A stretch of 63,693 bases of DNA, taken from the IMG/VR virus record IMGVR_UViG_3300018954_000002, positions 1 through 63,693 of that record; one strand, written 5' to 3'. Of the stretch, positions 1 through 63,693 are shown piece after piece. A model generated the notes under the pieces. The model was not told where the DNA came from. It saw only the letters and a program-made list of their open reading frames with translations, and ran no database searches. Positions within the stretch are counted from its first letter, which is position 1, and the number at the start of each line of letters is the position of its first letter. The position numbers were made by a program, and so were the translations under genes. The stretch comes from a virus.

Positions 1-127
1 CCTCGATCCAGACCTCTTCGTCCGGATACATCTCCTCGGCCATGTACCGCGTGTCCGGGCACATCTCCGCGCCCCGGTGGTTGACTCCCTCGAAGTGCGT
101 GCTCGCGGCCCACTCCGGATGCCGCTC
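1..127. repeat. Terminal overlap identical to 63567..63693 (circular or circularly permuted assembly)
   Basis: Bases 1-127 are repeated exactly at 63567-63693. A CDS is continuous across the junction. Confidence 0.95.
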
Positions 128-163
128 CGGCTCGCACTCTCGTAGATGCATCACCGCAGTCAT
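1..163 (-). CDS. Hypothetical protein, 5' part of a junction-spanning CDS (64 aa in total; continues at 63566 down to 63535)
   Basis: ATG at 163 sits in an ATGA overlap with the stop of 160..354. MTAVMHLRECEPERHPEWAASTHFEGVNHRGAEMCPDTRYMAEEMYPDEEVWIE reads in frame into ...EREGTPASSS and a stop at 63535. Confidence 0.6.
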   Translation of the reverse strand, partial: MTAVMHLRECEPERHPEWAASTHFEGVNHRGAEMCPDTRYMAEEMYPDEEVWIE

Positions 164-354
164 CCCATATGCTCCGTGGTCTCGGGAAACTCTCCGTCGC
201 GCAGCGGGATCACGATGGTCAGGAATCGAGCCTTGTCGCCGCCCCGGGTGGACGTCTCGTCGCGGGTGACGTGCGCCTGCCCGGGGCCGTAGGTGCGGGC
301 GTCGCCGTCGAGCGTCACGGCCACCGAGTCGCCGAGCTTCAGGTCAACGCGCAC
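160..354 (-). CDS. Hypothetical protein (64 aa)
   Basis: GTG start preceded by GGGAGA 6 nt upstream. Protein-like composition. ATGA coupling to the next gene. Confidence 0.6.
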   Translation of the reverse strand: MRVDLKLGDSVAVTLDGDARTYGPGQAHVTRDETSTRGGDKARFLTIVIPLRDGEFPETTEHMG

Positions 355-640
355 GGTCAGTCTCCCGCTCGGTGTAGACCGTGCCCATGCTGGTCGGTCG
401 GCCCGTCAGCCGCGGAGTCGGGTCGACCTCCCACTCGGTGGCCACGACCACGCGGCGCATCGCCACGCCAGCCTCGTTCGTGTGGTACTCGTAGTGGGCG
501 TCGGTCAGCGTGTCGACGACCGCACCGGCCACGACGTCCGGATTGGCGACGGCCCCCATGCCATTCGCGTCGTACCCGACGTCGTGCACGATGCTCTCGA
601 CCTTCGAGCGGAACGCCTCAACGGCGAGCTGGTCTGTCAC
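344..640 (-). CDS. Hypothetical protein (98 aa)
   Basis: GTG at 640 sits in a GTGA overlap with the clamp gene stop. GGAGG lies 6 nt upstream. The longer track ORF N-terminus is off-frame junk. Confidence 0.6.
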   Translation of the reverse strand: MTDQLAVEAFRSKVESIVHDVGYDANGMGAVANPDVVAGAVVDTLTDAHYEYHTNEAGVAMRRVVVATEWEVDPTPRLTGRPTSMGTVYTERETDRAR

Positions 641-1815
641 TTCGAACCTCCGAGATTGCGTAGCGGCATCATCAGATACCGCCATGACGGGTCGTCCGGT
701 GACGTGAACACCACCGGCTTGTATCCACCGGGGGTGAGCGACAGCGACACGCTGTCCCCCGGAGCCGAGGCAAGCCCGGCTTGCAACATGGACGCCTTGA
801 GCGCGACTTGGCACGGCGGGCCGCCGTACTCGACGGCCACCTCCTCGTCGCCGTCCCCGCGCCCCTCGGCGCCGGCGTGCACGGCGACCATGCCGTCCTC
901 GAACGTCAGCTGCACGAGGTCGGCTTTCGGGTCGCCGAGCAGCGCGGCCCGCCTCATCGGCAGCAGCAGGTCCGCGGGGCGCAGGGTGGCCGTCTCCGGT
1001 CCGCGGTACTCGTACATCGGGCCCATGTCGAGCGCGGGGTGGTCGCTCGCCCTCAGTGTGCGCAACACCAGGGAGCGGGTCGCGGTGGCCAGGCTGAGCA
1101 CCTGCGCGCCCAGCCCGCGCTGCTCGTAGCCGATCGTGATGTCGTCAGTGAAAGCGTCCACCGCGTCGAGCAGGATGTGAGCGAATGGCAGGACGGACTC
1201 CCCGATGGGTGCGCCCTGCATCTCCGGGGCCCACGGGATGGTTTTCCGTGCGGCGCGGTACTTGTCGGTCGCGGACAAGGTCAGGAGTGGATAGCGCTCC
1301 TCGCCGGTGTCCGCGAAGTGGATGTGCAACCCGGCGAGCGCGGGGAGCGTCTCCAGGTCCCGGCCCGCCGCGATCGCCACCCGGTGAACCGCGTCGGCGA
1401 ACAGCACGTCGTCGACCACGCCGGCGGGGCGCGCCTGCTGGGGCAGCGTCGGATAGTCATTCTCGGACATCGCGGGGAGCGTCCACCGCCCGCTGCCAGA
1501 CGTCACGACGACGATCGGCCCGTCCTGCTCGAACGTCACCGGCCTGTCGGGGAAGGTGGACACGAGTTGGTCGAGCAGTCGCCCGGCGACGACGAACGCG
1601 CCCTCCGCGCTACCCGCGCCGTCTTGGGTGTCTGCGATGAACGCGGTCGCCGTGGCGTTCTCGCTCGTGCTGGCGATGACCAGCCCGCCCATGGGGAGCG
1701 CCTCGAACAACAGCCCGCCATAGACGGGCACGGTCGGCTTGGCGTCGACCCAGCGGGCGGTGTACTTGACGGCGGACGCGAGCGCGCTGGCCGGCACGGT
1801 GAATGAGCCCTTCAC
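637..1815 (-). CDS. dnaN: DNA polymerase III beta subunit-like sliding clamp
   Basis: 392 aa counted from the GTG at 1815 (GAAAGGA RBS; GTGA overlap with the methylase stop). Three-domain clamp-like sequence (VKGSFTVPASALASAVKY...LLFEA...LRPADLLLPMRRAALL...). Confidence 0.75.
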   Translation of the reverse strand: MKGSFTVPASALASAVKYTARWVDAKPTVPVYGGLLFEALPMGGLVIASTSENATATAFIADTQDGAGSAEGAFVVAGRLLDQLVSTFPDRPVTFEQDGPIVVVTSGSGRWTLPAMSENDYPTLPQQARPAGVVDDVLFADAVHRVAIAAGRDLETLPALAGLHIHFADTGEERYPLLTLSATDKYRAARKTIPWAPEMQGAPIGESVLPFAHILLDAVDAFTDDITIGYEQRGLGAQVLSLATATRSLVLRTLRASDHPALDMGPMYEYRGPETATLRPADLLLPMRRAALLGDPKADLVQLTFEDGMVAVHAGAEGRGDGDEEVAVEYGGPPCQVALKASMLQAGLASAPGDSVSLSLTPGGYKPVVFTSPDDPSWRYLMMPLRNLGGSK

Positions 1816-3206
1816 GTGGCGGGTCCTTTCTCTGCGAATGCGTCGAACAGGGTGCCGATCCCGGTCGGCTCCGGCGGTGGCTTCGGCCGCTCGCGTGCGG
1901 CAGCGAGCTGGCCAGGGTCCGTGGTACGCCACCCGGCAAGGCGGCAGTAGTCGGCGGACATGTCGACGCTGATTCCGTGCCGGCCGTAGGCGTGGGCGAC
2001 GAGCGCCGTAGTGCCGGTGCCTCCGAACGGGTCCAGGACGACCGAGGGGCGGGTGGGTGCGCTGGTGTCGGGGCAGGCGCACGCCTCTCCGACAATCGTG
2101 TGCAGCGACCGGTTCGTCACCTGCTGGCCGATAATCTCGCCGACATTGCGAGCACCGCCGCGAGTGCCGTCCGTCTGTCGAGTCCATCCGGCCTCGCGCT
2201 GCACCGAGGCGACCGGACGTCGGCCCTCGCCGCATGCCGTGCAGATCCCCGACGGTGACCAGCCCTGGATGATGCGGCGAGGCCACTCCATCGGGAACGC
2301 GGCGAAGTGATCCACTCCCAGCCCGGCGGGCACCTTGAACGGCTGCGTGGGAATGGTCCAGACGGAGCCGGGCAGCTTCCCGAGGGGGTTGACGAACTGC
2401 GCCGGGTTGAGCGTGTTCGGTGAGCCGACGGAGAAATGATCTCCCGCGTTATACGCCCTCCCCGCCCGCGCCACGCTGACCGGCGAGTGCGCCTCTCGGA
2501 TGGTGTCGACGGCGGAAAAGTACCGGGGCGACTTGACCAGGTGAAACGCCGTCTCGTGCGTGGTCATGCTGCCGTCAAGCAGCCGCTCGCCCTCGTCGAC
2601 GGTCAGCGTTCCTGCGGCGACCTGTTCGAGCACCGCCCGCACCAGTTCGGCAGGAGGCGGCGCCTCAGGTGCCCACCGGGACAGCCAAAACCACTGCTCG
2701 TGCGAGCGCCGCACCCGGTCCGTGACGCTCTCCGGTAGCCCGTTCGGCTTCGACCAGATCACTTCGGCGCGCAGGATCAGGCCGAGATCGTCGATGCACC
2801 GGATCGCGTACCGCCACGGCAGGCCGATCAGGGACTTGCCGGGCACCCCATCGACCGAGGACGGCCGAGACCTTCGGTGACCGCCGCGCGCCCCCTGTGC
2901 CATGTGCTCGTCCCGTCGCAGTCCCACGCCAGGATTGAGCCCCCCTGAGCCGGCGTATTTGTCGCCCAGATTGATCCACATCGACCCAGTCGGCTTGAGC
3001 ACCCGCATCCACTCCCGGGTGCACTCGATCAGGCTGTCGATGTACGCGGCAGGCGTCGGCTCGGCGCCGATCTGCCCGTCGTAGTGCTCGCCGCCGTCGG
3101 TGTAGGAGCGCAGGGCCCAGTACGGCGGCGAGGTGACGATCAGGTCGGCGGATTCGTCGGCGAGGGGCAGGAGCCGAGCGTCGCCCCGGATCACCTGCGC
3201 GGTCAT
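1812..3206 (-). CDS. Beta-class DNA methyltransferase (N4-cytosine or N6-adenine)
   Basis: Motif IV TSPPYW is N-terminal and motif I DPFGGTGTT is C-terminal. A Cys-rich insertion (CTACGEG...CACP) lies between them. Confidence 0.85.
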   Translation of the reverse strand: MTAQVIRGDARLLPLADESADLIVTSPPYWALRSYTDGGEHYDGQIGAEPTPAAYIDSLIECTREWMRVLKPTGSMWINLGDKYAGSGGLNPGVGLRRDEHMAQGARGGHRRSRPSSVDGVPGKSLIGLPWRYAIRCIDDLGLILRAEVIWSKPNGLPESVTDRVRRSHEQWFWLSRWAPEAPPPAELVRAVLEQVAAGTLTVDEGERLLDGSMTTHETAFHLVKSPRYFSAVDTIREAHSPVSVARAGRAYNAGDHFSVGSPNTLNPAQFVNPLGKLPGSVWTIPTQPFKVPAGLGVDHFAAFPMEWPRRIIQGWSPSGICTACGEGRRPVASVQREAGWTRQTDGTRGGARNVGEIIGQQVTNRSLHTIVGEACACPDTSAPTRPSVVLDPFGGTGTTALVAHAYGRHGISVDMSADYCRLAGWRTTDPGQLAAARERPKPPPEPTGIGTLFDAFAEKGPAT

Positions 3207-3379
3207 GCGGGACGCCGGGATCGCGCGATCCGGCGCTTGCGCGCCGCGAGGTACTCGTGAAGCGCCGAAGCCACGAAGTCCGACACCGAAACGTCGTCAG
3301 CCTTGGCGGCTGCTTCCGCTTCCTGCCAGACCTCGCGGCTTCGGCGCGAGACGTAGATCTGTCGTCGAGTGGGGGCCAT
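3203..3379 (-). CDS. Ribbon-helix-helix (CopG/Arc-like) DNA-binding protein, 58 aa
   Basis: Not in the ORF track (under 60 aa). Hand translation: MAPTRRQIYVSRRSREVWQEAEAAAKADDVSVSDFVASALHEYLAARKRRIARSRRPA. ATGA overlap with the methylase start. Confidence 0.65.
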   Translation of the reverse strand: MAPTRRQIYVSRRSREVWQEAEAAAKADDVSVSDFVASALHEYLAARKRRIARSRRPA

Positions 3380-3415
3380 GTGTGTAGCTTACGGCATAGG
3401 AACCTACACACACAA
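3380..3415 (-). promoter_or_regulatory. Leaderless sigma70-like promoter with an overlapping inverted repeat
   Basis: On the minus strand: TTGTGT, 18 nt, TAAGCT, 6 nt, then ATG(3379). A 9-bp inverted repeat TGTGTGTAG/CTACACACA (3379-3387 and 3404-3412) spans it. Confidence 0.5.
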
Positions 3416-3421
3416 GCCCGG

Positions 3422-3910
3422 TTACTCCTTCAGGCGTGACTCCCGCTGACGTACCGCCGTGGCCGCCCCGGCGACGCAGCCGGCCCATGCCGCCCGCAGC
3501 CCGCGCGTGCCCACCGGCACCGAGCCCCACACGACGCAGCTCGCCGCCGCCCGGGACACGGCTACCGCCGCCCGGTCGTCGTCCACCGTGAACTCCGTGT
3601 AGCAGATGCTGCCGCGCAACATCTGCTCCCCGGTCGGAGCAGGGTCAGGCGACACCATGCCGAGCGCGAGCCCGTGCGTTGCGGGCACGGGCAGGTCGAG
3701 CAACCAGTGCCGTTCGATCTGCATGGCGGCGACGTTGACGCACACGACGAGCAACTGCGACGCGAGATGCATCCGCTCCTCGGTGTGCACCAGGTGCGGC
3801 ATGGACAGGTCGACCTGCCAGACGTCGACGACTCCGGGGACGGTGCCGACGTCGGGCAGCCGGACCGCCCGGCCGGCGACCCCTTCGGCGACCAGCGTGA
3901 CGCCGCTCAT
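3422..3910 (-). CDS. Hypothetical protein (162 aa)
   Basis: Protein-like ORF. The start overlaps the stop of the upstream gene by 1 nt. Confidence 0.6.
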   Translation of the reverse strand: MSGVTLVAEGVAGRAVRLPDVGTVPGVVDVWQVDLSMPHLVHTEERMHLASQLLVVCVNVAAMQIERHWLLDLPVPATHGLALGMVSPDPAPTGEQMLRGSICYTEFTVDDDRAAVAVSRAAASCVVWGSVPVGTRGLRAAWAGCVAGAATAVRQRESRLKE

Positions 3911-4821
3911 CAGTCCTGCTCCTCGCGATTGAGGGTGGATCCACCGGCAGCCTCATCGTCAAGGCGCTCCGGCGGCAGGGGGAGGAAGATGGCCTCGCTC
4001 TCTCCGTCCTCGTCGTCTCCGGAGTCGAACATCGGGCCGAGATCGGACCGCTCGGCCGCGAGTTCGTCCTGCGTGACCATCACCGCCGGGTCGAACAGCG
4101 TCCCCTCGGCCTCGGCGTCCTCCCGCGCGTGCTCCAGCCTTACCCGCTCCAGCACGGGCATGTCCCCGGCGAGGATCTCGGGGTCGTCGCCGGCCCGGTT
4201 GTCGTCGGTCCACCCCGGCAGGTCGTCGGCGTCGATCTCAGACAGCTCCAGATCGCCCCGCGACCAGCCGCTCCAGCTCAATTCGTGAGCAAGCGGTCCG
4301 GCGGTGAACATGGCGGTCCGGTGCTGCGCCTCGTGGAACGCCTCGGTCTCGCTGTCAGTCAGCTTGCCCAGTTTGGTCGCTCCGTGTACAACCTCCAGGT
4401 GACGGCGCAGCTCGTCGGCCGGCGACATGGCCTCGCGCTCACGCTCCTCGTCCGCGTCGATCTCCTCGATCGAGCGGGGCAGGTCCCGGAACGCCGACTT
4501 CGCCAGCGCGGTCACCTCGTACGGCGGGAGCGCCTGCCCGGTGCGGGCGCTGAACTCGTCGGCCAGCATCTGCTTAGCCGCCTTGCGCCCGGCCTGCGTG
4601 GCGACCGGCTCGACCTGCCGGATGCGCAGCTTCACCCAGTGCACTCCCTCGGCATTGACCCCGGCGTCGGCGACGTCGTAGACGAGCAGGGCAACGCGGG
4701 GTTGCACGGTGCGACCCTCGGTCTGCTGTTGGTGCAGGGTGGTGATGAGGTCGAAGTCGTCGAGCCCGTTGACGTCGCCCTTGGGCAGCGCCGCGGCGAG
4801 CTTGATCTGATAGTCGGTCAT
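3910..4821 (-). CDS. Hypothetical protein with a strongly acidic C-terminal half (303 aa)
   Basis: Clean ORF with protein-like composition. Sits in the recombination/replication block. Confidence 0.65.
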   Translation of the reverse strand: MTDYQIKLAAALPKGDVNGLDDFDLITTLHQQQTEGRTVQPRVALLVYDVADAGVNAEGVHWVKLRIRQVEPVATQAGRKAAKQMLADEFSARTGQALPPYEVTALAKSAFRDLPRSIEEIDADEEREREAMSPADELRRHLEVVHGATKLGKLTDSETEAFHEAQHRTAMFTAGPLAHELSWSGWSRGDLELSEIDADDLPGWTDDNRAGDDPEILAGDMPVLERVRLEHAREDAEAEGTLFDPAVMVTQDELAAERSDLGPMFDSGDDEDGESEAIFLPLPPERLDDEAAGGSTLNREEQD

Positions 4822-4834
4822 GGTGCGGGTCCTC

Positions 4835-5473
4835 TCAGTCGACGGGAGGGAACGGGTGTCGGTTCGGGCTGGCGTACGCGGACTGGCTGTAGTGGATGGA
4901 GTAGCCCTGACCGCACGTGGCGCACCGGGCCGGGTCGGGCCGGTACTCGCCGTGGTCGCCCTCGTGGTAGATCGGCAGGCTGCACAGTTCGTCGCGGGAC
5001 TCGCCGTTCACGTACAGTCGCTGGTCGCAGGTGGGTCGCTGCCAGTCGGGGGCGTGCCAGACGATCTGGACGGGAGCGGCGTACCCGGCGCTGACGGTGA
5101 CGTGGTCGGCCTTGACCCACATGTTCGTCTTCCACGGGAAGCGGGAGAGGCTGATCCCGGTCGCCTGTGCGGCGTCCGCGAGATCTCTGTCCGGGGCGTA
5201 GTCCACGCCCAGGCTCACGCCGTAGGTGGTGCCCCGGAGCAGGTCGTCGATCAGGGCCTCCAGCGCCTCGGCGAACTTGGTGCCCTGGTCGTCGGAGACC
5301 GGGTGGCGACTGGCGAGCAGACCGCCCAGCATCTCGCCCACCTCGTAGGCGCGGTTCGCGGGGTCGCTGCGCGTGGGGCCGAGCCCGTCGAAGACGGGCG
5401 ATCCCACGGCCTGCGCCCACCAGAGAGCGGCGGCGCGGGCGGGGGTGTCGGCCTGGATCAGAGTGTCGGTCAT
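4835..5473 (-). CDS. Hypothetical protein, Cys/His-rich C-terminus (212 aa)
   Basis: ATG at 5473 with a GGAGGA RBS. The track ORF N-terminal 98 aa is junk. Confidence 0.6.
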   Translation of the reverse strand: MTDTLIQADTPARAAALWWAQAVGSPVFDGLGPTRSDPANRAYEVGEMLGGLLASRHPVSDDQGTKFAEALEALIDDLLRGTTYGVSLGVDYAPDRDLADAAQATGISLSRFPWKTNMWVKADHVTVSAGYAAPVQIVWHAPDWQRPTCDQRLYVNGESRDELCSLPIYHEGDHGEYRPDPARCATCGQGYSIHYSQSAYASPNRHPFPPVD

Positions 5474-5585
5474 GGTGCGGGTCCTCCGGTTCGTGCGATG
5501 ATCGATGGGTTCATGGTCGTCGGGAGCCGATCGGGAACGGACCGGCGCGGCGGGTGACCCGGAAGCACCCCGCCGCGCCGGTCTC

Positions 5586-5807
5586 CTACTCCGGGTAGTC
5601 CGTGACGACCTCCCACGGGCCGGTGAGGACGACTCGCCGAAGCTTGAGAACCTCACCCCCGACCCGCGATTGCGCCGTCTCGAACTCGGCGACCGGGAAG
5701 GCGTCGACCACCATCGCCGAGTCTCCGGCGCTGGTGGCGTGATCGGTGATGAACTCCACGGCGGCATTGCGGGCGCGCGGGTCGTCGTACGTCTTACGCG
5801 GGGGCAT
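5586..5807 (-). CDS. Hypothetical protein (73 aa)
   Basis: AGGAGA RBS before the ATG at 5807. Protein-like composition. Confidence 0.6.
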   Translation of the reverse strand: MPPRKTYDDPRARNAAVEFITDHATSAGDSAMVVDAFPVAEFETAQSRVGGEVLKLRRVVLTGPWEVVTDYPE

Positions 5808-5840
5808 GGGTTCTCCTGTTCCTCGTGCGGTTGACGGGTC

Positions 5841-6491
5841 CTACTTCGGGGGCTTGTCGCAGCGCACCACGTTGAACGGGTGCAGCCAGTGATCGCCGTT
5901 CTTGAGGCAGACGACCTTGTGTCCGCACTTCTTCGTGACGGGCTTGCGCCGCGAGACCGCGCCGTACGGCTGCGGCCATGCCGGGTCGTCCAGTTTCAGC
6001 GGCCACTCGATCGAGGCGAGTGCCCGTTGCGCCCGAGGGTCGATCTTCGCGATGAACCGCTCGCGCTCGAACATCTCCCCCATCCGCTGCAGCACCCATG
6101 CGTCGGCCTGGTTGTCGTCGTCGGGCGTACGTCCGGTCTGCTGAGCCACGAACGCCATGACCTCGGCCTTGTCCGCTCGGCCGTCACCGGTGGCGAACAC
6201 CTTCAACGCGCTCACGTTGACGTAGGCGAACGGAACGCCGTGCCGGGCGAGTATTTCGCGTGCCACACCGTGCACCCGCTCCAGGACGCCCGACGCCGAT
6301 TCGTAAGGCGGTACGGCCTCGATCATCGCGAGGTCGTACCGGGTGCCCTTCATCCAGTGGTTGAGGTGGTCGCGGATGATGCAGAACCGGCGGTCGCCCG
6401 TCTTTGCGTCGGTCCGCAGGGTGTACGGCCGCGCGCCCACCGGTGCGATGCCGGGCGCGGTGAGCGACAGGTCGAGCCCGATCACGTTCAT
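5841..6491 (-). CDS. RuvC-like Holliday junction resolvase
   Basis: N-terminal MNVIGLDLSLTAPG and a later DDNQADAW motif are typical of phage RuvC-family resolvases. C-terminal Cys cluster. Confidence 0.8.
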   Translation of the reverse strand: MNVIGLDLSLTAPGIAPVGARPYTLRTDAKTGDRRFCIIRDHLNHWMKGTRYDLAMIEAVPPYESASGVLERVHGVAREILARHGVPFAYVNVSALKVFATGDGRADKAEVMAFVAQQTGRTPDDDNQADAWVLQRMGEMFERERFIAKIDPRAQRALASIEWPLKLDDPAWPQPYGAVSRRKPVTKKCGHKVVCLKNGDHWLHPFNVVRCDKPPK

Positions 6492-6670
6492 CGCTTCCGC
6501 CCGTCATGCCCGTTCAACTCGTCGGCCTTCGTCTGCGCCTGGTCCCGGGAAGGGGTGACGTGGCGGTCAACGCGGACCTTCAGTTCGGAGTCGAAAACGT
6601 AGTAGAGCTTTTCCCAGCGCCGGGAGGTCCTGTAGCGGACCCGATAGCGCGGCAGATCCTCGCGGTTCAC
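6488..6670 (-). CDS. Hypothetical protein (60 aa)
   Basis: ATGA-coupled to the resolvase gene. Confidence 0.5.
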   Translation of the reverse strand: MNREDLPRYRVRYRTSRRWEKLYYVFDSELKVRVDRHVTPSRDQAQTKADELNGHDGRKR

Positions 6671-6864
6671 TGGACACCTGCCTGACTGCGTGCACCCTCT
6701 GCGACGTCGATTTCGTTGACCAACAACGCCCGCATGCCCAGCTCCAGTGCCTCGCTCAGACTGACACGCCGCCCGAGGTCCTTGGAGAGATCCAGTGCAA
6801 GCAGTTCCAGCGCTCGCTTGGCGTCCGGCTTGACCGACATGTTCACGTACCCGGTTGCTGTCAT
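6667..6864 (-). CDS. Ribbon-helix-helix-like small protein (65 aa)
   Basis: MTATGYVNMSVKPDAKRALELLALDLSKDLGRRVSLSEALELGMRALL has a strand-helix-helix pattern. The codons upstream of 6864 have low GC3, so I chose the shorter start. Confidence 0.55.
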   Translation of the reverse strand: MTATGYVNMSVKPDAKRALELLALDLSKDLGRRVSLSEALELGMRALLVNEIDVAEGARSQAGVQ

Positions 6865-6900
6865 GTCCAGTACGTTACCAGATAACCCAGCAACCGTCAA
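6865..6900 (-). promoter_or_regulatory. Leaderless sigma70-like promoter
   Basis: On the minus strand: TTGACG (6900-6895), 17 nt, TAACGT (6877-6872), 7 nt, then ATG(6864). Confidence 0.5.
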
Positions 6901-7187
6901 CTAGGCCCGCGCTGCGTCTTCGGTTGAACCCGCCAGTCCTTGGCGCGGACACAGGTGACGAAGTGTGACGTCCGCAGCAATGCCCCGCCCTCTTCCGCCA
7001 GGCCGGGCCCCTGTCCGGCGAGTACCTCGGCGTAGACGGTCCCCTGTCGTAACGACAGCAGGACGTTACCCACCCCGTCACTGGTCGGCTCAGCGTCCAC
7101 GGGCATCAACTTCCCGATCTTCGTGCGTGCCCAGATGATGTCCGCCCCGCACTCGGGGGTGCGGCACTTCTCGGTCGGGTAGGTCAT
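6897..7187 (-). CDS. Hypothetical Cys-containing protein (96 aa)
   Basis: CRTPEC...HFVTC arrangement. ATGA-coupled. Confidence 0.6.
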   Translation of the reverse strand: MTYPTEKCRTPECGADIIWARTKIGKLMPVDAEPTSDGVGNVLLSLRQGTVYAEVLAGQGPGLAEEGGALLRTSHFVTCVRAKDWRVQPKTQRGPS

Positions 7188-7435
7188 TGCGGTCGTCCCT
7201 TCCCGTAGCCAGTGCGGCCCGGTTCGAGCCGGTCGATGAACGCGATGATCTCGCGACGTGTGCGCCGGCTGGACTTCAAGAACCCGCAGGCGTTGGCCAG
7301 CTTCTCGCCGGATAGGTGCCTGCTCGCCGTGAACAGCGCATCTGCGCGTAGATCCTTCGGCACGGTCCCGTTGTCGAGCCGGCTTCTATGTGCGTCGATC
7401 GCTTCGCGTCTGGCGGCAGTGAACGGCTCGCTCAC
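7184..7435 (-). CDS. Hypothetical protein (83 aa)
   Basis: GTGA overlap with the ERF gene stop. Confidence 0.55.
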   Translation of the reverse strand: MSEPFTAARREAIDAHRSRLDNGTVPKDLRADALFTASRHLSGEKLANACGFLKSSRRTRREIIAFIDRLEPGRTGYGKGRPQ

Positions 7436-8388
7436 CGCCCACCACCCGGGCCACCCGTCGTCCCGTCAGCCGCGAGCAGCGCGCCGTCTCCGGGCTCCCA
7501 CGGCGGCGTCTCGCTGTTCGGGTCCGCCGTGCCAATGACCGAGTCGCGGACCGTGCGCCGGCCGGGAGCCGCGGTCGGCGCGGTCGGCGCCTGCGCGGCC
7601 TTCTTCTCGATCAGTTTCGCGATCACCGTCTCGGCCTGCTCGAACGTGAGTTCCTTGCTGGTCGACAGCGCGGGGTTACCGACCAGCCTCCCCGTGATCT
7701 CGATCCGGAGGGTGCGGTTCGCGTCCCCGCCGTATCCGAGTTCATTCCAGAGGGCGTGCATGCGTCGGTGCTGGCTGTCGTCGACCATGCGGCGATCGCC
7801 CGTCGCGGATGCCACCGTCCGCGGCGTGGCCCGGTCGCTCGGAAGCGGCGGGCGCCCCGCCCGCTGCGCTGTCGCCTTGGCGGGAGCGGGGGCGGGAGCG
7901 GGGGTGTCCCCCGCAGGTGATGGCGCCGCCTTCGCCGGTCGCGACCGGGTGGCGGGTGGCGTGCGCTGCGCAGTGGCGGGCCCCTCGCTCAGCCGCGACT
8001 CGTCGTCCTCGTCCGCCGCCACGCCGACCACCGCCGCGAGGCAGTACCGCCGGGCGTACGTGATCCGTCCGCCGATCATCTGGATTCCACCCTCGCCGGA
8101 CAGAGGGAACTCGCCTGACATGACCTCGCCGGAGGCGTGCATCAGGTGGTAGCGAAGTGCCATCTTTCCGTCCGAGCCGGCGCCCGGCATGGCGAGGAAC
8201 GACAGACCGTGCTTCGCGAGCAGCGGGAGAATCGCGTCGGACAGGTTGGCGAGGGTTACGTAGCTGTACGAGTAGGACCCGCCGTTCTTCTGTTGCACCT
8301 CGACGGTACGGTCCCGCTCCAGCTTCGGCAGTTCCGCCTGAACCTTGGCGAGCGCGGCGGCGAGCCCCCCCGGTGTCTGCGTGGTCAT
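7432..8388 (-). CDS. erf: ERF-family single-strand annealing recombinase
   Basis: From the ATG at 8388: ...NGGSYSYSYVTLANLSDAILPLLAKHGLSF...GGRITYARRYCL, which are hallmark ERF motifs. Pro/Ala-rich linker. Confidence 0.8.
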   Translation of the reverse strand: MTTQTPGGLAAALAKVQAELPKLERDRTVEVQQKNGGSYSYSYVTLANLSDAILPLLAKHGLSFLAMPGAGSDGKMALRYHLMHASGEVMSGEFPLSGEGGIQMIGGRITYARRYCLAAVVGVAADEDDESRLSEGPATAQRTPPATRSRPAKAAPSPAGDTPAPAPAPAKATAQRAGRPPLPSDRATPRTVASATGDRRMVDDSQHRRMHALWNELGYGGDANRTLRIEITGRLVGNPALSTSKELTFEQAETVIAKLIEKKAAQAPTAPTAAPGRRTVRDSVIGTADPNSETPPWEPGDGALLAADGTTGGPGGGR

Positions 8389-9243
8389 GATCCGGCCTCC
8401 ACGGTGGTGACGGCGTATGTCGAGGCGATGGGCGGGACGATCGGGTCGCCCACGAGATCCCGCGAGCCGGCGTCGAACCGGCCGACCTCGCGGACGTACT
8501 GGAACGCCAAATGCTCGTCCTCCTCGGCTTTCACCGGGATGAGCGAGTACCCGTCGGGGCGAACCCACACGGCGCCAGTCCACGCGATCTCCGGCATCGG
8601 GATCGCAGTGCCCGGATCTTTCGGGTCGGTCTGCAGGAACTCCGCGAAGCGATACCCGGCGAGCTGCAACGCCGTCTCGCCGAAGATCCCCGACCGGTTC
8701 GTCTTGGCGTCGATCAGGCACCAGTTCACGAAGCCGTCTTCATCGCGGGGCAGGTGGTCGTACTCCGGCATGTCCGGCAACAGGATGTCGCCGATGATGT
8801 CGATCTGCCCGCAGTAACGCAGGGTCTCGGAGTACACCAGGCACTCCAGGTGCCGCACCCGTAGCTGGAATTCGTCGAGGAACCGGACGTACGAGTTGAC
8901 GTGGCCGACCAGCGGATCCGGGATGGTGACCTTCTCGCCGCGCATCAGCCGCTCGCCGAACGTGTGCACCTGCGTGCCGCGGTTCGCCGCCTCGTCCTTG
9001 ACTGCGTATCGGCCGCGCTGCATCTTGCTCAGCCGCGCGGCGGGCGGAAGTGCGGCGAGCTCGTCCCAGTGGTCGAGCGTGTAATCGGCGGTCGCGTTGC
9101 CGGCCCAGTTGATGAGCGCTTTCTTCGGCATGCCGGCGTCGATCTCGCCGGTGACGCCGGGGACCCGTTCGCCGTTGGCGTCGAGGTCGACGTACCAGTG
9201 GTTCCGGCCGCTGTCCTTGCGGATAATCCTCATCGGGTGCGGG
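8385..9243 (-). CDS. PD-(D/E)XK (RecB/Cas4-like) exonuclease
   Basis: From the ATG at 9243 (GGAGAGGA RBS): GQIDIIGD ... CLIDAKT ... QLAGY motifs. Directly upstream of erf. Confidence 0.75.
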
Positions 9244-9559
9244 TCCTCTCCCATGCGCCGCGTGCGTCGAGCCACGCCTGAATCTTGGTGTCGTGCATCG
9301 GTATCCCGTAGACCGCTGTGTCGGTCGCCGCCGACGCCAGCGCGCACGCCGCCTCCCACGCCAGCATCTGCGCGTCGAACCGCTCGCGCTGCGCCGCGGT
9401 CAGCTCGTCGTACGTGCGAGTCCTGCGCGAAGACATCTCGTCCACGGGGACGACGAATCTCTGCGGGACTTCGAGGGAGACCCGCCCGCCGGTGTTGTTC
9501 CAGCCTTCCCGGACGGCCTTGCGCTGGAACGACTCGGGCTTCCACCTTCCGGGGCTCAT
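9230..9559 (-). CDS. Hypothetical protein (109 aa)
   Basis: Protein-like ORF. Confidence 0.55.
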   Translation of the reverse strand: MSPGRWKPESFQRKAVREGWNNTGGRVSLEVPQRFVVPVDEMSSRRTRTYDELTAAQRERFDAQMLAWEAACALASAATDTAVYGIPMHDTKIQAWLDARGAWERTRTR

Positions 9560-9562
9560 CCG

Positions 9563-9991
9563 TCACGCCTCCTGTTCGTTGCGGGTCGCGGTGGCCATCA
9601 GCCTGACGACCTGGCGCCGGGCGTTGTCCACGGCCACGATCGCCTGAGTCAGCGCGGCGTACACCTGCTCGGGCGTGCGGTGCTCGACGCGGGTCAGGTT
9701 GGTGACCACGCCGGCCGCGGCGGCGAGTTCGGTCCGGGCGCGGGCGGTCAGTGCTCGCCGGTCGTGCAGCGGCACGAGGACCCGCGGCGAGTGCGGGCCC
9801 CCGGCGAGCGGGCGAAGCGACGTCCGGTTGTACCGCTCGCCGTCGGAGGTCACGACCATGGTCTGCGTGATGTTGACGATGGTGACCTCGGGGCCGACCG
9901 CGTCGCGCCCGATCGGCGACTGGGACAACCTGAGGTCGACGGCGCGGTCGCCCTTCTGGGGCCACCGGCCCCCGGTCGCACCCTGGCTCAT
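9563..9991 (-). CDS. Hypothetical protein (142 aa)
   Basis: ATG at 9991 in an ATGA overlap with the ParB-like gene stop. The upstream part of the 508-aa track ORF is junk. Confidence 0.55.
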   Translation of the reverse strand: MSQGATGGRWPQKGDRAVDLRLSQSPIGRDAVGPEVTIVNITQTMVVTSDGERYNRTSLRPLAGGPHSPRVLVPLHDRRALTARARTELAAAAGVVTNLTRVEHRTPEQVYAALTQAIVAVDNARRQVVRLMATATRNEQEA

Positions 9992-10815
9992 TTCGGCTGC
10001 GGGAAGTTGTCGTTGGTCAGTTCGCCGCGGGCGATCTGGATGCGGTCCATCGACTCCCCCGCCCGGAATGCATTCCACGACCGGACGAACAGTGCCAGCT
10101 GCTCGGGCCGCGTGACCCGGTCTACCCGCACCCGGGCCATCCGGTTGCGCAGCGCCAGCACCGGCGAGCCGCCCGGGAGGTTGGCGCCGGAAACGTACTG
10201 GTCGAAGAACTGGTGTGTGAACTCTGCGTCGATCCGGTTGAACAGATAGTGGGCGACACCGGCTGGAGCCCCGACTCCGAGTCCGCGATTCTGGCAGTCC
10301 GTCGCCCGCTTGGACGCTGCGTCGTACCGCTCGGCCTCGGCCCGGTAGCGGTGCATGATCTCCGACGTGGTGGGGGCGAAGGTCCCACCGCCGCCCATGT
10401 AAAGCCCGACGTCCCACATCAGCGACCACCGCACGATCGCGGCCCCGCGCATCCGGTCGTGCGCGCCGGCGATCCGCAGCGCGTCGCCGGCGGACCGCGC
10501 CGCCCCGGAGTCGATGACCTGCATGGCCTCGGTGGGTACGTCGTAGGCGATGGTCATGTGCACGCCAGGGAACGCTGGGTCCTGCTCTCCGGCCAGAATC
10601 ACGGCGCGCATCCGGTTCTGCCCGTCGATCAGTGTGCCGGCGATGTCGACCTTGATCGTCTCGCCGGTGTTGGGGTTCCAGTTGCCGCCGAGCATGTCGC
10701 GGGCGAAGCGCGCGATGCGCGCCTCCTTGGGCCTGCGGTTGTTCTCGGCGTTGCGGCCAAGGATCTGTTTGGCTCTCTGCGGCGTGATCAGTTCGTGGTT
10801 GAAGGTGATGCTCAC
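9988..10815 (-). CDS. ParB N-terminal-domain (DGQ[N/H]R) protein
   Basis: ...KVDIAGTLIDGQNRMRAVILAG... is characteristic of the ParB/sulfiredoxin-like nuclease fold. Confidence 0.65.
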   Translation of the reverse strand: MSITFNHELITPQRAKQILGRNAENNRRPKEARIARFARDMLGGNWNPNTGETIKVDIAGTLIDGQNRMRAVILAGEQDPAFPGVHMTIAYDVPTEAMQVIDSGAARSAGDALRIAGAHDRMRGAAIVRWSLMWDVGLYMGGGGTFAPTTSEIMHRYRAEAERYDAASKRATDCQNRGLGVGAPAGVAHYLFNRIDAEFTHQFFDQYVSGANLPGGSPVLALRNRMARVRVDRVTRPEQLALFVRSWNAFRAGESMDRIQIARGELTNDNFPQPK

Positions 10816-10842
10816 GGGTCGGCTCGCTTTCGGGGAGTGCGG

Positions 10843-11097
10843 TCAAGACGGACGTGGACGAATGAGTCGAGCGGTGATGCGCGCGAGAAGGCCCGGCGCA
10901 CGGTGCGTGTGCTGGATGCCGAGTGCACGGCGCGCGCGGACGAGGTCGGCCACGTCCACGCCGAGCCGACCGGCCGAGGTGTTGAGGTCCCCGGTCAGGT
11001 CCGACGGTCGGATGACGACGATGGTCTCCGGGGCGGGTTGGTCGTTCAGGCGACGCGCGTCTCCGGCGTCGAGTTCGCGGATGTCCCACTGGCGCAT
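10843..11097 (-). CDS. Small HTH DNA-binding protein (84 aa)
   Basis: ATG at 11097 with a GAGGAG RBS. Helix-turn-helix-like SAGRLGVDVADLVRARRALGI. Confidence 0.5.
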   Translation of the reverse strand: MRQWDIRELDAGDARRLNDQPAPETIVVIRPSDLTGDLNTSAGRLGVDVADLVRARRALGIQHTHRAPGLLARITARLIRPRPS

Positions 11098-11108
11098 GGC
11101 GCGTCTCC

Positions 11109-11420
11109 TCACTGCGCGGTCACAGTTTCGCGGGCGTAGGCGCCGACCACCGCGCCCAGGGCGTCGGAGAGGGCGTGCGCCGGGATGAGCGCGGCGCGTG
11201 CCTTGGCGGCGCCGCGGATGGCCTTACTACGGGCGACCTGGAACTCCCAGCCGTTGCCCCAGCGCTCGCGGGCACCGTCGGTGAAGGTGACGACCCGCTC
11301 GGCGTACGGGGTGAGCTTCTCGACCTTGGCGACCTGCCGGAAGGCGTGGGTGTTGCTGGAGCGGATGACCATGCCCGGCTTGAGTTGGGCGGTGGTGCGA
11401 ATCTTGGTGCGCATCTGCAC
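11109..11420 (-). CDS. Hypothetical protein (103 aa)
   Basis: First gene downstream of promoter P1. GGGGAG RBS. Confidence 0.6.
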   Translation of the reverse strand: MQMRTKIRTTAQLKPGMVIRSSNTHAFRQVAKVEKLTPYAERVVTFTDGARERWGNGWEFQVARSKAIRGAAKARAALIPAHALSDALGAVVGAYARETVTAQ

Positions 11421-11449
11421 TCCCCGTGCTTCGTCTGACTGGTACGCCT

Positions 11450-11479
11450 AGTCTATATCCATGTATGGATAAGTGTCAA
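11450..11479 (-). promoter_or_regulatory. Promoter-operator cassette P1
   Basis: On the minus strand: AACTCTTGACAC, -35 TTGACA (11479-11474), 18 nt, -10 TAGACT (11455-11450). The spacer is filled by the palindrome TATCCA-N4-TGGATA (11456-11471). Confidence 0.75.
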
Positions 11480-11519
11480 GAGTTGCGGCGAGCCGCGGCG
11501 GGCATCTCGTGGCCGCAGG

Positions 11520-11831
11520 TCACTCGTCCTCCTCGGCCGACGTGTTGCGTACGACGTCTTCGATCAAGTCCATCAGGTCGAGTCCGTGCGCTGCGGCGAT
11601 GGCCGGGAGCATGGGGTCGATGTGGACCATCTTGTCGTCGATGCGGATCCCCCCGCTGTAAACGCGGATCAACTTCTTGCGCCCGGTGAGCCACCGGGAG
11701 ACGGTGACGTCGGACGGACGGCTGCCCGTCAGCTCCTCGACCCGGTCCGCGATGGCAGCACCGCTTAGGGTTTGGTCCTTTCTCGCGGCACGCAGTTTCT
11801 CGGCGAGTCGATCGGCTGACGGGTTCGCCAT
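11520..11831 (-). CDS. XRE/Cro-CI-type HTH transcriptional regulator (103 aa)
   Basis: From the ATG at 11831: LAEKLRAARKDQTLSGAAIADRVEELTGSRPSDVTVSRWLTGRK. Confidence 0.65.
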   Translation of the reverse strand: MANPSADRLAEKLRAARKDQTLSGAAIADRVEELTGSRPSDVTVSRWLTGRKKLIRVYSGGIRIDDKMVHIDPMLPAIAAAHGLDLMDLIEDVVRNTSAEEDE

Positions 11832-11976
11832 GTCGGGTTCCACCCCCTCTCCTTCCTGTCGTGGCCAGCCCGGTCGGGTTGACCTTTGTGCCCTCGGCCC
11901 GGCTCGAACGGGCTGCAACCCTGGAATCCCGATGCGCGACGCTTATGCGTCCCATCTCCTGGCGGGGGCGGGTGGT

Positions 11977-12372
11977 TCAGTCGCGAGGGGCCAGTTTCGT
12001 CACGCCGAGGACTCGGCTGGCGTGCAGGGCTGCCGCGCCGTGGCTGTCGCCCTGGCCGTGTCGACGTGCGATCAGGTGCAGCAGGGCTTCGTCCACCCGC
12101 TCGAACCGTAGGTGGTCGCCCTCGCCGCCGTGCACCGTGGCGAAGTTCAGAGTGGCGATCGAGCCGCGCTCGTAGCGGATCACCTCAACGACGTACGAGC
12201 CGGTCACGTCGAGTTCCGCGTCGGGCTCGATGTCGTCGAACAGGCTGACCACGTGGCCGATCCGGTAGCGGTCGCCGAGGCGCAGGATGGTGGCGAGTGC
12301 CTGGTTGCGCTGGAAGATCCGGTGCTGCCGCTCGTAGGCGGCGTCTCGCTCGATCTCCTGAAGGCGGTTCAT
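11977..12372 (-). CDS. Hypothetical protein (131 aa)
   Basis: AGAGGA RBS. Protein-like composition. Confidence 0.6.
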   Translation of the reverse strand: MNRLQEIERDAAYERQHRIFQRNQALATILRLGDRYRIGHVVSLFDDIEPDAELDVTGSYVVEVIRYERGSIATLNFATVHGGEGDHLRFERVDEALLHLIARRHGQGDSHGAAALHASRVLGVTKLAPRD

Positions 12373-12378
12373 GGCGGG

Positions 12379-12717
12379 TCAGTCCTCTTGGGTGCTGCGG
12401 GTCTCGGCGGAGGCGAGCCGCGCGGCGTCCTCGGCGGCGGCCTCGATGCGGTAGCGGTCCGCCTCGGCGGCGTGCTGGACTGCGGTGTGCAGCTGCGCGC
12501 TCATCAGCCACACGGCGTGCTCGTGGACGGCCCGCCCGGCGACCTCGGCGGCCCATTCCCGGCCCGGCCTCGGCACCATTTCCAGCAGGTTGGCCAGCTG
12601 CTCGAAGGTGTCGGCGAGGGTCCGCAGGCTGGAGGCGTTGATGCGGAGATGTCGCTGCGCGCGCTGGGTCGAGTACTCCGCAGGGGTCGGGAGCGCCTTG
12701 CGGCTGAAGTCGTTCAT
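12379..12717 (-). CDS. Hypothetical protein (112 aa)
   Basis: First gene downstream of P2. GGAGA RBS. Confidence 0.6.
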   Translation of the reverse strand: MNDFSRKALPTPAEYSTQRAQRHLRINASSLRTLADTFEQLANLLEMVPRPGREWAAEVAGRAVHEHAVWLMSAQLHTAVQHAAEADRYRIEAAAEDAARLASAETRSTQED

Positions 12718-12756
12718 GGCGGGTCTCCGATCGGGATTGCCTTGCTGGTGTGACCC

Positions 12757-12786
12757 AGTCTATATCCATGCGTGGATAAGTGTCAA
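12757..12786 (-). promoter_or_regulatory. Promoter-operator cassette P2
   Basis: -35 TTGACA (12786-12781), 18 nt, -10 TAGACT (12762-12757). Palindrome TATCCA-TGCG-TGGATA at 12763-12778. Confidence 0.75.
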
Positions 12787-12820
12787 GGGTTCCGAGGGAG
12801 GGAGATTGCGCCAACGCGAA

Positions 12821-12851
12821 GCGGCCCGGCGGTTGGTGGCCGCCGGGCCGC
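12821..12851 (-). terminator. GC-rich hairpin (12-bp perfect stem)
   Basis: GCGGCCCGGCGG, 7-nt loop, CCGCCGGGCCGC. Followed on the minus strand by TTCGCGTTGG. Confidence 0.55.
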
Positions 12852-13042
12852 TGTCGCTTCCGTCCCGCCCTTTACGGTCCTCACCAGAGCCGCGGGTCGC
12901 CCACGGGATTCCTGTCCCGCTCAGTTCGCCCGGTAGGGTCGCGTCACCCCGGCTCGCGCGCTGCCGCCCCTGGTTTGGCCGGTAACCCAGCTTGGGGAGC
13001 TGATCAGGTTGGTCCGGCACCACCCGCTGCCTCCCTGACACC

Positions 13043-13381
13043 TCAAACTCTACCCTGGGGTGCCGTTCGTGTCAAGCCCGTCAGGCTAGTTGGCACAAAC
13101 TGGCCCTGACCTGCGGAAACGGCCCTGGCGCGGGCCCGGTGACGTACGGCCGCCTTGCTGACCGCCGCCACGGAGACGCCCAGCTGAGCGGCGGTCGCCG
13201 CCTGCGTGGCGTCGGCGAGGGCCTCTACGACCGCCGCGTCACCCACGGCGGACAGCGCGGCTTTCGCCACGTCCGTCAACGCCCTGGCCGCGCGTACCCG
13301 CTCCAGAGCGGGCATGGTGGGCAGTTGCTCCAGCGCCGACACCAGGGCGGCCAGTTCGTCGCCCGCATCCGGGGCCGTCAC
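13043..13381 (-). CDS. HTH-containing protein (112 aa)
   Basis: GTG at 13381 in a GTGA overlap. TQAATAAQLGVSVAAVSKAAVRHR is HTH-like. The 3' end carries an embedded promoter. Confidence 0.55.
   Translation of the reverse strand: MTAPDAGDELAALVSALEQLPTMPALERVRAARALTDVAKAALSAVGDAAVVEALADATQAATAAQLGVSVAAVSKAAVRHRARARAVSAGQGQFVPTSLTGLTRTAPQGRV
13047..13075 (-). promoter_or_regulatory. Consensus sigma70-like promoter embedded in the 3' end of 13043..13381
   Basis: TTGACA (13075-13070), 17 nt, TAGAGT (13052-13047). It is written with codons that are rare for this genome (TTG ACA CGA ... GGT AGA GTT). Confidence 0.65.
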
Positions 13382-13572
13382 GCGAGCCACCCGCGGCGTC
13401 TACGCGATCGCCGACTCGTGAGCAGCGACATCACCACGGAGAACACGACGGCTACCGCCACCGCCGGCCACCCGCCAGCCCGGTAGACCGCCGTGCCGAG
13501 CAGGATCACGACGCAGGCGAGGACGGCGACAGGCCACGTACCGCGCGAGCGGCGGGAGCGACGGCGAGCCAT
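13378..13572 (-). CDS. Small membrane protein, 2 predicted TM helices (64 aa)
   Basis: MARRRSRRSRGTWPVAVLACVVILLGTAVY...AVAVAVVFSVVMSLL. Confidence 0.55.
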   Translation of the reverse strand: MARRRSRRSRGTWPVAVLACVVILLGTAVYRAGGWPAVAVAVVFSVVMSLLTSRRSRRRRGWLA

Positions 13573-13802
13573 CACGCGCTCCGCTCGTGGTTCTCGACGT
13601 GCACGATCGCGGCCTGTACCGCGTCCTCGAACCCCCACCACTCGCGCTCCGGCTCGATGTCCGGCGGGCAGTGGGGGGACTCGGAGCACTCGATGCGGAG
13701 GGTGCCCTCGGCGGGGTCGACGTCGCGGACGTACACGACCGGGTCACCCGGGAGTGCCTCGCCACGTGCCGCGCGGTCGGTGGTGACGATGACGGTGGCC
13801 AT
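13572..13802 (-). CDS. Hypothetical protein (76 aa)
   Basis: ATG at 13802. Start-stop overlaps on both sides. Confidence 0.55.
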   Translation of the reverse strand: MATVIVTTDRAARGEALPGDPVVYVRDVDPAEGTLRIECSESPHCPPDIEPEREWWGFEDAVQAAIVHVENHERSA

Positions 13803-14302
13803 CAGTGCACCTGCCTCATCTGGTCGGACTCGGAGTCGAGGAGCTGGCCGACCGCCCACGAGCGGGCGAGGCGGTCGTAGATCCTGACCATCTCGGCGTA
13901 CGTCTTCATCGTCGAGCGCATGAGGGTCGTGTGGACGTTGGTCCACCCGAACTGCTGCCGGTTGAGCCACATGTCGCGCGCTGCACCGCGGTAGCCCTCG
14001 ACGGCCTTCGCGCGCTTCTCGGCGTACGGGTTGCCGAACTCGATCAGGGTCGCGATGCGCTGCTCGCGGGTCGGCTCGGGCGTGGTGGCTTCGAGGTAGG
14101 CCGACCATGCGTCGTGGTCGTAGGGGTCCTCGGGTGCGGAGACGTCGGTCAGGTTGGGCTCGCGGTGGGGGCCACGGTCGGCGGGGGCGTAGGGGTACGG
14201 GTCCTCTCCGCGAGCGAACTTGTCGAGCTCGGTCCGTAGTTCTGCGACGTAGGCGTCGTACTCCGGCGTTCCGACCGGGTAGCGCGGCTCCGGCTGCGTC
14301 AT
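13802..14302 (-). CDS. Hypothetical protein (166 aa)
   Basis: Clean protein-like ORF. Confidence 0.65.
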   Translation of the reverse strand: MTQPEPRYPVGTPEYDAYVAELRTELDKFARGEDPYPYAPADRGPHREPNLTDVSAPEDPYDHDAWSAYLEATTPEPTREQRIATLIEFGNPYAEKRAKAVEGYRGAARDMWLNRQQFGWTNVHTTLMRSTMKTYAEMVRIYDRLARSWAVGQLLDSESDQMRQVH

Positions 14303-14445
14303 CGCGCACCACCGGCGGTGAGCAGGAACAGCGGGCGCAGGTCGCGGGCGATGATCTGCACCGCCGCGACCTCGCTGCGGCGCATGCTGCGAACGCGGAC
14401 GGTGGAGTGCTGCCGGTCGGAGATCCTGCGGTTGCGGCGGGCCAT
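14299..14445 (-). CDS. Small basic protein (48 aa)
   Basis: MARRNRRISDRQHSTVRVRSMRRSEVAAVQIIARDL... ATGA-coupled downstream. Weak RBS. Confidence 0.4.
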   Translation of the reverse strand: MARRNRRISDRQHSTVRVRSMRRSEVAAVQIIARDLRPLFLLTAGGAR

Positions 14446-14450
14446 CGTGG

Positions 14451-14678
14451 TCACCGCCCGGCCAGTGCAGCGGCGTGGTCGTCGTCGAGTGTGGCGAAGC
14501 GCAGGGTCCCGTAGCTGACCTCGCCGGTCAGCTTGACGCCCTTCTCCACGCGCCCGTTCGGCCACAGGACGTCGCACACCGTCTTGCGCTGGCGGACGAT
14601 CTGACCGCGGACGACGAGGTCGTCCTGCGGGTCGGTCCACTCGGCTGCGACGTAGACGGGGAACTCTTTGCGGGCCAT
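14451..14678 (-). CDS. Hypothetical protein (75 aa)
   Basis: AAGGAG RBS before the ATG at 14678. First gene downstream of P3. Confidence 0.6.
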   Translation of the reverse strand: MARKEFPVYVAAEWTDPQDDLVVRGQIVRQRKTVCDVLWPNGRVEKGVKLTGEVSYGTLRFATLDDDHAAALAGR

Positions 14679-14718
14679 CTGGACCACTCCTTGGTGTCGT
14701 TCGTTCCTGACACCACCT

Positions 14719-14748
14719 ACGCTATATCCACACGTGGATAAGTGTCAA
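14719..14748 (-). promoter_or_regulatory. Promoter-operator cassette P3
   Basis: -35 TTGACA (14748-14743), 18 nt, -10 TAGCGT (14724-14719). Palindrome TATCCA-CACG-TGGATA at 14725-14740. Confidence 0.7.
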
Positions 14749-15008
14749 GAGTTCTGCGCCACGGAGTTTCCCGGCAGTCCCGCGATCCTGTATGCGTACG
14801 CCTGCACGCTGTCGACGTACACCCGCCGGTGCCCACGGAGCACTCGCCCGCGAACGTCCTCCGTCACCCGGTGCGCCCGGGTCCACGCGAACTCCAGCTC
14901 TCCCAGCGAACAGAGCGCGCGAATTTCGCGAAGCGAAACACCGAGCGTTTTCGCAGCCTGTCCCGTGGTCATCGTCTCGCGGTCGCCCCGCGTGGCTTCG
15001 CTTGTCAT
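14745..15008 (-). CDS. MerR/excisionase-type HTH DNA-binding protein
   Basis: MTTGQAAKTLGVSLREIRALCSLGEL. The start is ambiguous (ATG at 15008 or 14972). The stop lies inside the P3 -35 box. Confidence 0.6.
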   Translation of the reverse strand: MTSEATRGDRETMTTGQAAKTLGVSLREIRALCSLGELEFAWTRAHRVTEDVRGRVLRGHRRVYVDSVQAYAYRIAGLPGNSVAQNS

Positions 15009-15556
15009 GTGGTCAAAGTAGCAAGACGAACGAAAGTCTGCCATGCTGCGAACCATGACCCCGCTGACTTCGCTTCGTTCGCTTCGTTCGCTCCCGTTCG
15101 CTCTGGCTTCGCTGTTCGTCGTCGTGAGCGTCATCGCTGCGTTCGCATACGCGATCAACGCATGGCAGGTCTACGGCTTCGCTGCGAACGTGTGGCAGCT
15201 GCCGGCGGTCCTGTGCGTCTTCGCCGCGCTCGTCGCCGACGCTCTTTCGCTCGCCGGACTCTTCACCACGTACATCCTTCGCAGAGCGAAGCTGCACGTC
15301 CGCGCGTACGCATGGTTCGTCTTCCTCAGCATGACTTCGCTGTCCATCCTCGCGGCCGAGTCGTTCGCGAAGTGGCGTCAGCTCCCGCAAAGTTCGCGGG
15401 ATCTCTTCGCCAACGAACCCTCGCTCATCGAAGCGGACAGCGTCGCTGGCGGGGTTCTCGACGACGCGAACGTGGCCGCTGCCGTGATCGCCCCTGCGCT
15501 CGCTCTCGCGGTGCACCTGCTCATCATCTGCGTTCGCCACGCGGTTCCGGCTTCGC
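14887..15556. repeat. TTCGC/GCGAA-dense island 1
   Basis: About 29 copies counted by eye in about 670 bp. Background elsewhere is about 2-3 per kb. Includes the 9-bp tandem TTCGCTTCG at 15070-15095. Confidence 0.7.
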
Positions 15557-16047
15557 GGGACGGCGCGACCCCGGCGGGGCACCCTGACTTCATCGCCTGC
15601 CCGCTCTGCGGCGGCGACGCCATCTCGCCCACGGTGCTCGCGGAGCACATGGCCCGGCGGCACCCGGCTCCCTCCGTGGCCCAAGGGCCTCCCCGCGCCG
15701 TGCGTCCCGTCCGGACCGAGCAGGCACCGGAGCCCGACCGGCCTGTTCCGGTCGTGCGCGAGCAGGCCGAAAAGGTCCAGGTCATGCCCCCTGCGCCCCG
15801 GCGCGGAGGACGCCGGGGCGGAATCAGCGCAGTGAACAAGGCGAACGCTGTTGCCCGGGTCATCGCCAAGGAGATGACCGCAGCCGAGGTGGCCGCCCTG
15901 CTGGACTGCTCGACGCGCGCCGTCGAACAGTGGGTTAAGGCGTACCGCGAGCAGCAGGCGGGCCAGCCCCTCGCCGCGATGCGCACGTTGACCGACGGAT
16001 CCGGGCAGGTCAACGGCCACAAGCCGGAAGAGACGGTGAGCCTGTGA
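15043..16047 (+). CDS. DUF2637-like polytopic membrane protein with a C-terminal HTH
   Basis: Four hydrophobic helices in the N-terminal half, a CPLCGG Cys/His (zinc-finger-like) motif, and C-terminal MTAAEVAALLDCSTRAVEQWV. This gene type usually sits next to FtsK-like genes in actinomycete conjugative elements. Confidence 0.6.
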   Translation: MLRTMTPLTSLRSLRSLPFALASLFVVVSVIAAFAYAINAWQVYGFAANVWQLPAVLCVFAALVADALSLAGLFTTYILRRAKLHVRAYAWFVFLSMTSLSILAAESFAKWRQLPQSSRDLFANEPSLIEADSVAGGVLDDANVAAAVIAPALALAVHLLIICVRHAVPASRDGATPAGHPDFIACPLCGGDAISPTVLAEHMARRHPAPSVAQGPPRAVRPVRTEQAPEPDRPVPVVREQAEKVQVMPPAPRRGGRRGGISAVNKANAVARVIAKEMTAAEVAALLDCSTRAVEQWVKAYREQQAGQPLAAMRTLTDGSGQVNGHKPEETVSL

Positions 16048-16087
16048 GCACCCGCGAGGGCCCACGGATGCGCACGGTGAGTGATAT

Positions 16088-16287
16088 TGCAAGTGCAAGT
16101 GCCGCCGCGCCCTTTTCAGACGCGCCGGTACCTAGGGGGGGAGATGCAAAGGATCTTGCAAGCCGTCCGGTATGGACCGATTGCAAGGCGCGGTGCAAGT
16201 CCGGTTTGATCAGGTTGCAAGCCCCGCTGCAAGCCCTGCAAGTCACGCAGCGTAGGGATCCCGGACCTGCAAACGATCTACTGCAAG
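16088..16287 (+). repeat. Array of 11 TGCAAG/TGCAAA hexamers upstream of the traB-like gene
   Basis: Copies start at 16088, 16094, 16145, 16157, 16182, 16194, 16216, 16228, 16237, 16268 and 16282. Three pairs are 12 bp apart. Confidence 0.85.
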
Positions 16288-16303
16288 CGAGGGGGGCAGG
16301 GCC

Positions 16304-18505
16304 ATGGCGGTGAAGGCAGACGAGCGCCGCGAGCGCGAGCAGGGCGGCCACACCCGGCCGACCAGCAAGCGGCACGTCCCGTTCCTCGCGTCCTTCCTGG
16401 TCGCGTTCGTCGTCATCCCGGTCACGTTCGCGATCTCCCACGCCATCTACCTCTGGGACCCCGCGACCGGCCTCATGCTCGCGCACGGATGGTTCATCAC
16501 CGGCTGCACCGTCGCGTTGGTCGCCGTCGGGATCGGCCTGTTCCACGCCAAGCGCACCACGTTCCTGATCAAACACGTCGCGATCACCGTGTTCCTGTTC
16601 GGCGCGGCCGGCGACGTCATCACCCTCGCCGGATTCCGGCATCGCTTCCTCGACGTCGTGTGGTTCTTCGCGACCCTGATCGTGTGGCTGTCGTGGATGC
16701 TCTACCGCGTCGACGCCTTCCGTGCGAAGGCGACCGGCGAATCGAGCGACTCGTGGGGCGACGTCATCGGCCTTGCGAAGTCGCGGCCGAAGAAGGTTCG
16801 CACGACGCCCAGCGAAGTCATCATCGACGTCGAGCACGGCCCCGGCGAAACGATCGGCGACGTCCGCAACGCAGCGAAGGAACTGGAGGACAAGGCCGGT
16901 GCCATCGTCGGGCGAACGACCGTCATCGCGGGCGAACGTGGCGGGTCTTCGCAGATTCGCTTGACGATGGCGGACCCCTTCGACGAGTGGCGAAAGTTCC
17001 CCGGCCTTTCGCACCCCGGCGGTTCGTTCGCTCTGCCGTTTCGCACCGCGTACTACTCAACCGGCGACGACCAGTGGTTCGGTTTCGCTCGCGGCACCCT
17101 CGCTTCGCCGCTGACGAACTTCGTCGCGCCGCAGGCGACCTTCGTCGGCATCGTCGGCACCACCGGCGCAGGCAAGTCCGGCGAACAGAACAACATCGCC
17201 GCCGAGGGGCTTTCGCGGTGCGACGCGATCCTCTGCTGGGTCGACGCGGAGAAGCTGTTCCAGAACGCCGGGTGGTGCCTGGACATGCTCGGCATGGCGG
17301 CCCCGGACCGGCCGAAGGCGGCACGGCTTTCGCGGGCGCTCAAAAAGCTGGCCGAGCACCGGGTGCAGTTGTTCGGTCAGATGTCGCTCGACGCCGCCCT
17401 CGACCCCGACAACCCCGACGCCATCGGTGGCCGGGAGTGGACGCCGGAGGTCGCCCGGGAGACCGGGGAAGCCGCCGTGCTCGTCATCATGGACGAGGCC
17501 GACACGTTCCTGCAGAAAGGCGAATGGGACTGGCTCGGCAAGCGGGGCCGCTCCCTCGGGATCTTCCTGTGCCCGTCCGTGCCCCGGGCGTCGACACAAG
17601 AGGTGCCGGCGGCCTTCCGCGGCAGCATCGCCGCGTGGAAGACGTTCGCGATCGGCGACAAGTACAGCGGCGAGTTCACCCTGTCGCAGTCGACCCGCGA
17701 CGCCGGGGCGGACCCGGAGTCGCTGCGCATGCCGGGCGGCCACTGGTTCGACCTCGCGCCCGGCGTCGACCCCCGGCTGTGGCCGCTGCTCTGCCGATCG
17801 TTCTGGTCGGACGGCCGGATGCTGCGACAGATGGTCCTCGCCGCCCGCCAGCGGTTCACGCCGATGGACTTCACCGACGCGGCGAAGGCCGCGATGGGGC
17901 AGGACTACGAGGTGTGCACCCCCGCCGCGGTGATGGCTGTACGCGCGCCCGAGGTGCGCAACGAAGGCGACGGGGCCGCCGCGCCGGCGGACCCGCAGAC
18001 GACGCAGGAGACTCCCGGACCCGCCGGACCTGCCGACAGCAGAGGAGGAGATGACGTGGACACCGAGCCCGTCGAACGCACAGAAGAGGGCGCCCGCGCC
18101 CCGGAGGGGGATGATGGCGTCGTCGCCACTCTCTCTCACCCGGGCCTGCCGGGCGCCGCCGAGTCCGACCCCCGCGCGCCGATCGAGCGCGGCACCACGG
18201 GAGTCGAGGTGCCGGAGGACAAGCCGCCCGCCCCATCGAGAGAACAGGAAGACGCCGACCTCGACCACGCCCTGGTGAAGCTGTACCAGGACGACGTGTC
18301 CGAGTTCACCCCGGAGGACGTCGCCGATCGGCAGCAGTACGCGATGCAGCCGTGGACGATGTCGCGCCGGCTCGGTGCCCTCGCGGCGTCCGAGACGATC
18401 AAACCGCCCGGCCTCAAGGTCGAGCGACTCCGCGCCGGGCGGTACCTGTTGGTCCGCGTCGGCCCGTCCCCCCGCCCCACCAACGTCCCGCGAAAGGGTG
18501 AGTAG
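16304..18505 (+). CDS. traB: FtsK/SpoIIIE-family DNA translocase, TraB-like
   Basis: N-terminal TM helices, Walker A GTTGAGKS, Walker B VLVIMDEAD, an acidic linker and a C-terminal winged-helix-like tail. 733 aa. Confidence 0.85.
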   Translation: MAVKADERREREQGGHTRPTSKRHVPFLASFLVAFVVIPVTFAISHAIYLWDPATGLMLAHGWFITGCTVALVAVGIGLFHAKRTTFLIKHVAITVFLFGAAGDVITLAGFRHRFLDVVWFFATLIVWLSWMLYRVDAFRAKATGESSDSWGDVIGLAKSRPKKVRTTPSEVIIDVEHGPGETIGDVRNAAKELEDKAGAIVGRTTVIAGERGGSSQIRLTMADPFDEWRKFPGLSHPGGSFALPFRTAYYSTGDDQWFGFARGTLASPLTNFVAPQATFVGIVGTTGAGKSGEQNNIAAEGLSRCDAILCWVDAEKLFQNAGWCLDMLGMAAPDRPKAARLSRALKKLAEHRVQLFGQMSLDAALDPDNPDAIGGREWTPEVARETGEAAVLVIMDEADTFLQKGEWDWLGKRGRSLGIFLCPSVPRASTQEVPAAFRGSIAAWKTFAIGDKYSGEFTLSQSTRDAGADPESLRMPGGHWFDLAPGVDPRLWPLLCRSFWSDGRMLRQMVLAARQRFTPMDFTDAAKAAMGQDYEVCTPAAVMAVRAPEVRNEGDGAAAPADPQTTQETPGPAGPADSRGGDDVDTEPVERTEEGARAPEGDDGVVATLSHPGLPGAAESDPRAPIERGTTGVEVPEDKPPAPSREQEDADLDHALVKLYQDDVSEFTPEDVADRQQYAMQPWTMSRRLGALAASETIKPPGLKVERLRAGRYLLVRVGPSPRPTNVPRKGE
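16724..17333. repeat. TTCGC/GCGAA-dense island 2 (inside traB)
   Basis: About 20 copies by eye. GCGAA dominates from 16724 to 16932 (8 of 9). TTCGC dominates from 16948 to 17329 (9 of 11). Confidence 0.65.
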
Positions 18506-18508
18506 CCG

Positions 18509-18889
18509 ATGCCGCAGATGCCCCCGGCCAATCAGTCGACCAAGTACAACGAAGAGATCGAGGCGCTCGGCGTCGCCGTCCGCGCTGCGGCGATCGCCGG
18601 CCACGACTTCCTGTCCCCACTCGCCGCGTCGCTGTCTCGGCGCCTGGCGAAGGGTCTGCGTTCCGAGGGGCTGGACGGCGGCAACTTCGCCTCTCGGTTC
18701 CTGCGCGGCGGGGACGCCGCCCGGACCGCGATGTGGATCACCGAGCCGATGCGGGCCGCCGCGGCGGACCTCTACAACTGCTCCGTGAACATGACCACCT
18801 TCGTCCGGCGGTTCCGGGTCGGCTACGTCGACGCGATCATCCAGGCACGGAACACGGCGAAGGACGACGACATCGTCGTCGTCCGCTAA
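18509..18889 (+). CDS. Hypothetical protein (126 aa)
   Basis: Starts 4 nt after the traB stop. Protein-like composition. Confidence 0.6.
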   Translation: MPQMPPANQSTKYNEEIEALGVAVRAAAIAGHDFLSPLAASLSRRLAKGLRSEGLDGGNFASRFLRGGDAARTAMWITEPMRAAAADLYNCSVNMTTFVRRFRVGYVDAIIQARNTAKDDDIVVVR

Positions 18890-18915
18890 CGGCAGACGAG
18901 GCAGGAGGACCGGCG

Positions 18916-19311
18916 GTGTTCAACAGTCAGGCGCGGACCGAGCGCAGGAAGCGGGACCGCGAGCAACAGCGGTGGGCGGCGAACAAGCGCGTCGGCCACG
19001 ACCTCGCGTACTGGATCCTGTACGGGGGGCAGATGCTGGCCGCCGTTGGCCTCGCCCTGCTGGCCTTCGCAGCGGTATGGGTGTGGGTCTCCGTCGACCG
19101 CATCCTCATCGCGGAGACGCTCGGCGCCGTGGGGATCCTGATCCTCGCCGTGTATGCCGCGTGGTGGGCCCGGCGAGCGACCCCGCAGTCCCGCGTACTC
19201 GCTCGCGCCGCAGGCATGGCCAACAACGCGCTGGTCTGGCATCTCGTCGGAGCCGCCGGCCTCCTGCTCGTCGTGGCCGGCGTGCTGCTCTGGCAGCAGG
19301 TCGCGGCGTGA
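18916..19311 (+). CDS. Spd-like polytopic membrane protein (131 aa)
   Basis: GGAGGA RBS, 6 nt, GTG at 18916. Three or four hydrophobic helices. Confidence 0.6.
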   Translation: MFNSQARTERRKRDREQQRWAANKRVGHDLAYWILYGGQMLAAVGLALLAFAAVWVWVSVDRILIAETLGAVGILILAVYAAWWARRATPQSRVLARAAGMANNALVWHLVGAAGLLLVVAGVLLWQQVAA

Positions 19312-19544
19312 GCGGCGAGCGCCGCCGGGTGGAGGTCGTGGTCGTCCGCGGCCTTGCCCGGCTGCTCGCCGCCGGGACGGCACTGACCGCCCTCGGCGCG
19401 CTGGCCTTGGTCGGCTGCATGTGGTCGTGGGCCCGGGACGCGGGTGCCGACCCGTCCGTGCTGTGGATGCTCGGCGGGATCGCCGCCGTCCTGTTCGTCG
19501 GAGGGATGTTCTCCGTGGTGGCGTTCGAGTGGGCGCGGGCATGA
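19308..19544 (+). CDS. Small membrane protein, 2 TM helices (78 aa)
   Basis: GTGA overlap at 19308. Confidence 0.55.
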   Translation: MSGERRRVEVVVVRGLARLLAAGTALTALGALALVGCMWSWARDAGADPSVLWMLGGIAAVLFVGGMFSVVAFEWARA

Positions 19545-19990
19545 TCGCCGGGTCGCTCGTCCTGGCCGCGATCGCCCTGCTCGTGCTCGCGCTCCGGCTC
19601 GCCCGCCGCCGCGAACCGTCGCCGGGTCGGCAGGTGACGATCCAGCGCCGCGCCACACCGGCACCTCCGAAGCGACAGCCGCCGCGGCGCGACATCCCGC
19701 ACGCGCTCTACGTCTGCCCGCACCAGTTCGGCGGCGTCGTCTACGTCGGCATCTCGCACGAGCCGGAAGCGCGGCACGAGCGACGGATGGCTGAGTTCAG
19801 GCGCGGCAACCCCCGGGTCGCGTGGGTCGCCGACTCCACCGGCCGGATGCAGATCATTCGGTGGTACCCGGATCGGTCCGCCGCGCTTGCGGCCGAGGAC
19901 GCCCTGATCAAACGTCTCGCCCTGGAGGGACACCCGGTCGCCAACGTCCAGGGCAACCCGCTACGAAGGAGGACTCGTCGTGCTGCGTGA
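19541..19990 (+). CDS. Membrane-anchored GIY-YIG-like nuclease domain protein (149 aa)
   Basis: ATGA overlap. N-terminal TM helix MIAGSLVLAAIALLVLAL, then ALYVCPHQFGGVVYVGISHEPEARHERR...AAEDALIKRL...N. Confidence 0.5.
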   Translation: MIAGSLVLAAIALLVLALRLARRREPSPGRQVTIQRRATPAPPKRQPPRRDIPHALYVCPHQFGGVVYVGISHEPEARHERRMAEFRRGNPRVAWVADSTGRMQIIRWYPDRSAALAAEDALIKRLALEGHPVANVQGNPLRRRTRRAA

Positions 19991-20312
19991 CGTCCCGCAG
20001 GTGCAGTGCCACCACCGCGTCGAGGACGGCGGGAGGGCGCTGGTCGCCGTCCTCGTGTCGGCCGGCGTGCCGCTGGAGACCGCGTACATCCTGAAATGCG
20101 ACGACGTGCACCCGTTGGTCGAGCTGTACGCCCGCTCCCGGTGCCTGGCCAAGGGGGAGCGGACGCTGGTCGCCGAGCTCCCCGACCCGCCGACGCCGGA
20201 GCGCCCCGAGCCCCGATCCGTCGGGGCATCGGCGGTCACCGCCGCGCTGTGGGCGACCCTGGCCCTCGTCTTCCTCTGGCTGGCGGGCGCGCTCACGGCG
20301 GCGGTCCTGTAG
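19980..20312 (+). CDS. Hypothetical protein with a C-terminal TM helix (110 aa)
   Basis: Protein-like ORF ending in AVTAALWATLALVFLWLAGALTAAVL. Confidence 0.5.
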   Translation: MLRDVPQVQCHHRVEDGGRALVAVLVSAGVPLETAYILKCDDVHPLVELYARSRCLAKGERTLVAELPDPPTPERPEPRSVGASAVTAALWATLALVFLWLAGALTAAVL

Positions 20313-20521
20313 TGACCGTCTACGACTACGATCCGGACGAGTACGGGTGGCGTGTGGCGAATCCGCGCCTTGACTACGACCCCGACGTCGGTCAGCACTC
20401 GGCCGGCGAGGACCGGTACGCCGAGTGGCTCGCGTGGCACGACGCGCACTGCACCGACGACCACAGCACTGAGTCGTACCTGCGCGCGATCGTCACCATC
20501 GACCCGCATCCGTTCCTGTAG
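20312..20521 (+). CDS. Hypothetical protein (69 aa)
   Basis: GTG overlapping the previous stop by 1 nt. TVYDYDPDEYGWRV... Confidence 0.5.
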   Translation: MTVYDYDPDEYGWRVANPRLDYDPDVGQHSAGEDRYAEWLAWHDAHCTDDHSTESYLRAIVTIDPHPFL

Positions 20522-20532
20522 AGAGGACCCGC

Positions 20533-21435
20533 ATGGCCTCGTCCATCTGGCAGTGGGGCCGGCGCCCCGACCCGACGCCCGCCGACCGGTCCGCCGCGCT
20601 CGGCGGGCCCAACCCGAACACCGCATGGCCCACGGCGCTCGACATCAGTCAAGACGAGATGCAGCGCGGATGGCTTCCCCGAGAGGATCGACCCATGACC
20701 GAACCCCAGCCCCAACCTCCCGTCGACGACTGGCCCGAGGAGAGTCAGGCGGCGCCCGGCGACCGGCCGCCGCCGCAGCACGCCGCCGCCCCGGAGACGG
20801 AGCGCTTCGACCGCCGCCCGGACTGCCCTCACTGCCTCGGAACGGGGAAGACGTTGACCGCCAACGACAAGCTGCGCCAGTCCCTCGCGCTGTTCCCCGT
20901 CGAAGACGCGGCGGCGATGGACGGCATCGTCGCCGGCTTCTACGCCCGGCTCGTCGCCCGGGATCAGACCGGCGGCCCGGGGGGCGGGCCGAAGCCGCTC
21001 GGCGAGCAGCTCGCGCCGCTGTTCCCCCACGACCTCACCACCGGCCCCGCGCCGAACAGCCGGGGGAACCCGCAGCGGGACATGCTGCTGCACGCGCTCG
21101 TCGCCATGATCGAGGAGTACGACCCGGACAACCCGACGTCGCAGGGCATGCAGGTCCGCGAGCAGGAGTTGCTGCGCGCCGGGCGGTCGCACTCGTCGTT
21201 TCGTCGTCCGGACGGCTCGGAGCGCCCGCCCTCGGCTGCGGAGTACGCGGAGGTGTTCGACGTGCTCGCGGGCCTGCTGCACGAGGCGTTCGGCGACAAG
21301 TGGTTGCCGGAGTACGACGAGCTGTGGGCCGAGGCGTACGACGACGCGGTGGTCGTGATGCGCTACGCCGGCCGTGAGCACCAGAGGGAGACCGGCGGTC
21401 GCCTGGTGGGCCGGATGCCGAGGCAGGCGCGATGA
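20533..21435 (+). CDS. Globin-fold domain protein with an N-terminal extension (CPHC knuckle)
   Basis: The C-terminal ~200 aa follow a bacterial globin pattern: ...GIVAGFYARLVA...LFPHDL...PQRDMLLHALVAMI...GRSHSSF...EYAEVFDVLAGLLHEAFGDKW...LWAEAYDDAVVVM. Confidence 0.5.
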   Translation: MASSIWQWGRRPDPTPADRSAALGGPNPNTAWPTALDISQDEMQRGWLPREDRPMTEPQPQPPVDDWPEESQAAPGDRPPPQHAAAPETERFDRRPDCPHCLGTGKTLTANDKLRQSLALFPVEDAAAMDGIVAGFYARLVARDQTGGPGGGPKPLGEQLAPLFPHDLTTGPAPNSRGNPQRDMLLHALVAMIEEYDPDNPTSQGMQVREQELLRAGRSHSSFRRPDGSERPPSAAEYAEVFDVLAGLLHEAFGDKWLPEYDELWAEAYDDAVVVMRYAGREHQRETGGRLVGRMPRQAR

Positions 21436-21569
21436 ACTGGGGGTGGCTCCGACGCCGGCTCCTGGCGTCGCACCGGCACCGATGGGTGCGCGGCGACTCG
21501 GCGGGCGCGAGGGCGTGCGTCTCGTGCGGCGTGTGGCGCTGGCCGCTGGTCGGCCTGCGGCGCGGCTGA
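21432..21569 (+). CDS. Small basic Cys-containing protein (45 aa)
   Basis: ATGA-coupled. MNWGWLRRRLLASHRHRWVRGDSAGARACVSCGVWRWPLVGLRRG. Confidence 0.4.
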   Translation: MNWGWLRRRLLASHRHRWVRGDSAGARACVSCGVWRWPLVGLRRG

Positions 21570-21587
21570 CCCACTCTCCGAACGGTG

Positions 21588-21617
21588 GGCCCTCACTTCG
21601 GTGGGGGCCTTCCTCTT
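21588..21617 (+). terminator. Intrinsic terminator with a UUCG tetraloop
   Basis: GGCCCTCAC-TTCG-GTGGGGGCC, followed by TTCCTCTT. Confidence 0.7.
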
Positions 21618-21651
21618 GCGATCACTACAGCGCGCGCTGTAGTCTACGGGC
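21616..21651 (+). promoter_or_regulatory. Leaderless promoter with an 18-bp perfect palindrome in the spacer
   Basis: TTGCGA (21616-21621), 18 nt, TAGTCT (21640-21645), 6 nt, then ATG(21652). Palindrome CTACAGCGCGCGCTGTAG at 21625-21642. Confidence 0.65.
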
Positions 21652-21894
21652 ATGACGAACGTCATCGACCACCAGGACGCAGCCGGGATGGCAGGGGCTC
21701 CGCTCGGCGCCTTCATCGACGGCATTCGCGTCGGGACCGTGGCAGACCACAGCACGGACCCGTTCGGCGAGCACCTGGCCCGCCGCATGCGCGCCGCCCA
21801 CCAAGGCGCACACGTCGAGATCCTTCTGACCTGCCCCGGACACCCACACGTGGCCGCCGTCGACTGCCTCGACTGCGCGCCTGAGGACGAGTGA
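21652..21894 (+). CDS. Hypothetical protein (80 aa)
   Basis: Protein-like ORF. Confidence 0.6.
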   Translation: MTNVIDHQDAAGMAGAPLGAFIDGIRVGTVADHSTDPFGEHLARRMRAAHQGAHVEILLTCPGHPHVAAVDCLDCAPEDE

Positions 21895-21898
21895 GCAG

Positions 21899-22021
21899 GT
21901 GATCGCCCGCCTGCTCGCCGCGGCCGAAACCCTCGACCGCGTCATCTCCGACCTCCGCACGCTCGCATGGTGCGCAGCGTGCGCCGCCTACATCTGCGCA
22001 GTGGAAAGGACCCGCTCATGA
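21899..22021 (+). CDS. Small hypothetical protein (40 aa)
   Basis: GTG start. ATGA-type coupling to the next gene. IARLLAAAETLDRVISDLRTLAWCAACAAYICAV... Confidence 0.35.
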   Translation: MIARLLAAAETLDRVISDLRTLAWCAACAAYICAVERTRS

Positions 22022-22398
22022 CCCGAAACGCCGAACTCGCCTATCAGGTGCTCGACCACATCCTCGCCCACCCCGAGATGCACGACCAGGGCGATTGGTT
22101 CCGCAGGACCGAGTGCGGCACCGTCGCCTGCTTCGCCGGGTGGGCCACGCTGCTGTCCGGTCTCTCTTTCGCTCCCGGCTCGATCATTGTCGAGCACGCC
22201 CCCGATCATCTTCTGCGCCTGCGTGAGATGTCGGTCGGTCGGGCGGCGGCGCGGCTTCTCGGCCTGCCCGATCCGCACTGGACGGCCACCGAGGACGGCA
22301 ATGAGGCCGACGACCTGTTCCACCCCGGCAACGACCGGGAGGATCTGGCCGAGCGCGTGGAGAAGTATTTCGGCCCCCGCCCGGTGGCGACGTCATGA
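22018..22398 (+). CDS. Hypothetical protein (126 aa)
   Basis: GGAAAGGA RBS before the ATG at 22018. Confidence 0.6.
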   Translation: MTRNAELAYQVLDHILAHPEMHDQGDWFRRTECGTVACFAGWATLLSGLSFAPGSIIVEHAPDHLLRLREMSVGRAAARLLGLPDPHWTATEDGNEADDLFHPGNDREDLAERVEKYFGPRPVATS

Positions 22399-22643
22399 CC
22401 TTCCTGCACCGCGTCGGCTTCGCCGTCGCCCAAGTCGCCCGCCGGACGTGGGACTTCTACGCCGGGCCGGCGCTGACGCCCGACGCGCTTCCGCCGTACC
22501 CGCTGCGCTGCCAGCACTGTCCCGAGCCGATCGAGTTCGTCGGATGGTGCGGCGGCTCGATGTTCGCCGATCCGGCCGGGCGCATCACCTGCGACGCCGA
22601 GCAGCACATCCCGCACCGTCCCATGCCGAGCATCCTCGGCTGA
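22395..22643 (+). CDS. Hypothetical Cys-containing protein (82 aa)
   Basis: ATGA overlap. Confidence 0.55.
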   Translation: MTFLHRVGFAVAQVARRTWDFYAGPALTPDALPPYPLRCQHCPEPIEFVGWCGGSMFADPAGRITCDAEQHIPHRPMPSILG

Positions 22644-22656
22644 AAGAGAGACGACC

Positions 22657-23073
22657 ATGACCGAGAAGAGACCCATCCTGCCCGGCATCACCGGCCCCAT
22701 CTGGCGCGACCGCGACGGCGACCCGTGGGAGGAACTGCCCGATGGGCTCCTGCGTAACGTCGCGGACGACGGCGACCCCCACCCCGGGGCTGCCTATTCT
22801 CGCGGGTACGTAAAGAGCGTCTGGGGGTCACTCACCCGCGAGACGCCCCTCACGTGGGACCTCCCGCCCGAGCCGGGCCCCGAGGTGCGGGCGGTACGCA
22901 CCCAGGACGGCCAGATTTGGTGCCGCTCCGAAGGCCACCACGTAACCGGAGGTTGGCAGGCGATCCACAACGACCGAGGGGCTCGCCCTCGGTGGCATAC
23001 CTTGCTCTGCGGCATGGGCCAGCTCACCGACGCCACCGCCGAGGTCGAGGCGCAGGACGGAGCGACGGCATGA
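22657..23073 (+). CDS. Hypothetical protein (138 aa)
   Basis: Protein-like ORF. Confidence 0.6.
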   Translation: MTEKRPILPGITGPIWRDRDGDPWEELPDGLLRNVADDGDPHPGAAYSRGYVKSVWGSLTRETPLTWDLPPEPGPEVRAVRTQDGQIWCRSEGHHVTGGWQAIHNDRGARPRWHTLLCGMGQLTDATAEVEAQDGATA

Positions 23074-23339
23074 CCCGGCCGACCATCGTCGAGTGCCACG
23101 ACCGGTACCGCTCGACCTTCGACCACGCCGGCGTCGACATCCGAGGGACCCGACTCGGCATCGACTGCCACCTCGACGAAAGGGAGTGGCGTCTGCTGCG
23201 TGCCGACATCAAGGCGGGCAAGTACGACGACCTCTACCCGGACGAGCGGGTGCAGTGCACTGACCCTGAGTGCGCGAACGCCAACCCGCAGCCCCTCGCC
23301 CACGCCGAGCGGCCCCCGAGACGGTTCCCCGATGCCTGA
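23070..23339 (+). CDS. Hypothetical protein (89 aa)
   Basis: ATGA overlap at 23070. Confidence 0.55.
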   Translation: MTRPTIVECHDRYRSTFDHAGVDIRGTRLGIDCHLDEREWRLLRADIKAGKYDDLYPDERVQCTDPECANANPQPLAHAERPPRRFPDA

Positions 23340-23562
23340 CGACAAGGGACGTCTGTTCGCGTCCGACATCGCCGAGCAACTCGGCATCCAGCCGTCCGAC
23401 TGGCGTGCCCGAGTCTCCCGCGGGCACGCGCCCGGACCGATCGACCACGCCGTGCACGGCGGCGCGGTGCGTGCCGTATGGGACCCGGAGACGTTCTCCG
23501 AGTACCTGCGCAAGCGCGACGAGCGCCTCGCCTCGCGCGCCACCACCACGGAAGGAGATTGA
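23332..23562 (+). CDS. Small HTH-like DNA-binding protein (76 aa)
   Basis: LFASDIAEQLGIQPSDWRARVSRG. Confidence 0.5.
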   Translation: MPDDKGRLFASDIAEQLGIQPSDWRARVSRGHAPGPIDHAVHGGAVRAVWDPETFSEYLRKRDERLASRATTTEGD

Positions 23563-23565
23563 CCC

Positions 23566-24063
23566 GTGCCTATCTCTGATCCCTCGTCCGTGATTACGGA
23601 CGATCTGCTGAACACCTTCCGCGACGCCTGGATGAACTCCATTCAGTCCGACCCGCGTACCGACGACCCGGAGCGAGTCGCCGACCGGGCCGGGCTGGAA
23701 GCGGTAGCCGCCGAGATGGCGGGACCGTGGAGGACCGCGCAGGCGATCGACAGCGAGGTCATCGTCGAGGCGACGCGGCTGCTGAACTACGCACTCCACC
23801 TGCGGATGCACGGTGAGCGAGCGCCCGGCGGGAACGAGACGTGGGCCCAGTTTGACCGCGAGTGCGAGCACTTCCTGAGGGCTATCCGTCCGAATTCTGC
23901 GCCCGCGTGTGGCTACCGGCCCGCCCACCTGGCGCACGAGTTCGTGAATGTCGCCAACGACGAGCGCGACTTCGACGAGGAGGCGTGGTGCTACGGCGTG
24001 CCCGAGCCGGCCGCCGCCGTTACCGCGCCCGACGTGACTGAGGGCGGTGCGGGCCGTGGCTGA
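23566..24063 (+). CDS. Hypothetical protein (165 aa)
   Basis: Protein-like ORF. Confidence 0.6.
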   Translation: MPISDPSSVITDDLLNTFRDAWMNSIQSDPRTDDPERVADRAGLEAVAAEMAGPWRTAQAIDSEVIVEATRLLNYALHLRMHGERAPGGNETWAQFDRECEHFLRAIRPNSAPACGYRPAHLAHEFVNVANDERDFDEEAWCYGVPEPAAAVTAPDVTEGGAGRG

Positions 24064-24487
24064 CCTGCCCCCGACTCAGTACCTCGTGATGGAGGTGCTC
24101 GCTGCCCGTGCTCGGACCGGCGAGTCGCTGTGGACCTTCCCGTCCAACCTGGCGGTGCCGCTGCGCGCTCTCGAGGAGCGCGGCCTGATCTCGGTGATGC
24201 ACGGCATCGTCCAGAACACGGTTCGGGCCAGGCTCACCGACGCCGGCCGCGCCGAGTGCCTCAAGGGTGACTACGTGACCCCCCTCGCCCGGAAGGCGCT
24301 CGAAGCGGTCGAGGAGGGCATGCGCGCCGCGTCGTCGCTTCTCGCCGCGGCCGGGACCCCGCAGGCGGCCGATCAAGCCCTAGGTGTTGCGTACGCCATC
24401 CCGAAGGTCAAGGCGTACGTGCGCGGCGCCTTCCTGTTCGGTACGGATAGCGCGCCAAGCCTCTCGTCGGAGGTGGACCGTGGCTGA
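24047..24487 (+). CDS. Winged-helix (MarR-like) protein
   Basis: PTQYLVMEVLAARARTGESLWTF...LRALEERGLISV...RLTDAGRAE. The start could be either GTG, at 24047 or 24056. Confidence 0.5.
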   Translation: MRAVADLPPTQYLVMEVLAARARTGESLWTFPSNLAVPLRALEERGLISVMHGIVQNTVRARLTDAGRAECLKGDYVTPLARKALEAVEEGMRAASSLLAAAGTPQAADQALGVAYAIPKVKAYVRGAFLFGTDSAPSLSSEVDRG

Positions 24488-24719
24488 ACTGGTGCTCTAC
24501 GAGCTTGGCCGGACCCGCATCGCCAGCCCGGACGGCTGCGCTGTGTGTGGCCACCCCGAGCGCGGCCACCACCGGTGGTATGTCGAGCCGCACATCCAGC
24601 CGGGCGTACCGGTCACCTACGTGCGGCCGAACGACGCTACCCGCCTGGCCCGGATGAAGCTACGCCGTGCTGAGCGGAAAGACGCGGCGAGCGATACCGG
24701 TTCAAAAACGACCCCTTGA
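24480..24719 (+). CDS. Hypothetical protein (79 aa)
   Basis: The GTG overlaps the end of the previous gene. CAVCGHPERGHH motif. Confidence 0.5.
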   Translation: MAELVLYELGRTRIASPDGCAVCGHPERGHHRWYVEPHIQPGVPVTYVRPNDATRLARMKLRRAERKDAASDTGSKTTP

Positions 24720-24769
24720 CCGACCCGCACATCCTGAAAGCATCCCGCTCCCGAAAGGAACCCCACCCC

Positions 24770-25093
24770 ATGACCCGCATCTACCGCCGCAGCATCGCCG
24801 CTGGTATCGCCGTGGCCCTACTCCTCGCCGGACTCACCGGCTGCGCCAAACGCAGCATCGACCCCCGCAGCACCGGATCCGTCGAGGTCGAGGGCACCGA
24901 CGGGTCCCTGATGAAGTTCTGCGACGGAACCATCCTGATCTACTGGACGCCCGGCCGGAACAGCGGCGAAGAGGACGACTACGAGTTCATCGTCTACGAC
25001 GGCTGCACGCCGGACGGCCGGATCGTCAACGGCGACAACGCCGAGACCCGCCCGCCCACCGAGGATCTGAACCCGGAATCCGAGGACGACTAA
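24770..25093 (+). CDS. Lipoprotein (107 aa)
   Basis: GAAAGGAA RBS. Signal peptide and lipobox: MTRIYRRSIAAGIAVALLLAGLTGC. Confidence 0.7.
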   Translation: MTRIYRRSIAAGIAVALLLAGLTGCAKRSIDPRSTGSVEVEGTDGSLMKFCDGTILIYWTPGRNSGEEDDYEFIVYDGCTPDGRIVNGDNAETRPPTEDLNPESEDD

Positions 25094-25104
25094 CCAGGCA
25101 CGGA

Positions 25105-25143
25105 GCAGCCCCGCACCTCTGGCCGGAGGAGATGCGGGGCTGC
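25105..25143. terminator. Bidirectional hairpin between convergent blocks
   Basis: GCAGCCCCGCA ... TGCGGGGCTGC outer stem, with an inner CCTC/GAGG pairing. Confidence 0.65.
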
Positions 25144-25153
25144 CGTCTGTGCG

Positions 25154-25396
25154 CTACCGCGCGCCAGTGATGACCCGGTCGCCGGTCCCGCGCTTCGCCG
25201 CCCACGCGGTGATGACGCCGGAAAGCTGTCCGACCAGCACGGCCGCGGCCGTCGAGGCGAACGTCGGGAGGGTGCTGAAATCGATCGTGCCGAGCCACTC
25301 GACAACGCTGAGGGCTGCCGTGGTGACGACCGTACTGACTGCGAATCCGAGCTTGCTGTCGCGATAGAGCTTCTTGGCTCCGTCTCCGATGGACAT
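25154..25396 (-). CDS. Small membrane protein, holin-like (80 aa)
   Basis: GAAAGGA RBS. Two hydrophobic helices. Confidence 0.5.
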   Translation of the reverse strand: MSIGDGAKKLYRDSKLGFAVSTVVTTAALSVVEWLGTIDFSTLPTFASTAAAVLVGQLSGVITAWAAKRGTGDRVITGAR

Positions 25397-25413
25397 GGTG
25401 TGGGTCCTTTCGA

Positions 25414-25950
25414 TCAGGTGGAAAGCGTTCCTCGCCTGCGACCGCGGGTTACGATCGCCTCGGACAAGCTGTGGTACGCGAGCGGGATCAACAACAACGC
25501 CATGAACACCGCGTGCGGCAGGGCGTACACCGTCAGCGCGAACACCCGTGGCGCCGTCGACCACCACCCCGCGCGGCGGTACGACGAGAATGCGGCCCCC
25601 CACCGGACGCCGAGCCACATCAACCACGCCCGGACCGGCGGCGTGTCGAGCTCCTCCAGCGCCTGACGGAACAGCTCGTCGCACTCGACCGACGACATCC
25701 GGCCGTGCTTCACGAGCTTTTCAAGCGCGTCGTCGTGCCAGATGGCGCCGGGCACCCACCGGCCGAACCGGGCGATCAGCCACACGGCGACGCGCGGGAC
25801 CGAGGCGAGGTCGGTAACCGTGCCAGCGGGCACGGTCCACTCGCCGTAGGTGATCGGCTCCAGGGTCACCCACCGCTGGTCGTCGATCAGCCGCACCACG
25901 ACTTCGGTGCCGACGGGGAACCGGCGCCTACGCGGGACTCGCACCGGCAC
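25414..25950 (-). CDS. DUF1353-like protein with a C-terminal TM region
   Basis: VTDLASVPR ... AIWHDDAL pattern. The start may be the second GTG, at 25944. Confidence 0.55.
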   Translation of the reverse strand: MPVRVPRRRRFPVGTEVVVRLIDDQRWVTLEPITYGEWTVPAGTVTDLASVPRVAVWLIARFGRWVPGAIWHDDALEKLVKHGRMSSVECDELFRQALEELDTPPVRAWLMWLGVRWGAAFSSYRRAGWWSTAPRVFALTVYALPHAVFMALLLIPLAYHSLSEAIVTRGRRRGTLST

Positions 25951-25987
25951 CTCCGTTGATGTTCATGCTGGTCATCATCCCACGTCT

Positions 25988-26413
25988 CTACGCTTTCGCC
26001 GCGTCCTGCGCGCGGACCTCGGCCGCCGCCGCCGCCCACAGCGCGGGGAACCGGTTGCGGATGGCCTGGATCGGCACGCCGTCCTTGCGGAACCGCTCGT
26101 CGGCCGCCGCCCACACCTGCCGCCGGGCCGCGTCTTTCCACCCGCCGGGGCCGGGTAGCGCGTTGATGACGTCTTCGTTCGGCCCGGCAAGCGGGGCGAT
26201 CACCCACTCCAGCCCGCCGCCCTCGCGCGGCCGGCGGTACCCCGGGAAGTCGATGCCCCACGCGCGCACCACGTCGGGGCCCGCCGGGATGGAGGTCATC
26301 TGCGCTTCGGTGAGGCCAATGTTCATGCCGTGGTACGCCAGCAGGGAGTCGGGCGCCTGCCCGGCCAGGGCCACGAAGTACAGCGTCGTCGGGGTGCCGA
26401 GGTCAACCGGCAT
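25988..26413 (-). CDS. Hypothetical protein (141 aa)
   Basis: Protein-like ORF. Confidence 0.6.
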   Translation of the reverse strand: MPVDLGTPTTLYFVALAGQAPDSLLAYHGMNIGLTEAQMTSIPAGPDVVRAWGIDFPGYRRPREGGGLEWVIAPLAGPNEDVINALPGPGGWKDAARRQVWAAADERFRKDGVPIQAIRNRFPALWAAAAAEVRAQDAAKA

Positions 26414-26446
26414 GAGCGTCCTCCTGTGGCTACGGTGTCGAATCCG

Positions 26447-26569
26447 TCAGCGCGAGCGCCGCGCCGACTTACGCCCGGCTTTCACCTTGGCCCGATCTCG
26501 CTTCGGACGGCCCACCTTCGACTCGGGCACCGAGTACCCGCAGTACCCGAACAGCGACCCGTACGGCAT
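26447..26569 (-). CDS. Small basic protein (40 aa)
   Basis: Not in the ORF track. Perfect AAGGAGG RBS. MPYGSLFGYCGYSVPESKVGRPKRDRAKVKAGRKSARRSR. Confidence 0.5.
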   Translation of the reverse strand: MPYGSLFGYCGYSVPESKVGRPKRDRAKVKAGRKSARRSR

Positions 26570-26584
26570 AGCCGCCTCCTTTTG

Positions 26585-26655
26585 CTTGATGGCCACTTGC
26601 AGTAAAGCCCCAAATCGCGGCGTTTCCGCAGGTCAACCTACTTGATGGGCACTTG
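26585..26655. repeat. Two 15-nt direct repeats CTTGATGG(C/G)CACTTG in a lower-GC intergenic region
   Basis: Copies at 26585-26599 and 26641-26655. Confidence 0.7.
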
Positions 26656-26723
26656 TGCTTTCGTTGCTAGTACGTTTCGAGTAGACCGATCACGGATTCG
26701 TGGTGGCGGCCCTCCGCTGGCGC

Positions 26724-28373
26724 TCACCGGCGCCTCACGAACCCGCGGCGCTTCACCTTCGCCAGCATCCGCGCCACGCTCGGCGTGTACGAGTCCAGCT
26801 CCAGTGTCGCAGCGTTGTCCGCCGACGAGTACGACGTCGCGGCAATCTTGAACACCGTGATTCCGTCGCGGCCGTCGGAGTTCAGGGAGTCGGGGTACGA
26901 CTCGACCCCCTTGACCCGGATCAACTCGCCGGGCCGGATCTCCCACGGGTTCACCATGCGCCCCGAGCGGAAGTCCACGATCGGGCGGCGGATCGTCAGC
27001 CGGCCCGCGTTCACCGGGACCTTGTGCTCGGCGAGGAACTGGTCGCCGACCCGCTCGGCGTTGACCTGCGTGCTGGCCTCGTCGCCGAGATCGATGAAGG
27101 CCGTGCGATCAAATCCGGCATCGGTCAGCGCCTGGACCGTCTGCGTGCGCACCGGCACTCGGATCGTGCCTCGGTTGTGGTAGCGGACGGCCACCCGGTT
27201 GAACACGGTGTTGCCGGACGCCGGGGCGGCGAACCCGTCGAGGACGTCGGCCTCGTACCGCGGCACGACCGGCCATGCCACCCACTCGAACCGGAACTTG
27301 CCATTGGCAGGGTTCGACTCCCACAGGTGGTAGGTGTACCCCTGCTCAAGCAGCATCATGTCGTCCAGGATCTTCGCCGGGGTCGCGCCGTCCGGGTACA
27401 CGAGGTGGTCGATCGCGAACGACGTGGCGTGGATCGTCGCGTTCGCACCGTCGATCGTCTGCTGCAGGACCCGGCCGAGCAGATCCCCGACCACGTTCGA
27501 GGCGTTGATGGTGTCGGCGGCGTACGCCCCGCCGGCCAGCCACTCCGTCCCGTTCGACTGGTACAGCACGGTCCGCACGACCAGGTTGGTGATCTGCACC
27601 CACCAGGTGTCCGCGTTGACCACCCCGGCCGCGCCGTTGTAGTGGAACCGCAGGATCGGCCTGTTCCTGCCGAGCGTCCAGTCGGCGTACGTCTTCGCGA
27701 TCGACCCGCCGGTGGTGGAGAAGGTCGCCGTCCACGGGACGTCGGCCGCACCCACGCCGGAGGTGGCCGCGTACAGCGACGCCACGAGCGACGTCGCGTT
27801 CTGCCCGGCCTTCCACGTGAACGACACTCGCGACAGCTTCATGCCCGAGGACGCGATCCCCCGGTGCGACGCCACCGACCGCGGCGAGTTCGCCCCGTCC
27901 ACGCTCGTGCCCTGCGGGATGCGCAGCACCAAGGCGGGAGTGTCCGAGCCGGCCACGGCGCCGGTGTCCTGGAGCTGGTCGACCTGCGCGGCGGGGGTGA
28001 CCACGTCGATCTGATCCCAGTTCGACGGGTCCGCGTCGACGTAGTAGAGCTGGCGGGTGTCGTCCTGTAGATGCGCCTGACCGCCGATCGCGGCGAGCTG
28101 GAACGACTCGCCGTCGTCGCCGGCCGAGCGGCCAGGGTCCTGCAGCCGGCCCTCGTAGACGGTCTCGCCGGTCTGCCCGTCGTAGACGTACAGCCGGCCG
28201 AACTGCCCCACCTCGCCGGGCATGAGGCGGATCGGCCGGTACAGCGACACCGTGCAGTCGGCGTACCCGCCGGGCGAGGTGCTGCCGAACGTGAAGTCGC
28301 TGATCTCGTTCGTGATGTGCCGGAACCCCCGCGCGGTGGACAGCGCGACCGACAGCGGGACCGAGACGCTCAC
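26724..28373 (-). CDS. Minor tail protein (549 aa)
   Basis: Large protein directly downstream of the tape measure and distal tail genes. Confidence 0.7.
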   Translation of the reverse strand: MSVSVPLSVALSTARGFRHITNEISDFTFGSTSPGGYADCTVSLYRPIRLMPGEVGQFGRLYVYDGQTGETVYEGRLQDPGRSAGDDGESFQLAAIGGQAHLQDDTRQLYYVDADPSNWDQIDVVTPAAQVDQLQDTGAVAGSDTPALVLRIPQGTSVDGANSPRSVASHRGIASSGMKLSRVSFTWKAGQNATSLVASLYAATSGVGAADVPWTATFSTTGGSIAKTYADWTLGRNRPILRFHYNGAAGVVNADTWWVQITNLVVRTVLYQSNGTEWLAGGAYAADTINASNVVGDLLGRVLQQTIDGANATIHATSFAIDHLVYPDGATPAKILDDMMLLEQGYTYHLWESNPANGKFRFEWVAWPVVPRYEADVLDGFAAPASGNTVFNRVAVRYHNRGTIRVPVRTQTVQALTDAGFDRTAFIDLGDEASTQVNAERVGDQFLAEHKVPVNAGRLTIRRPIVDFRSGRMVNPWEIRPGELIRVKGVESYPDSLNSDGRDGITVFKIAATSYSSADNAATLELDSYTPSVARMLAKVKRRGFVRRR

Positions 28374-29830
28374 GTCGTCGCCGGCCGCAGCGGGAATAGG
28401 TAGCGCGGGAAGTACGACGCGGTGAGCACGTTGGTCGCGGTGATCGAGTCACCGGTGCCGAGCGACGCCGTGCCGGTGCCGACGTCGCGGACGAAGAACA
28501 CCCGGTTGGTCCGGCCCGGCGTGATCATCAGTCCCGACCCGGCAATCTCGATGGCCTCGGTGGACGTCAACTGCCCGTTGGTGTTCAGGCAGTACACCGA
28601 CGGACTCGGCCCGCCCTGCGCCACGAACGTGTCCGACGAGAACGTCTGCGTCGTCGGCCATTTGATGTACTCGGTCCGATCGTCCGACGGCAGGAACAGC
28701 AGAAGGTCCGTGTCGAGCGTCCCGGACCCGGAGTGCCGCTGTGCCTGCAGCGACAGGAACACGCCTTCGGTGGCGAGTTCCGTGCCGGTCAGCCCGTCGA
28801 CCACCGGGTCGTAGTTGATCGGGATCTGCACCCGGCCGAGGTCGACGTACATGATGTTCCCCGCCGTGCCCGGAGCCACGATCCGCACCGCGTCGCCGAC
28901 GATCTGGATGTTCGTCGACCCGTACAGCAAGCGCAGGTCCCACACGTCGGCGGTGGTGTTCTGCCGGATGCGGGCGAACACCCGGTACGACCCGCGTGCG
29001 TCGACGCTGGCGGTGGACGGGAACCGGGTCGTCGTCGACAGGCGGGTGAGCATCGTCGTGGTGGTCGGGGTGGTCTTCACGAAGTTGGACCCGGAGCCGG
29101 AGAACGCCGCGTTGTTGGCCTGCACGACGGTCTCGGTGCCCATCGTCATCGACTCGGCCTGCAGCACGAGCGGGGTGTTGGCCACCGTGCCGCGGCGGCG
29201 CACCGACAGGGCGGACCGCAGCCGGCCGGTCGCGCCGAGCCCGTGCGTGCCGTTGGTGAAGCGGATCGTCAGGGGGGTCTCGACGTCGCCCTTCACGGTG
29301 GTGATGTCGAAATACATCCCGTTGGTGCCCGCGGCCGGGTTGTTCGTCACCGTGGCCGCCGAGAGGGTCTCGCGCAGGCCGTAGCCGAACGGCTCGCACG
29401 GGATCTCCAACGTCACCTTGCCCTGCATCGGCAGCCGCATCGACATGTCGTACACGGCGTCCGGGGCCGGGAAGGTGCGGAAGAACATCGGGTTGGTGGT
29501 GCCCATCTGCACGCGGATGATGTTGCCTGGCCCGCCGGGCTCGACCGACTCCCGCGACAGTTCCCGGGCCAGGGACTGCAAGAGTGTCGCCTGGAGGTCC
29601 GCGGTCGCCCGGGTCACGAACAGCGGGATCCGCAGCACCCGGTTCTCGAACGCCGACGCCGGCAGCGTCGCCCCGTCGCTCATCATCGACGACGCCCACG
29701 CCCGCCGCCGCTGCGGCGGGGACATCTCCGGCTGCTCGGTCAGGACGATCCCGTTGGTCAGCGAGTTGATGTCCAGGCGCACCGTCGGCGACGACGCGAT
29801 CGAGTCGACGAACTGCCACGTGTGCGGCAT
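28370..29830 (-). CDS. Minor tail protein (distal-tail-like, 486 aa)
   Basis: Immediately follows the tape measure gene, with a start-stop overlap. Confidence 0.7.
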   Translation of the reverse strand: MPHTWQFVDSIASSPTVRLDINSLTNGIVLTEQPEMSPPQRRRAWASSMMSDGATLPASAFENRVLRIPLFVTRATADLQATLLQSLARELSRESVEPGGPGNIIRVQMGTTNPMFFRTFPAPDAVYDMSMRLPMQGKVTLEIPCEPFGYGLRETLSAATVTNNPAAGTNGMYFDITTVKGDVETPLTIRFTNGTHGLGATGRLRSALSVRRRGTVANTPLVLQAESMTMGTETVVQANNAAFSGSGSNFVKTTPTTTTMLTRLSTTTRFPSTASVDARGSYRVFARIRQNTTADVWDLRLLYGSTNIQIVGDAVRIVAPGTAGNIMYVDLGRVQIPINYDPVVDGLTGTELATEGVFLSLQAQRHSGSGTLDTDLLLFLPSDDRTEYIKWPTTQTFSSDTFVAQGGPSPSVYCLNTNGQLTSTEAIEIAGSGLMITPGRTNRVFFVRDVGTGTASLGTGDSITATNVLTASYFPRYLFPLRPATT

Positions 29831-32511
29831 CAGGCTCCCCTCGACCAGAGATCGGCTTGCGCCCCGATCATGCTATCCGCGCGGGTGCCCGCTCGGTTGA
29901 CATGCCGGCCGACGACGTCACCGATGCGCGGGGCCAGCCGCGACAGCACGTCGAGCATCTGCTGCATCACCTCCAGCTGCTCGTCGGCTCGCGTCGACAT
30001 CGGCTCCGGCTTGCCGGTGTTGTTCGCGATCAGGTTCCATCCCTGCTGCAGCGTCGTCCGACCGGTGTCCGCCGTGCCGACCTTGCGGATCGGGACCACC
30101 TGACCGCCCTCGGCCATGGCGATGTGGATGTGGTTGCGGTGCGCGTTCATCAGGGACTGATTGAACGACCCCATGTTGCGGCCTCGGGTGTAGGCGTAGT
30201 CGCGGCGCCGCGTGCGGTGGATCAGTTCGAGCGGGCGCTTGCTGGCCAGGTAGGACGCGAGGGCGTCCATGTTGAAGCCCATCCAGTCGACCGCCCGGCC
30301 ACTGCCGTGCCACTTCGGGTCGCCCGGCCTGTACCCGTTGCCGAACGATCCCTGACGGGGGCCCGACTTGATGAGCCGCACCACCTGGCGCCAGATACCG
30401 GAGTCGCCGCGCTGCGCAGCCGGCGAGCTCGGCCAGTTGCCGAACACCGGCGCGACCCGGCGCAGAGCTTCCTCCTGCTGCATGACGTAGGCGTTGCGCA
30501 CGTTGACCGGGAACCGCATGTACCGCGACGTCTCCACGGGCGCGATGACCCGGCCGCCGTAGGCGTAGGGGGCCAGCGCTTCCCGGGGGACGCGCCGGTG
30601 CTGAATGGCTTCCATCGCCGCAGCGCCGTAGTAGTCCACCGAGGCGACGGGATGTACCCATTCGTTCGCGGTCAACCGCACCCGCGGGACGCCGTCCACG
30701 GAGGCGGTGATGTTGTCGGCCTTCGAATGCGGCGAGTGCCCCGGCACCCGGCCGCCGTCGGCGAGCAGCGACCGCATCGCCGCTGAACCCTCGTAGCGCA
30801 CCTGGTTGATCGTCTTGCCCTCGGCGAGCGCCCGCTGTGCGAGGTAGACCCGCTTCAACTCGATGATGATCTGGTTGACGCCGGACGCGATCAGGTCCGT
30901 CTCCTTGCGGCCGGGGATCCGCCCGTACGTCTTGATCAGGTCCCGGGTCTTGCGGTCGTTCAGGCCGAGCCGGTCGGCCTCCCGCTCGATCGCCTTGGTG
31001 CGCGCCTCGTGCTTCTTGCGGGCCGAGTCGGTGGACTGGCCCTGCGCGATGTTGGCGTAGTACATCTCGTTCGACGACTGCAGGAGCGCTTCGAGGCCGT
31101 CGCGGTTCGCCCGGCCGGCTTGGGTGTTGATGCTCAGGCTGCGGCCGTTGGTCTTCACCGACGCCGACAGCGAGTCCAGCGCCGCCTCGTACGCCTCGGT
31201 CGCCTCGGTCGCCGTGACCGCGCCGCCCGTCATGCTCGCCTGAGCCTTGCGCAGCCCGTCGATAAGCTGAGTCGTGTACGACGCGCGCGGGTTGAACGAG
31301 TCGAGCACGCTGCTGTAGTTCTGCTGCGCGGTGGTCAGCGCCTTCTGCTGCTTCGTCAGCGCCTCCTGCCGGACCTTCATCGTCTCGGCGTCGTCGCCGG
31401 CCTTGCGGATGCTCTCGCCCATGGCCAGGTTGGCGCTACCCGTGCGCCGTGCCGACTCGCCCGCGTCGTCGGACGCCGACGCCCAGTCGTGCAGCTTGAG
31501 GATCGAGTCGAGCACCATGTCGCCATTGATCCGCTCGCCGATCTCGTACAGCTCCGCGAACATGTTGACCAGGCGGAACGTGGTGTCGACGCCCATGTCG
31601 ATGACGCCGAACAGCTGCGTCAAGGCGCGGGCCGACGACTCGCCGTTGTCGGCCATCCCCTCCAGCCCGGTCGACAGCGACTCGCCCACCCGCGCGATCC
31701 CGGAACTGATCGCCTGCACCCCCGGCCCGGCGTTCGCGACCAGCTTCTCGACGGCGTCGCCCATGTCGTCGATCGCCGAGGTCACGCCGCGGGTCAGCAC
31801 CGGGACGTAGCGCGAGGAGTCCCGCAGGATCCGCTCCACGTCCACCCGGTCGATGGCCCGCTCGATCTCGGTGACGCCTTGCAGGGTCGGCTGCACGAAC
31901 ACGCCGCCGGCACGCAGAAGCCGGCCCTCGATCCGGTTCCCCATCCCCTCGATCGCCTCGGCGACCCGCTCGTCCTTGCGGGCCAGGGCGAACCCGCCCA
32001 CGACACCGCCGACGCCGACGCCGCCGACCACCCCGGCCGACAGCGCGGCGGACAGCAACGGCGCAGCGCTGAGCCCGGCGGCGGCCACCACCCCGAGCAG
32101 GGGCGCGGACACCGGCAGCCGGGCCATCAGGGGGCCGAGCCGGGCACCCATCGACGCCGCGAATCCGGTCGCCGCCGCGGGCCCGGCAGCCTCCCCGGAT
32201 CCCCGCAGTTTCTTCTCGAACCGGTCCACCTGCCGGATGGCGTCGTCGGCCTTGACGCGCAACTCCACCGTGTCGGCGTCGGCCGCCAGCGACCCGAGCC
32301 GCCGACGGGTCTCCTCGATGGCGGCGAGCGCCTGCACGGGGCTTACCTTCATGTCGATCGGGTCGAGCCGCAGCGACCGCAGCTGTTTGTTCAGGGCGCC
32401 GCCGAACTCCCGCCCGACCCGGGTCGCCTTGATCCGGACGTCGGGCCGCAGCTTCGAGTCGTCGGCGCGGATCTCGACGTACGCATCGGAGAGCTTCCTG
32501 CCTCGTGCCAC
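29830..32511 (-). CDS. Tape measure protein with an embedded LAS/M15-like peptidase motif
   Basis: 893 aa, coiled-coil and Gly-rich TM segments. HGSGRAVD ... HRNHIHIA near the C-terminus (about 30110-30330). Confidence 0.85.
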   Translation of the reverse strand: MARGRKLSDAYVEIRADDSKLRPDVRIKATRVGREFGGALNKQLRSLRLDPIDMKVSPVQALAAIEETRRRLGSLAADADTVELRVKADDAIRQVDRFEKKLRGSGEAAGPAAATGFAASMGARLGPLMARLPVSAPLLGVVAAAGLSAAPLLSAALSAGVVGGVGVGGVVGGFALARKDERVAEAIEGMGNRIEGRLLRAGGVFVQPTLQGVTEIERAIDRVDVERILRDSSRYVPVLTRGVTSAIDDMGDAVEKLVANAGPGVQAISSGIARVGESLSTGLEGMADNGESSARALTQLFGVIDMGVDTTFRLVNMFAELYEIGERINGDMVLDSILKLHDWASASDDAGESARRTGSANLAMGESIRKAGDDAETMKVRQEALTKQQKALTTAQQNYSSVLDSFNPRASYTTQLIDGLRKAQASMTGGAVTATEATEAYEAALDSLSASVKTNGRSLSINTQAGRANRDGLEALLQSSNEMYYANIAQGQSTDSARKKHEARTKAIEREADRLGLNDRKTRDLIKTYGRIPGRKETDLIASGVNQIIIELKRVYLAQRALAEGKTINQVRYEGSAAMRSLLADGGRVPGHSPHSKADNITASVDGVPRVRLTANEWVHPVASVDYYGAAAMEAIQHRRVPREALAPYAYGGRVIAPVETSRYMRFPVNVRNAYVMQQEEALRRVAPVFGNWPSSPAAQRGDSGIWRQVVRLIKSGPRQGSFGNGYRPGDPKWHGSGRAVDWMGFNMDALASYLASKRPLELIHRTRRRDYAYTRGRNMGSFNQSLMNAHRNHIHIAMAEGGQVVPIRKVGTADTGRTTLQQGWNLIANNTGKPEPMSTRADEQLEVMQQMLDVLSRLAPRIGDVVGRHVNRAGTRADSMIGAQADLWSRGA

Positions 32512-32521
32512 GCCTACCTCC

Positions 32522-33405
32522 TCACCGCAGCGCCCGGAGCTTGATGTCGCGCACCGTCATGGACTTCGGTTGCTCGCTTGCCGGTGGCGAGGCCAGGTCC
32601 GCGTTGAACGCGGCGACCTCCTGCTCCCACAGCGGCACCGGAACTTCCCCGCCCATCGCCGCCGCGACGCCGGCCGCGATCTGCAGCGCCTGCACCTCCC
32701 GGGCCAGATCCTCCAGCCGCAGGGTGTATGCGACCGCGAGGATCTCGGCCAGGGTCAGATGATCCCCGCCTCGTGCAGCTTCTCCCGGTCCCGGCGTTCG
32801 GCCTCGATCGCCTCCCGCTGGACCCGGATGCGCTCCTCGTGCTGCATCACGTAGAACTCCTGAATGTCCGGCCGTCCTCGCTCCAGGGCCAACGCCTGAT
32901 GGAGATCCGAGCCCGACAGCAGATCCGGCGAGGGCGAGCCGACCGCGGACGAGTCCGGAGTTCTCGGTGACCCATCGGGCGAGCCGGACCGCCGCCCAAT
33001 AGGAAAATCCGTCGTCGCCTCCACCACGGCGCCGGTCAGGGCGCGGATGTCCGCCCACAGATCCGACACCTGCTGACCGTTCTCCTTGGCCAGCCGCCAG
33101 TACGTGGCGAAGTCGTCCGGGTGGATGAGGTCGTGCAGCGCGGTCATGGTCGCCTTGAAGCCTGCGGTGACCGACCGGCTCGCCGCCGTGAGCAGTCGTG
33201 CCTGGTCCTCCGGTTTGAGCGCCTCCAGGTCCGACAGGTCGAGGTCGGCCAGTCCCTCGACGTCGACGTCGCGGCCCGCCTCCAGAAACTCGATCTCGAC
33301 CGCGTCGGTGGCGTGCGGGTTGACGCGGATCTTCGACCCGAAGTAGTCGAACTCCAGGTCGAGCGGCTCGCGCTTGCGACCGAGTGAGCCGATGCTGCGG
33401 CCCAT
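32522..33405 (-). CDS. Tail assembly chaperone frameshift product (G-T-like)
   Basis: A -1 shift is possible on the GGGG run at 32767-32764, just before the G-frame stop. The -1 frame then reads DHLTLAEILAVAYTL... Confidence 0.45.
32755..33405 (-). CDS. Tail assembly chaperone (G-like)
   Basis: Position between the major tail protein and the tape measure. An overlapping -1-frame ORF extends to 32522. Confidence 0.65.
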   Translation of the reverse strand: MGRSIGSLGRKREPLDLEFDYFGSKIRVNPHATDAVEIEFLEAGRDVDVEGLADLDLSDLEALKPEDQARLLTAASRSVTAGFKATMTALHDLIHPDDFATYWRLAKENGQQVSDLWADIRALTGAVVEATTDFPIGRRSGSPDGSPRTPDSSAVGSPSPDLLSGSDLHQALALERGRPDIQEFYVMQHEERIRVQREAIEAERRDREKLHEAGII

Positions 33406-33998
33406 CACGAACCGAGCCGCCCCGTGCCGGCACCGTAGACGGCGAACGCCTTGCCCGCGGCCGGGCGCTCGAACGACCACGTCGTCGCGATGCCCGCCGC
33501 CGTGCCGCGGCCGAACGAGGACTGCATCTCGCCGCCGTTGATGCACTGCCGACCGACCAGCCGCAGCGTGTGATCCAGCGACTCCCACCCGACCATGCAC
33601 CGGATGATCGCCTCGGGCTCCGGCGGCTCCAGCTTCGACGACAGCGTCGCGCCGGTGCCGGACACCGTGGAGATGGCCGACGTCGGCGCATTCATCGCCC
33701 GGCGCAGGTTGTGAAGGGTGTAGTTCATCATCACGAACGCCAGCGTCGTGGTCATCTCGGTCACCGAGTAGGCCACGGCGTCGAACAGCTCGGCCGCCCG
33801 GATGGGCTCGATGTTCTGCGTCGAGGCGAACGTCGAGCCCTCCTGCGTGGGCCCGGTCGGGATCCACGCCGCCGGCCACGTGTCCGCGTCGTAGGTGGAC
33901 CCGGCCGCCACGTGAGTAGGCTCGGCGGTCGCCAGCGGGGCCAGGAACAGGAACCCCGGCTCCTTGATGATATTGGGAGTGGTCTGCGACAGCGGCAT
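33405..33998 (-). CDS. Major tail protein
   Basis: 197 aa, in the canonical position upstream of the chaperones. Confidence 0.7.
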   Translation of the reverse strand: MPLSQTTPNIIKEPGFLFLAPLATAEPTHVAAGSTYDADTWPAAWIPTGPTQEGSTFASTQNIEPIRAAELFDAVAYSVTEMTTTLAFVMMNYTLHNLRRAMNAPTSAISTVSGTGATLSSKLEPPEPEAIIRCMVGWESLDHTLRLVGRQCINGGEMQSSFGRGTAAGIATTWSFERPAAGKAFAVYGAGTGRLGS

Positions 33999-34000
33999 GG

Positions 34001-34429
34001 CTACTTACCCCTCTTGATCGTGCTGGTCGCCGGCTTGTCGCCGTCGGTCTCCTCGGGCGCGGCCACCGCCTGCGGCTTCTCCTGCTCGGACTCGCGCTCG
34101 GCCTTGCGCGACGCAGCGGCCTTGTCCTTCTCGGCCCACGCCTCGCGCTCCGCGGTCGTCGCCGAGTCGGTGCGCTCCAGCACCTCCCGGCCCGCCGCCG
34201 ACGTGCGGGTGGTGACCAGGCCCATCTCGTCCCACTTGAGTCGCTCGACCGTGGAGATCGGCACAGCGTCGCCCGGGGTGAACGCGACCACCGCACCCCA
34301 CGGGATGTAGTCGAGGGCCACGTACTTGCCGTACTCGGCCTCCCGCTCGGCGCGACGCGCCTCCACCGCGGCGAGGTCGGGGTCAGCCGCCAGCGCCGCC
34401 TTGTCGTTCTCGATCCCTGGATACGTCAC
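34001..34429 (-). CDS. Hypothetical virion-module protein (142 aa)
   Basis: Protein-like ORF. Confidence 0.55.
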   Translation of the reverse strand: MTYPGIENDKAALAADPDLAAVEARRAEREAEYGKYVALDYIPWGAVVAFTPGDAVPISTVERLKWDEMGLVTTRTSAAGREVLERTDSATTAEREAWAEKDKAAASRKAERESEQEKPQAVAAPEETDGDKPATSTIKRGK

Positions 34430-34740
34430 TCCGCTACTCCTTCTAGGGCACGTTCGAGGAAGTTGGTCGCCCGCAGCCGGTCGGTTCCTTCGTTGTGGAA
34501 GTACATGTAAAAGCGGTCACGGGTCCACGAGACCCGCACCGTCCACTCGTCGATGTCGACCACCGGTTCGGCCCGGATCGACTCGGCACCGGCGCCGGTG
34601 CGCCGCGGCGCGTAGCCCGGGGACTTCGCCCGCTCGACCACCGGCGCGGCCTCTTCCATCAGGAAGTCGCGCAGGTCGTCGGAGGTCATCAGGGCGCGGT
34701 AGGCGCTCTCGTCGTGCACGACGCGGATGTCATCCGGCAT
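34426..34740 (-). CDS. HK97 gp10-like head-tail joining protein
   Basis: 104 aa with ...WTVRVSWTRDRFYMYFHNEGT... Sits in the head-tail connector region. Confidence 0.55.
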   Translation of the reverse strand: MPDDIRVVHDESAYRALMTSDDLRDFLMEEAAPVVERAKSPGYAPRRTGAGAESIRAEPVVDIDEWTVRVSWTRDRFYMYFHNEGTDRLRATNFLERALEGVAE

Positions 34741-35218
34741 AGCCGACCTCCTCGGCCGTGAACACGAGCGCCGCCGTGGCGGTCACCGACGGCTCCGGGT
34801 TCGGGGCGAGATCCTGCGCGTCCTGCGCATACGACGACAGCCACAGCCGACCGGTGGGCCACAGCGGCGCGTCGACGAGCGCCGACGCCACGGCCGAGCA
34901 CAGGTCGCCGAGCGCCTGATCGACGCCCTCGCGGTCCTCGCCGGGCTGGAACATCCGCACGCGCAGTTCGAGCGTCGGGGTCTGCGTGAGCACGGTCGGG
35001 GACTCGGCGGTCACCTCGCGCACGGCCGAGCGGATCGGCATGCCGTACACGCAGATCCGCTCCGGCATCTCGGCCGGCTCGAAGTGGGCGATCTCCACCG
35101 GCCGCGACGCGGTGGATACGAGCAGCTCGGTCCCGATCGGCGCGACGATGTCGCCGTCCGCGATGGAACGCAGGCGAGCCAGGGCCAGCCGCTTGATGGG
35201 CCACGCGAGGATCTTCAC
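34730..35218 (-). CDS. Head-tail connector/completion protein (163 aa)
   Basis: GTG at 35218. Called from position. Confidence 0.5.
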   Translation of the reverse strand: MKILAWPIKRLALARLRSIADGDIVAPIGTELLVSTASRPVEIAHFEPAEMPERICVYGMPIRSAVREVTAESPTVLTQTPTLELRVRMFQPGEDREGVDQALGDLCSAVASALVDAPLWPTGRLWLSSYAQDAQDLAPNPEPSVTATAALVFTAEEVGYAG

Positions 35219-35222
35219 GCGA

Positions 35223-36095
35223 TCACCCGAACCCGGGGCGCGGCGACAGGTGGCGGGCGTACGCGGCGTCCGTCTCGGGGATGCCGGTCCGGTCCTCGGT
35301 GGCTGAGGCGTAGACCGTGCTGCCGCCGGCCGCGTCCACCGTGACGACCCGGGCGGCGCGGTCCGAGAGCGCCGACTGGTTGGCCATCGCGAGGCTCTTG
35401 AAGCGCAGCAGGGCACCGCGCTTGATGTCGGGCACCGGGCGGTCGTGGCCGTGCTCGTACTCGACGACGACGTTGCGGGCGCCGGGGTGCACCGACCCCC
35501 ACGAGCCGGGCGGGTAGATCAGGCCCGTGTCGGAGAACGTCAGCGCGGCGACTGCGGATGGGGCGTACGCCACGCCGTTGACGGTCATCGCCCGGACGGC
35601 GCGGATCATCGTGTGGGTGGTCACCAGGGGCCCGAGGGAGTTGCCGGACAGGGTCTCGCGGCAGAACCGGGGCACCCACGCCTGCCCGGTGATCTGCTCG
35701 CACTCGTCCTCGGTGTTGGTGCGCGCCTCGATCAGTTTCGCGGTCGGGTAGCGCGTGGTGTTCTGTAGCGCCGCGTCGGACGCCCGTCCCTCGGCGAGAC
35801 CGAAGTAGAAGCTGCCGACGACCTCGATCCGGTCCTGGTCGAAGACGATGGCGTCGCCGCCGAACGTGCCCGACCACGTCACCGTCAGCTCGTCGAGGAC
35901 GTCGGAGCCGGGGAACAGGTAGGAGTATGCGTTGTTGATGTCCGGACCGGTGGCCGACGCGACGTCGACCACCGTCCCGTCCAGGCGGGCGACGGACACC
36001 GTGACGGACCCCGTAGCGGGCGTTCCCACCTCGTCGAGATAGAACGTCCGCTGCAAGGTCGCCTTGGAGGTCCGCAGGACCCGCAGATCGGTCAC
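35223..36095 (-). CDS. Virion structural protein (290 aa)
   Basis: GTG at 36095. Called from position, between the head and tail genes. Confidence 0.5.
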   Translation of the reverse strand: MTDLRVLRTSKATLQRTFYLDEVGTPATGSVTVSVARLDGTVVDVASATGPDINNAYSYLFPGSDVLDELTVTWSGTFGGDAIVFDQDRIEVVGSFYFGLAEGRASDAALQNTTRYPTAKLIEARTNTEDECEQITGQAWVPRFCRETLSGNSLGPLVTTHTMIRAVRAMTVNGVAYAPSAVAALTFSDTGLIYPPGSWGSVHPGARNVVVEYEHGHDRPVPDIKRGALLRFKSLAMANQSALSDRAARVVTVDAAGGSTVYASATEDRTGIPETDAAYARHLSPRPGFG

Positions 36096-36096
36096 G

Positions 36097-36585
36097 TCAA
36101 GCCTTCGGCTTCCCGGTCCGACCCTGCGGCGGCTGCGTGCGCGCACCGCTGCGCAGCGACTCGACGTCCACCCGGGCCGACCCGCCGGTCGGGGCCGCCG
36201 GCTCGTCGCCGATGACGTCGCGGACGTCCTGCGAGTTGTCGTAGGCCGCCTCCACGGCTGCGCGCCGCTTCTCGGCCGCGTTCGTGAGGTCGCTCATCTC
36301 CGCTCCGATCCGCTTCTCTGCCGCGATGGTGAGCTGTTCGTTCGAGTCGTGCGGCGGGATGTTGCGGGGGTCGCTGCCGTCGAACGGCACCTTCGGGTTG
36401 GTGTTGTCGTCGATCGTCGGGTCGCTCGTGCCGTGCGGCTGCACCGGCACGTGCCCGGAGTTGTCGGTGACGACGTTGTTCGGCTGCGGCTCGGGCTGCG
36501 CGCCCTCGATGTCGCTGGCCGTGGGCGGCGGCGCCGTCTCTTCCTTCGGCGCCGCGGTCGACTTGCTGTCCTTCTGCTCAGCCAT
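36097..36585 (-). CDS. Hypothetical Pro/Asp-rich protein (162 aa)
   Basis: ATG at 36585. Confidence 0.5.
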   Translation of the reverse strand: MAEQKDSKSTAAPKEETAPPPTASDIEGAQPEPQPNNVVTDNSGHVPVQPHGTSDPTIDDNTNPKVPFDGSDPRNIPPHDSNEQLTIAAEKRIGAEMSDLTNAAEKRRAAVEAAYDNSQDVRDVIGDEPAAPTGGSARVDVESLRSGARTQPPQGRTGKPKA

Positions 36586-37150
36586 GAGTGGCCGCTTCCC
36601 TTCCGTGAACGTGCACGAGTCCGTATCCGTCCGGGTCCACCGACCCGACGAGTTCCTTTCCACCGCAGGGACGCAGGCCCGCCCAGAAGCGCCGGACCCC
36701 CGGGTACCGGAAGTTGGCGATGCCGCGCACGAGTACGAGCCCGCCGGGGCGGACCATCGGCGCGAACCGCTGGTAGTCCGCCCGGATCCCGTGCTCGGTA
36801 TCCCGGCCGCCGAGCACCAGCACGTCCACCGCCCGCCCGCCGATCAGGTCGCCGACCCGCCCGTACGGCACGGGCTGGCGCGGATCGCCCACGACCACCG
36901 AGACGGACGTCGGCCACCGGTCGCCGGTGAACCCGTCCTCCGGAGCCGGGTCGCGGTCGGCCAGCGCGACGAGTTCCGCGCCGGTCGACCACCACGCCCA
37001 CCACACGGCGGGCTCCGACCGGATGTCCACGATCAACCTCGGGTGCAGGGTCTCGACCACGTCGAGGGCCGCCCACAGCTCGTGCGGGTTGATCCCGGCG
37101 CAGCGACGCCCCGCCTCAAGGGCGATGTCGCGAGACAGCTCCGCGGTCAT
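36578..37150 (-). CDS. Class I SAM-methyltransferase-fold (Methyltransf_24/CmcI-like) protein
   Basis: DVLVLGGRDTEHGIRADYQRFAPMVRPGGLVLVRGI resembles the family core. The Gly-rich motif I is degenerate (LIVDIRSEPAVWW). Confidence 0.45.
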   Translation of the reverse strand: MTAELSRDIALEAGRRCAGINPHELWAALDVVETLHPRLIVDIRSEPAVWWAWWSTGAELVALADRDPAPEDGFTGDRWPTSVSVVVGDPRQPVPYGRVGDLIGGRAVDVLVLGGRDTEHGIRADYQRFAPMVRPGGLVLVRGIANFRYPGVRRFWAGLRPCGGKELVGSVDPDGYGLVHVHGREAATHG

Positions 37151-37152
37151 CG

Positions 37153-37515
37153 TCAGTCCCCGAACACCACGACGGCCACCTTCGCCGTCACCGCCGGGGT
37201 CGTCCCGGCCACCGTGGCGGTGACGCGGACGAACGACTGCGTCGGGATCGCGGACACGGTAGCGTTGCCGACGCCCGCGAGGGCCGCCGACGACGCGCCG
37301 GGAACCGCGGCCCATCCGGTGCTGCCGTTCTCCGACTGTTCCACGACCACGGTGAGCGTCGGGCCGGTGCCCGTCGCCGCTGAGGTGTGGACCATGACCA
37401 GTACGACGGCGGCCTCTCCCGACGCGGCGAGCGGGCCGGACGACGTAGCGCCCGCCCCTGCCGTGGTGAGCGTGAGCGCGATGTCGCCCCGAGCGAACTG
37501 CAACCCTGCCGGCAT
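37153..37515 (-). CDS. Small Ala/Thr/Val-rich head-associated protein (120 aa)
   Basis: Directly downstream of the capsid gene. Confidence 0.5.
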   Translation of the reverse strand: MPAGLQFARGDIALTLTTAGAGATSSGPLAASGEAAVVLVMVHTSAATGTGPTLTVVVEQSENGSTGWAAVPGASSAALAGVGNATVSAIPTQSFVRVTATVAGTTPAVTAKVAVVVFGD

Positions 37516-37551
37516 ATCTACCGCCCTCCTTAAAGTTTCGGGGCCGAGACT

Positions 37552-39003
37552 TTAGAAGGTCGGGGTGACCATGCCGGTGTCGGTGATCGCCTGCACCGAG
37601 TTACTAAACCGCCTGAAGCTGTAGGCAAAGTAACCATACAGGACCATAAGGACACCCAAACTCGCCGCCGCGGCCTGCTCTGCCCGGATGAAGATCGGGG
37701 CGTTGGGGTCTTCCCAGAGATGGCACTCGTCGGTGTCGACGATGTAGATCCGGTCCTCATTCGTGCCCGTGCCGAGGTTGGTCGCGATGTTCGCGTCCGT
37801 GACCACGGCCAGACCCGACGGCAGGAACCCGCGGAACCCGCGCCCGTACTCGGCGCCGGTCGCCACGCCGCCCGCGTCGCCCGGGATGTTCGGCTGCTGG
37901 ATGAACGGGCGCGAGGTGGTGAGCTGCGACTGCATCCAGTACCACCGGCGGGGGTGCATGAGAGCCACCTTCGCCGAGCCGAGACCTTGGAGTGCCGTCT
38001 CGACCGCGCCGGCCGCGCCGAGCAGCTTCGGCCACAGCTCGGCCGCCGTCGGGGAGGCGTCGGTGTAGGCGTTGGCCACGGCTACCGCGTTGAGCCCGGT
38101 CGTCGCCTGGTTGATCAGGGTGGAGTCCAGGGTCGCCGCGTACCGGCGCATGAGGTCGTCCATCACGACGCCCTCGACGCCCGTGCCACGCTCGATCGCC
38201 TGACGGGACAGGGTCTGCTGGCCCGCCGCCGTCTGGATGTTCTCGGTCAACAACGTGTCGTCGATGTCGGTGTTGCTGACGTTCGTGTTCTCCGACGCCT
38301 GCAACGCCACGCTGGTCGGCGTGGTGATGCGGGAGATGTTGACCGTCATGCCGGAGTCCGGGAGGTCGTGGCGGTTGCAGATGTCCGCGAACGGCCGCAT
38401 GTTCGACAGGGCCGGGGCGTACAGCTCCGTGAGGTACTGCGGCACGACGAGGCCCGCGAACGCGCCGGTGCCCGCCGCACGGGTGAGGTACTGGCCGCGC
38501 TCGACCCGCTCCTCCTGCATGTGGCGGTTGAGTCGCTGCTCGGCCTCCAGGTCGCCGTAGAGGGTCTTCATGACGATGTCGCGCACGAACGGGCCGCCCT
38601 TGCCGGTGTTGCCCCGGTGGTAGGTGCGCTCCTCCTGGCCGATGCGGTGCACGTGGTCATAGGCGGGGGATCCTCCGGCGCGCTGGCCGCGCTCGGGGAG
38701 CGGCTGCGCGCCGCCCGGCCCGCGCTGCGCGAGCGCTTCGTCGGCCTCCATCTCGCGGACCTTGGTCCGGCGGGCGATCTCCAGCTTGCGCCGGACGCCT
38801 TCGAGCTCGGCCTTGGCTGCGGAGTCGTTGCGCTCCTCGGCCTGCACTTCGTCGTCTTCGGATTCGGTCAGGTTGGCACGGCCGTCACGCTTCGCGCGTT
38901 CGAGGATGGAGCGGATCGTCGCGCGGGAGCGGTCGCCGCGCTTGATGGCCTGCTCTTCCTCAACCTCAAGGCCGATGATGATGTCGTCGATCGTCGCAGC
39001 CAT
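37552..39003 (-). CDS. HK97-fold major capsid protein with an N-terminal coiled-coil delta domain
   Basis: AAGGAGA RBS before the ATG at 39003. 483 aa. Confidence 0.85.
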   Translation of the reverse strand: MAATIDDIIIGLEVEEEQAIKRGDRSRATIRSILERAKRDGRANLTESEDDEVQAEERNDSAAKAELEGVRRKLEIARRTKVREMEADEALAQRGPGGAQPLPERGQRAGGSPAYDHVHRIGQEERTYHRGNTGKGGPFVRDIVMKTLYGDLEAEQRLNRHMQEERVERGQYLTRAAGTGAFAGLVVPQYLTELYAPALSNMRPFADICNRHDLPDSGMTVNISRITTPTSVALQASENTNVSNTDIDDTLLTENIQTAAGQQTLSRQAIERGTGVEGVVMDDLMRRYAATLDSTLINQATTGLNAVAVANAYTDASPTAAELWPKLLGAAGAVETALQGLGSAKVALMHPRRWYWMQSQLTTSRPFIQQPNIPGDAGGVATGAEYGRGFRGFLPSGLAVVTDANIATNLGTGTNEDRIYIVDTDECHLWEDPNAPIFIRAEQAAAASLGVLMVLYGYFAYSFRRFSNSVQAITDTGMVTPTF

Positions 39004-39058
39004 GACGGCTGTCTCCTTACGTAGCAGGGTGTGAGCCTGCCGCGCAGGAACGGTCACG

Positions 39059-39178
39059 TGCCGGTCTGACTGCCGGGTGCGTTCGTCCTAACCGCCGCGA
39101 TCTGACTGTCTCGCCGGTCTGCGTGGCTTGTGGGACGCGCGCCCGGTCTGGCTGCCGGGGACCGCCGATCTGACTGTC
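39059..39178. repeat. Imperfect tandem duplication in the protease-capsid intergenic region
   Basis: CCGGTCTG(A/G)CTGCCGG at about 39061 and 39143. ACCGCC(GC)GATCTGACTGTC at 39091-39110 and 39161-39178. A partial CCGGTCTGCGTGG at 39114. Confidence 0.75.
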
Positions 39179-39200
39179 GACGGAAGGTGCGCCGTGCTGA

Positions 39201-40979
39201 TTACTTCTCTGCGGCTAGTTGCGCCTCGATGAGCGCAATGCTACGGCCCCGAGGCTGCTCAGGGGTAGCGGTGATGTTCTTGGACCGCTCGACGATCGCG
39301 CGGGCGACGTCCGGGTCGGTGCGTTCGCGCATGGCCAGCGCGTCCGGTGTGCCGAGCGAGGACGCCTCGATCCGACGGGCGATCCGCCGCTGCATCGGGT
39401 CCGGGGCCGCGCCGCGGCCGGCGTACCGGTAGCCGTAGCGGGTGATGTCGTGCGTCCGGGCCATCCGCTCGTCGAGATCACGGTCGCCGGTCGCCGGGGT
39501 GCGGTCGTGGCGCGTCTCCACCCGGTCGGCGAGACCGAGGTCGACGGCCTCCTTGCCGATGGCCCACGTCTCCGCGCGCATGAGGTCCATCCACTCGGCC
39601 GGGTCGCCCCCGGCCCGCCGGGCGTACAGGTCGGCGATGTTCTCCGACTGACGGCGCAAGAAGGTGACCATCCGGTCGTGGTCCATGTCGTCGCCGTCGG
39701 TCGTCGCCGACGCGCAGTGAATCATCATCTGTGTGCCCGGCATCATCACGACCTCGTCACCCGCCATGGCGATCACCGACGCCGCGCTCGCCGCGTACCC
39801 GTCGATGTACGACGTCACGCGGGCCGGGTGGTGCAGCAAGGACGAGTGGATCGCCAAGGCGTCGAACACGCTGCCGCCCGGCGAGTTGATCCGAAGGGTG
39901 ATGTTCGGGGCCGTGATCTCCTCCAGCGCCATCGCGAACGATTTGGCGTTGGTGCCGAACGACCCGCCGATCTCGTCGTAGATGAAAATCGTTGCCGTCG
40001 CGCTGTCGCCCTGCGCCGCCTTGCCGTCCCGGGCGTCGTCGTACTCCTCGCCGTCCGCGTTGCGGATGGCAAACCACGGCAGTTTCACGTTCTGGATCGT
40101 GGACACCGTGCGCTCGGTCTGCTCGCCCGCGAAGAACCGGCGGTACCGGTCCGCGGTCCGGTCGATGCGCGCCCGCAGTCGGGCGGCGAGATCCGAGCCG
40201 GACGCCGACCGCCCGGCGACCTCGATACGCTCCCGCCGTGCGCTGGTCGGCGCCTCGCCGCGGCGCTGCAACCGCTCGGCCGCCGCGCGCAACGCACCTT
40301 GCGGCAGGTGGTCGATGTCGTTGAGCACCTCGGCCGTACGGGCGGCGATGTCGGTGTACGGGTTCGCGCCGTAGTTCACCGCCGACACGTCGCCGCGGTC
40401 GATGTCCCACTCGATGATCTCGAACTCGGTCCAATCCTCCGACCACAGCCCCTTACCCTCGGGGATCATGAAGGCGTAGGACATCTGGTCGATGTTGCCG
40501 TCGTCCATGGCAATTAGCATGTCGGCCACGTCGCGGCGCTTCGGGTTGACCCATGCGTCATGCCACGCGCCGGTGTCCTCCTCGCGCAGTTCGAGCGTCG
40601 GCTGCCGGGTCCCGTTCGTCGCCGTCCGGGCCATCGTCACCCCGGCGTGGTTGATGAGGAACGCCACGTCGGGATCCGACGCCAGCGAGCGAGCACCCGA
40701 CCCGGTCCGCACCCGCTCGGCGTACTCGCCGAACACGTCCCACATCGGATACGACCGGTTGTAGACCGTGAAGTAGCCGAAGGTGTGCACCATGTCGATG
40801 CCGTTGCGCTTCTCGGGCTTCGCCCGGATCTGCGTCTTCGTCGGCACTCGCCGGGCCGCGCCGATCCCCGGCACGGCCGACCGGTACGCCCGGAACGCGG
40901 CGTCACCCCCGCGCTCCCCATGCTGCTCCGCGGCCTGCCGCCGCAGCGCGGCGGCTGCGCGTCGTTCGCTCGCCGACAT
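39201..40979 (-). CDS. Prohead protease fusion: HK97-type S78 domain plus ClpP-like S14 domain
   Basis: N-terminal FGYFTVYN...FLINH...MSYAF...GANP. Central IFIYDEIGG...INSPGGSV...GYAASAASVIAMAG...MIHCAS. One continuous 592-aa frame. Confidence 0.75.
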   Translation of the reverse strand: MSASERRAAAALRRQAAEQHGERGGDAAFRAYRSAVPGIGAARRVPTKTQIRAKPEKRNGIDMVHTFGYFTVYNRSYPMWDVFGEYAERVRTGSGARSLASDPDVAFLINHAGVTMARTATNGTRQPTLELREEDTGAWHDAWVNPKRRDVADMLIAMDDGNIDQMSYAFMIPEGKGLWSEDWTEFEIIEWDIDRGDVSAVNYGANPYTDIAARTAEVLNDIDHLPQGALRAAAERLQRRGEAPTSARRERIEVAGRSASGSDLAARLRARIDRTADRYRRFFAGEQTERTVSTIQNVKLPWFAIRNADGEEYDDARDGKAAQGDSATATIFIYDEIGGSFGTNAKSFAMALEEITAPNITLRINSPGGSVFDALAIHSSLLHHPARVTSYIDGYAASAASVIAMAGDEVVMMPGTQMMIHCASATTDGDDMDHDRMVTFLRRQSENIADLYARRAGGDPAEWMDLMRAETWAIGKEAVDLGLADRVETRHDRTPATGDRDLDERMARTHDITRYGYRYAGRGAAPDPMQRRIARRIEASSLGTPDALAMRERTDPDVARAIVERSKNITATPEQPRGRSIALIEAQLAAEK

Positions 40980-40986
40980 GTCTCGC

Positions 40987-42231
40987 CTACCTCTCATCCG
41001 CGCCGGGGCCGGGCAGGTTGCCGAGCTCGCCGGGGTCGCTGTCGCTGGCCGCGCCCTTCGGCGGGCCGTAGATCTTCTCGAACTCGTCGATCTGCGCGTC
41101 GGTCAGCGCAGGCAGGTTCTCCAGGGCGCGAGCCTCGGTGTTGGTCAGCAGGCGCGAGTCGATGCGGGACTTGAGCACCTTCTGTCGGGTCGCCGGGTCC
41201 ATCCGCAGCAGGGCGTCGGTGTTCATCTTCACGTACCGCGGCGTCGGCAACAGGCGCGACAGGGCCCGCTCGCGGCGCTTCACTGAGGGGCCCATGTGGT
41301 AGATCAAGAACTGCAGGTTGCGCTCGGTGATGTTGGCGTACGTGATGCTGCCGCCCGAGCTGGCCTGCACGTCCACGAGGTCGGCCGGCGTGTCGAAGAA
41401 TCGGCAGATGTCCGCGCCGGCCAACTTCCGGCCGTCGATGAACTCCTGCCCCGCCTGCTCGGCTTGGATGACTTTGTACTCCCAGTCCGCGCCGGTGACG
41501 AGCAGATCGCCGTTGGCCACCGTGTCGGCCCACCACTGCTTGACCTGAGGCGTGTCCTCGCCGTTGAGCCGCTTCGCGGTGTTGCGCATCATCGCCTTGG
41601 GCACGCCGCCGCCACCGAACCAATCCAGGCCATACTGCTGCATGTTCAGCGCCTCGCCGATCGACAGCGCCGCGTACAGCACCGTCGGGAGGCCGACCTT
41701 GAGTCCGGGTACCACGTTGGCCCGCTCGTGGTAGACGTCCTCCGGGTCGTATTCCTCCTTGCCGATCCGCCACCGCGGAGCCTCGCCGGGTCGGGCGATG
41801 TACGCGCACGTCGACGCCTGCACCAGTTCGATCCGGGTCGGGATCCCCTTCTTGTGGTACTTCGAGGGCAGGGTGGAGCGCTCGACGATCAGGCCCACGG
41901 CGTTGCCGGAGCGGCGCAGGTCCACCTCGGTCATGGCGAGGAAGTCGACGATGTCGAGCTCCGTGCCGCCGGGGTCGGTGAGGATGGCGGGCTTCATCGG
42001 CAGTTCGGTCTGCATGCCGAGCAGGTCGCGGTACTGGTCGACGGGGAAGGTGGACATCAGGCCGGCGTGCAGGCGGATGCATGCCCAGACGACGGAGTTC
42101 CGCATCGCCTTGTCGTCGGTGACGACCACCTTCCCGACCTGCCGGGTACCGCCGCCTGCCCGACCGGGGATCAGATCCTCGGCCCCGGTGATGCCCCAGA
42201 ACGCCCGCGCCTGCCGACCGAACAGCCCCAT
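40987..42231 (-). CDS. Portal protein (HK97 family)
   Basis: 414 aa, downstream of the terminase. Confidence 0.85.
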   Translation of the reverse strand: MGLFGRQARAFWGITGAEDLIPGRAGGGTRQVGKVVVTDDKAMRNSVVWACIRLHAGLMSTFPVDQYRDLLGMQTELPMKPAILTDPGGTELDIVDFLAMTEVDLRRSGNAVGLIVERSTLPSKYHKKGIPTRIELVQASTCAYIARPGEAPRWRIGKEEYDPEDVYHERANVVPGLKVGLPTVLYAALSIGEALNMQQYGLDWFGGGGVPKAMMRNTAKRLNGEDTPQVKQWWADTVANGDLLVTGADWEYKVIQAEQAGQEFIDGRKLAGADICRFFDTPADLVDVQASSGGSITYANITERNLQFLIYHMGPSVKRRERALSRLLPTPRYVKMNTDALLRMDPATRQKVLKSRIDSRLLTNTEARALENLPALTDAQIDEFEKIYGPPKGAASDSDPGELGNLPGPGADER

Positions 42232-42548
42232 CAGTGGCCCCTAACGTGCAGAGTGCCCGGGTCTTCCGGGCCGGGCAGCGCAGTCACGTGTGGGTGCTTA
42301 CCGCGCGGCACCTTCGCCGGGCGCGCCGGGATCTGCCGACGCTGCGCAATGCCGGAGAGCGCGGTGACGACCAGTCCGGCGCAGAGCAACCCCACAGGGA
42401 TCCCCCATGCCTCCCACGCCCCGGCGCCGGCCGCCGCGGCGAGCAAGAGCACGCCGAGGGCATCCATCACCGTCGTGACGACGTCGTTAAACCGGCGCAC
42501 GAGCGGATCGGGCCGCGCGAGCACCTGCGGCGCGTCGTCGTCAGCCAT
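42231..42548 (-). CDS. Small membrane protein (105 aa)
   Basis: Two hydrophobic helices. Lies between the terminase and the portal. Confidence 0.5.
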   Translation of the reverse strand: MADDDAPQVLARPDPLVRRFNDVVTTVMDALGVLLLAAAAGAGAWEAWGIPVGLLCAGLVVTALSGIAQRRQIPARPAKVPRGKHPHVTALPGPEDPGTLHVRGH

Positions 42549-42551
42549 GCG

Positions 42552-44123
42552 TCACCCCAGACTCGATCCGATGGAGTACGAGCCGCCAAGCCACTCGACC
42601 TCCTCGCCCGCCGCACGGGCCAGCGTCACCGCGTACGTCGGCGAGGCGTCGCCGCCCTCGCCCGCGCGCTGCCACCGCCACTCGTCGCCGAACGTGTACT
42701 TCGCCAGCCCCGCGATGGAGTCGTTAAGTTCCGGCTGGTCGATGTGCCTGATCCTACGGTCCGGGCGATCAGATTCGGTCGTCCCGACCTCGCCCGTCTC
42801 CAAGAAGAACTGCCGACACGCCTTCGACACGTCGGGGCCCTGCATCACCACGAGTTCGGTGTCGACGTTCGCCTCGGCCAGCGCCCGGCGTAGCGGGGTG
42901 ATGATCGGGGCCGCCGGGCCGTGCGCCGCGATGCCGATCGAGCACGGGCCCATGCGCTCCGCGACGTCCACCAGGGCGGGCACCGTCCACGACAGGCCCG
43001 GCTCGCGGGCGACCAACTCGACGTAGGTGTCGCCGTTGACGTCGAGCGCCGCCATGCCGATCGAGGCCACCGACTGATCCGGCGCCGCGTCCACGCCGAA
43101 CGCGATCGGGTCCAGGTAGCGGCCCGACACGTTGGGCACCCGCAGGCCGCGCCACGTCGCCTCGGTGATCACGCCCCACTTCGCCACGCGCGCGTCCGGC
43201 TCCCACCCGAGGTACTCGGCGCAGAAGTCGATCAGGTCCATCGCCTCGAAGTCGGAGCGGATCGCCGCCTCGTCGACCGTGTGGCCGAGCGCTGGCATGC
43301 ACGACCACCACGTGTCCGGGTCCGCCGGGTCCATGTCCGGGTCCGCCGACCACTCGAAGTACGCCACCCGCGAGCGCACCCCGGCCTGCACCCGGTGCCG
43401 GCCGTTCTGCCGCTTGGTGTGCAGGTACGGCCACGTCCCGGGCATCTTGCGGGACAGCCCCGGGATCATCGACGCAATCCAGAGCTGGCGCCACTTGCGG
43501 GTCAGCATGGCAGGGCGCAGACCCAGTTCGGTCCGCATGTCCTCCTTCGCCCACGCCTCGTCGATCACGGCCAGGTCGATCGTGTCACCGGTACCGCCGG
43601 TCTTCGCCGTGGTGCTGCCCGGCCCCCACGTCGACCGGTTCGGCCATTTGATCTGCTCGAAGTTGGTCCGCAGCCGCACGTCGATCTGCGGGGCGAACGC
43701 CGACTCCTTGAGCCGCTCGACGTGGATGTCGCGCCACTTCTGTTTCGCGTTGTCGGCGGTCTGCGCGGTGTAGAGGACCCGCTGCGGGCCGGGGTCGACG
43801 ACCGGGCGGCCGAGTTCCTCGCGTACCCACTGCGCCAGCTTCGCGTTGATCGCCGTGCACCGGTGGGTCATCAGGGGGAACATAAACTCCGTCTTGCCCT
43901 GCTGCCGGTTGATGATGAGCACGGCCTCGTCGTACGCGAAGTACCCCGTGTCCGGGTCGATCTCCAGCGCGACGTCGGCGATCAGGTGTTGGTGCGGAAG
44001 GAACGGCTTGCCGAGCTTCGCGGCGACCTTCGCCAGCCCGGGGCCGAGCGTCGGCCGATCCGGGGTCCGCGGCGTGGCGAACCGGGGCGGGCAGCGCAGG
44101 TCGGCCGCGGTCAGGGTGGTCAT
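42552..44123 (-). CDS. Terminase large subunit
   Basis: 523 aa from the ATG at 44123. ...LIINRQQGKTEF...DLAVIDEAW... ATPase motifs. Confidence 0.85.
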   Translation of the reverse strand: MTTLTAADLRCPPRFATPRTPDRPTLGPGLAKVAAKLGKPFLPHQHLIADVALEIDPDTGYFAYDEAVLIINRQQGKTEFMFPLMTHRCTAINAKLAQWVREELGRPVVDPGPQRVLYTAQTADNAKQKWRDIHVERLKESAFAPQIDVRLRTNFEQIKWPNRSTWGPGSTTAKTGGTGDTIDLAVIDEAWAKEDMRTELGLRPAMLTRKWRQLWIASMIPGLSRKMPGTWPYLHTKRQNGRHRVQAGVRSRVAYFEWSADPDMDPADPDTWWSCMPALGHTVDEAAIRSDFEAMDLIDFCAEYLGWEPDARVAKWGVITEATWRGLRVPNVSGRYLDPIAFGVDAAPDQSVASIGMAALDVNGDTYVELVAREPGLSWTVPALVDVAERMGPCSIGIAAHGPAAPIITPLRRALAEANVDTELVVMQGPDVSKACRQFFLETGEVGTTESDRPDRRIRHIDQPELNDSIAGLAKYTFGDEWRWQRAGEGGDASPTYAVTLARAAGEEVEWLGGSYSIGSSLG

Positions 44124-44329
44124 CGGCGATACCGGCGGCGGTAGTCCGCCCACAGGGCGGCGGCGAGAGCGCATAGAGCCGCCGCGGCGACGCATGACAC
44201 GACCGCCCCCCGCATCTCGTCCGGCTCGGGCATGCCGTCCGTTGCGACCACGAAGACGATCAGGGTCAGGCAGAACAGGGCGGGCACGGTGACAATCCAG
44301 GCGAGCGTGCGCGCGTCCCTGGCCTCCAC
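44120..44329 (-). CDS. Small membrane protein, 2 TM helices (69 aa)
   Basis: GTG at 44329. Confidence 0.45.
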   Translation of the reverse strand: MEARDARTLAWIVTVPALFCLTLIVFVVATDGMPEPDEMRGAVVSCVAAAALCALAAALWADYRRRYRR

Positions 44330-44330
44330 G

Positions 44331-44618
44331 TCAGCCTCCGACGGTGGGCGTCGAGACGTCGTCCTCGAACTCGCCCCACCCCGGACTCTCATCGCCACCC
44401 TTGCGTGTCAGCTTCTCCATGACCTTGGTCAGCTCAGCCGCCAGCTTCGCTGTGACTGATGGTCCGTCATCGGACCCCCGTTTGTCGATCACAGCGGCCA
44501 GCCAGAGCGCCAGCGCCTTGTACGTGCGGGCCCCGGGCACCTTCGCCATGTCGATGTCGGCGAGGTCCGCCTGCACGGCGAGCAGGACCGGGCCAGGCTT
44601 CTCCTCAGGCTCGCTCAT
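44331..44618 (-). CDS. Putative terminase small subunit
   Basis: 95 aa, helical, just upstream of TerL. Confidence 0.45.
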   Translation of the reverse strand: MSEPEEKPGPVLLAVQADLADIDMAKVPGARTYKALALWLAAVIDKRGSDDGPSVTAKLAAELTKVMEKLTRKGGDESPGWGEFEDDVSTPTVGG

Positions 44619-44827
44619 ACCGTGTCGCCCCGCAGCGTCGCGGCGGCGTAGTCGAGTAGGTCGGCGGCGTCGGCCCGGGTCAGCCCGTCGGTGAGCGCCA
44701 CCTCCGTGCGCGCGTGCTGGCCGTCGAATGCCGGAGCCAGCGAGACAAGCACCGCCGGGCGGTCCTCGGCCAGCGCGAGCGCGACGTCATCGCGGAACGT
44801 GGGGTCGGCCGGCACCTGCGGGTCCAT
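44615..44827 (-). CDS. Hypothetical protein (70 aa)
   Basis: ATG at 44827 overlaps the upstream stop. Confidence 0.5.
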   Translation of the reverse strand: MDPQVPADPTFRDDVALALAEDRPAVLVSLAPAFDGQHARTEVALTDGLTRADAADLLDYAAATLRGDTV

Positions 44828-45696
44828 CACAACCCCTTCGCGTCGAGCCACGCCCGGATCGCGCGCCGCTTCGGGCGCGACGCGACGGCATCCCGGCGGG
44901 CCCACGGGCCCACGGCGGCGGCGAGCGCGAGGTCGGCGGCATCGGACGGTGACATGTCCGGGTCGACCGGCTCAGGCGCGGGAGCGTCCGACGCGACGAA
45001 GAACGTGACGTCGCCCTGCCTGTCGAGCAGATCGCCGTACTCCTCGGCGGGGATCGCGAACCGACCGTCCTCGCCGAACCCCTCGCCCCACGAATTGGCG
45101 AACCACACCAGACCCCGCTCTGCGTCGTAGCCGTCGCACACGTACTCATGCCCGCCTGCGTCCCGACCGGTCGGGTGTACGATGCCCTCGGCGTCCGGCT
45201 CGAACATGTCTTCGGTCCACCACGTGCCGGTGATGAAGGGGCGCTCCATCAGTGCCTGCAGCGCCGTGTCGAGGGTGAAGGCCCACTCGTACCCGGCGAT
45301 CAGGCCGTTGGCGTGCAGCACCTTCGCCACGCTCAGCCCGTCGCTGCCGGTGTCCTCCGGCGGGTACGACCCGGGAAACGGGTCGATCATCGTGGCGTGC
45401 GCGTAGACGTTGACGGCGCCCGACTGGTCGAGCGGGATCAGTTCGAGCTCGTGGGCGTCCAGCGTCGTGTGAAACGGGTCGGTGGCCATGCACCCGACCG
45501 CGGCGTTGCCGGTGCATGAACCGAGGTTGCCCTGATCGAAGATCGGGACGTGGCGGGTGTGGCGGACCGACCGCAGCTTGACGTCGGCCGTGCGGACCGG
45601 GAAGCGGCGCGAGCGCGGGTCGTGGTTGACGTGCCGGCCGAGGCGGGGATCTGCCGGGCGGACCGTCTGCGCGACGCGGTAAGTGCCGGAAGCCAT
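44827..45696 (-). CDS. Papain-like (C1 family) cysteine peptidase
   Basis: DQGNLGSCTGNA (catalytic Cys), GGHEY (His), NSWGEGFG (Asn-Ser-Trp). GGGAGG RBS. Confidence 0.75.
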   Translation of the reverse strand: MASGTYRVAQTVRPADPRLGRHVNHDPRSRRFPVRTADVKLRSVRHTRHVPIFDQGNLGSCTGNAAVGCMATDPFHTTLDAHELELIPLDQSGAVNVYAHATMIDPFPGSYPPEDTGSDGLSVAKVLHANGLIAGYEWAFTLDTALQALMERPFITGTWWTEDMFEPDAEGIVHPTGRDAGGHEYVCDGYDAERGLVWFANSWGEGFGEDGRFAIPAEEYGDLLDRQGDVTFFVASDAPAPEPVDPDMSPSDAADLALAAAVGPWARRDAVASRPKRRAIRAWLDAKGL

Positions 45697-45753
45697 CAGG
45701 CCGCCTCCCTGAGATGATGGACCGGAACGCTCCCCGGCCCGCTAGGAGACATC

Positions 45754-46305
45754 ATGCCCGACCCTGACCCGAATCGGACCGACGACGAGAACGCCCGCAT
45801 CGCCCGCATGATCGACGCAGGGGTGCCCGTCGACCGGATCAAGCCACTCGCGGACGGCACTTACGCCTACGTGGCACCGTGTCGTGCCGAGTCGGCCTCT
45901 GCGCTTGAGCCCGGCACGCTGCCGTACGAGTACGAGTCGACCGACGCGCACCTGGCGCAGATCGGGGCATTGCCCACCCTGCGTCACGCCGTCGAATCAC
46001 GATTCCCGGAGCGATATGCCGCCGCGCTCGGAGACCCGACGATCCGCTACCGCACCACGTTCCTGATCGGGGACGGCGCTCAGCCGCCGTACGTGTCGGG
46101 CGAGGTCGCCTCGCAGTTGCTGACCGCCCACAACCCGATCGAGAGCGACACACTGGCCGAAGGTCTCGCCCTGATGCCGGACCACATCGGCCGCGTCCTG
46201 GTCGAAGAACGCCAGTACGACGACGTGCACCACGCGGACCGCGGCGACCGGTGGCGCGCGGTGCGGACGTGGACCCGCACGGACGACGGTTGGGGGCACT
46301 CGTGA
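45754..46305 (+). CDS. Hypothetical protein (183 aa)
   Basis: AGGAGA RBS. Divergent from the late block. Confidence 0.6.
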   Translation: MPDPDPNRTDDENARIARMIDAGVPVDRIKPLADGTYAYVAPCRAESASALEPGTLPYEYESTDAHLAQIGALPTLRHAVESRFPERYAAALGDPTIRYRTTFLIGDGAQPPYVSGEVASQLLTAHNPIESDTLAEGLALMPDHIGRVLVEERQYDDVHHADRGDRWRAVRTWTRTDDGWGHS

Positions 46306-46373
46306 CGTGCGAAGCAACGCGAACCGCCCTGCGCCCGATGGGGTGGACGTGCGCGGGAGAGTAGCTGTCTGTC

Positions 46374-46607
46374 GTGCTGGAGGGGCCCGGCGGGCTGCCG
46401 GTCGTCTGCCCGACCGAACGACTGATGGACCTCGGCTTGGCCGAGTGGCAGATCATGGCACGGAGCGGCGGACCGCGGCCGTTCGCAGGGGGCGACCACT
46501 ACCACGTCACCCTCCCGCCGCTGCCGCACCCGCTGTACGTCTGGTTGAGCATCCTCGCAACACGAGCCAACCGACGGGGTGGCACTCTTGACACACTCGG
46601 GCGGTAA
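46374..46607 (+). CDS. Hypothetical protein (77 aa)
   Basis: GTG start. In the same frame as a 20-codon ORF (46302-46364), separated from it only by a TAG and three further codons. Confidence 0.4.
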   Translation: MLEGPGGLPVVCPTERLMDLGLAEWQIMARSGGPRPFAGGDHYHVTLPPLPHPLYVWLSILATRANRRGGTLDTLGR

Positions 46608-46617
46608 GATGCCGCAC

Positions 46618-47016
46618 ATGAAGACTCGACTCGCTGCCGTCGTCTCCGCCGCGTTCATCGCCGCCGGGATGACCCTCGCCGCCACACCGCCCGCCCACGC
46701 GCAGGCCAACTGCGCCCACTCCGAGCCCGTCCTGCGGGTCACCACGTACACCCTGCCCGGGTACTGCGGGTACAAGGGCGAGTGGGCCCTGTCCATCGAC
46801 GGGGGATGCCACAACATGCTCAACGGATGGCGCAACACCACCGACTCGCTGGTCAACTACCACTCGTATCCGGTCCGGATCTACTCCGGGCTCTACTGCA
46901 CCGGGCCGGGCTACACCCTCGGGTCGGGCAACAGCCACCCGCGTCTCGCGAACACGGCCGTCGGGGGCAACGACGCCGAGTCCATGCGGCTCTGTGTGCC
47001 GGGTGGACGCTGCTGA
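46618..47016 (+). CDS. Secreted Cys-rich protein (I36/beta-gamma-crystallin-like)
   Basis: Signal peptide MKTRLAAVVSAAFIAAGMTLAATPPAHAQA. ...VRIYSGLYCTGPGYTLGSG... Confidence 0.6.
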   Translation: MKTRLAAVVSAAFIAAGMTLAATPPAHAQANCAHSEPVLRVTTYTLPGYCGYKGEWALSIDGGCHNMLNGWRNTTDSLVNYHSYPVRIYSGLYCTGPGYTLGSGNSHPRLANTAVGGNDAESMRLCVPGGRC

Positions 47017-47034
47017 AACCCGACGCACAGCGAA

Positions 47035-47062
47035 GGGCCCCACCCCGGCCAGGGTGGGGCCC
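47035..47062 (+). terminator. Hairpin terminator
   Basis: GGGCCCCACCC-loop-GGGTGGGGCCC. Confidence 0.65.
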
Positions 47063-47121
47063 TCGTCGTTCCGGAGACACCGTCCGAGGCTCAGCGTACG
47101 CGACCGTGCGACGATCAGGCC

Positions 47122-47388
47122 ATGCCGCTGAACAACCCGCACCACCGCGCACCCGAGATCGACCGCGACCCGCTGACCGACTCCGGCATCCACCGCACCC
47201 TCGGCACCCGCGTACGCCTGCACGTGGCCGGGGCCGACCCCATCGAGGTCGGGCTACTCGAACTGAGCGGAGTCACGGCGTGGTGGCAGATCAGTATGCG
47301 GGTGCGCGAGCAGATGCCTATCGAGGTCGAAGGGCGCATGTCGTTCGCCGCGGGCGTGGTGCAGTGGGTCGAGCGGATCGAGAGCTGA
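47122..47388 (+). CDS. Hypothetical protein (88 aa)
   Basis: Protein-like ORF. Confidence 0.55.
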   Translation: MPLNNPHHRAPEIDRDPLTDSGIHRTLGTRVRLHVAGADPIEVGLLELSGVTAWWQISMRVREQMPIEVEGRMSFAAGVVQWVERIES

Positions 47389-47394
47389 CATGGT

Positions 47395-47428
47395 GATGGC
47401 CACCCCGGGCGCAACCAGGGTGGCCATC
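47395..47428. terminator. Hairpin between convergent genes
   Basis: GATGGCCACCC-12 nt-GGGTGGCCATC. Confidence 0.6.
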
Positions 47429-47517
47429 GAGGGCCCTAGCAAGACCAACCACTCCGCCGCTGCGCGAGGATTGCAGCCCTCCGCCTGCGGCCATGTCAGC
47501 CTAGCACCGCGGCCCGG

Positions 47518-47985
47518 TCAGGGCGCGTAGACGCTGTTCGTCTGGTCGTTCATGTACGCCGAGAAGTCACCCCAGATGCCCGGCCTCGGGACCGTCGTGC
47601 CCTTGCCGGTGCAGCCCCAGCCGTCGAAGAACGTGATGTAGTCGTTCGTCCCGGCGGTGGTCCCGCGGTGGTAGTAGGACGTCGCCCGGTTCGCGAACGT
47701 CGAGCCATCGTCGGCGGGGTGGTCGGCGTTGAGGTCCATGCACCTGATGCCCGCGCCGTCGCTGTGCTGGTAGATCGTGGCGTGGAGCCGCTGCCACCGC
47801 ACCCCCGTACCGCCGGAGAACTGGTACAGGCAGACGGCGCCGCTGTCGCACGCCCACGCCAGGCTCGACGCCTCGTAGCGCACCCACCCGCCCGACGCCT
47901 GCGCCTGGACCGGTATGGCCAGCGTGACGACGGAGAGCAGGGCGGCGAGGGCCGAGGCGAGAGCGGCGCGGATGCGAGGGGTCAT
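47518..47985 (-). CDS. Secreted protein, peptidase-inhibitor I36 / beta-gamma-crystallin-like
   Basis: Signal peptide MTPRIRAALASALAALLSVVTLAIPVQAQA. ACDSGAVCLYQFSGGTG ... ITFFDGWGCTGKG. Confidence 0.6.
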   Translation of the reverse strand: MTPRIRAALASALAALLSVVTLAIPVQAQASGGWVRYEASSLAWACDSGAVCLYQFSGGTGVRWQRLHATIYQHSDGAGIRCMDLNADHPADDGSTFANRATSYYHRGTTAGTNDYITFFDGWGCTGKGTTVPRPGIWGDFSAYMNDQTNSVYAP

Positions 47986-48017
47986 GCGATCAGGGTAGGG
48001 CATGGGAGGGTGGACGG

Positions 48018-48146
48018 ATGGGCCAAGTCAAACGGGTGATGCGAGTCGTCGGCATCGTGCTACTCGCGGCGTGGATCGGTGCGTCCTTCCTGTTCGGTGT
48101 GCTCGTGCTGCATCCCGAGTACGTGCGTGGGTTCGAGGCGTGGTGA
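48018..48146 (+). CDS. Small hydrophobic peptide (42 aa)
   Basis: Not in the ORF track. GGGAGG lies 8 nt upstream. MGQVKRVMRVVGIVLLAAWIGASFLFGVLVLHPEYVRGFEAW. GC3 is about 80%. Confidence 0.4.
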   Translation: MGQVKRVMRVVGIVLLAAWIGASFLFGVLVLHPEYVRGFEAW

Positions 48147-48375
48147 GTGGGGCGTGTGCGCATGCATGACCATGCGGTGTGGTGCGTGAGGCTCGGACGT
48201 ACGTGACGCTGCGTGATGTGGGCTTGAGAGGGTCGAGAGTCACGAGAGTTGCGATGGTTGAGCGTTGAAGTGATCGCGTTACGTTTACGCAGGTCAGAGC
48301 GTTGTGGCTCGCGATTTTTTTAGACAGCACGAGGCCGAAAGCGCGCCGCGCATCCCGCAATTTTTCCTCCCGCCC

Positions 48376-48409
48376 AAAAAAACACCCTGAGTGATACCCA
48401 CCCAGGGTG
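48376..48409 (-). terminator. Canonical intrinsic terminator
   Basis: On the minus strand: CACCCTGGGTG-GGTAT-CACTCAGGGTG, followed by TTTTTTT. Confidence 0.8.
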
Positions 48410-48447
48410 CCCGTGCATAAGTGTCAAGAGTTATGCGGTATGGCGCG

Positions 48448-49035
48448 TCACCCGCGACACGACGGCGGGTCCGGCCGATCCTTCTTGCCTGGCTTCTTCG
48501 CCTGACCGGGCGGCACCTTCCCCGAGTTGCCCGCCGTGCCGTCGCCGCGAGGCGGGACCGGGCGCGGTTTCTCCGGCTCGACGGACGGCGCCTGCGGCTC
48601 AGGTGCGCCGGGGCGGGGCTTCTCGGCCTGTGCGGGGCGCTGCGCGGGCGGTTTCGGGCGCTGGGGCGCTGACTCGGCCTGCCGCGGGCCCTGCTGGCGA
48701 GGCTCGGGGCCCTCCGCGCGTTCGGGGCGGGCACCAGGCGCACCGACGAGCAGCAGACGCGGGCCGGCTCCGGTGCGGACGCTTGGCGTGGTCGGCGCGC
48801 CGGCCGGCGCGGCGGGGTCGGAGTCCGGGGCCGTGACGATCGGCTGTACGAACTTCGGGGCGGGTCCGGCGAGGATGTCGTCGGGTGGCACCATGCCGAG
48901 GGGCAGCAGGAGCGTCACGCCCGCGGCGCCGAGCAGCGCCCGGCGCCCGAGGTGGTCGGTCAGGCCCGGACGGCGGTGGCTGCCGGCCTTGCGCCCGCTG
49001 CGGCGGTGCTTCGCGTGCATGATGGGGTCGCGCAT
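48448..49035 (-). CDS. Pro-rich protein with an N-terminal RR/TM segment (195 aa)
   Basis: GRRALLGAAGVTLLLPLGM, then a long Pro/Ala/Gln/Lys-rich tail. Confidence 0.5.
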   Translation of the reverse strand: MRDPIMHAKHRRSGRKAGSHRRPGLTDHLGRRALLGAAGVTLLLPLGMVPPDDILAGPAPKFVQPIVTAPDSDPAAPAGAPTTPSVRTGAGPRLLLVGAPGARPERAEGPEPRQQGPRQAESAPQRPKPPAQRPAQAEKPRPGAPEPQAPSVEPEKPRPVPPRGDGTAGNSGKVPPGQAKKPGKKDRPDPPSCRG

Positions 49036-49051
49036 GCGATCACGGTACCGC

Positions 49052-49243
49052 TCACCAGTCCCGACGTCCTGCGTCGACCCAGCTGGCGGACAGGATGACG
49101 GTCAGCGCGGGGACCGCGGCGAGCAGCAGGAAGCGGAACTCCCCGTACGACACCATGCCCGGCGTGTGCTCGAACCACAGTACGTACGCCAGTGCGAGAT
49201 ACGCCGCGGTGGCTGCGAGTCCGGCGACGGCCGGGCGGGTCAC
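49052..49243 (-). CDS. Small membrane protein (63 aa)
   Basis: GTGA overlap at 49243. Two hydrophobic helices. Confidence 0.5.
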   Translation of the reverse strand: MTRPAVAGLAATAAYLALAYVLWFEHTPGMVSYGEFRFLLLAAVPALTVILSASWVDAGRRDW

Positions 49244-49509
49244 CGGATCGCCCGCAGCCAGTCGTCGTGCCGCTCGACTCTGAGGGTCGCGCGCCGGAAC
49301 GCCGGGGCGTCGACGTACCCCAGGAACGTCGACGGGTAGTCGCGGGCAGCCTCGGCCGTCTTGAACGGGCCGAACACGAACGCCTCGCGCTGCGAGGCGT
49401 GGTCGCAGATCAGGAACCATCGTTCGCGCGGCTTCGTCCGGAACCACCGCCACGGCCATGCCGCGAGGTCACCCACGGGGCACCCACCGGGCAGCAGCTT
49501 CGCGCACAT
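49240..49509 (-). CDS. Hypothetical protein (89 aa)
   Basis: Protein-like ORF. The start is uncertain. Confidence 0.5.
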   Translation of the reverse strand: MCAKLLPGGCPVGDLAAWPWRWFRTKPRERWFLICDHASQREAFVFGPFKTAEAARDYPSTFLGYVDAPAFRRATLRVERHDDWLRAIR

Positions 49510-49720
49510 CGGTTGGCACTCCGGGGTACTCGCCGCTGTAGAACTGCACCGCAGCCGCGAGCAGCCGAAGGTCGGCCTTGGCGAGTTCGCCGACAGGAAG
49601 GGCTCCGACTACCCGCCCGGAGCACCGGACGCCCTGCCAGTCGCCCACATGCGTCCATCCGGTCGGATAGCGGTCCGAGGGGCCGATCGGCCTTCCGCAG
49701 TTGGCGCAGGACTCATCCAC
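49469..49720 (-). CDS. Small zinc-ribbon-like protein (83 aa)
   Basis: MDESCANCGRPIG... Confidence 0.5.
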   Translation of the reverse strand: MDESCANCGRPIGPSDRYPTGWTHVGDWQGVRCSGRVVGALPVGELAKADLRLLAAAVQFYSGEYPGVPTDVREAAARWVPRG

Positions 49721-50177
49721 GGGGGACCTCCGACTCGGGCACGAGGTTCAGCCAGTACGGCAGCTCCAGCCGGCGCAGCGCGACGGAGAACGGCGGCAGG
49801 TCGCCCGCGAGGAGGCGCGTCGGGCCGAGAGCGATATCGACGTCCTCGCGTGGCTGGCCCGAGGTCGACCACAGGTAGGCATGCTTGCGGTACTCGCCGC
49901 GCAGGAACGCCTCGGCGTACTCCTGCCAGCCGTTGCGCGCGACCTGCCGGACGGCAGGACCGTAGTGCTTCGCCTGCTCGAACGGCACGTGCTCAGGACC
50001 CCGATGCTTCTCGATCAGGTCGAGGAAGAAATGCACGTCGCCGTGCGCGTTGGCGCACAGCCACACCATGTTCTCGGCCCGGCTCGTCCCACCGCGGGAC
50101 TGCGGGCGCAGATGGTGATACTCGTGCGCGGTGACGTACTCGTGCCGGTGGACGATGCACTTCGTGAGGCGGGGCAT
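49713..50177 (-). CDS. HNH endonuclease
   Basis: HEYHHLRPQSRGG...ENMVWLCANAHGDVH. Confidence 0.8.
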   Translation of the reverse strand: MPRLTKCIVHRHEYVTAHEYHHLRPQSRGGTSRAENMVWLCANAHGDVHFFLDLIEKHRGPEHVPFEQAKHYGPAVRQVARNGWQEYAEAFLRGEYRKHAYLWSTSGQPREDVDIALGPTRLLAGDLPPFSVALRRLELPYWLNLVPESEVPRG

Positions 50178-50524
50178 CACGCGCCGCCGTCGAGCGTCGC
50201 GGCGATCGTGTCGTCGGTCGTGGTGATGAACCCCGTGCCGGGCACGAACCACACCCGGTCGCCGTCGCCCACCTGCGAGCGCTGCACCTCGACGCCGTCC
50301 TCGAAGTACGCCCACGTGCCGCGGCCCATGTCGGAGTCGAGGCGGATCGGGATGCCAAACACGGCCCTCGTAAGCCGGCCGACGGCCACGGGGTCGGGCT
50401 TGGGCGCTGGATGGGACTGCAGCCAGCGGTAGATGGCCTCGCCACAGCGAAGCTCACGGTGTTTCGGCAGTTCGGGGAGGCTGGCGAGGATCTCGCGGAA
50501 GGACGCGAGCGGGTCAGTGGTCAC
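50177..50524 (-). CDS. Hypothetical protein (115 aa)
   Basis: GTGA overlap at 50524. Confidence 0.55.
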   Translation of the reverse strand: MTTDPLASFREILASLPELPKHRELRCGEAIYRWLQSHPAPKPDPVAVGRLTRAVFGIPIRLDSDMGRGTWAYFEDGVEVQRSQVGDGDRVWFVPGTGFITTTDDTIAATLDGGA

Positions 50525-50748
50525 GGCTGCACGACCACTTCGACCCACGCGGCGGGAACGCGGACCTCTCCCGTCTCCGTGGCGTACGGGTACGGGGTGC
50601 GCAGCGGCGCGGCGAGCATGCGGCCGTCCGGCAGCGACCAGAGCATCATGCCGGCGCCCGCGTCGAACTCGACCGGACGGAAGGGTCGGCGGTTCAGAAT
50701 GCCGAGCATGTCGGTCAACGGTCTTCCGGAGCGGGTTTCGTCGGTCAC
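50521..50748 (-). CDS. Hypothetical protein (75 aa)
   Basis: GGGAGGA RBS before the GTG at 50748. Confidence 0.55.
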   Translation of the reverse strand: MTDETRSGRPLTDMLGILNRRPFRPVEFDAGAGMMLWSLPDGRMLAAPLRTPYPYATETGEVRVPAAWVEVVVQP

Positions 50749-50788
50749 GGCGGGTCCTCCCGGCGATGGGGGCGGTACGTACGACACT

Positions 50789-51424
50789 TTACGCCGACGA
50801 GTCGCCCCGTGTCTCCACGTCCCGCTCGTCCTGCATCTTTCCTCGCTGGTCCTGTGCGCGCCCGCGGACGTCCTGCGCTTGGGCTCGCTCGTGATCCTCC
50901 CCGAGCGCGAGCCGCACCGCACGGGCGATCCGCTGCTCGAAGTCGCCGTTCACCGCCTGCGCGGCCGAGGTGGCGGCGTCGGCGGCACGGTGCGCTTCCT
51001 GCTGACCGTAGAGAGCAAGCTTCCGGCTCTCCTTCGCCTCGGCCACGACCGCCTGCCGGGTCTCAAGGGTCCGCCGGGCATGGAGCATCGCAACGGTGAG
51101 GGTGCACAGCACGCCGATCGCACCGGTCGCGTTCAGGAAGAGATTGATCAGGCGAAAGAACGAGTCGGTCGGTGTGCCGGTGATCGCGAGAACGACGAAG
51201 ACGGCGAGGAATCCGACGAGGATCACCGTGCCGCAGACGATCGCGACGGCCGGGGCCGCCTTCACCCACTCGCCCTTGCCGGGCAGCTTCTGCACCCCCG
51301 CGTCGAACTTGTCGCCCGATCCCTTGCCCTGACCCTGGAGGGTGCGCAGCGCGGCGATCGTCTCGGCGAGTTCGCGCCGCTCCCGGTCCGCGTCACCGAT
51401 CAGGTCGCCGCCGTCCGACATCAT
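50789..51424 (-). CDS. Membrane protein of the lysis cassette (211 aa, 2 TM helices plus a charged tail)
   Basis: Directly downstream of the holin-like gene. Confidence 0.55.
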   Translation of the reverse strand: MMSDGGDLIGDADRERRELAETIAALRTLQGQGKGSGDKFDAGVQKLPGKGEWVKAAPAVAIVCGTVILVGFLAVFVVLAITGTPTDSFFRLINLFLNATGAIGVLCTLTVAMLHARRTLETRQAVVAEAKESRKLALYGQQEAHRAADAATSAAQAVNGDFEQRIARAVRLALGEDHERAQAQDVRGRAQDQRGKMQDERDVETRGDSSA

Positions 51425-51765
51425 GCAGGGCCCCCGTCCACTCGCTCGATCAGGTCGTTGGCTGCCTTCAGGTCCGAGCGGAAGAACAGGATGGCCGCCC
51501 ACGTCCCTACGGCCTGAATGACGTGCCACCACACCGCCACCCATCCGACAGCGGGATGCCGGTCGTGCCCGGAGAGTACGTCCCACACCATGTCCGAGTG
51601 CGAACCGGTGCAGCCGACGAAGAACACCGCCATGGCGACCATGGTTCGCCTCGACACTTCGAGATACGGCACGAGCAGCACCGGCACGAACAGGTAGCCG
51701 AGGGCAAGAACCACGTTCGCCACGACGTACAGCTGCGCGGCGAGTCCGTACTCCAGGCCCGTCAC
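51421..51765 (-). CDS. Holin-like polytopic membrane protein (114 aa)
   Basis: GTGA overlap with the endolysin stop. Three or four hydrophobic helices. Confidence 0.55.
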   Translation of the reverse strand: MTGLEYGLAAQLYVVANVVLALGYLFVPVLLVPYLEVSRRTMVAMAVFFVGCTGSHSDMVWDVLSGHDRHPAVGWVAVWWHVIQAVGTWAAILFFRSDLKAANDLIERVDGGPA

Positions 51766-53327
51766 CGGCCGGCTGCCAACCGGGCGCCGACCTCCGCGGC
51801 CCGCGCGCCGAGTGCGACCCGGAGCAACTCCGCGATCTCGTCGGCGTCCGCACCGCCCGCGGCCAGACCGGCGAGCACGTCGCGTGCCGCTTGGCTCACC
51901 TGCCGGTCGATGTGCGCCTTGATCTGCGCGAGCTCCTCGGCGTCCGGGACGTCGCGCTGCAACATCGCCATGACCGACTCCATCGTCGCCCGCAGGTTCG
52001 CGCGCATCTCCAGCAGGACCGAGTACGTGGTGTCCGGGCTGCCGACCGCGCCGACTCTCTGGTGCCACGGCGCGACCCGCAGGGCGCTCGCCTGCGGGGT
52101 CGCGACGCCGGGCGCGAGCCGCGCGGACCACCAGGCGTCCATGCGGGCGTTGAAATCGGCCTGCGAGATCGTTGCCATGTCGTCCTCCTCGGGTGGCGGC
52201 GCCGGTGTCGGCGCGACGCCCCACGGTCGGGTGTCGTTCTCCTGCTCGGTGGTGTACCGGGCGCTGAAGTGCGCGTGCTTGTCGTGCGGGTTCGCGCCGG
52301 TGTAGGGCCGCCACGCCCATCCCCACGAGCGGGACGCGATCCGGCCGTTACGGATGATGTTCTGCAGTCGCACGTCACGGCCCTCGGCGTGCGCCCGGCG
52401 GATAGCCTCCACCTTCGCATCGAACCATCCGGGCGCCGGCCAGGGCCCCGAGTCGTCGATATCGATCGCGTGGACCTCATTGACGGCATCGGAGTCGGTG
52501 AACGGCGTCTTCCCCGTCTCGTCGGGGTTGTGGTCGGATGAATCCTGCGCGTGCGCAGCGTCGCCGATGCTTCCGTCGCTCGCCTTGTCGCGGGTCGGGC
52601 TGACTCGGTTGAACTCCTCGCGCAGTGCGACCAGGCAGGGCACCAGGACCCAGCTCGGCGTTGGGGGCATCGGGTCACCTCCGGACATCGCAGCCCACAC
52701 CGCGGGGTCGCGGATCAGGGACAAGGAACAGCCTCCCGTACCCGGTAACGGTCGCACACCCCACTGCAGGATGCTGAACGACCGCCATCCGCCCCACCCG
52801 GCCGCCCAAGCGGGTGAATCCGCCGCCGGTTCGGCCTGCACGGGGGTGTTCGGCGGGCCCATCAGGTACGGGGTGAGGCTGGCCCCGCTCCAGCCGCGTG
52901 GCTTCCACCAGTAGTCCGCCGAGTAGATCGCGATCGGACGGCCCAGCGCCTCCTGCATGGTGCCGACGTAGTCGTGCACGTGCGCCCACGTCGGCGGGGC
53001 GATGCCGTTCTTGCCGTCCTCCTCGACGTCGACCACATGACCGAACCGCTCCAGTCGGACGCCGAACAGGTTCCGCAGCCGCGCGAGGTTCGTTTCGGCC
53101 TGCTCGACGCCCGATGTGCGCCCGTCGAGCCAGTGATAGGTGGATCTGCCCATGCCGAGGGCGGTCGCGTACGTCATCTGGTTGGCGAGCCACGACCCGG
53201 CGACGTAGCCGCGGCCCCCGGTGAGCGCGAGGTTCGCGATGCTGTAGCCGACGGACTTCGCCTGCGCGAGATCGAGCGGGTCGGAGCGTTCGACCTGCCA
53301 GCGGCTCACGTCGACCAGTCGGATCAT
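51762..53327 (-). CDS. Endolysin: N-terminal GH25 muramidase plus a central His/Asp-rich putative peptidase domain
   Basis: MIRLVDVSRWQ... (GH25 signature). SDGSIGDAAHAQDSSDHNPD...VHAIDID...HDKHAHF. Confidence 0.8.
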   Translation of the reverse strand: MIRLVDVSRWQVERSDPLDLAQAKSVGYSIANLALTGGRGYVAGSWLANQMTYATALGMGRSTYHWLDGRTSGVEQAETNLARLRNLFGVRLERFGHVVDVEEDGKNGIAPPTWAHVHDYVGTMQEALGRPIAIYSADYWWKPRGWSGASLTPYLMGPPNTPVQAEPAADSPAWAAGWGGWRSFSILQWGVRPLPGTGGCSLSLIRDPAVWAAMSGGDPMPPTPSWVLVPCLVALREEFNRVSPTRDKASDGSIGDAAHAQDSSDHNPDETGKTPFTDSDAVNEVHAIDIDDSGPWPAPGWFDAKVEAIRRAHAEGRDVRLQNIIRNGRIASRSWGWAWRPYTGANPHDKHAHFSARYTTEQENDTRPWGVAPTPAPPPEEDDMATISQADFNARMDAWWSARLAPGVATPQASALRVAPWHQRVGAVGSPDTTYSVLLEMRANLRATMESVMAMLQRDVPDAEELAQIKAHIDRQVSQAARDVLAGLAAGGADADEIAELLRVALGARAAEVGARLAAGR

Positions 53328-53350
53328 GCGCTCAGTGTGCCACGGACGGC

Positions 53351-53388
53351 GAGAGGGCTCCGGGGATCGCCGGTCCCGGAGCCCTCTC
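53351..53388 (-). terminator. Strong hairpin immediately upstream of the endolysin start
   Basis: GAGAGGGCTCCGG ... CCGGAGCCCTCTC (13-bp stem). Confidence 0.55.
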
Positions 53389-53463
53389 TTTCACCGCACG
53401 TCGGGGGCGCGATACCGGCGACCCGCTACGATTCCGGTCGCTCTACCCCTCCGATGCGCTCGA

Positions 53464-53631
53464 TCATAGCGCCTGGACGGCTTTGCGGACCTCTGGCGGC
53501 AGCGAATCGACCTGTTCCGGGGAGAGGACGGCCCATCCGGCGGCGCGCAGCTTCGCGGCCTGCGTCTCTTGCCCGCGACGCACGACCGCCGCGGTGGCGG
53601 CGGTCGTGTTGGGGCGCTTGGGGGCGGGCAT
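53464..53631 (-). CDS. Small protein (55 aa)
   Basis: MPAPKRPNTTAATAAVVRRGQETQAAKLRAAGWAVLSPEQVDSLPPEVRKAVQAL. TGATG coupling to the upstream micro-gene. Confidence 0.45.
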   Translation of the reverse strand: MPAPKRPNTTAATAAVVRRGQETQAAKLRAAGWAVLSPEQVDSLPPEVRKAVQAL

Positions 53632-53765
53632 CAGGACATGCATCCGCACTTTGGAGCAAAGGACGTGTGCTGCGCGGGGGTCTTCTTCTGGCACTCGATG
53701 CCAGCCGGATGGCGGTGCTCGCAGTCTCGGCACTTCCGCGTCAATTTCTGCTTTCCCTGTGTCAT
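53631..53765 (-). CDS. Small Cys-rich protein (44 aa)
   Basis: Not in the ORF track. MTQGKQKLTRKCRDCEHRHPAGIECQKKTPAQHTSFAPKCGCMS. Leaderless start. Confidence 0.45.
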   Translation of the reverse strand: MTQGKQKLTRKCRDCEHRHPAGIECQKKTPAQHTSFAPKCGCMS

Positions 53766-53801
53766 GCCTAAACGATAACACGGTACCGTCTACCGTGTCT
53801 A
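53766..53801 (-). promoter_or_regulatory. Leaderless promoter with an inverted repeat in the spacer
   Basis: On the minus strand: TAGACA (53801-53796), 18 nt, TATCGT (53777-53772), 6 nt, then ATG(53765). Inverted repeat ACACGGTA/TACCGTGT at 53778-53798. Confidence 0.5.
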
Positions 53802-54146
53802 GCCCCTCGGAATGCCGCCGGGAAACCACTCGCGGGACGCCGGCCGCCGCGCGCTGGCACGTGCGCCGCGGGACTGATTGCACAACCGGTCGCACACCGG
53901 GCACGGATTCGGTGGCTCGCCGGGACCCATCGTGCCGTGCGCCGGGCGCAGGTTCGAGAGATCGTCCACACCCGGGATCAGTCGGCCCGCCACGTCGCGC
54001 GGCCACAGCCGGTGCGGGACGATGTGGTCCGCCGTCCGGGCGCCGTGGTGCCCGCAGATGCCGCAGATGTCGTTCGAGGCTAGTAGAAGGGCCCGATTCC
54101 GCCGGTACGGGCGGCTACCGGTGCCGGAGCGCCCCGATCCGGTCAC
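53799..54146 (-). CDS. HNH endonuclease (115 aa)
   Basis: GTGA overlap with the fibre gene stop. CGICGHHGARTADHIVPHRLWP...NLRPAHG...CPVCDRLCN. Confidence 0.7.
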   Translation of the reverse strand: MTGSGRSGTGSRPYRRNRALLLASNDICGICGHHGARTADHIVPHRLWPRDVAGRLIPGVDDLSNLRPAHGTMGPGEPPNPCPVCDRLCNQSRGARASARRPASREWFPGGIPRG

Positions 54147-57100
54147 TCGACCGACGAGTAGCGCAGTGAGCCGGAGGGTTCGGCGTACGCCACCGATGTC
54201 CGGCCCGGCTCGACCGTCGACCGGGCCACGGTCACCGAGTCGGCCACCACGAAGTCGACCACGCCGGTGAGCATCTCGGCCGACGCGAGCAGGGTCACGA
54301 CCGCGGCCAACGCCGCGCCGGTGCTGCGCATCTGCGCTCCGCCCGCGGACAGGGACACCGTGACGGTCAGGACGGTGGAGATGGGGGCGGATCTGCCGGT
54401 CGTGGTCGTGAACGTGGCCGAAATCGCCAGCACGGCACCTGCGGCAGGCCCGCGTGTCGCCGCGGCAGACAGCGAGACGGTGATGGCGAGCGTGGCCGTG
54501 GCCAGCACGGGCGGCGTGTCCGTGGTCGCGTCGGCCGCGAGCACCGCGGTGGCCGCGAGAGACGCGGCGGCGAACAGGGACTCCACGGCGGCGGCGGCCA
54601 CCGTCGCGGTCACCAGCAAGGCGGCCGCCGCGGCGCGTTGCGGCGTGACCGCGGCGGACAGCGTGGCGACGGCGGCGAGCGCGGCACTGGCCACCTGAGC
54701 CAGCGTTGCGGCCGTCGTCAGGGTCGCGGTGACGTTCAGGGCGGCGATCGCAGGCGAATCGCCGAGCACGGCGCCTGCCGAGAGCGCCGCAGTGGCCGAC
54801 AGCGCCGCATCCACCGGAGCGGACCTGCCGCCCGTGGCCGCCAGGGTGGCGGCCACGGCGAGGGACGCCTGCGCGGACAGCGTCCCGACCGCCGCAGCCG
54901 CGAGCGTCGCCGTGGCCGCGAGAGACGCGACGGCCGTCCTCGACACCGGAGCGGTCGCGGACAGCGTGACCGTCACCGGCAGGACGCCGGCCAGCGGGCG
55001 GGAGACGGGCGTGGCGGTCGCCAGGGTGGCCGTGACGGGCAGAACCGCCGCAGCAGACCGGGCGGCCGGCGCCGTGGACGCGAATGTGGCCGTCACCGGC
55101 AGAGCGGCGTCCGCCGTGTCGGTGACGGTGGCCGCAGTGGACAGGGTCGCCGTGACGGCAAGGGCGGGTCCGGCCACCGCGGTCCGGTCGGCGGCTGCCG
55201 AGAAGGTCGCCGTCGCTGCCAGCGCCGCCGAGGACGTGGCGGGGGTGGAGACGTCCGCGGCGGCTTCGAAGGTCGCTTCGACGGCGAGGTCGGTGGCGAA
55301 CGTCATCGGGATCAGGCTGGCACCGGCCGCCAGGGTCGCGGTGACGGCGAGGCTGGCGACGGCCGACTCGACGATCGCCGTGCCGAACGACAGGGGCATC
55401 TGCACCCGTACGATGCCGTCGTCGGTGGTGATTCCCTGGTACGTGACGCTGATTGTGGTGCCGTCGTCGGCGAAGTCGAGCCAGCCGTACGCCCTGAGGA
55501 CCGCCGGGTAGGTGTCGTACGTGCCGAACGAGTAAGTGATGCTGCTCATGTCGAGAGAACCCTGCTGGAACGGGGCGCCGCACGCCTGCGGGATGCCGAC
55601 GGCGCCGGGTGTCGACCCGTCGTCGGCGGCCAGGGCGTGGGTGTCGCCGAAGATCACGAAGACCTTCCCGGCGACGCCGGCCGTGTTGTTGATGAAGTTG
55701 GTCATCTCCTGGAATTCCGTGGCGAACGACGACCAGCGGTCGCCCGACGTGCCGCCCTCGGTGCGCCACGCCATGTTCCCGCAGATGACTTTGAGCGGCT
55801 CGGTCTCCTGCAGCCGCGCCTTGAGCCACGCTTTCTGTTCGACGCCCAACATCGATTTCGACGACGAGTCCGGGTCCAGATAGTTGTTGCGCTGGCTGCG
55901 CGGGTCGATCTGAATGAACCGGACCCGGCCGATCACCCAGGTCTGCCACGCCCCCCGACCGTCGGTGGCCGGCAGGTTGTAGTGCGGAATCACGTTGCGG
56001 TACGCCGCGGCGACGTCGGCGCCCCTGACGTTGTTCTTGTCGCTGCCGTTTCCTCCCCAGTCGTGGTTATCCCACATGTACGTTATGGGGATTTCCGACA
56101 ACATCGGGGCGAACAGCGGTTGATCCAGGGTCTGGAACCACTGGTCGTAGACGCCTTGCAGGGTGTCGCTGGCCCCCCAGTCCTCGTAGTGGATGTCGCC
56201 CATGTGGATCAGGCGCCGAGCCTTGCCGGAGCCGGCCGCGACGCTGCCTGTCTTCTGCCTGATCGCCTCGAACGTATTCGTCGAGAGCACGGTGAACTGA
56301 CACGACCCGAAGGCCACCGAGAAGTTCGCCGCCGTACCGGGCGTGGGGTCGGTGGTGAACGACCCGAACCCCTCGCTGTTGATCGTCCCGTCGGCCTCGA
56401 CGCCGTAGTAGTACAACGTGTTCGGGCTGAGGCCGGTGACGGACAGCTTCGCGAGGCCCTGCGTGCCGGCCGCGACCGCCGTGCCGAACACCGGCGAGGT
56501 CAGCAGGTCCGCCGTGGTGCTCACCTTGAGCCGGGCGGTGCTCGTCAGGCCGGAGAAGGCGTACGTCACCGTGCAGCCGCTCGACGACACGTTGCCGCAC
56601 ACGGGGCCGAGAACCACCTGTGGCGGCGGGTTGCTGGTCTGCCCGTACGGCACCAGCTCGAAGATGAACCACACCGCGGTCGACGAGCTGACCGCGCCGG
56701 AGCCGTTGGTGAGCGAGACCGGCAGCTGCCGAACCAGGCCATTACTGTCGTGGATCGAGGTGGACGGGTTGATGCCCGTCGGGGCGGTTCCGGGCTTCGC
56801 CGCCGCCCTCGTGGTGTATCCGGTGGGCGGATTCCAGGTCGATCCGGACCGGTCGCCGAAACTGACCCCGATCCACGGCAGTGTCGAGCCGGGGGTGATC
56901 GTGGACGTGGTGTGCAGCGCGGTCGACGCGCCGGACTCCCACCCCGAGGCGTACGACCCGACCGGGGTCGTCTCCGAGCACCCGGCGTAGGCCATGGCGG
57001 CGAGCGCCCACTCCACCGCCGATGAGCAGGTGAACGTCAACGCCGTGGCGTCGCCGGTGCGCCAGATGCGCCACAGCCACGCCGCGCGGTGGTCGTTCGG

Positions 57101-57445
57101 CGAGCCGGTGTCCGAGATCGGGCCGACCTGCGTCCACGTGCCCTGATTCGGGGTGATCGTGGCGGCGCTGATACCCCCGGCGTGCGCGTCCACGGTGATC
57201 GCCACCATGACGAGGTCGCCGTCCTGCGGCGCGATGGTCAGCGTGGGGGAGGTGAGCGCCGTGGCGTCGGAGACGGTGGCCGCGGTCCACCCGGCGGGCT
57301 GCCGGACGAAGATGGGCGAGCGGACCGCGACGATCTGCGAGGGCACCGGGTACGGGACGGCCGCCTCGCCGTACCCGAGCGTCGTCCACCGGTTTGACTG
57401 GCCGACGTACGGACTGGCCGCGCCACCGCTCTGGTAGATCGGCAC
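54143..57445 (-). CDS. 1100-aa tail-fibre-like protein with a PhoD-like metallophosphoesterase domain and 18 C-terminal repeats of 20 aa
   Basis: VTGLSPNTLYYYGV (PhoD_N-like), FGSCQ, HMGDIHYEDW, WDNHDWGGN, FGDTHA. The C-terminal 366 aa have a 20-residue period around (L/A)xVTATL. Confidence 0.75.
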   Translation of the reverse strand: MPIYQSGGAASPYVGQSNRWTTLGYGEAAVPYPVPSQIVAVRSPIFVRQPAGWTAATVSDATALTSPTLTIAPQDGDLVMVAITVDAHAGGISAATITPNQGTWTQVGPISDTGSPNDHRAAWLWRIWRTGDATALTFTCSSAVEWALAAMAYAGCSETTPVGSYASGWESGASTALHTTSTITPGSTLPWIGVSFGDRSGSTWNPPTGYTTRAAAKPGTAPTGINPSTSIHDSNGLVRQLPVSLTNGSGAVSSSTAVWFIFELVPYGQTSNPPPQVVLGPVCGNVSSSGCTVTYAFSGLTSTARLKVSTTADLLTSPVFGTAVAAGTQGLAKLSVTGLSPNTLYYYGVEADGTINSEGFGSFTTDPTPGTAANFSVAFGSCQFTVLSTNTFEAIRQKTGSVAAGSGKARRLIHMGDIHYEDWGASDTLQGVYDQWFQTLDQPLFAPMLSEIPITYMWDNHDWGGNGSDKNNVRGADVAAAYRNVIPHYNLPATDGRGAWQTWVIGRVRFIQIDPRSQRNNYLDPDSSSKSMLGVEQKAWLKARLQETEPLKVICGNMAWRTEGGTSGDRWSSFATEFQEMTNFINNTAGVAGKVFVIFGDTHALAADDGSTPGAVGIPQACGAPFQQGSLDMSSITYSFGTYDTYPAVLRAYGWLDFADDGTTISVTYQGITTDDGIVRVQMPLSFGTAIVESAVASLAVTATLAAGASLIPMTFATDLAVEATFEAAADVSTPATSSAALAATATFSAAADRTAVAGPALAVTATLSTAATVTDTADAALPVTATFASTAPAARSAAAVLPVTATLATATPVSRPLAGVLPVTVTLSATAPVSRTAVASLAATATLAAAAVGTLSAQASLAVAATLAATGGRSAPVDAALSATAALSAGAVLGDSPAIAALNVTATLTTAATLAQVASAALAAVATLSAAVTPQRAAAAALLVTATVAAAAVESLFAAASLAATAVLAADATTDTPPVLATATLAITVSLSAAATRGPAAGAVLAISATFTTTTGRSAPISTVLTVTVSLSAGGAQMRSTGAALAAVVTLLASAEMLTGVVDFVVADSVTVARSTVEPGRTSVAYAEPSGSLRYSSVE

Positions 57446-57451
57446 CGGGCG

Positions 57452-57883
57452 CTACTCGTCGTGGATCCAGGAGACTTCGACCGCGGGACCCGTCGCCGCG
57501 CCGAAGTTCCAGAGCAGCAGGCCCGCGGACACGGGTACGACGAGACCCTGCGGGAACGTCCAGATCATGCCGGAGCCGATGACCGCCGGAAGAACGATCT
57601 TCTCCATGTAGACCGTGCCGATCGTTGGCGCCGTGGTGATCGCCGTGTCGACCGCGCAGGTCGACGCCACCGACCGGACGTCCTCAGCCTGAGGGGTCGC
57701 CGAGGTGAACGTCGCGCCGACCGTGGCCGAGCGGATCACGCCCACCGACAGCGCCACGGCGGTCGAGGTGAAGACCTTGATCTCGAAGATGCGGGCGACC
57801 CGGTCGGCGGGGGTGCGGAACTGCGACACGAAAGTACCGGTCGCGGGCGCCGCCTTGGTGACGCCGGTCCTGTACCTCGCCAC
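57452..57883 (-). CDS. Hypothetical (structural?) protein (143 aa)
   Basis: GGAGG RBS before the GTG at 57883. Confidence 0.5.
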   Translation of the reverse strand: MARYRTGVTKAAPATGTFVSQFRTPADRVARIFEIKVFTSTAVALSVGVIRSATVGATFTSATPQAEDVRSVASTCAVDTAITTAPTIGTVYMEKIVLPAVIGSGMIWTFPQGLVVPVSAGLLLWNFGAATGPAVEVSWIHDE

Positions 57884-57884
57884 G

Positions 57885-58235
57885 TCAGCCTCCAGCCCGG
57901 CGCAGGGTCGCCGCCGCCACGTCGAGTTCGGTCGCTGCGTTGCGCTCGGCCAGTTCGGCAACGTGCACAGCGTTCATCAGCACCTCGCCCGAGTCGGACC
58001 CGGGCTCGTCATCCGGTCGACCGGCCCGTTCCCACTCGGCCAGTCGGGCGCGGCAGGCGGACAGGGCGCGGGCGGCGTCGGCGTGACGCACCCTCGCTTC
58101 GAGCACCTCGCGCTGGAGCGGCTCGATCATCTCGGGTGCCCGCAGATCCTCGGTGCCCACCACCGTGCGGGCGGCCGGGCCGCGGCCGAGGGCGGGCCAC
58201 TCCAGGACGGCCTCGGGGCCGTCCGGCCCGGTCAT
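57885..58235 (-). CDS. Hypothetical protein (116 aa)
   Basis: ATGA overlap at 58235. Confidence 0.5.
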   Translation of the reverse strand: MTGPDGPEAVLEWPALGRGPAARTVVGTEDLRAPEMIEPLQREVLEARVRHADAARALSACRARLAEWERAGRPDDEPGSDSGEVLMNAVHVAELAERNAATELDVAAATLRRAGG

Positions 58236-58624
58236 GCCGCCAGCGGCGCGAGAGACACGCTCATCGACGCGAGGGTGAGGGTGTCCCCGGTGTTGACGGT
58301 CTTGGGCGTGGTGAGCTGCACCGAGAAGTAGAACGTACCGGCCGAGCTCGCGCCCCAGTCGGAGATGTCGGTGACAACCTCGCCGTTGGTGCCGGCCCAC
58401 GCCGTCCACGACGGGGTGTTATTGATCGACTTCGAGCCGGCCGACGCGGCGGCCCACGTCGCGGACGGGCGGGTGGTCACCGACGAGACGTTCGCGGTGC
58501 CGTTGGCGCCGGGGTCGCCGGTGTGCAGACCGATGAACGATCCGGCCGGGGTAGTGAAGGCGGTACCGCCGAGCAGGTTCAGCCAGGCGTTGGCCAGGTT
58601 GACCGCAGAGAGACCCCGAGCCAT
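58232..58624 (-). CDS. Putative minor tail / fibre-associated protein (130 aa)
   Basis: LNLLGGTAFTTPAGSFIGLHTGDPGANG...GDTLTLASMSVSL resembles a conserved phage tail-associated family. Confidence 0.45.
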   Translation of the reverse strand: MARGLSAVNLANAWLNLLGGTAFTTPAGSFIGLHTGDPGANGTANVSSVTTRPSATWAAASAGSKSINNTPSWTAWAGTNGEVVTDISDWGASSAGTFYFSVQLTTPKTVNTGDTLTLASMSVSLAPLAA

Positions 58625-58625
58625 G

Positions 58626-59009
58626 TCACTCGCCCTTCACGACGTCGTCGCGTTCCGCGAACGGGTCCTTGATCTTCATGACGTGGTCGAGCATCTTGCG
58701 GCCGGTGCCCGGCGCGTTGGCTACCTGCGGCCCGCAGGTGCCGGTCGGGCATCCGGCGTTCGCGCAGCAGTCGAGGTGGCGATCGGAGCTGGCCCGGTCC
58801 TGCAATTCGCGAAGCAGTCGCGGCCGGTCGGCAACCGGGGCGTTGTCGAGGACCCGGTTGACGATCTCGTCGGAGACCTCGATCTGCAACTCGTCGGGCA
58901 GGTCGGCGCCGCGGGTGCCGGCGATGGAGTGCCGGGGGTGGTCGTCCACGCCGCCGCAGAGGTCGCAGACCTTGAGGACGCGGCCGTTGCCGATGGATCC
59001 TGCTGCCAT
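58626..59009 (-). CDS. Cys-rich hypothetical protein (127 aa)
   Basis: ATG at 59009. CDLCGG ... DCCANAGCPTGTC. Confidence 0.5.
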   Translation of the reverse strand: MAAGSIGNGRVLKVCDLCGGVDDHPRHSIAGTRGADLPDELQIEVSDEIVNRVLDNAPVADRPRLLRELQDRASSDRHLDCCANAGCPTGTCGPQVANAPGTGRKMLDHVMKIKDPFAERDDVVKGE

Positions 59010-59089
59010 CCGGGGGGACCTCGCCGTCTGCGATGCGATGATGCGCCCGATCATCGCATCCTGAGTGCCCCGATGCCAATGCCGGACAG

Positions 59090-59162
59090 CGAACGACCCC
59101 GGACCGGAGTACCTGTCTGCGCGCGATGCGCTCCAAGGCTATGCCGGGTCCGGGGTCGTTCG
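59090..59162. repeat. Long hairpin: 16-bp perfect inverted repeat
   Basis: CGAACGACCCCGGACC (59090-59105) pairs with GGTCCGGGGTCGTTCG (59147-59162). Confidence 0.8.
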
Positions 59163-59211
59163 GGCTTGCGTGCAGGTCACCACCACACGGTGTCGGAGCG
59201 GGTCATCGCGG

Positions 59212-59310
59212 TCACCTCCTCAGGTCGAGCATGCGGTCGACGGCACGCCACGCCTTGACGAACGCGGCGGCCACGGACGCGGCACCGAGCAGAAGCAGGG
59301 CGGGGATCAT
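59212..59310 (-). CDS. Tiny hydrophobic peptide (32 aa)
   Basis: ATGA-coupled. MIPALLLLGAASVAAAFVKAWRAVDRMLDLRR. Confidence 0.35.
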   Translation of the reverse strand: MIPALLLLGAASVAAAFVKAWRAVDRMLDLRR

Positions 59311-59627
59311 CGCCCCTCGACCATCCCGAGCAACCGCCGCAAGCTGTCCACGTGGGCATGCGGGGCGTCGGCATCGAGCTTCTCGACCGCCCAGCGCAGC
59401 GCGGCTATTTGGCCGGGAGACAACTCCCGCCTCTCCTGCGGCTGCTCGCCTTCCAGTTCCACGGGGAAGCTGAAAACCACGGCACCCGCCAACCCCACGC
59501 GCTCCGCAGCGGCGTGGATGGCCTCGCCCAGCGGGGCGAGCTTGCTGGGATCGGCCTCGCCGAGCCGGTCAAGCACGAGGATCGTCCGTTCGCCGTCGAC
59601 CACCATCGAGCGCAGACGGGGGGTCAT
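59307..59627 (-). CDS. Hypothetical protein (106 aa)
   Basis: ATGA overlap at 59627. Confidence 0.55.
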   Translation of the reverse strand: MTPRLRSMVVDGERTILVLDRLGEADPSKLAPLGEAIHAAAERVGLAGAVVFSFPVELEGEQPQERRELSPGQIAALRWAVEKLDADAPHAHVDSLRRLLGMVEGR

Positions 59628-59842
59628 CGTTCGATCCGGTTGAGCAGGTCCGTCAGCACCTGAGAGTGCCCCCGGAAGGCGTCGGCGACCGGCCCGGGAA
59701 ATCGCTCCCGGACGGCGAGCTCGGCGAGGGCCCCGCACGCGAACGCGACAGCGACCCGCTCGCGTTCAGTCAGCACCGGCTCAGGCCGGGCGGCCGGACG
59801 CCGCAGGAGCATCTCAATGGACGGGATCCCGGTGTAGTTCAT
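59624..59842 (-). CDS. Hypothetical protein (72 aa)
   Basis: ATG at 59842. Confidence 0.5.
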   Translation of the reverse strand: MNYTGIPSIEMLLRRPAARPEPVLTERERVAVAFACGALAELAVRERFPGPVADAFRGHSQVLTDLLNRIER

Positions 59843-59844
59843 CT

Positions 59845-60069
59845 TCACGCCGTCCCACTCCCGCCAAGCGGATAGTTCGCCGGGTTGCCGCGAGTCGGAT
59901 GCCACCGGCCCGACTTCGAGAGCCACGGCCAGTCGATACCGGCGCGCTTGCGTCGATCGTCCATGCACAGCGCGTCGTTGACGTGCTCCTCTACGGCGTA
60001 GGCGGTGGTTCCGCAGTCGATGCACCTCGTGCGGTACAGGTGCGACATGGGCACCGGCTCGGGGATCAC
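59845..60069 (-). CDS. Small zinc-finger-like protein (74 aa)
   Basis: GTGA overlap at 60069. RCIDCGTTAY... Confidence 0.5.
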   Translation of the reverse strand: MIPEPVPMSHLYRTRCIDCGTTAYAVEEHVNDALCMDDRRKRAGIDWPWLSKSGRWHPTRGNPANYPLGGSGTA

Positions 60070-60452
60070 GATCCGCCCCCGCAGCGGTGCGCGCGGCTCG
60101 ACGCGAGGGCGAGCTGAGGTGTGGCGTACGGGCCCCTCCAGCTACGACACCGCAGGTCCGCGCCCATGCACCGGTACCGGAACCCACCCTCAGCCCGTCG
60201 CACCTCGACCGCCACCTCGGATGCCCCTTCCGTGATCAGGATGACGGGGTGGCCCGTACCGGCGATGTGCGCAGCGGTCCAGACCTCCCGGTCGTCTCGG
60301 GAGCGGAAGGGCTGTGCCAGGTCTTCGCTGCAGGCGGCGCACACCGCGAGGTGCCACAGGAACAGCGTGCCGACCCCGCCCTCGGGGGAAGCGCTCGCGG
60401 CGGCGGGGATGCCGGGGACTCTCGCGGGCGGTGAGAGCGGGGTCGACGTCAT
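60066..60452 (-). CDS. Hypothetical Cys-containing protein (about 128 aa)
   Basis: ATG at 60452 (alternative at 60464). Confidence 0.5.
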   Translation of the reverse strand: MTSTPLSPPARVPGIPAAASASPEGGVGTLFLWHLAVCAACSEDLAQPFRSRDDREVWTAAHIAGTGHPVILITEGASEVAVEVRRAEGGFRYRCMGADLRCRSWRGPYATPQLALASSRAHRCGGGS

Positions 60453-60507
60453 GCCCGACAGCATAGCGAAACTCTTGACACTCTGCTGCCCTCTCGGGGG
60501 ATTGGCA

Positions 60508-60900
60508 TCACGCATCGCGGAGTCCGGCGTTCAGTCGGGCCACGACCTCAGGGTGCAGCGTCACGGGGATGGGCGCCGTCGAGTCGTACACGCGGCACAG
60601 GTCCCGCCACATCTGTGCGACGGATCGGGTGCCGACGCCGGGACTCCACCGGCACTCACGGTGGTCCCCGAAGTTCTCGCCGGCGACCACCACGGGCGCG
60701 CGGCTCCCGGGAGCGCCCCGGCCACCGCCGGGCGGCTCCAGTGCGGTCATCAGTTCGGCTGCGGTCACCTCGGCGCTGCGCCGACCGTCCGGGTGGGTCA
60801 CCGTCCAGGCGTCCCGGCCGCGCGCCTTGCGGGCCAGCAACCCCCGTTCGATGGCGGTCGTGCGGACGTCGTAGTCGGTTGCTGCGTGGTCACTCGTCAT
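60508..60900 (-). CDS. Hypothetical protein (130 aa)
   Basis: Protein-like ORF directly downstream of the palindrome cluster. Confidence 0.55.
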   Translation of the reverse strand: MTSDHAATDYDVRTTAIERGLLARKARGRDAWTVTHPDGRRSAEVTAAELMTALEPPGGGRGAPGSRAPVVVAGENFGDHRECRWSPGVGTRSVAQMWRDLCRVYDSTAPIPVTLHPEVVARLNAGLRDA

Positions 60901-60924
60901 GGGTCAAGACCTTCCGGGAGCCAA

Positions 60925-61097
60925 GGGGTGGACAAATTTTGGTTAAGGGGTGGAGGGGTGGACATTGTCCACCCCTACCCCCGAGGCATGCCGCGCGTAC
61001 GGTCAGAATAAGTTGTTGTTATTAGGACATACCGACCCTGTTTTTGGCGGAATCCGGGGGTTAGGGGTGGACACGTGTCCACCCCTCCACCCCTTAA
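60925..61097. repeat. Symmetric cluster of GGGGTGGA(CA) repeats and palindromes around an AT-rich core (candidate origin or operator)
   Basis: Single copy at 60925-60934. Perfect palindromes at 60955-60975 and 61064-61085. 22-bp inverted arms TTAAGGGGTGGAGGGGTGGACA (60943-60964) and its complement (61076-61097). AT-rich core at 61005-61035. Confidence 0.85.
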
Positions 61098-62497
61098 TCA
61101 AGATCACTCAGCACGTACGTAACGGTCGGCTGACCGCGGTACTCCGAGGGCTTTCCGATCACGTCTCCGGACATCAGCAGGAGATCAACGGCAGCATCGA
61201 AGTACTGCCGGTCCCTCGATGCCAGGGCCGAGCGCAACGGACCGCGTTGCATGCCGTCCGCGCCCACCCGGGCGAGCCTCTTGCGGATCGAGCGCAACAC
61301 CCGCTGCACGTCCGCCTCGCCGACCTTCTCGGTGACGATGATCGCCCGCTCGGCCTCGGCGACCGCCACGCGGGCGTTCGCCTCCCGCTGCACCGCCGAG
61401 AGCGCCTCGACGCACACGGTGCGCGTTGCGTCGGACACCGCCATGACGACGCCGGCAAGGCGCCAATCGTCCTCGCTGGCCGCCGTACGCCCGTCCAGGA
61501 TGGCCAGCGCGCACGCCACCTTGACGCGGGTCAGCACGGCGTGACTGTCGAGGGCGTCGCCGACGTCGCGGTTACGGTCCTGCCGTGCCTGCCGGATGGT
61601 CCGCTCGGCCACCTCCGGGATGTCCATGAAGATCCGTGACTGCCGCTTGAGCTCGACTGTCGGGCACTCGTTCCAGTCCGGCGGTCGCCACAACATCGGC
61701 GGCGGCGTGGCCGGCAGGTCGTCGATGTCCGGGGCGTCGCGGTCGCTGACCGGCAGCCACACGAACCGCTGTGGCGTGCCGCCGTCCGCGTCGCCGAGCA
61801 GCGCGGCCGACCGGCGCGGCTGGATGCCGGCCCACAGGCACATCCGGTACCGGTGCTCCGGCACCATCATCCGTTTCGCCTCGTCCACGTAGAAGAACCC
61901 GAGCTGCTCGCCCATCGCGGCCTGCCGCAGCTGCCCGGTCAGGGTGGACGCCTGCCGGTTCGCCAGCGCGGCGAGGTTGTCGATCTCCGGGATCTCCACG
62001 AGCGCAGCGTGGTTGTACATCTTCGGCGGGTCGCCGCGCTTGCCCGGCCGCATGAACATGTGCGACAGGCCCTCGCCGCTGCCGAGCGGCGCCGTGCGGA
62101 ACGACGTCTCCCGCTCGCCGAGGTCGAGCACCTCCCCGGCGACGCCCGCCGCCGCCCCCTTCCCGCTGCCAGACGGGCCCACGAGCCCGATGAACAGATT
62201 CAGACTCGCCGCCGTGCCGATGACCGGCGGGATCTGCACGAACGGCGGCGTCGCGGCGACCACACGGGTGAGCACCGAGCCGAACACCGCCCACGGCCCG
62301 GACATCCGGGACCGGGCGTAAGTGCGGATGTGCTCCAGAACCGGACGCTCCGTCCAGAAGTCGCCCGGCTTCGCCTCCTGCCGCTCGTCCTTGGTGATGG
62401 CGACCTGATCCCATCCCTCGGGCGGCTCGCGCCAGATGAGGTCTTCCCAGTCGTCTTCGTCGGGATGCCCCGGCACGACCGGGAGGTCCCCCGCCAT
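61094..62497 (-). CDS. DUF3987-like P-loop NTPase (putative replicative helicase or initiator)
   Basis: 467 aa from the ATG at 62497. Walker A GLVGPSGSGKGA, FFYVDEAKRM, GTPQRFVWLPV. Confidence 0.55.
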   Translation of the reverse strand: MAGDLPVVPGHPDEDDWEDLIWREPPEGWDQVAITKDERQEAKPGDFWTERPVLEHIRTYARSRMSGPWAVFGSVLTRVVAATPPFVQIPPVIGTAASLNLFIGLVGPSGSGKGAAAGVAGEVLDLGERETSFRTAPLGSGEGLSHMFMRPGKRGDPPKMYNHAALVEIPEIDNLAALANRQASTLTGQLRQAAMGEQLGFFYVDEAKRMMVPEHRYRMCLWAGIQPRRSAALLGDADGGTPQRFVWLPVSDRDAPDIDDLPATPPPMLWRPPDWNECPTVELKRQSRIFMDIPEVAERTIRQARQDRNRDVGDALDSHAVLTRVKVACALAILDGRTAASEDDWRLAGVVMAVSDATRTVCVEALSAVQREANARVAVAEAERAIIVTEKVGEADVQRVLRSIRKRLARVGADGMQRGPLRSALASRDRQYFDAAVDLLLMSGDVIGKPSEYRGQPTVTYVLSDLD

Positions 62498-62907
62498 CAC
62501 GGAGCCTCGGCGGTGCCCGGCTCGACGACGGCAGGCCATTCGACGTCCGGGTCGGGCATCTCGCCTACTCGGACCACGTTGCCGGCCTCGTCGACGCCAG
62601 TGGCGCCGCGCGCCGGGATCGGCCGCGGCGGGCGCGCGGCGTCGATCGCACGCTGACGTTCTGCTCCGGCCTCGATGGCGGCCAGTCGCTCGCGGTACCG
62701 CTGCTCGGCGGTGCGCTTCACGATCGGCTCGCCGGCCCACCGGACGATGTCCTCGGACATCTCCAGCGCGAGCGACGCGCCGGAGCGGAAGGCGAGGGCG
62801 AGGAGGTACGCCACCTCTGAGCGGTTGAACGTCTCCCGCTCGTTGAGCTGCCGCTGCACTACGCACCCGGAGCACCCGGGGCAGTCCGTGGCCAGGTGGA
62901 TCGTCAT
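62497..62907 (-). CDS. Hypothetical protein with an N-terminal Cys cluster (136 aa)
   Basis: MTIHLATDCPGCSGCVV... ATGA overlap upstream. Confidence 0.55.
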   Translation of the reverse strand: MTIHLATDCPGCSGCVVQRQLNERETFNRSEVAYLLALAFRSGASLALEMSEDIVRWAGEPIVKRTAEQRYRERLAAIEAGAERQRAIDAARPPRPIPARGATGVDEAGNVVRVGEMPDPDVEWPAVVEPGTAEAP

Positions 62908-63134
62908 GAGGCCACCCTCCGGGCGCTGCCGACGACCCTGTCGGCCATGTATTTGCGCAGTTCCTCGCGGGGGTAGCGGATGGAGGACCCGTGGCCGTCG
63001 CCGAGGCGGGCGTAAGGTGGGCCGCTGCCGCGCTTGCGCCACTCGAACAGCGTGCGCGGTTGGACCTGGAGCACCTCGCCGACTTGCTCGACGGTCATCA
63101 TCGGCGGGTACGCGATCAATGGGTCGTCGGTCAT
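62904..63134 (-). CDS. Excisionase/MerR-type HTH DNA-binding protein (76 aa)
   Basis: MMTVEQVGEVLQVQPRTLFEWRKRGSGPPYARLG. Confidence 0.65.
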   Translation of the reverse strand: MTDDPLIAYPPMMTVEQVGEVLQVQPRTLFEWRKRGSGPPYARLGDGHGSSIRYPREELRKYMADRVVGSARRVAS

Positions 63135-63168
63135 GCGTGGAATCCTATCGCATTTTGCGGAAGAAGGC

Positions 63169-63205
63169 GCGTCGCCCCGGCTCCCCCTCGAAGCCGGGGC
63201 GACGC
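63169..63205 (-). terminator. Hairpin terminator (14-bp stem)
   Basis: GCGTCGCCCCGGCT-loop-AGCCGGGGCGACGC. Confidence 0.65.
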
Positions 63206-63217
63206 GATCAGAATCGG

Positions 63218-63538
63218 TCAGGCGGTCGGTCGGAACGGCTTCCTGTACGGCGGCACCTGATCCGGGTACAACCGCTCCAGCGGGGCCCGGCGCCCGAGCC
63301 GCAGCAGGAACTCGGCCTCGCTGTCGGCGGTCGCCGGGCAGGCGTACCCCCGGTGGCTGCGTTCGAGCGCCGCGGCGTGCGGCGCGGAGTCGGCAACGCC
63401 AGTCATCAGGCACCCGAGGCAGCCCCACCGGTACTCGGTCGTCTCGGGCTGCTGTTCGCATCCGGGGTGCCGGTCGAACCCGCCGGCCGCTGCCGGCGGG
63501 CGCAGCGGAACACCACACCCGGCGGCGCAGGCGGTCAC
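63218..63538 (-). CDS. Cys-rich hypothetical protein (106 aa)
   Basis: GTG at 63538 in a GTGA overlap with the junction-spanning CDS stop. Confidence 0.45.
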   Translation of the reverse strand: MTACAAGCGVPLRPPAAAGGFDRHPGCEQQPETTEYRWGCLGCLMTGVADSAPHAAALERSHRGYACPATADSEAEFLLRLGRRAPLERLYPDQVPPYRKPFRPTA

Positions 63539-63693
63539 GAGGACGACGCGGGGGTTCCCTCCCGCTCCTCGATCCAGACCTCTTCGTCCGGATACATCTC
63601 CTCGGCCATGTACCGCGTGTCCGGGCACATCTCCGCGCCCCGGTGGTTGACTCCCTCGAAGTGCGTGCTCGCGGCCCACTCCGGATGCCGCTC
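63535..63693 (-). CDS. 3' part of the junction-spanning CDS (same gene as 1..163)
   Basis: The frame is continuous from the ATG at 163 through the 127-bp overlap to the TGA at 63537-63535. Confidence 0.6.
   Translation of the reverse strand, partial: ERHPEWAASTHFEGVNHRGAEMCPDTRYMAEEMYPDEEVWIEEREGTPASSS
63567..63693. repeat. Terminal overlap identical to 1..127
   Basis: Exact repeat, read directly from the sequence. Confidence 0.95.

What the first reader, a model, noticed from the sequence alone, without database searches (positions are those of the whole stretch)
14887..15556. TTCGC/GCGAA-dense island 1 spans two divergent genes and their promoter region and is written with rare codons
By eye I count about 29 TTCGC or GCGAA pentamers in about 670 bp. 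Control stretches, such as the tape measure gene, have about 2-3 per kb.

The island covers three elements:
- the 5' two-thirds of the minus-strand HTH gene;
- the divergent intergenic region;
- the first half of the plus-strand DUF2637-like gene.

The motif falls in all three codon phases. It is often built from T-ending codons that are otherwise rare in this GC3-rich genome, for example ACT TCG CTT CGT TCG CTT CGT TCG on the plus strand and GGT GTT TCG CTT CGC GAA ATT CGC on the minus strand. That argues for selection on the DNA rather than on the proteins.

Orientation switches near 14935-14945. To the left, 5 of 6 copies are GCGAA. To the right, 18 of 23 are TTCGC. The perfect palindrome CGCGAA-T-TTCGCG (14917-14930) lies immediately to the left of that switch. 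A 9-bp tandem TTCGCTTCG sits at 15070-15095.
Basis: seen in the sequence. Interest (0 to 1): 0.8.

Follow-up and report, generated by a model that had tools for sequence, protein, structure and literature searches.

The report
Pentamer arrays bracketing a phage traB operon
A tailed actinophage carries a plasmid-type DNA-pumping gene (traB), and two stretches at the start of that operon are packed with dozens of copies of the 5-base word TTCGC written through protein-coding sequence, most likely as a landing pad for a small DNA-coating regulator; the arrangement is conserved across a whole family of uncultured phages and has not been described.

Summary
There are 29 TTCGC/GCGAA copies in 14887-15556 (30 in 14850-15556), against a background of 2.7-3.0 per kb. 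Simulated sequence never exceeds 10 per 670 bp. The excess survives amino-acid-preserving codon nulls in all three genes it touches.

A second island (22 copies, 16427-17329) lies inside the 5' third of a plasmid-type traB gene. The window is a tailed phage. About 25 related loci keep the same two-island layout around a membrane-protein/traB operon. Across them the motif is T-K-C-G-Y: most loci use TTCGC, and some add or switch to TGCGC/TTGCG. Both islands of one element always share the word.

Island 1 is centred on a small divergent gene. That gene encodes a BldC/Xis-type winged-helix protein with an enlarged wing (hhalign 95% to phage BldC homologues). Proteins of this type coat short direct repeats cooperatively. 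Thirteen of 14 loci with this protein have TTCGC islands.

My best reading is an oversized operator array that controls the translocase operon. The reader protein is inferred, not shown. TTCGC islands also occur where this protein is absent, and no protein column or flank gene tracks the word. TraB's own recognition helix does not track it either. A separate TGCAAG array next to traB is the better classical clt candidate.

The parts
14850..15556 (.). Island 1: 30 copies of TTCGC/GCGAA. It spans the 5' two-thirds of the HTH gene, the 31-bp divergent intergenic core and the first ~170 codons of the membrane-protein gene.
   Evidence: 30 observed vs 2.0 expected, Poisson 1e-24. (codon nulls). (simulated maximum 10 per 670 bp).
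14745..15011 (-). Gene for an 88-aa BldC/Xis-type winged-helix protein of the 'long-wing' subfamily. It has an invariant G-H-R-R wing motif and ~13 extra wing residues. This is the candidate reader of the word.
   Evidence: Pfam HTH_17 E 3.1e-5, below the gathering score. TIGR01764 excisionase domain E 8.9e-6. Family profile vs PDB: Xis Gp37 E 0.011, BldC 6AMA E 0.041. hhalign 95% probability, E 3e-8, to phage BldC homologues, which themselves match BldC at E 2.7e-29.
14918..14930 (.). Inverted repeat CGCGAA-T-TTCGCG inside the HTH gene. It is two words placed back to back.
   Evidence: read from the sequence. Convergent spacing of 3 bp (TTCGCGAA) recurs 15 times across relatives.
15002..15047 (.). 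Motif-free core that holds both start codons (HTH ATG at 15011 on the minus strand, membrane-protein ATG at 15043) and presumably the back-to-back promoters. It is flanked immediately by word arrays on both sides.
   Evidence: the same layout appears in L005, L006, L007, L015, L019. The consensus promoter scan finds nothing, so the promoters are inferred.
15069..15112 (+). Densest sub-array: five same-strand TTCGC copies spaced 9, 9, 10 and 11 bp (9-bp tandem TTCGCTTCG). It encodes the ...TSLRSLRSLPFAL... tail of the membrane protein.
   Evidence: positions. (TRF: 15069-15102, period 9, 3.7 copies). (equivalent tandem runs in relatives).
15043..16047 (+). Gene for a 334-aa protein with an N-terminal multi-pass membrane domain, a C2H2-like C-x2-C-x12-H-x4-H motif and a C-terminal HTH_23 domain. 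It is the first gene of the translocase operon and occurs in all relatives.
   Evidence: HTH_23 E 2.2e-6; no DUF2637 hit. (present in 17 of 18 loci; its recognition helix does not track the word).
16087..16290 (+). Compact TGCAAG direct-repeat array directly upstream of the traB start. It holds 9 of the window's 12 same-strand TGCAAG copies, and four form (N)TTGCAAG palindromes. It is a separate element and the better classical clt/TRS or traB-operator candidate.
   Evidence: Equivalent TG[C/A/G]AA-type arrays abut the traB start or stop in most relatives.
16304..18505 (+). traB: 733-aa FtsK/SpoIIIE-type double-stranded DNA translocase of the Streptomyces plasmid TraB type, with N-terminal membrane helices, a Walker A motif and a C-terminal wHTH.
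   Evidence: NCBIfam NF041214 plasmid_TraB, E 1.8e-45 over nearly its full length but below the equivalog cut-off. ~25% identity to annotated Streptomyces plasmid traB genes. 45 relatives found.
16427..17333 (.). Island 2: 22 copies of the same word inside traB codons ~40-345. Polarity flips near 16940: mostly GCGAA to the left, mostly TTCGC to the right.
   Evidence: 22 observed vs 2.6 expected, Poisson 1e-13. (22 vs 6.4). (left half antisense 8 vs 2.2; right half sense 8 vs 2.0).
18509..18889 (+). Conserved 126-aa gene immediately downstream of traB. It is part of the module in nearly all relatives. Its function is unknown.
   Evidence: 17 of 18 loci. No Pfam or NCBIfam hit.

Best explanation
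The two islands are cis-acting protein-binding arrays written at the DNA level through coding sequence. Each has 20-30 copies of a 5-bp recognition word (TTCGC here; T-K-C-G-Y across the family). Together they bracket the start of a phage-borne membrane-protein/traB DNA-translocase operon.

The most likely reader in this window is the 88-aa BldC/Xis-type winged-helix protein, whose gene sits inside island 1 and is transcribed divergently from the operon.

By analogy with BldC, lambda/Pukovnik Xis, D29 Gp36 and RdfS, monomers would dock on individual words and polymerise cooperatively along the DNA. This would form an extended nucleoprotein coat over the back-to-back promoters and the 5' parts of both genes. 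A second coat would form inside traB. It could bridge to the first or act as a roadblock.

The predicted outcome is autoregulation plus tight, switch-like control of a potentially toxic translocase operon, most likely repression. That is the role the kor repressors play for kil/tra genes on Streptomyces plasmids.

Shown:
- The enrichment itself.
- DNA-level selection on the word.
- Conservation of the two-island layout.
- The same word in both islands of each element.
- Homology of the protein to BldC-type proteins.
- Co-occurrence of that protein with the word.

Inferred:
- That this protein binds the word.
- That it polymerises on the DNA.
- That the effect is repression.
For: DNA-level selection:
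- The excess survives amino-acid-preserving codon nulls in three genes, and both orientations are enriched.
- In traB it exceeds the null in 18 of 20 related loci.

Conservation:
- The two-island layout (about -1700 to -700, and +300 to +1000 relative to the traB start) recurs in every locus with enough flank, down to 33% TraB identity.

A specific recognition word:
- Over 20 loci only TTCGC (5.1x), TGCGC (2.4x), TTCGT (2.4x), TGCGT (1.6x) and TTGCG (1.9x) are enriched. All other single-base neighbours are at 0.5-1.2x.
- The word changes in both islands together: L001 uses TTGCG, L016 TGCGCC, L027-29 TGCGCA.

Position:
- The arrays flank a motif-free promoter core and are centred on the HTH gene, in the window and in relatives.

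The protein:
- It is a BldC/Xis-type wHTH.
- 13 of 14 loci that encode this long-wing subfamily have TTCG(C) islands.
- One of these is L059, a 1-kb contig with 17 copies in the 250 bp upstream of the gene.
- Three family members are tandem fusions of two such domains, as expected for readers of adjacent direct repeats.
- Canonical BldC homologues sit next to traB in five further relatives.

Precedents:
- BldC binds 9-bp direct repeats head-to-tail as filaments of variable length. One of its targets is smeA-sffA, which encodes a membrane protein plus an FtsK-like translocase (PMC5859096).
- Actinophage D29 Gp36 binds direct repeats with a 5-bp GC-rich core (GCGGC), including repeats inside genes, and represses downstream genes (PMC12266134).
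- RdfS is an oligomeric HTH_17 protein encoded at the head of a conjugation operon (PMC11963761).
- SpdA binds sites inside its own gene on Streptomyces plasmids (PMC4170104).
- The sub-array at 15069-15112 has 9-11 bp spacing, about one helical turn.
Against: - No binding data exist. The link between protein and word is correlative, and the loci are phylogenetically related.
- L010 has a full-strength TTCGC island pair (56 observed vs 6 expected) but no long-wing HTH within 6 kb. It has only a canonical BldC homologue downstream of traB.
- L024 has the long-wing HTH but only TTGCG/TGCGC words and no TTCGC excess.
- L001, L016 and L023 have islands but no BldC-type gene in the fetched flanks.
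- The canonical BldC homologues have identical contact residues in a TTCGC locus (L010) and in TGCGCA loci (L027-29).
- TTCGC is enriched in nearly every locus whichever HTH is present. By parsimony this points to a universal or host-encoded reader.
- Family-wide spacing shows no single helical period; the peaks are at 5, 12-13 and 19 bp.
- Orientation is mixed in many relatives, which fits poorly with strict head-to-tail filaments.
- The residue equivalent to BldC Arg30 is Ala in the window's protein.
- Fifty copies over 1.6 kb is far beyond any characterised operator of this family.
Confidence: 0.45

Rival explanations
1. The islands are the cis-acting substrate of the DNA-translocation machinery itself. 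They would be an extended clt-like loading or orientation zone, read by TraB (C-terminal wHTH) and/or by the membrane protein's C-terminal HTH. The oppositely oriented halves of each island would load motors, or tether the phage DNA at the membrane pore, for conjugation-like transfer or intramycelial spread.
For: - The islands are tied to the membrane-protein/traB pair in every relative, whatever the neighbouring genes are.
- TTCGC is near-universal, and TraB, the membrane protein and p126 are the only universal flank proteins.
- TraB-family motors recognise short repeated words at clt (PMC4170104, summarising Vogelmann et al. 2011).
- A real polarity flip occurs inside traB in the window, L005 and L006.
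Against: - The TraB recognition helix (T-x-S-R-R-L) is the same in TTCGC, TTGCG and TGCGCC elements. It is altered (S-E-R-F, S-K-R-F, S-R-W-L) in distant loci that keep TTCGC.
- No TraB column separates the word classes.
- The membrane protein's recognition helix is highly variable and does not track the word. RTAQLW occurs with TTCGC, TTGCG and TGCGCC.
- Classical TRS are 8-bp repeats in a short, mostly non-coding clt. A separate compact TG[C/A/G]AA array abutting traB fits that description better.
- The word shows no genome-wide strand skew.
- The polarity flip is not conserved in more distant relatives.
Confidence: 0.2
2. The words are read by a protein I could not see. It could be encoded elsewhere in the ~60-kb genomes, or be a conserved host nucleoid-associated protein. 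The islands would then serve as a silencing, partition (centromere-like) or membrane/nucleoid-tethering site, not as an operator for the local HTH.
For: - TTCGC enrichment is near-universal and independent of which HTH is nearby.
- L010 and L027-29 share gene content but differ in word class, with no visible swapped DNA-binding gene.
- No flank gene family partitions with word class.
- Small actinobacterial nucleoid proteins that read 4-6-bp words are known, for example Gbn with GATC(W)T (PMC9239103, abstract).
Against: - A host factor does not easily explain why the word differs between closely related phages while both islands of one phage change together.
- No ParA/ParB pair is detectable next to the islands.
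- The arrays are centred on the HTH gene and its promoter, and 13 of 14 HTH-bearing loci are TTCGC-type.
Confidence: 0.2
3. Island 1 is an iteron-type replication origin located at the major divergent transcription point of the genome. Island 2 would be an auxiliary or incompatibility (handcuffing) site.
For: - In L001 the equivalent of island 1 is a textbook intergenic array of ~10 copies of an 11-bp unit, cCGACGCAACG.
- Origins embedded in coding sequence are common in phages (general knowledge).
- GC content dips to 0.63-0.65 over island 1.
Against: - No initiator gene is identifiable next to the islands.
- There is no AT-rich unwinding element. No 300-bp window falls below 0.63 GC, and the dip comes from the TT of the word itself.
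- The layout is tied to traB, not to the replication genes (DnaN-like, ERF, RuvC-like), which lie 7-14 kb away.
- The second island inside traB is universal, which an origin model does not predict.
Confidence: 0.07
4. The islands have no function. They would be a by-product of pentamer/nonamer slippage plus the amino-acid composition of membrane segments (Phe-Ala, Ser-Leu-Arg).
For: - Tandem TTCGCTTCGC runs exist and could expand by slippage.
- Every Phe-Ala dipeptide gives TTC-GCN, so the protein sequence alone raises the expectation to 6-8 per island.
Against: - Observed counts are 2.5-5 times the amino-acid-preserving expectation.
- Copies are dispersed, in all three codon phases and on both strands.
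- The non-membrane HTH gene is also enriched (9 vs 1.7).
- The layout is conserved across about 25 loci whose synonymous sites are saturated.
- Only specific single-base variants of the word are enriched.
Confidence: 0.03

Closest known systems
BldC of Streptomyces and its direct-repeat operators (e.g. the smeA-sffA promoter)
   Same: - A small MerR-like/Xis-like wHTH with no dimerisation or effector domain.
- The G-H-R-R wing motif aligns with BldC's.
- BldC binds variable numbers of short direct repeats head-to-tail and forms filaments.
- A characterised target operon encodes a small membrane protein plus an FtsK/SpoIIIE-type translocase, the same gene pair as here (PMC5859096).
- True BldC homologues sit next to traB in five relatives.
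   Different: - BldC units are AT-rich (AATTxxxxC), 9 bp long, with 2-4 copies in promoters. Here the word is GC-rich, 5 bp, with 20-30 copies per island, mostly inside coding sequence, in both orientations and with no fixed period.
- The window's protein has a ~13-residue wing insertion.
- It lacks the Arg30 equivalent.
- Binding is untested.
Mycobacteriophage D29 Gp36 (an Xis/BldC-like repressor) and its GCGGC direct repeats
   Same: - An actinophage-encoded HTH_17-type wHTH.
- It recognises direct repeats with a 5-bp GC-rich core, some inside coding regions (gp1, gp59.2).
- It oligomerises weakly and represses downstream genes (PMC12266134).
   Different: - Gp36 sites come in sets of 2-4 with 13-19 bp spacers. 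Here there are ~50 copies in two islands.
- The word differs.
- The target here is a conjugation-type translocase operon.
- There is no experimental evidence for this system.
clt/TRS of Streptomyces conjugative plasmids (TraB recognition sequences)
   Same: - Short repeated words next to a traB gene of the same protein family.
- The words differ between related elements.
   Different: - TRS are 8-bp repeats in a compact locus read by the TraB wHTH (PMC4170104).
- The islands are 5-bp words spread over 0.7-0.9 kb of coding DNA, and they do not co-vary with the TraB wHTH.
- The compact TGCAAG array at 16087-16290 resembles clt more closely.
kil-kor control and SpdA/sps of Streptomyces plasmids; RdfS of Mesorhizobium ICEs
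   Same: - A small DNA-binding protein encoded at, or divergent from, the transfer operon controls transfer genes. For RdfS, see PMC11963761.
- SpdA binds sites inside its own coding region (PMC4170104).
   Different: - KorA/TraR are GntR-type dimers with palindromic operators.
- sps is a 12-bp palindrome present in 1-3 copies.
- None of these systems uses dozens of pentamers or a second array inside the translocase gene.

Membership tests
BldC/Xis-type (HTH_17, MerR-like) oligomerising wHTH with direct-repeat sites | Small single-domain winged helix-turn-helix of the excisionase/HTH_17 type, with no coiled-coil dimerisation or effector domain | tested here: met
   88 aa. Pfam HTH_17 E 3.1e-5 (24.6 bits, below the 27-bit gathering score). 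TIGR01764 E 8.9e-6. Family profile vs PDB: Xis Gp37 E 0.011, BldC E 0.041, co-linear. hhalign 95.1%, E 3.3e-8, to phage BldC homologues, which match BldC 6AMA at E 2.7e-29. The single-sequence AF2 model was unusable (pLDDT 51).
BldC/Xis-type (HTH_17, MerR-like) oligomerising wHTH with direct-repeat sites | Conserved DNA-contact residues: Arg on the recognition helix and His in the wing (BldC Arg30, His46) | tested here: inconclusive
   G-H-R-R is invariant in all 8 aligned family members and aligns with BldC G-G-H-R-R. The Arg30-equivalent column is Arg in 7 of 8 members but Ala in the window's protein, which has an Arg one position earlier.
BldC/Xis-type (HTH_17, MerR-like) oligomerising wHTH with direct-repeat sites | Sites are same-strand direct repeats about one helical turn apart | tested here: inconclusive
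   The window sub-array 15069-15112 has spacings of 9, 9, 10 and 11 bp. Over 476 sites in 11 loci, direct-neighbour spacing peaks at 5, 12-13 and 19 bp with no single period, and orientations are mixed.
BldC/Xis-type (HTH_17, MerR-like) oligomerising wHTH with direct-repeat sites | The protein binds the repeats cooperatively | not testable with these tools
   Only co-occurrence is available. 13 of 14 loci with the long-wing HTH are TTCG(C)-type. Exceptions are L024 (HTH present, other word) and L010 (TTCGC, no long-wing HTH).
Streptomyces clt / TraB recognition sequences (TRS) | Located next to a TraB-family translocase gene | tested here: met
   traB is at 16304-18505. The islands lie 0.75-1.45 kb upstream of it and inside its 5' third.
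Streptomyces clt / TraB recognition sequences (TRS) | 8-bp repeats in a compact locus (PMC4170104) | tested here: not met
   The word is 5 bp with no flanking information. It is spread over 0.7 and 0.9 kb, mostly in coding sequence. The TGCAAG array at 16087-16290 does meet this description.
Streptomyces clt / TraB recognition sequences (TRS) | Specificity resides in the TraB C-terminal wHTH, so word and helix should co-vary | tested here: not met
   The helix T-x-S-R-R-L is shared by TTCGC, TTGCG and TGCGCC elements, and variant helices keep TTCGC. No discriminating column was found among ~1000 (best p 7e-4, in a linker).
KOPS/SRS-type motor-orienting sequences | Genome-wide strand-skewed distribution | tested here: not met
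   Outside the islands there are 2.7-3.0 copies per kb with no consistent strand bias (19/21, 10/12, 35/21, 33/21).
Iteron-type replication origin | Iterons beside an initiator gene and an AT-rich unwinding element | tested here: not met
   No initiator was identified among the adjacent genes. The minimum GC over the region in 300-bp windows is 0.63.
Partition centromere (parS/parC-type) | Repeat array beside a ParA/ParB or ParM/ParR operon | not tested
   No Par protein was detected next to the islands. The ORF at 9988-10815 has no Pfam hit and lies outside the flanks fetched for relatives.

The most novel reading that the evidence does not exclude
The T-K-C-G-Y islands are a new kind of transfer locus for a phage-borne TraB motor. 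Two oppositely oriented arrays would recruit the membrane-anchored HTH protein and TraB hexamers to the phage chromosome. The phage genome could then be pumped as double-stranded DNA between hyphal compartments or cells without making virions. The BldC-like protein would act as the architectural switch between the silent and transfer-competent states. This would be a phage that also spreads by Streptomyces-type conjugation, using a clt unlike any described.
Probability: 0.15. Interest if true: 0.85.

Novelty: new variant of a known kind. Interest (0 to 1): 0.62.

Why it matters
If the reading is right, this is the most extreme known case of an oligomerising winged-helix (BldC/Xis-type) protein using a 5-bp word. 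About 50 copies overprint two genes, and the codon choice and even the N-terminal peptide of a membrane protein are bent to fit the DNA signal.

It offers a clean natural system for studying three things:
- how nucleoprotein filaments are nucleated and bounded;
- how a recognition word drifts (T to G at one position) in concert at two separate sites;
- how much coding sequence can be co-opted for this purpose.

It also draws attention to a family of ~45 uncultured high-GC tailed phages that carry a complete Streptomyces-plasmid-type TraB module: membrane protein, TraB, a conserved partner gene and a clt-like array. That raises the testable question of whether some actinophages move between hyphal compartments by conjugation-like DNA pumping.

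In practice, the islands are a specific, easily scanned signature for finding such elements in metagenomes.

Tried and rejected
- DNA and protein BLAST of the region against 50,697 GenBank phages found no match. There is no cultured relative.
- The genome-contig scan with the TraB profile found nothing.
- The single-sequence AlphaFold model of the HTH was too poor (pLDDT 51) to use for fold search.
- The word-indexed homologue search for the HTH returned only the query itself.
- Locus search with the HTH alignment either failed for lack of conserved stretches or returned generic short-wing Xis-like proteins without arrays.
- Column-by-column association of word class with TraB residues and membrane-protein residues found nothing in a DNA-binding domain. 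The best membrane-protein columns (p 2.5e-4) lie in a transmembrane helix and after the HTH.
- Presence/absence of every flank gene family against word class gave no partition.
- The L010 vs L027-29 comparison, between close relatives with different words, showed no swapped DNA-binding gene.
- An extended motif was rejected: flanks carry <0.15 bits.
- An RNA-level explanation was rejected: both strands are used, and there is no Rfam hit at E<=1.
- A KOPS-like skew was rejected.
- The consensus sigma-70 promoter and terminator scan found nothing in 14600-16400, so promoter positions remain inferred.
- The minor TTCGC cluster at 43546-44077 (9 copies) is within the simulated chance range.
- Vogelmann et al. 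2011 (PMC3117647) is not held in the library. TRS properties are therefore cited from PMC4170104.
Full report
**What is there**

The window is a 63.7-kb, 70% GC tailed phage. It encodes a major head protein, a head protease, a large terminase and a tape-measure protein.

The stretch 14887-15556 contains exactly 29 TTCGC/GCGAA pentamers, with one more at 14850. Outside the islands the density is 2.7-3.0 per kb. TTCGC is the most enriched 5-mer in the stretch (30 observed vs 2.0 expected, Poisson 1e-24). In 200 first-order Markov simulations of the window, no 670-bp window held more than 10 copies.

A second island of 22 copies lies at 16427-17329 (Poisson 1e-13).
- The orientation counts are exact.
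- The inverted repeat is at 14918-14930.
- The 9-bp tandem is at 15069-15102.

**Is it more than protein composition?**

I kept each amino-acid sequence and redrew the codons, either from the genome's own usage or by permuting synonymous codons within the gene. All the results below have p<1/2000:

| Segment | Observed | Expected |
|---|---|---|
| HTH gene | 9 | 1.7-2.8 |
| Membrane-protein codons 1-172 | 21 | 8.4-9.8 |
| traB codons 40-350 | 22 | 6.4-8.2 |

The 3' parts of the same genes, the tape-measure gene and the capsid gene show no excess.

Amino-acid content therefore explains part of the signal, because every Phe-Ala is TTC-GCN. It does not explain most of it. All three codon phases are used, and GC3 falls to 0.78-0.81 in island 1.

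**The genes**

- Island 1 covers the 5' two-thirds of a minus-strand 88-aa HTH gene (14745-15011), a 31-bp intergenic core, and the first ~170 codons of a plus-strand 334-aa gene (15043-16047).
- The 334-aa protein has N-terminal membrane helices and a C-terminal HTH_23 domain. Pfam gives no DUF2637 hit.
- After a 256-bp spacer comes a 733-aa ORF (16304-18505). It matches NCBIfam plasmid_TraB over nearly its full length (E 1.8e-45, below the equivalog cut-off). It is ~25% identical to annotated Streptomyces plasmid traB genes.
- Island 2 lies inside traB codons ~40-345.

**Relatives**

No cultured phage matches. Metagenomes contain 45 TraB relatives, many on 40-76-kb phage-sized contigs. I fetched about 25 loci.

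An unbiased scan for locally clustered 5-mers recovers the same architecture in every locus with enough flank. One island lies about 0.7-1.7 kb upstream of the traB start, and one lies at about +300 to +1000 inside traB. This holds down to 33% TraB identity.

The two islands of any one element always use the same word, but the word is not always TTCGC:
- L001 uses TTGCG. Its island 1 is a textbook intergenic array of ~10 copies of cCGACGCAACG.
- L016 uses TGCGCC.
- L027-L029 use TGCGC, often as the palindrome TGCGCA (15 observed vs 0.2 expected).

Summed over 20 loci, only five words are enriched: TTCGC (5.1x), TGCGC (2.4x), TTCGT (2.4x), TGCGT (1.6x) and TTGCG (1.9x). Every other single-base neighbour sits at 0.5-1.2x. 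The family motif is therefore T-K-C-G-Y.

476 TTCGC sites from 11 loci carry no flanking information beyond a weak C at -1, and they show no single spacing period. With the amino-acid-preserving null, TTCGC in traB is in excess in 18 of 20 loci, including most loci whose dominant word is TGCGC. The G-type words are in excess only in their own class.

This pattern is a specific short word under DNA-level selection at two conserved places, which drifts in concert at both. That is the signature of a protein recognition site.

**Anatomy around the promoter**

In the window and in relatives, tandem runs such as TTCGCTTCGCTTCGC pack both sides of a ~45-bp motif-free core. The core holds both start codons and, by inference, the back-to-back promoters. 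The N-terminal tail of the membrane protein (TSLRSLRSL here; FASLR and TSLRRTSLRE in relatives) is in effect written by the repeats.

Both orientations exceed the null in every segment. Inside the single traB gene the polarity flips: antisense 8 vs 2.2 expected in codons 40-215, and sense 8 vs 2.0 in codons 215-350. Polarity is therefore not only a coding artefact. The flip is shared by L005 and L006 but not by distant relatives. The word shows no genome-wide strand skew.

**Who reads it?**

*TraB.* Its C-terminal wHTH recognition helix (T-x-S-R-R-L) is identical in TTCGC, TTGCG and TGCGCC elements. It is altered in distant elements that keep TTCGC. No TraB column separates the word classes. 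This speaks against TraB.

*The membrane protein's HTH.* Its recognition helix is very variable. The same helix (RTAQLW) occurs with all three words. This speaks against it.

*The local 88-aa HTH.* It belongs to a small family: 39 representatives among 1.84 billion proteins. The family has an invariant G-H-R-R motif. A family profile hits mycobacteriophage Xis Gp37 and BldC in the PDB only marginally, but co-linearly. It aligns to a profile of canonical BldC-like phage proteins with 95% hhalign probability (E 3e-8) and a 13-residue wing insertion. Those canonical proteins match BldC itself at E 2.7e-29, and they sit one or two genes downstream of traB in L009, L010 and L027-L029.
- Of the 14 loci that encode the long-wing HTH, 13 have TTCG(C) islands. 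Among them are two fetched through the HTH itself, which again turned out to be divergent from a membrane-protein/traB pair (L057, L058).
- A third locus fetched through the HTH is the 1-kb contig L059, which has 17 copies in the 250 bp upstream of the gene.
- Three family members are tandem fusions of two such domains.

**Precedents**

- BldC is a MerR/Xis-like wHTH that binds 9-bp direct repeats head-to-tail as filaments of variable length. One of its targets is smeA-sffA, which encodes a small membrane protein plus an FtsK-like translocase (PMC5859096).
- Actinophage D29 Gp36 is a BldC/Xis-like protein that binds direct repeats with a 5-bp GC-rich core (GCGGC), including repeats inside genes, and represses downstream genes (PMC12266134).
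- RdfS is an oligomeric HTH_17 protein at the head of a conjugation operon (PMC11963761).
- SpdA of Streptomyces plasmids binds sites inside its own gene, and TraB assembles on 8-bp TRS repeats at clt (PMC4170104).

- L024 has the long-wing HTH but only G-type words and no TTCGC excess.
- L010 has full-strength TTCGC islands, yet only a canonical BldC homologue.
- That homologue has the same contact residues as those of the TGCGCA loci L027-29.
- L001, L016 and L023 show no BldC-type gene in the flanks I could fetch.
- No flank gene family partitions with word class, and comparing L010 with L027-29 reveals no swapped DNA-binding gene.
- Because TTCGC is nearly universal, a universal or host-encoded reader cannot be excluded.

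**Best explanation and rivals**

I commit to the following. The islands are oversized operator-like arrays on which a BldC/Xis-type wHTH, here the product of 14745-15011, polymerises. This would autoregulate the HTH gene and control, most likely repress, the membrane-protein/traB operon. The array inside traB would act as a second anchor for bridging, or as a roadblock. My confidence is 0.45 in this specific mechanism, and about 0.9 that the islands are protein-binding DNA under selection.

Rivals:
- An extended clt-like loading zone for TraB or the membrane protein (0.2).
- An unseen or host reader with a silencing, partition or tethering role (0.2).
- An iteron origin (0.07).
- A non-functional by-product (0.03).

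A separate compact array of same-strand TGCAAG repeats at 16087-16290, directly upstream of traB, has counterparts in most relatives. These are TG[C/A/G]AA-type words that abut the traB start or stop. This array fits the classical clt/TRS description better than the islands do.

**Novelty**

Short-repeat arrays for oligomerising wHTH proteins are a known kind. Four things are new here:
- the scale: ~50 copies of a bare pentamer;
- the overprinting of two genes, and the second array inside the translocase gene;
- the concerted T/G drift of the word;
- the setting: a family of uncultured phages carrying a complete plasmid-type TraB module.

My literature searches found no description of this.

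Noticed in passing
window 16087-16290: A compact array of same-strand TGCAAG repeats (9 of the window's 12 copies; four form NTTGCAAG palindromes) fills the spacer directly upstream of the traB start codon. Most relatives have an equivalent ~200-bp array of a TG[C/A/G]AA-type word (TGCAA, TGAAA, TGGAA, also CAATT/GAATT) abutting either the traB start or the traB stop. This is the best candidate for a classical clt/TRS or a traB operator.
   Followed up: partly
window 11450-11490, 12757-12797, 14719-14759 (partial copies near 48400-48435 and 13069): A ~40-bp repeat occurs three times. On the minus strand it reads TTGACAC-TTATCCA(N4)TGGATA-TAGCG. That is a -35-like hexamer, a 17-18-nt spacer holding a palindrome (TATCCAnnnnTGGATA), and a -10-like element. 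Each copy sits upstream of a block of leftward genes. These look like three near-identical early promoters that share one operator.
   Followed up: partly
window 15598-15663 (residues 186-207 of the 334-aa membrane protein): A C-x2-C-x12-H-x4-H spacing (ACPLCGGDAISPTVLAEHMARRH), typical of a C2H2 zinc finger, lies between the membrane domain and the C-terminal HTH. It is not conserved in relatives such as L015.
   Followed up: no
window 62907-63230, minus strand: A second, conventional HTH_17/excisionase-type protein (Pfam E 3.3e-10) lies at the right end of the window, next to a 593-aa ORF with a weak DUF3987 hit. No integrase was identified in the parts I scanned.
   Followed up: no
L009 1919-2644; L010/L017 8704-8961; L027 +2801..3400, L028 +3538..3774 and L029 +2266..2997 relative to the traB start: Five related phages carry a true BldC homologue (profile vs PDB 6AMA, E 2.7e-29) one or two genes downstream of traB. 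Phage-borne copies of a host developmental regulator beside a DNA translocase are interesting in themselves.
   Followed up: partly
proteins P0047, P0049, P0053 (L059 245-715 encodes P0053): Three members of the long-wing HTH family are tandem fusions of two wHTH domains in one chain. On the 1-kb contig L059, 17 GCGAA/TTCGC copies fill the 250 bp upstream of such a gene.
   Followed up: partly
window 15043-15120, and the equivalent 5' ends in L005, L015, L019: The N-terminal tail of the membrane protein (TSLRSLRSLPFAL; FASLRTAKLRR; TSLRRTSLREMP) appears to be dictated by the DNA repeats rather than the reverse. It is a clear case of a regulatory signal shaping a peptide.
   Followed up: partly
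window 43546-44077 (inside the large-terminase gene): A minor cluster of 9 TTCGC/GCGAA copies in ~530 bp. This is within the range seen in Markov simulations (maximum 10 per 670 bp), so it is probably chance.
   Followed up: yes
L001 1-700: Long runs of C (21 overlapping CCCCCCC heptamers) at the very start of this viral contig. This is probably an assembly or contig-end artefact.
   Followed up: no
L016/L023, about -2500 to -1200 relative to traB (minus strand): In two relatives that lack the BldC-type HTH, the divergent slot upstream of the operon is occupied by a ~240-aa membrane protein with an Ala/Pro/Lys-rich tail.
   Followed up: no

Follow-up and report, generated by a model that had tools for sequence, protein, structure and literature searches.

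The window, by which we mean the whole stretch of viral DNA analysed (63,693 nt), carries a 127-bp direct repeat at both termini, indicating a complete replicon with a unit of 63,566 bp. It holds a virion module of terminase, portal, protease, capsid, tape-measure, and lysin genes, and its element was assembled independently three times. The genes and features considered here are collected in Table 1. Module gene coordinates were identical to independent gene calls on the three assemblies (334, 733, 126, 131, 78, 149, 110, 69, and 300 aa), and all listed ORFs were intact and supported by the third-position GC frame plot, confirming the genes named in a preliminary description drawn from the window alone. 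That description had placed the module at 15043-20312; the plus-strand block in fact extends to about 25,093, and a soluble gene directly after the translocase gene had been omitted. It had also placed the module on one replicon with a full virion set and no integrase, and this held: integrase, recombinase, ParA/B, and Rep families were absent among the 97 predicted proteins of the window, as was any GntR-type Kor/TraR repressor.

Table 1. Genes and repeat arrays of the putative transfer module (positions in the window; a dot marks a feature given no strand)
Feature	Position	Strand	Basis
HTH_17 (MerR/excisionase-type) DNA-binding protein, 87 aa, divergent from module	14745..15008	-	Pfam HTH_17, E 2.9e-5; gene call in independent assemblies
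Repeat array 1, TTCGCT/AGCGAA hexamers	14905..15250	.	10 of 30 genome copies within 346 bp, binomial P 6e-16
ORF A, polytopic membrane protein with C-terminal HTH, 334 aa	15043..16047	+	GC3 frame, TM prediction, Pfam
Repeat array 2, TGCAAG, nine direct and one inverted copy	16088..16287	+	10 of 17 genome copies within 200 bp, binomial P 2e-21
TraB-like FtsK/SpoIIIE-family dsDNA translocase, 733 aa	16304..18505	+	NCBIfam, AlphaFold, Foldseek, Walker motifs
Soluble 126-aa protein, function not assigned	18509..18889	+	GC3 frame; no predicted TM helix
Small membrane protein, 131 aa, three predicted TM helices	18916..19311	+	GC3 frame, TM prediction; homologues in L004, L005, L006
Small membrane protein, 78 aa, two predicted TM helices	19308..19544	+	GC3 frame, TM prediction; homologues in L004, L006
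Single N-terminal TM helix, then GIY-YIG-like nuclease domain, 149 aa	19541..19990	+	Pfam, invariant residues
110-aa protein with C-terminal TM anchor	19980..20312	+	GC3 frame, TM prediction; weak homologues in L004, L005
Two further co-oriented genes in the same conserved block, 69 aa and 300 aa, soluble	20312..21435	+	GC3 frame, gene calls

Profile match and predicted fold identify the 733-aa protein as a true member of the TraB/FtsK translocase family. Its four TM helices (residues 22-143) are followed by an alpha/beta motor (about 150-545), a disordered linker (547-637), and a winged helix (646-718). The Walker A (GTTGAGKS) and Walker B (VIMDEAD) motifs both occur, so the architecture proposed in the preliminary description stands. 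The sole NCBIfam match was plasmid_TraB (NF041214; E 1.8e-45), with residues 22-701 aligned to model positions 4-623 of 639. The AlphaFold model (pLDDT 80.3) reproduced the four N-terminal TM helices and gave the C-terminal winged helix the order H-H-H-beta-beta. The best Foldseek match in the PDB was the FtsK motor 6t8b (E 1.3e-15, target TM-score 0.63), and FtsK motors were followed by the conjugation coupling protein TcpA and then EssC/EccC; packaging terminases were absent from these fold matches. Thus, the ATPase groups with TraB/FtsK, as had been suggested, and not with packaging or unrelated AAA+ proteins. The Walker core (G285, T287, G290, K291, S292, G293, D397, E398, and D400) was invariant in 38 homologues of 28-68% identity. 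Scores against the plasmid_TraB model were graded, from 850 bits for the bona fide TraB of pCQ3 through 428 for pFP3 and, in two related loci, 256 (L007) and 204 (L004), to 156 for the window, far under the curated (equivalog) cut-off of 800 bits. Pfam FtsK_SpoIIIE, FtsK_4TM, and FtsK_gamma did not match the protein, nor did a PDB sequence search. Functional divergence from the TraB family is possible, given the score and the missing Pfam FtsK_SpoIIIE match.

ORF A, immediately upstream, has 3-4 predicted TM helices, a conserved core (I[SQ]AW..[YF]GFA), a proline-rich linker, and a C-terminal HTH matching Pfam HTH_23 at residues 265-303 (E 2.2e-6). The preliminary description had called it a DUF2637-like membrane protein with an HTH; its polytopic nature and its HTH were borne out, but the DUF2637 assignment was not, as Pfam gave no DUF2637 match, none of 10 database homologues carries the domain, and profile-profile comparison was negative. 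In L004, the protein syntenic to ORF A matches DUF2637 in part (E 6e-9), and its C-terminal HTH is homologous to the one in ORF A. Homologues of ORF A lie immediately 5' of TraB in seven related loci. The 87-aa HTH_17 protein is a candidate regulator, judged by analogy with plasmids, where its place is held by GntR-type TraR/KorA; its homologues are likewise divergent from the module in four related loci.

Downstream, the 126-aa gene begins 3 nt past the TraB stop and is kept right after TraB in five related loci (L001, L002, L005, L006, and L100). Start and stop codons overlap at 19308-19311, 19541-19544, and 19980-19990, indicating the translational coupling that had been noted for the small genes. 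The 131-, 69-, and 300-aa proteins had no family match, and the 300-aa protein has conserved counterparts in L004 and L006. The 149-aa protein, previously listed as a small membrane protein, does have a single TM helix; a GIY-YIG-like domain had been missed. Its score against Pfam GIY-YIG (E 1e-3, 19.8 bits) falls under the cut-off of 22.6. Seven syntenic homologues all keep Y57, Y68, G70, R78, and E119, the homologue in L100 gives a weak, precomputed match to GIY-YIG, and a single-sequence model gave, at low confidence, the order beta-beta-alpha-beta-alpha. Sequence searches detected no family for the small membrane proteins and no similarity of the downstream proteins to Spd. The earlier Spd label, like that of DUF2637, is best read as an analogy that fails sequence tests.

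Two dense short-repeat arrays flanking ORF A are new in this analysis, and both are similar to clt/TraB-recognition repeats. Array 1, which includes five phased direct TTCGCT copies (at 15069, 15078, 15087, 15097, and 15108), overlaps the 5' end of ORF A as well as the divergent promoter region. 10 of 10 related loci have their densest 6-mer window, taken over the entire locus, at this position, with a lineage-specific motif, making the array a candidate operator or cis-acting transfer site. Array 2 sits in the 256-bp spacer directly 5' of the TraB-like gene. The L001 spacer has five TGCAAG copies and the spacers of L002, L099, L100, and L106 have TGCAA variants; the TraBs of the window and of these five loci have the helix [ST]RRLxAL in common. 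Known clt loci are direct repeats read by the TraB winged helix (PMC4447253; PMC3583192), and array 2 is the best candidate for such a clt or TraB-recognition-sequence array. In three more plasmid-like relatives (L103, L007, and L008), arrays lie directly 3' of TraB, and the experimentally defined clt of pWTY27, also directly 3' of TraB, was recovered by the same repeat scan. The recognition helix of TraB (SRRL) is close to invariant, in contrast to the variable array 1, which is thus more probably the target of another DNA-binding protein. Given the overlap with the promoter region, the arrays could also be plain operators.

The block comprising the divergent HTH_17 gene, ORF A, TraB, and the small genes recurs in 11 related loci at TraB identities of about 30-67%, always between early recombination genes and tail genes. 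The survey of related genomes that had been proposed recovered the module in synteny on at least 12 related contigs from metagenomes. Of these, three IMG/VR contigs have this TraB plus the same capsid or terminase gene. Across IMG/VR, 9 contigs bear the TraB as against 268 with a related capsid; this rarity indicates that the pump is not a general requirement of the capsid lineage. Between the window and L004, flanking genes are 62-70% identical while TraB is only 33% identical, so that TraB is mosaic relative to its flanks and module exchange is implied. No relative was found in 185,579 species-representative genomes. The host is of high GC and probably a mycelial actinomycete, and we consider the window to be an uncultured tailed soil actinophage with a very divergent copy of the Streptomyces-plasmid TraB pump.

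The combination of plasmid and phage is of a known kind, and the element is a divergent, uncultured variant of it with a putative transfer function. The preliminary description overrated its novelty, because the Streptomyces plasmid-phages pZL12 and pFP4 are reported to be capable of both conjugation and virion formation (Zhong et al. 2010, J Bacteriol 192:3747; Chen et al. [quoted passage not shown] Like the window, pFP3 (NC_023067.1), pCQ3 (NC_013449.1), pZL12/phiZL12, and pFP4 join a complete tailed-phage structural module, a TraB-type gene, and membrane-protein neighbours on one replicon; pCQ3 has traA and traB with capsid and tail genes. The closest cultured capsid is that of pFP3 (52% identity; portal 45%, terminase 37%), a sequenced plasmid that also has DUF2637 and TraB genes, the TraB being 24% identical to that of the window (E 5e-17). 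In both elements the TraB block is oriented opposite to the structural genes. However, pFP3, about half the size of the window, also has a tyrosine integrase, ParA, DnaB, GntR, WhiB, and a recognisable DUF2637 protein, none of which was detected in the window, which instead has the HTH-fused membrane protein and the GIY-YIG-like protein and, unlike pFP3 and the plasmid-phages, repeat arrays 5' of traB.

Plasmid and AICE TraB proteins (pSVH1, pIJ101 Tra/KilA, and pWTY27; NF041214) share full-length homology with the window protein, from membrane domain through FtsK-like motor to C-terminal winged helix. Plasmids of the pSVH1/pIJ101/pWTY27 type likewise have a repeat array adjoining the gene, small coupled membrane-protein genes, and a divergent regulator, and the gene order (divergent regulator, polytopic membrane protein, TraB, and small coupled membrane proteins) parallels both pWTY27 and pFP3. 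In contrast, the proteins are only some 25% identical, no sequence relationship links the accessory proteins, the GntR Kor partner is missing, and a phage, not a small plasmid, is the carrier. ORF A resembles SpdB2/DUF2637 genes of pWTY27 and pFP3 in lying immediately 5' of TraB and differs from them in having the HTH_23 and no DUF2637 signal; DNA binding by SpdB2 is reported to be non-specific (Thoma et al.).

We favour, with a little more than even confidence, the reading that 14.7-21.4 kb is a TraB-type dsDNA transfer module forming a stable part of a tailed-phage genome. The TraB-like protein would assemble into a membrane-embedded, hexameric FtsK-type pump whose C-terminal winged helix would bind short direct repeats arrayed in cis, with the TGCAAG array as the best candidate. 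Powered by ATP hydrolysis, the pump would then pass the replicon, double-stranded and unprocessed, through the envelope or septal cross-walls to adjoining hyphal compartments or to a mycelium in contact. Accessory, channel-forming, or tethering functions, such as Spd proteins have in plasmids, would fall to the co-transcribed membrane proteins (ORF A with its HTH and the 3-TM, 2-TM, and anchored proteins), with regulation supplied by the divergent HTH_17 protein and the TTCGCT array. By analogy with plasmids, carriage of a TraB pump suggests that the phage may move between hyphae without virions, as the preliminary description had proposed, in which case the element would spread both in virions and by cell contact, as is reported for pZL12 and pFP4. 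On the other hand, the plasmid-like carrier state that conjugation would presuppose is not evident, as no plasmid replication or partition genes were recognised in the window, and the element may be strictly lytic.

The pump might alternatively serve segregation, moving or clearing copies of a non-integrated prophage or carrier replicon across closing sporulation or vegetative septa and so securing inheritance without partition genes. Chromosomal FtsK/SpoIIIE and the Streptomyces SmeA-SffA pair are parallels for such septal DNA pumping. FtsK/SpoIIIE proteins share with the window protein the motor fold (6t8b, 2ius, and 2iut; E 1e-13 to 1e-15), an N-terminal set of four TM helices, an extended disordered linker, and a winged helix at the C-terminus that reads short oriented DNA motifs; a membrane protein gene precedes the pump gene, the oriented direct repeats resemble KOPS/SRS-type guide sequences, and the lack of an integrase and ParA/ParB would fit. 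We nevertheless regard segregation as unlikely: plasmid TraB is the only sequence family matched, end to end and with the TraB-type C-terminus included, models of chromosomal FtsK, SpoIIIE, and SffA gave no score, and the candidate recognition repeats gather at a single locus, in the manner of clt, whereas KOPS are dispersed and strand-polarised across the genome. In addition, lysogen-like maintenance of the element is putative. Distinctly unlikely, in our estimate, is an aid to lytic infection, in which, following one injection, the pump draws phage DNA into neighbouring compartments, or moves host DNA, and acts with the membrane-anchored GIY-YIG-like nuclease to enlarge the burst per infected hypha, with no transfer between separate mycelia. 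The module does lie in a gene block without lysogeny functions, the GIY-YIG-like protein is conserved within the operon, and Thoma et al. suggested that Spd homologues on actinophages help phage DNA spread. Yet the nuclease activity is putative, with a Pfam score below the cut-off, and this proposal differs from TraB-type transfer in range only (within rather than between mycelia).

A membrane ATPase, a nuclease-like protein, and several small membrane proteins could also make up an exclusion or defence module that blocks entry of competing phage or plasmid DNA, an option already raised in the preliminary description. We give this little credence, since none of the nine module proteins matches any of 5,027 PADLOC models (the divergent HTH_17 protein alone does so, weakly, to mad1, E 1e-4) and exclusion does not explain the complete TraB architecture with its DNA-recognition domain, nor the adjacent repeat array. 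The mosaicism of TraB and the module exchange that it implies would suit a passenger or decaying remnant of a plasmid recombined with a phage, without present function; intact ORFs with a strong coding GC3 signal, catalytic residues invariant across the homologues, and retained synteny make such a remnant hardly credible.

FtsK-family ATPases are annotated in isolated phages, including Streptomyces phages Geonosis, Mandalore, and Naboo, Bacillus SPO1-like phages, and mycobacteriophages, and FtsK-like proteins are noted in the literature as common in actinophages. Searching a 50,697-record phage collection with the window's TraB found nothing, and pFP3 TraB gave partial motor-domain matches only (41-55% of the query). 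The viral protein I4AZH4 (853 aa) in BFVD was a full-length structural match to the TraB-like protein of the window.

The only NCBIfam model matched by the 733-aa TraB-like protein of the window was plasmid_TraB (NF041214; 155.6 bits, E 1.8e-45), with residues 22-701 aligned to positions 4-623 of the 639-position model. NF041214 is an equivalog model with a curated cut-off of 800 bits, and the score obtained lies far below it, indicating that the window protein is homologous to TraB but is not an equivalog. Scores with this model were graded, falling from the controls, TraB of pCQ3 (850 bits) and the "FtsK/SpoIIIE" protein of pFP3 (428 bits), both plasmids being sequenced relatives of Streptomyces plasmid-phages, through homologues on viral contigs (256-171 bits) to the window protein (156 bits), which thus represents the divergent end of a continuum. 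The Walker A (GTTGAGKS) and Walker B (VIMDEAD) motifs are present as quoted in the preliminary description and are invariant across 38 homologues. An AlphaFold model made with a 38-sequence alignment (pLDDT 80.3) contained four transmembrane (TM) helices, an alpha/beta motor, a disordered linker (residues 547-637), and a winged helix. Four N-terminal hydrophobic helices were predicted at residues 22-52, 56-83, 87-111, and 115-136, and helices span residues 25-143 in the model. Residues 646-718 were modeled as an H-H-H-beta-beta winged helix (pLDDT 85-94, an assignment of fold only) and align with the C termini of TraB from pCQ3, pFP3, and the conjugative plasmid pWTY27. FtsK motor domains ranked first in a Foldseek search of the PDB (E 1e-15, ~400 aligned columns), followed by the conjugation coupling protein TcpA, EssC/EccC, and HerA. 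It is because of this fold match that we place the protein in the FtsK/SpoIIIE superfamily, since it went unrecognized by Pfam, where FtsK_SpoIIIE (PF01580) did not match it at E <= 0.1; nor did PF01580 match the homologues from the related loci L006, L007, and L008 at E <= 1 (pFP3 control, 1.2e-9). The NCBIfam and Foldseek results therefore bear out the original call of a TraB/FtsK-type ATPase, and in neither did the protein group with packaging or unrelated AAA+ ATPases. Searches with the TraB-like protein returned no match among PDB sequences (phmmer) or in 50,697 phage records (tblastn).

The window (G+C, ~70%) is bounded by an exact 127-bp direct terminal repeat (1-127 = 63567-63693; unit, 63,566 bp), and three independent assemblies yielded this element (63,707 bp in ENA, 63,596 bp in Logan, and a fragment of 8.2 kb). 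Together, these observations indicate that the replicon is complete and either circular or terminally redundant. Gene calling by third-position GC yielded 97 genes, among which PHROG and Pfam searches recognized minus-strand virion and lysis genes (large terminase, portal, prohead protease, major capsid protein, tail tube, tape-measure-like protein, and lysin) and other phage genes encoding a beta clamp, an ERF recombinase, an exonuclease, a RuvC-like resolvase, a methyltransferase, and a primase/helicase-like protein. No tRNAs were found in the window, and megablast of the module and the structural region against the 50,697 phage records gave no near-identical GenBank phage. A Pfam scan of all 97 proteins recognized 23 families, and integrase, recombinase, ParA/ParB, and plasmid Rep were absent among them; the KGGxGK[ST] motif is likewise absent from the window. 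The proposal that a TraB-like gene shares a replicon with a full virion module and no integrase is thus upheld by the Pfam and PHROG searches of the 97 proteins. The primase/helicase-like gene, with its adjacent iteron-like array, is as compatible with lytic replication as with plasmid replication.

Several other features of this genome deserve mention. The beta sliding clamp of DNA polymerase III carries all three Pfam domains, and a DNA polymerase gene was not recognized in the window. A protein with a PhoD-like phosphatase/phosphodiesterase domain, whose pFP3 counterpart (28% identity) lies beside tail genes, is possibly a tail-associated cell wall (teichoic acid?) hydrolase. A conserved element of ~35 bp occurs three times and, in its minus-strand reading, consists of TTGACA-N17-TATAGA with the palindrome ATCCA-N4-TGGAT between the hexamers; the three copies look like leftward early promoters with one common operator. 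Besides the HTH_17 gene transcribed divergently from the module, the whole-proteome Pfam scan detected a second HTH_17 (excisionase/MerR-type) protein (E 1.4e-10), which is not among the nine genes of 21652-25093 when these are scanned individually.

Features of the window discussed in the text
Feature	Coordinates	Strand	Description
Beta sliding clamp	637-1815	-	
Conserved ~35-bp element	11454-11490, 12761-12797, 14723-14757		Partial copy at 48417
Array 1	14905-15250		TTCGCT; 10/30 genome copies in 346 bp; five direct copies phased 9-11 bp
ORF A	15043-16047	+	3-4 hydrophobic segments, C-terminal HTH_23 (Pfam, TM prediction)
Array 2	16088-16287		TGCAAG; nine direct copies and one inverted; 10/17 genome copies; P 2e-21
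TraB-like protein, 733 aa	16304-18505	+	Four TM helices
Soluble protein	18509-18889	+	Skipped in the preliminary description
Small membrane protein	18916-19311	+	Three TM segments
Small membrane protein	19308-19544	+	Two TM segments
GIY-YIG-like protein	19541-19990	+	One TM helix and GIY-YIG-like domain
Anchored protein	19980-20312	+	C-terminal anchor
PhoD-like protein, 1100 aa	54143-57445	-	
Repeat cluster	60924-61095		AGGGGTGGA; contains all seven copies present in the genome
Primase/helicase-like gene	61094-62500		phrog_28894, E 6e-80

Each of the plus-strand open reading frames listed originally is backed by a frame plot, and an independent gene caller returned identical coordinates. The plus-strand island to which they belong is real, with minus-strand blocks on both sides, but it is larger than claimed, extending from 15043 to ~25093. 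ORF A, the gene directly upstream of the TraB-like gene, had been labeled a DUF2637-like protein. Membership of DUF2637 was rejected on three separate tests: Pfam found no PF10935 match in ORF A, the domain is absent from all 10 homologues of ORF A, and hhalign of the ORF A profile against the DUF2637 protein of pFP3 and the ORF A counterpart of locus L004 (L004A) gave a probability of 4%. The analogy of position and topology stands, whereas membership does not: ORF A is polytopic, with three to four predicted TM segments in a DUF2637/SpdB2-like layout, and DUF2637 genes occupy its position in pWTY27 and pFP3. The syntenic protein of L004 has a partial DUF2637 match (E 6e-9) and shares the C-terminal HTH with ORF A. 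This L004 gene (8874-9971) also shows weak GIY-YIG and excinuclease Cho matches at residues 170-245, so that a nuclease-like domain may, from its sequence, have been fused to the membrane protein in that lineage.

The small proteins encoded downstream of traB (with three, two, and one TM segments and a C-terminal anchor, respectively) had been described as Spd-like. They are indeed small membrane proteins adjacent to traB, and their translational coupling is evident from start/stop overlaps of 4-11 nt, but no sequence match to Spd was found: Pfam, NCBIfam, and PHROG gave no match to Spd or any other family, and tblastn against the TraB flanks of pFP3, pCQ3, and an Amycolatopsis plasmid was negative. 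Since most Spd proteins have no family model, this is a weak test of similarity. In the GIY-YIG-like protein, Y57, Y68, G70, R78, and E119, corresponding to the GIY-YIG Tyr, Tyr-x-Gly, Arg, and Glu, are invariant in seven syntenic homologues; its Pfam GIY-YIG score (19.8 bits) falls under the cut-off of 22.6, and a single-sequence model was of low confidence. No GntR-family protein, the type of the Kil-Kor TraR/KorA repressors, occurs among the 97 predicted proteins, and the divergent HTH_17 protein sits where such a repressor would. The preliminary description was largely right. Its claim of homology for the pump is solid; its use of the names DUF2637 and Spd amounts to analogy without support.

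Each locus was scanned without bias for the stretch densest in short repeats. In 10 of 10 related loci, the densest stretch of the whole locus coincided with the 5' end of the gene for ORF A, for which the probability by chance is ~1e-14 if the loci are assumed to be independent. The motif of this array (array 1) varies with lineage, being GCGAA[GC] in the window and in L003, L004, L005, L099, L100, and L106, [AG]CGCAA in L001 and L002, and TGCGCA in L107 and L108. Only one spot in the window is denser, namely the spacer of 256 bp that separates ORF A from the TraB-like gene and holds the TGCAAG copies of array 2. The spacer of L001, whose TraB is the closest (67% identity), contains five TGCAAG copies, and TGCAA variants occur in the spacers of L002, L099, L100, and L106, whose TraBs have the winged-helix motif [ST]RRLxAL in common. 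Arrays lie directly 3' of the TraB stop codon in L103, L007, and L008, which are relatives of a more plasmid-like kind, and the same scan recovered pWTY27's experimentally defined cis-acting transfer locus (clt), likewise immediately after the TraB stop. A cognate clt of TraB has direct repeats of ~8 bp close to the gene. In the literature, clt is defined by direct repeats that the winged helix of TraB reads through its helix alpha-3 (PMC4447253; PMC3583192).

The TGCAAG array is the best candidate for a clt. The variable array 1 is more probably recognized by a different DNA-binding domain, namely the HTH of ORF A or that of the HTH_17 protein. For both arrays, plain operator function is an alternative. 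No covariation of the TraB recognition helix with array 1 was seen, the helix being nearly constant while the motif changes. The array 1 motif does track the HTH of ORF A, in too few independent lineages to count as evidence. A further candidate was set aside. The repeat cluster at 60.9 kb comprises two palindromic sets (GGGGTGGACA..TGTCCACCCC) around an AT-rich stretch and lies directly downstream of the primase/helicase-like gene; because of this neighbor and the AT-rich flank, the GGGGTGGACA cluster is better explained as an origin or operator than as a clt, and it is probably a replication origin or master operator. A conserved sequence, GTGCTA..T.CGC...CATGTCTGCCGACA, was also observed right at the start codon of the ORF A homologues in L001, L002, L003, L099, L100, L106, and L108. 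It resembles a -10 element with a leaderless ATG behind it, and the window shows a different arrangement.

Relatives of the pump were found in metagenomes. A 5.8-billion-protein collection contained 46 TraB homologues, all metagenomic and several on 62-79-kb contigs, and nine IMG/VR contigs carry a homologue, whereas two scans of 185,579 species-representative genomes revealed no relative. In the isolated-phage collection, the TraB of pFP3 gave only partial motor-domain matches, and in BFVD one viral protein matches the TraB-like model over its full length. A survey of synteny, as originally suggested, showed that the layout recurs in L001-L006, L099, L100, and L106-L108: minus-strand early genes, often with a terminal small HTH_17 gene, are followed on the plus strand by a homologue of ORF A, by TraB, and by several small genes in a row, and then by minus-strand tail genes. 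A TraB homologue occurs together with the capsid or terminase family of the window on three IMG/VR contigs. Between the window and L004, flanking genes are 62-70% identical but TraB only 33%, indicating exchange of the module between related phages. Furthermore, contigs with a related capsid (268) greatly outnumber those bearing TraB (9), indicating that the pump is a trait of a sub-lineage. In L108, the same plus-strand block ends with a gene (9068-10309) of the AcrVA2-like anti-CRISPR family.

Of the explanations considered, transfer or spread of the phage replicon without virions is the one best supported by homology, architecture, conservation, cis arrays, and published precedent, and we hold it with moderate confidence. 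Defense was considered as another role for the module and rejected, as PADLOC matched none of nine module proteins; a weak PADLOC match (mad1, E 1e-4) was obtained for the divergent HTH_17 protein. A more specific form of the transfer reading, which we regard as rather unlikely at present, is that a non-integrating, ~63-kb, possibly strictly lytic lineage of tailed phages of mycelial actinomycetes routinely uses a TraB pump of its own in the course of infection. Such a pump would come with a dedicated array of recognition repeats, with ORF A as a membrane tether that binds DNA, and with a GIY-YIG nuclease anchored in the membrane, and the genome would pass between compartments or between hyphae without the need for virions. 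If so, this would be movement of a bacterial virus comparable to that mediated by plant-virus movement proteins and not just a plasmid with a prophage.

Should the module work as inferred, tailed phages of filamentous bacteria would have a second, contact-dependent route of spread, and its GIY-YIG-like and HTH-bearing membrane proteins would be new candidates for DNA processing and tethering during TraB movement of circular double-stranded DNA. For soil phage ecology, this would mean spread without free virions or receptors, and phage-plasmid surveys that look for relaxases and type IV secretion would overlook such single-protein TraB conjugation. The two arrays and their motif variation over about a dozen relatives offer testable pairs of proteins and DNA sites.

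The basic concept is not new. It has been present in the Streptomyces plasmid literature since 2010-2015, with dual plasmid-phages treated, for example, in a 2014 paper that cites Chen et al. 2012, and FtsK-like genes have been noted in several Streptomyces phages. Like plasmid-phages of the pZL12/pFP4 type, the window unites a tra gene and a complete set of virion genes in a single replicon and has head genes in common with pFP3, the Streptomyces sp. F2 plasmid that provides the closest cultured capsid (52% identity), portal (45%), and terminase (37%). The block of pFP3 that encodes its DUF2637 protein and TraB homologue runs opposite to the structural genes, and in pCQ3 traA and traB occur alongside genes for capsid and tail. 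However, pFP3 also encodes an integrase, ParA, and DnaB, whereas integrase and ParA were not detected among the 97 window proteins, and ParA, ParB, and Rep families, in which the window differs from the pZL12/pFP4 type, were not found by Pfam in the same set. Relative to known plasmid-phages, the window has no recognizable integration, partition, or Kor functions, and it differs further in its extremely divergent TraB, its membrane protein fused to an HTH, its GIY-YIG-like protein, and the repeat arrays upstream of traB. What is new here is the repeat arrays as cis features of the window.

PhiNon1 (Nonomuraea; 59 kb, 70% GC) was considered as the best cultured relative and rejected, as only head genes are common to it and the window; no TraB match was found within ~55 kb on the expected side of its capsid gene or ~20 kb on the other. 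A prophage in the Nonomuraea gerenzanensis chromosome (L104/L105, ~10.44 Mb), which shares capsid (49% identity), portal (46%), and protease genes with the window, is probably this published plasmid-phage. In addition, the 14-kb conjugative Streptomyces plasmid pWTY27 (NC_013667.2) is annotated with a lone "phage major capsid protein" gene (10642-12102) beside traB, a further sign of traffic between TraB plasmids and phages.
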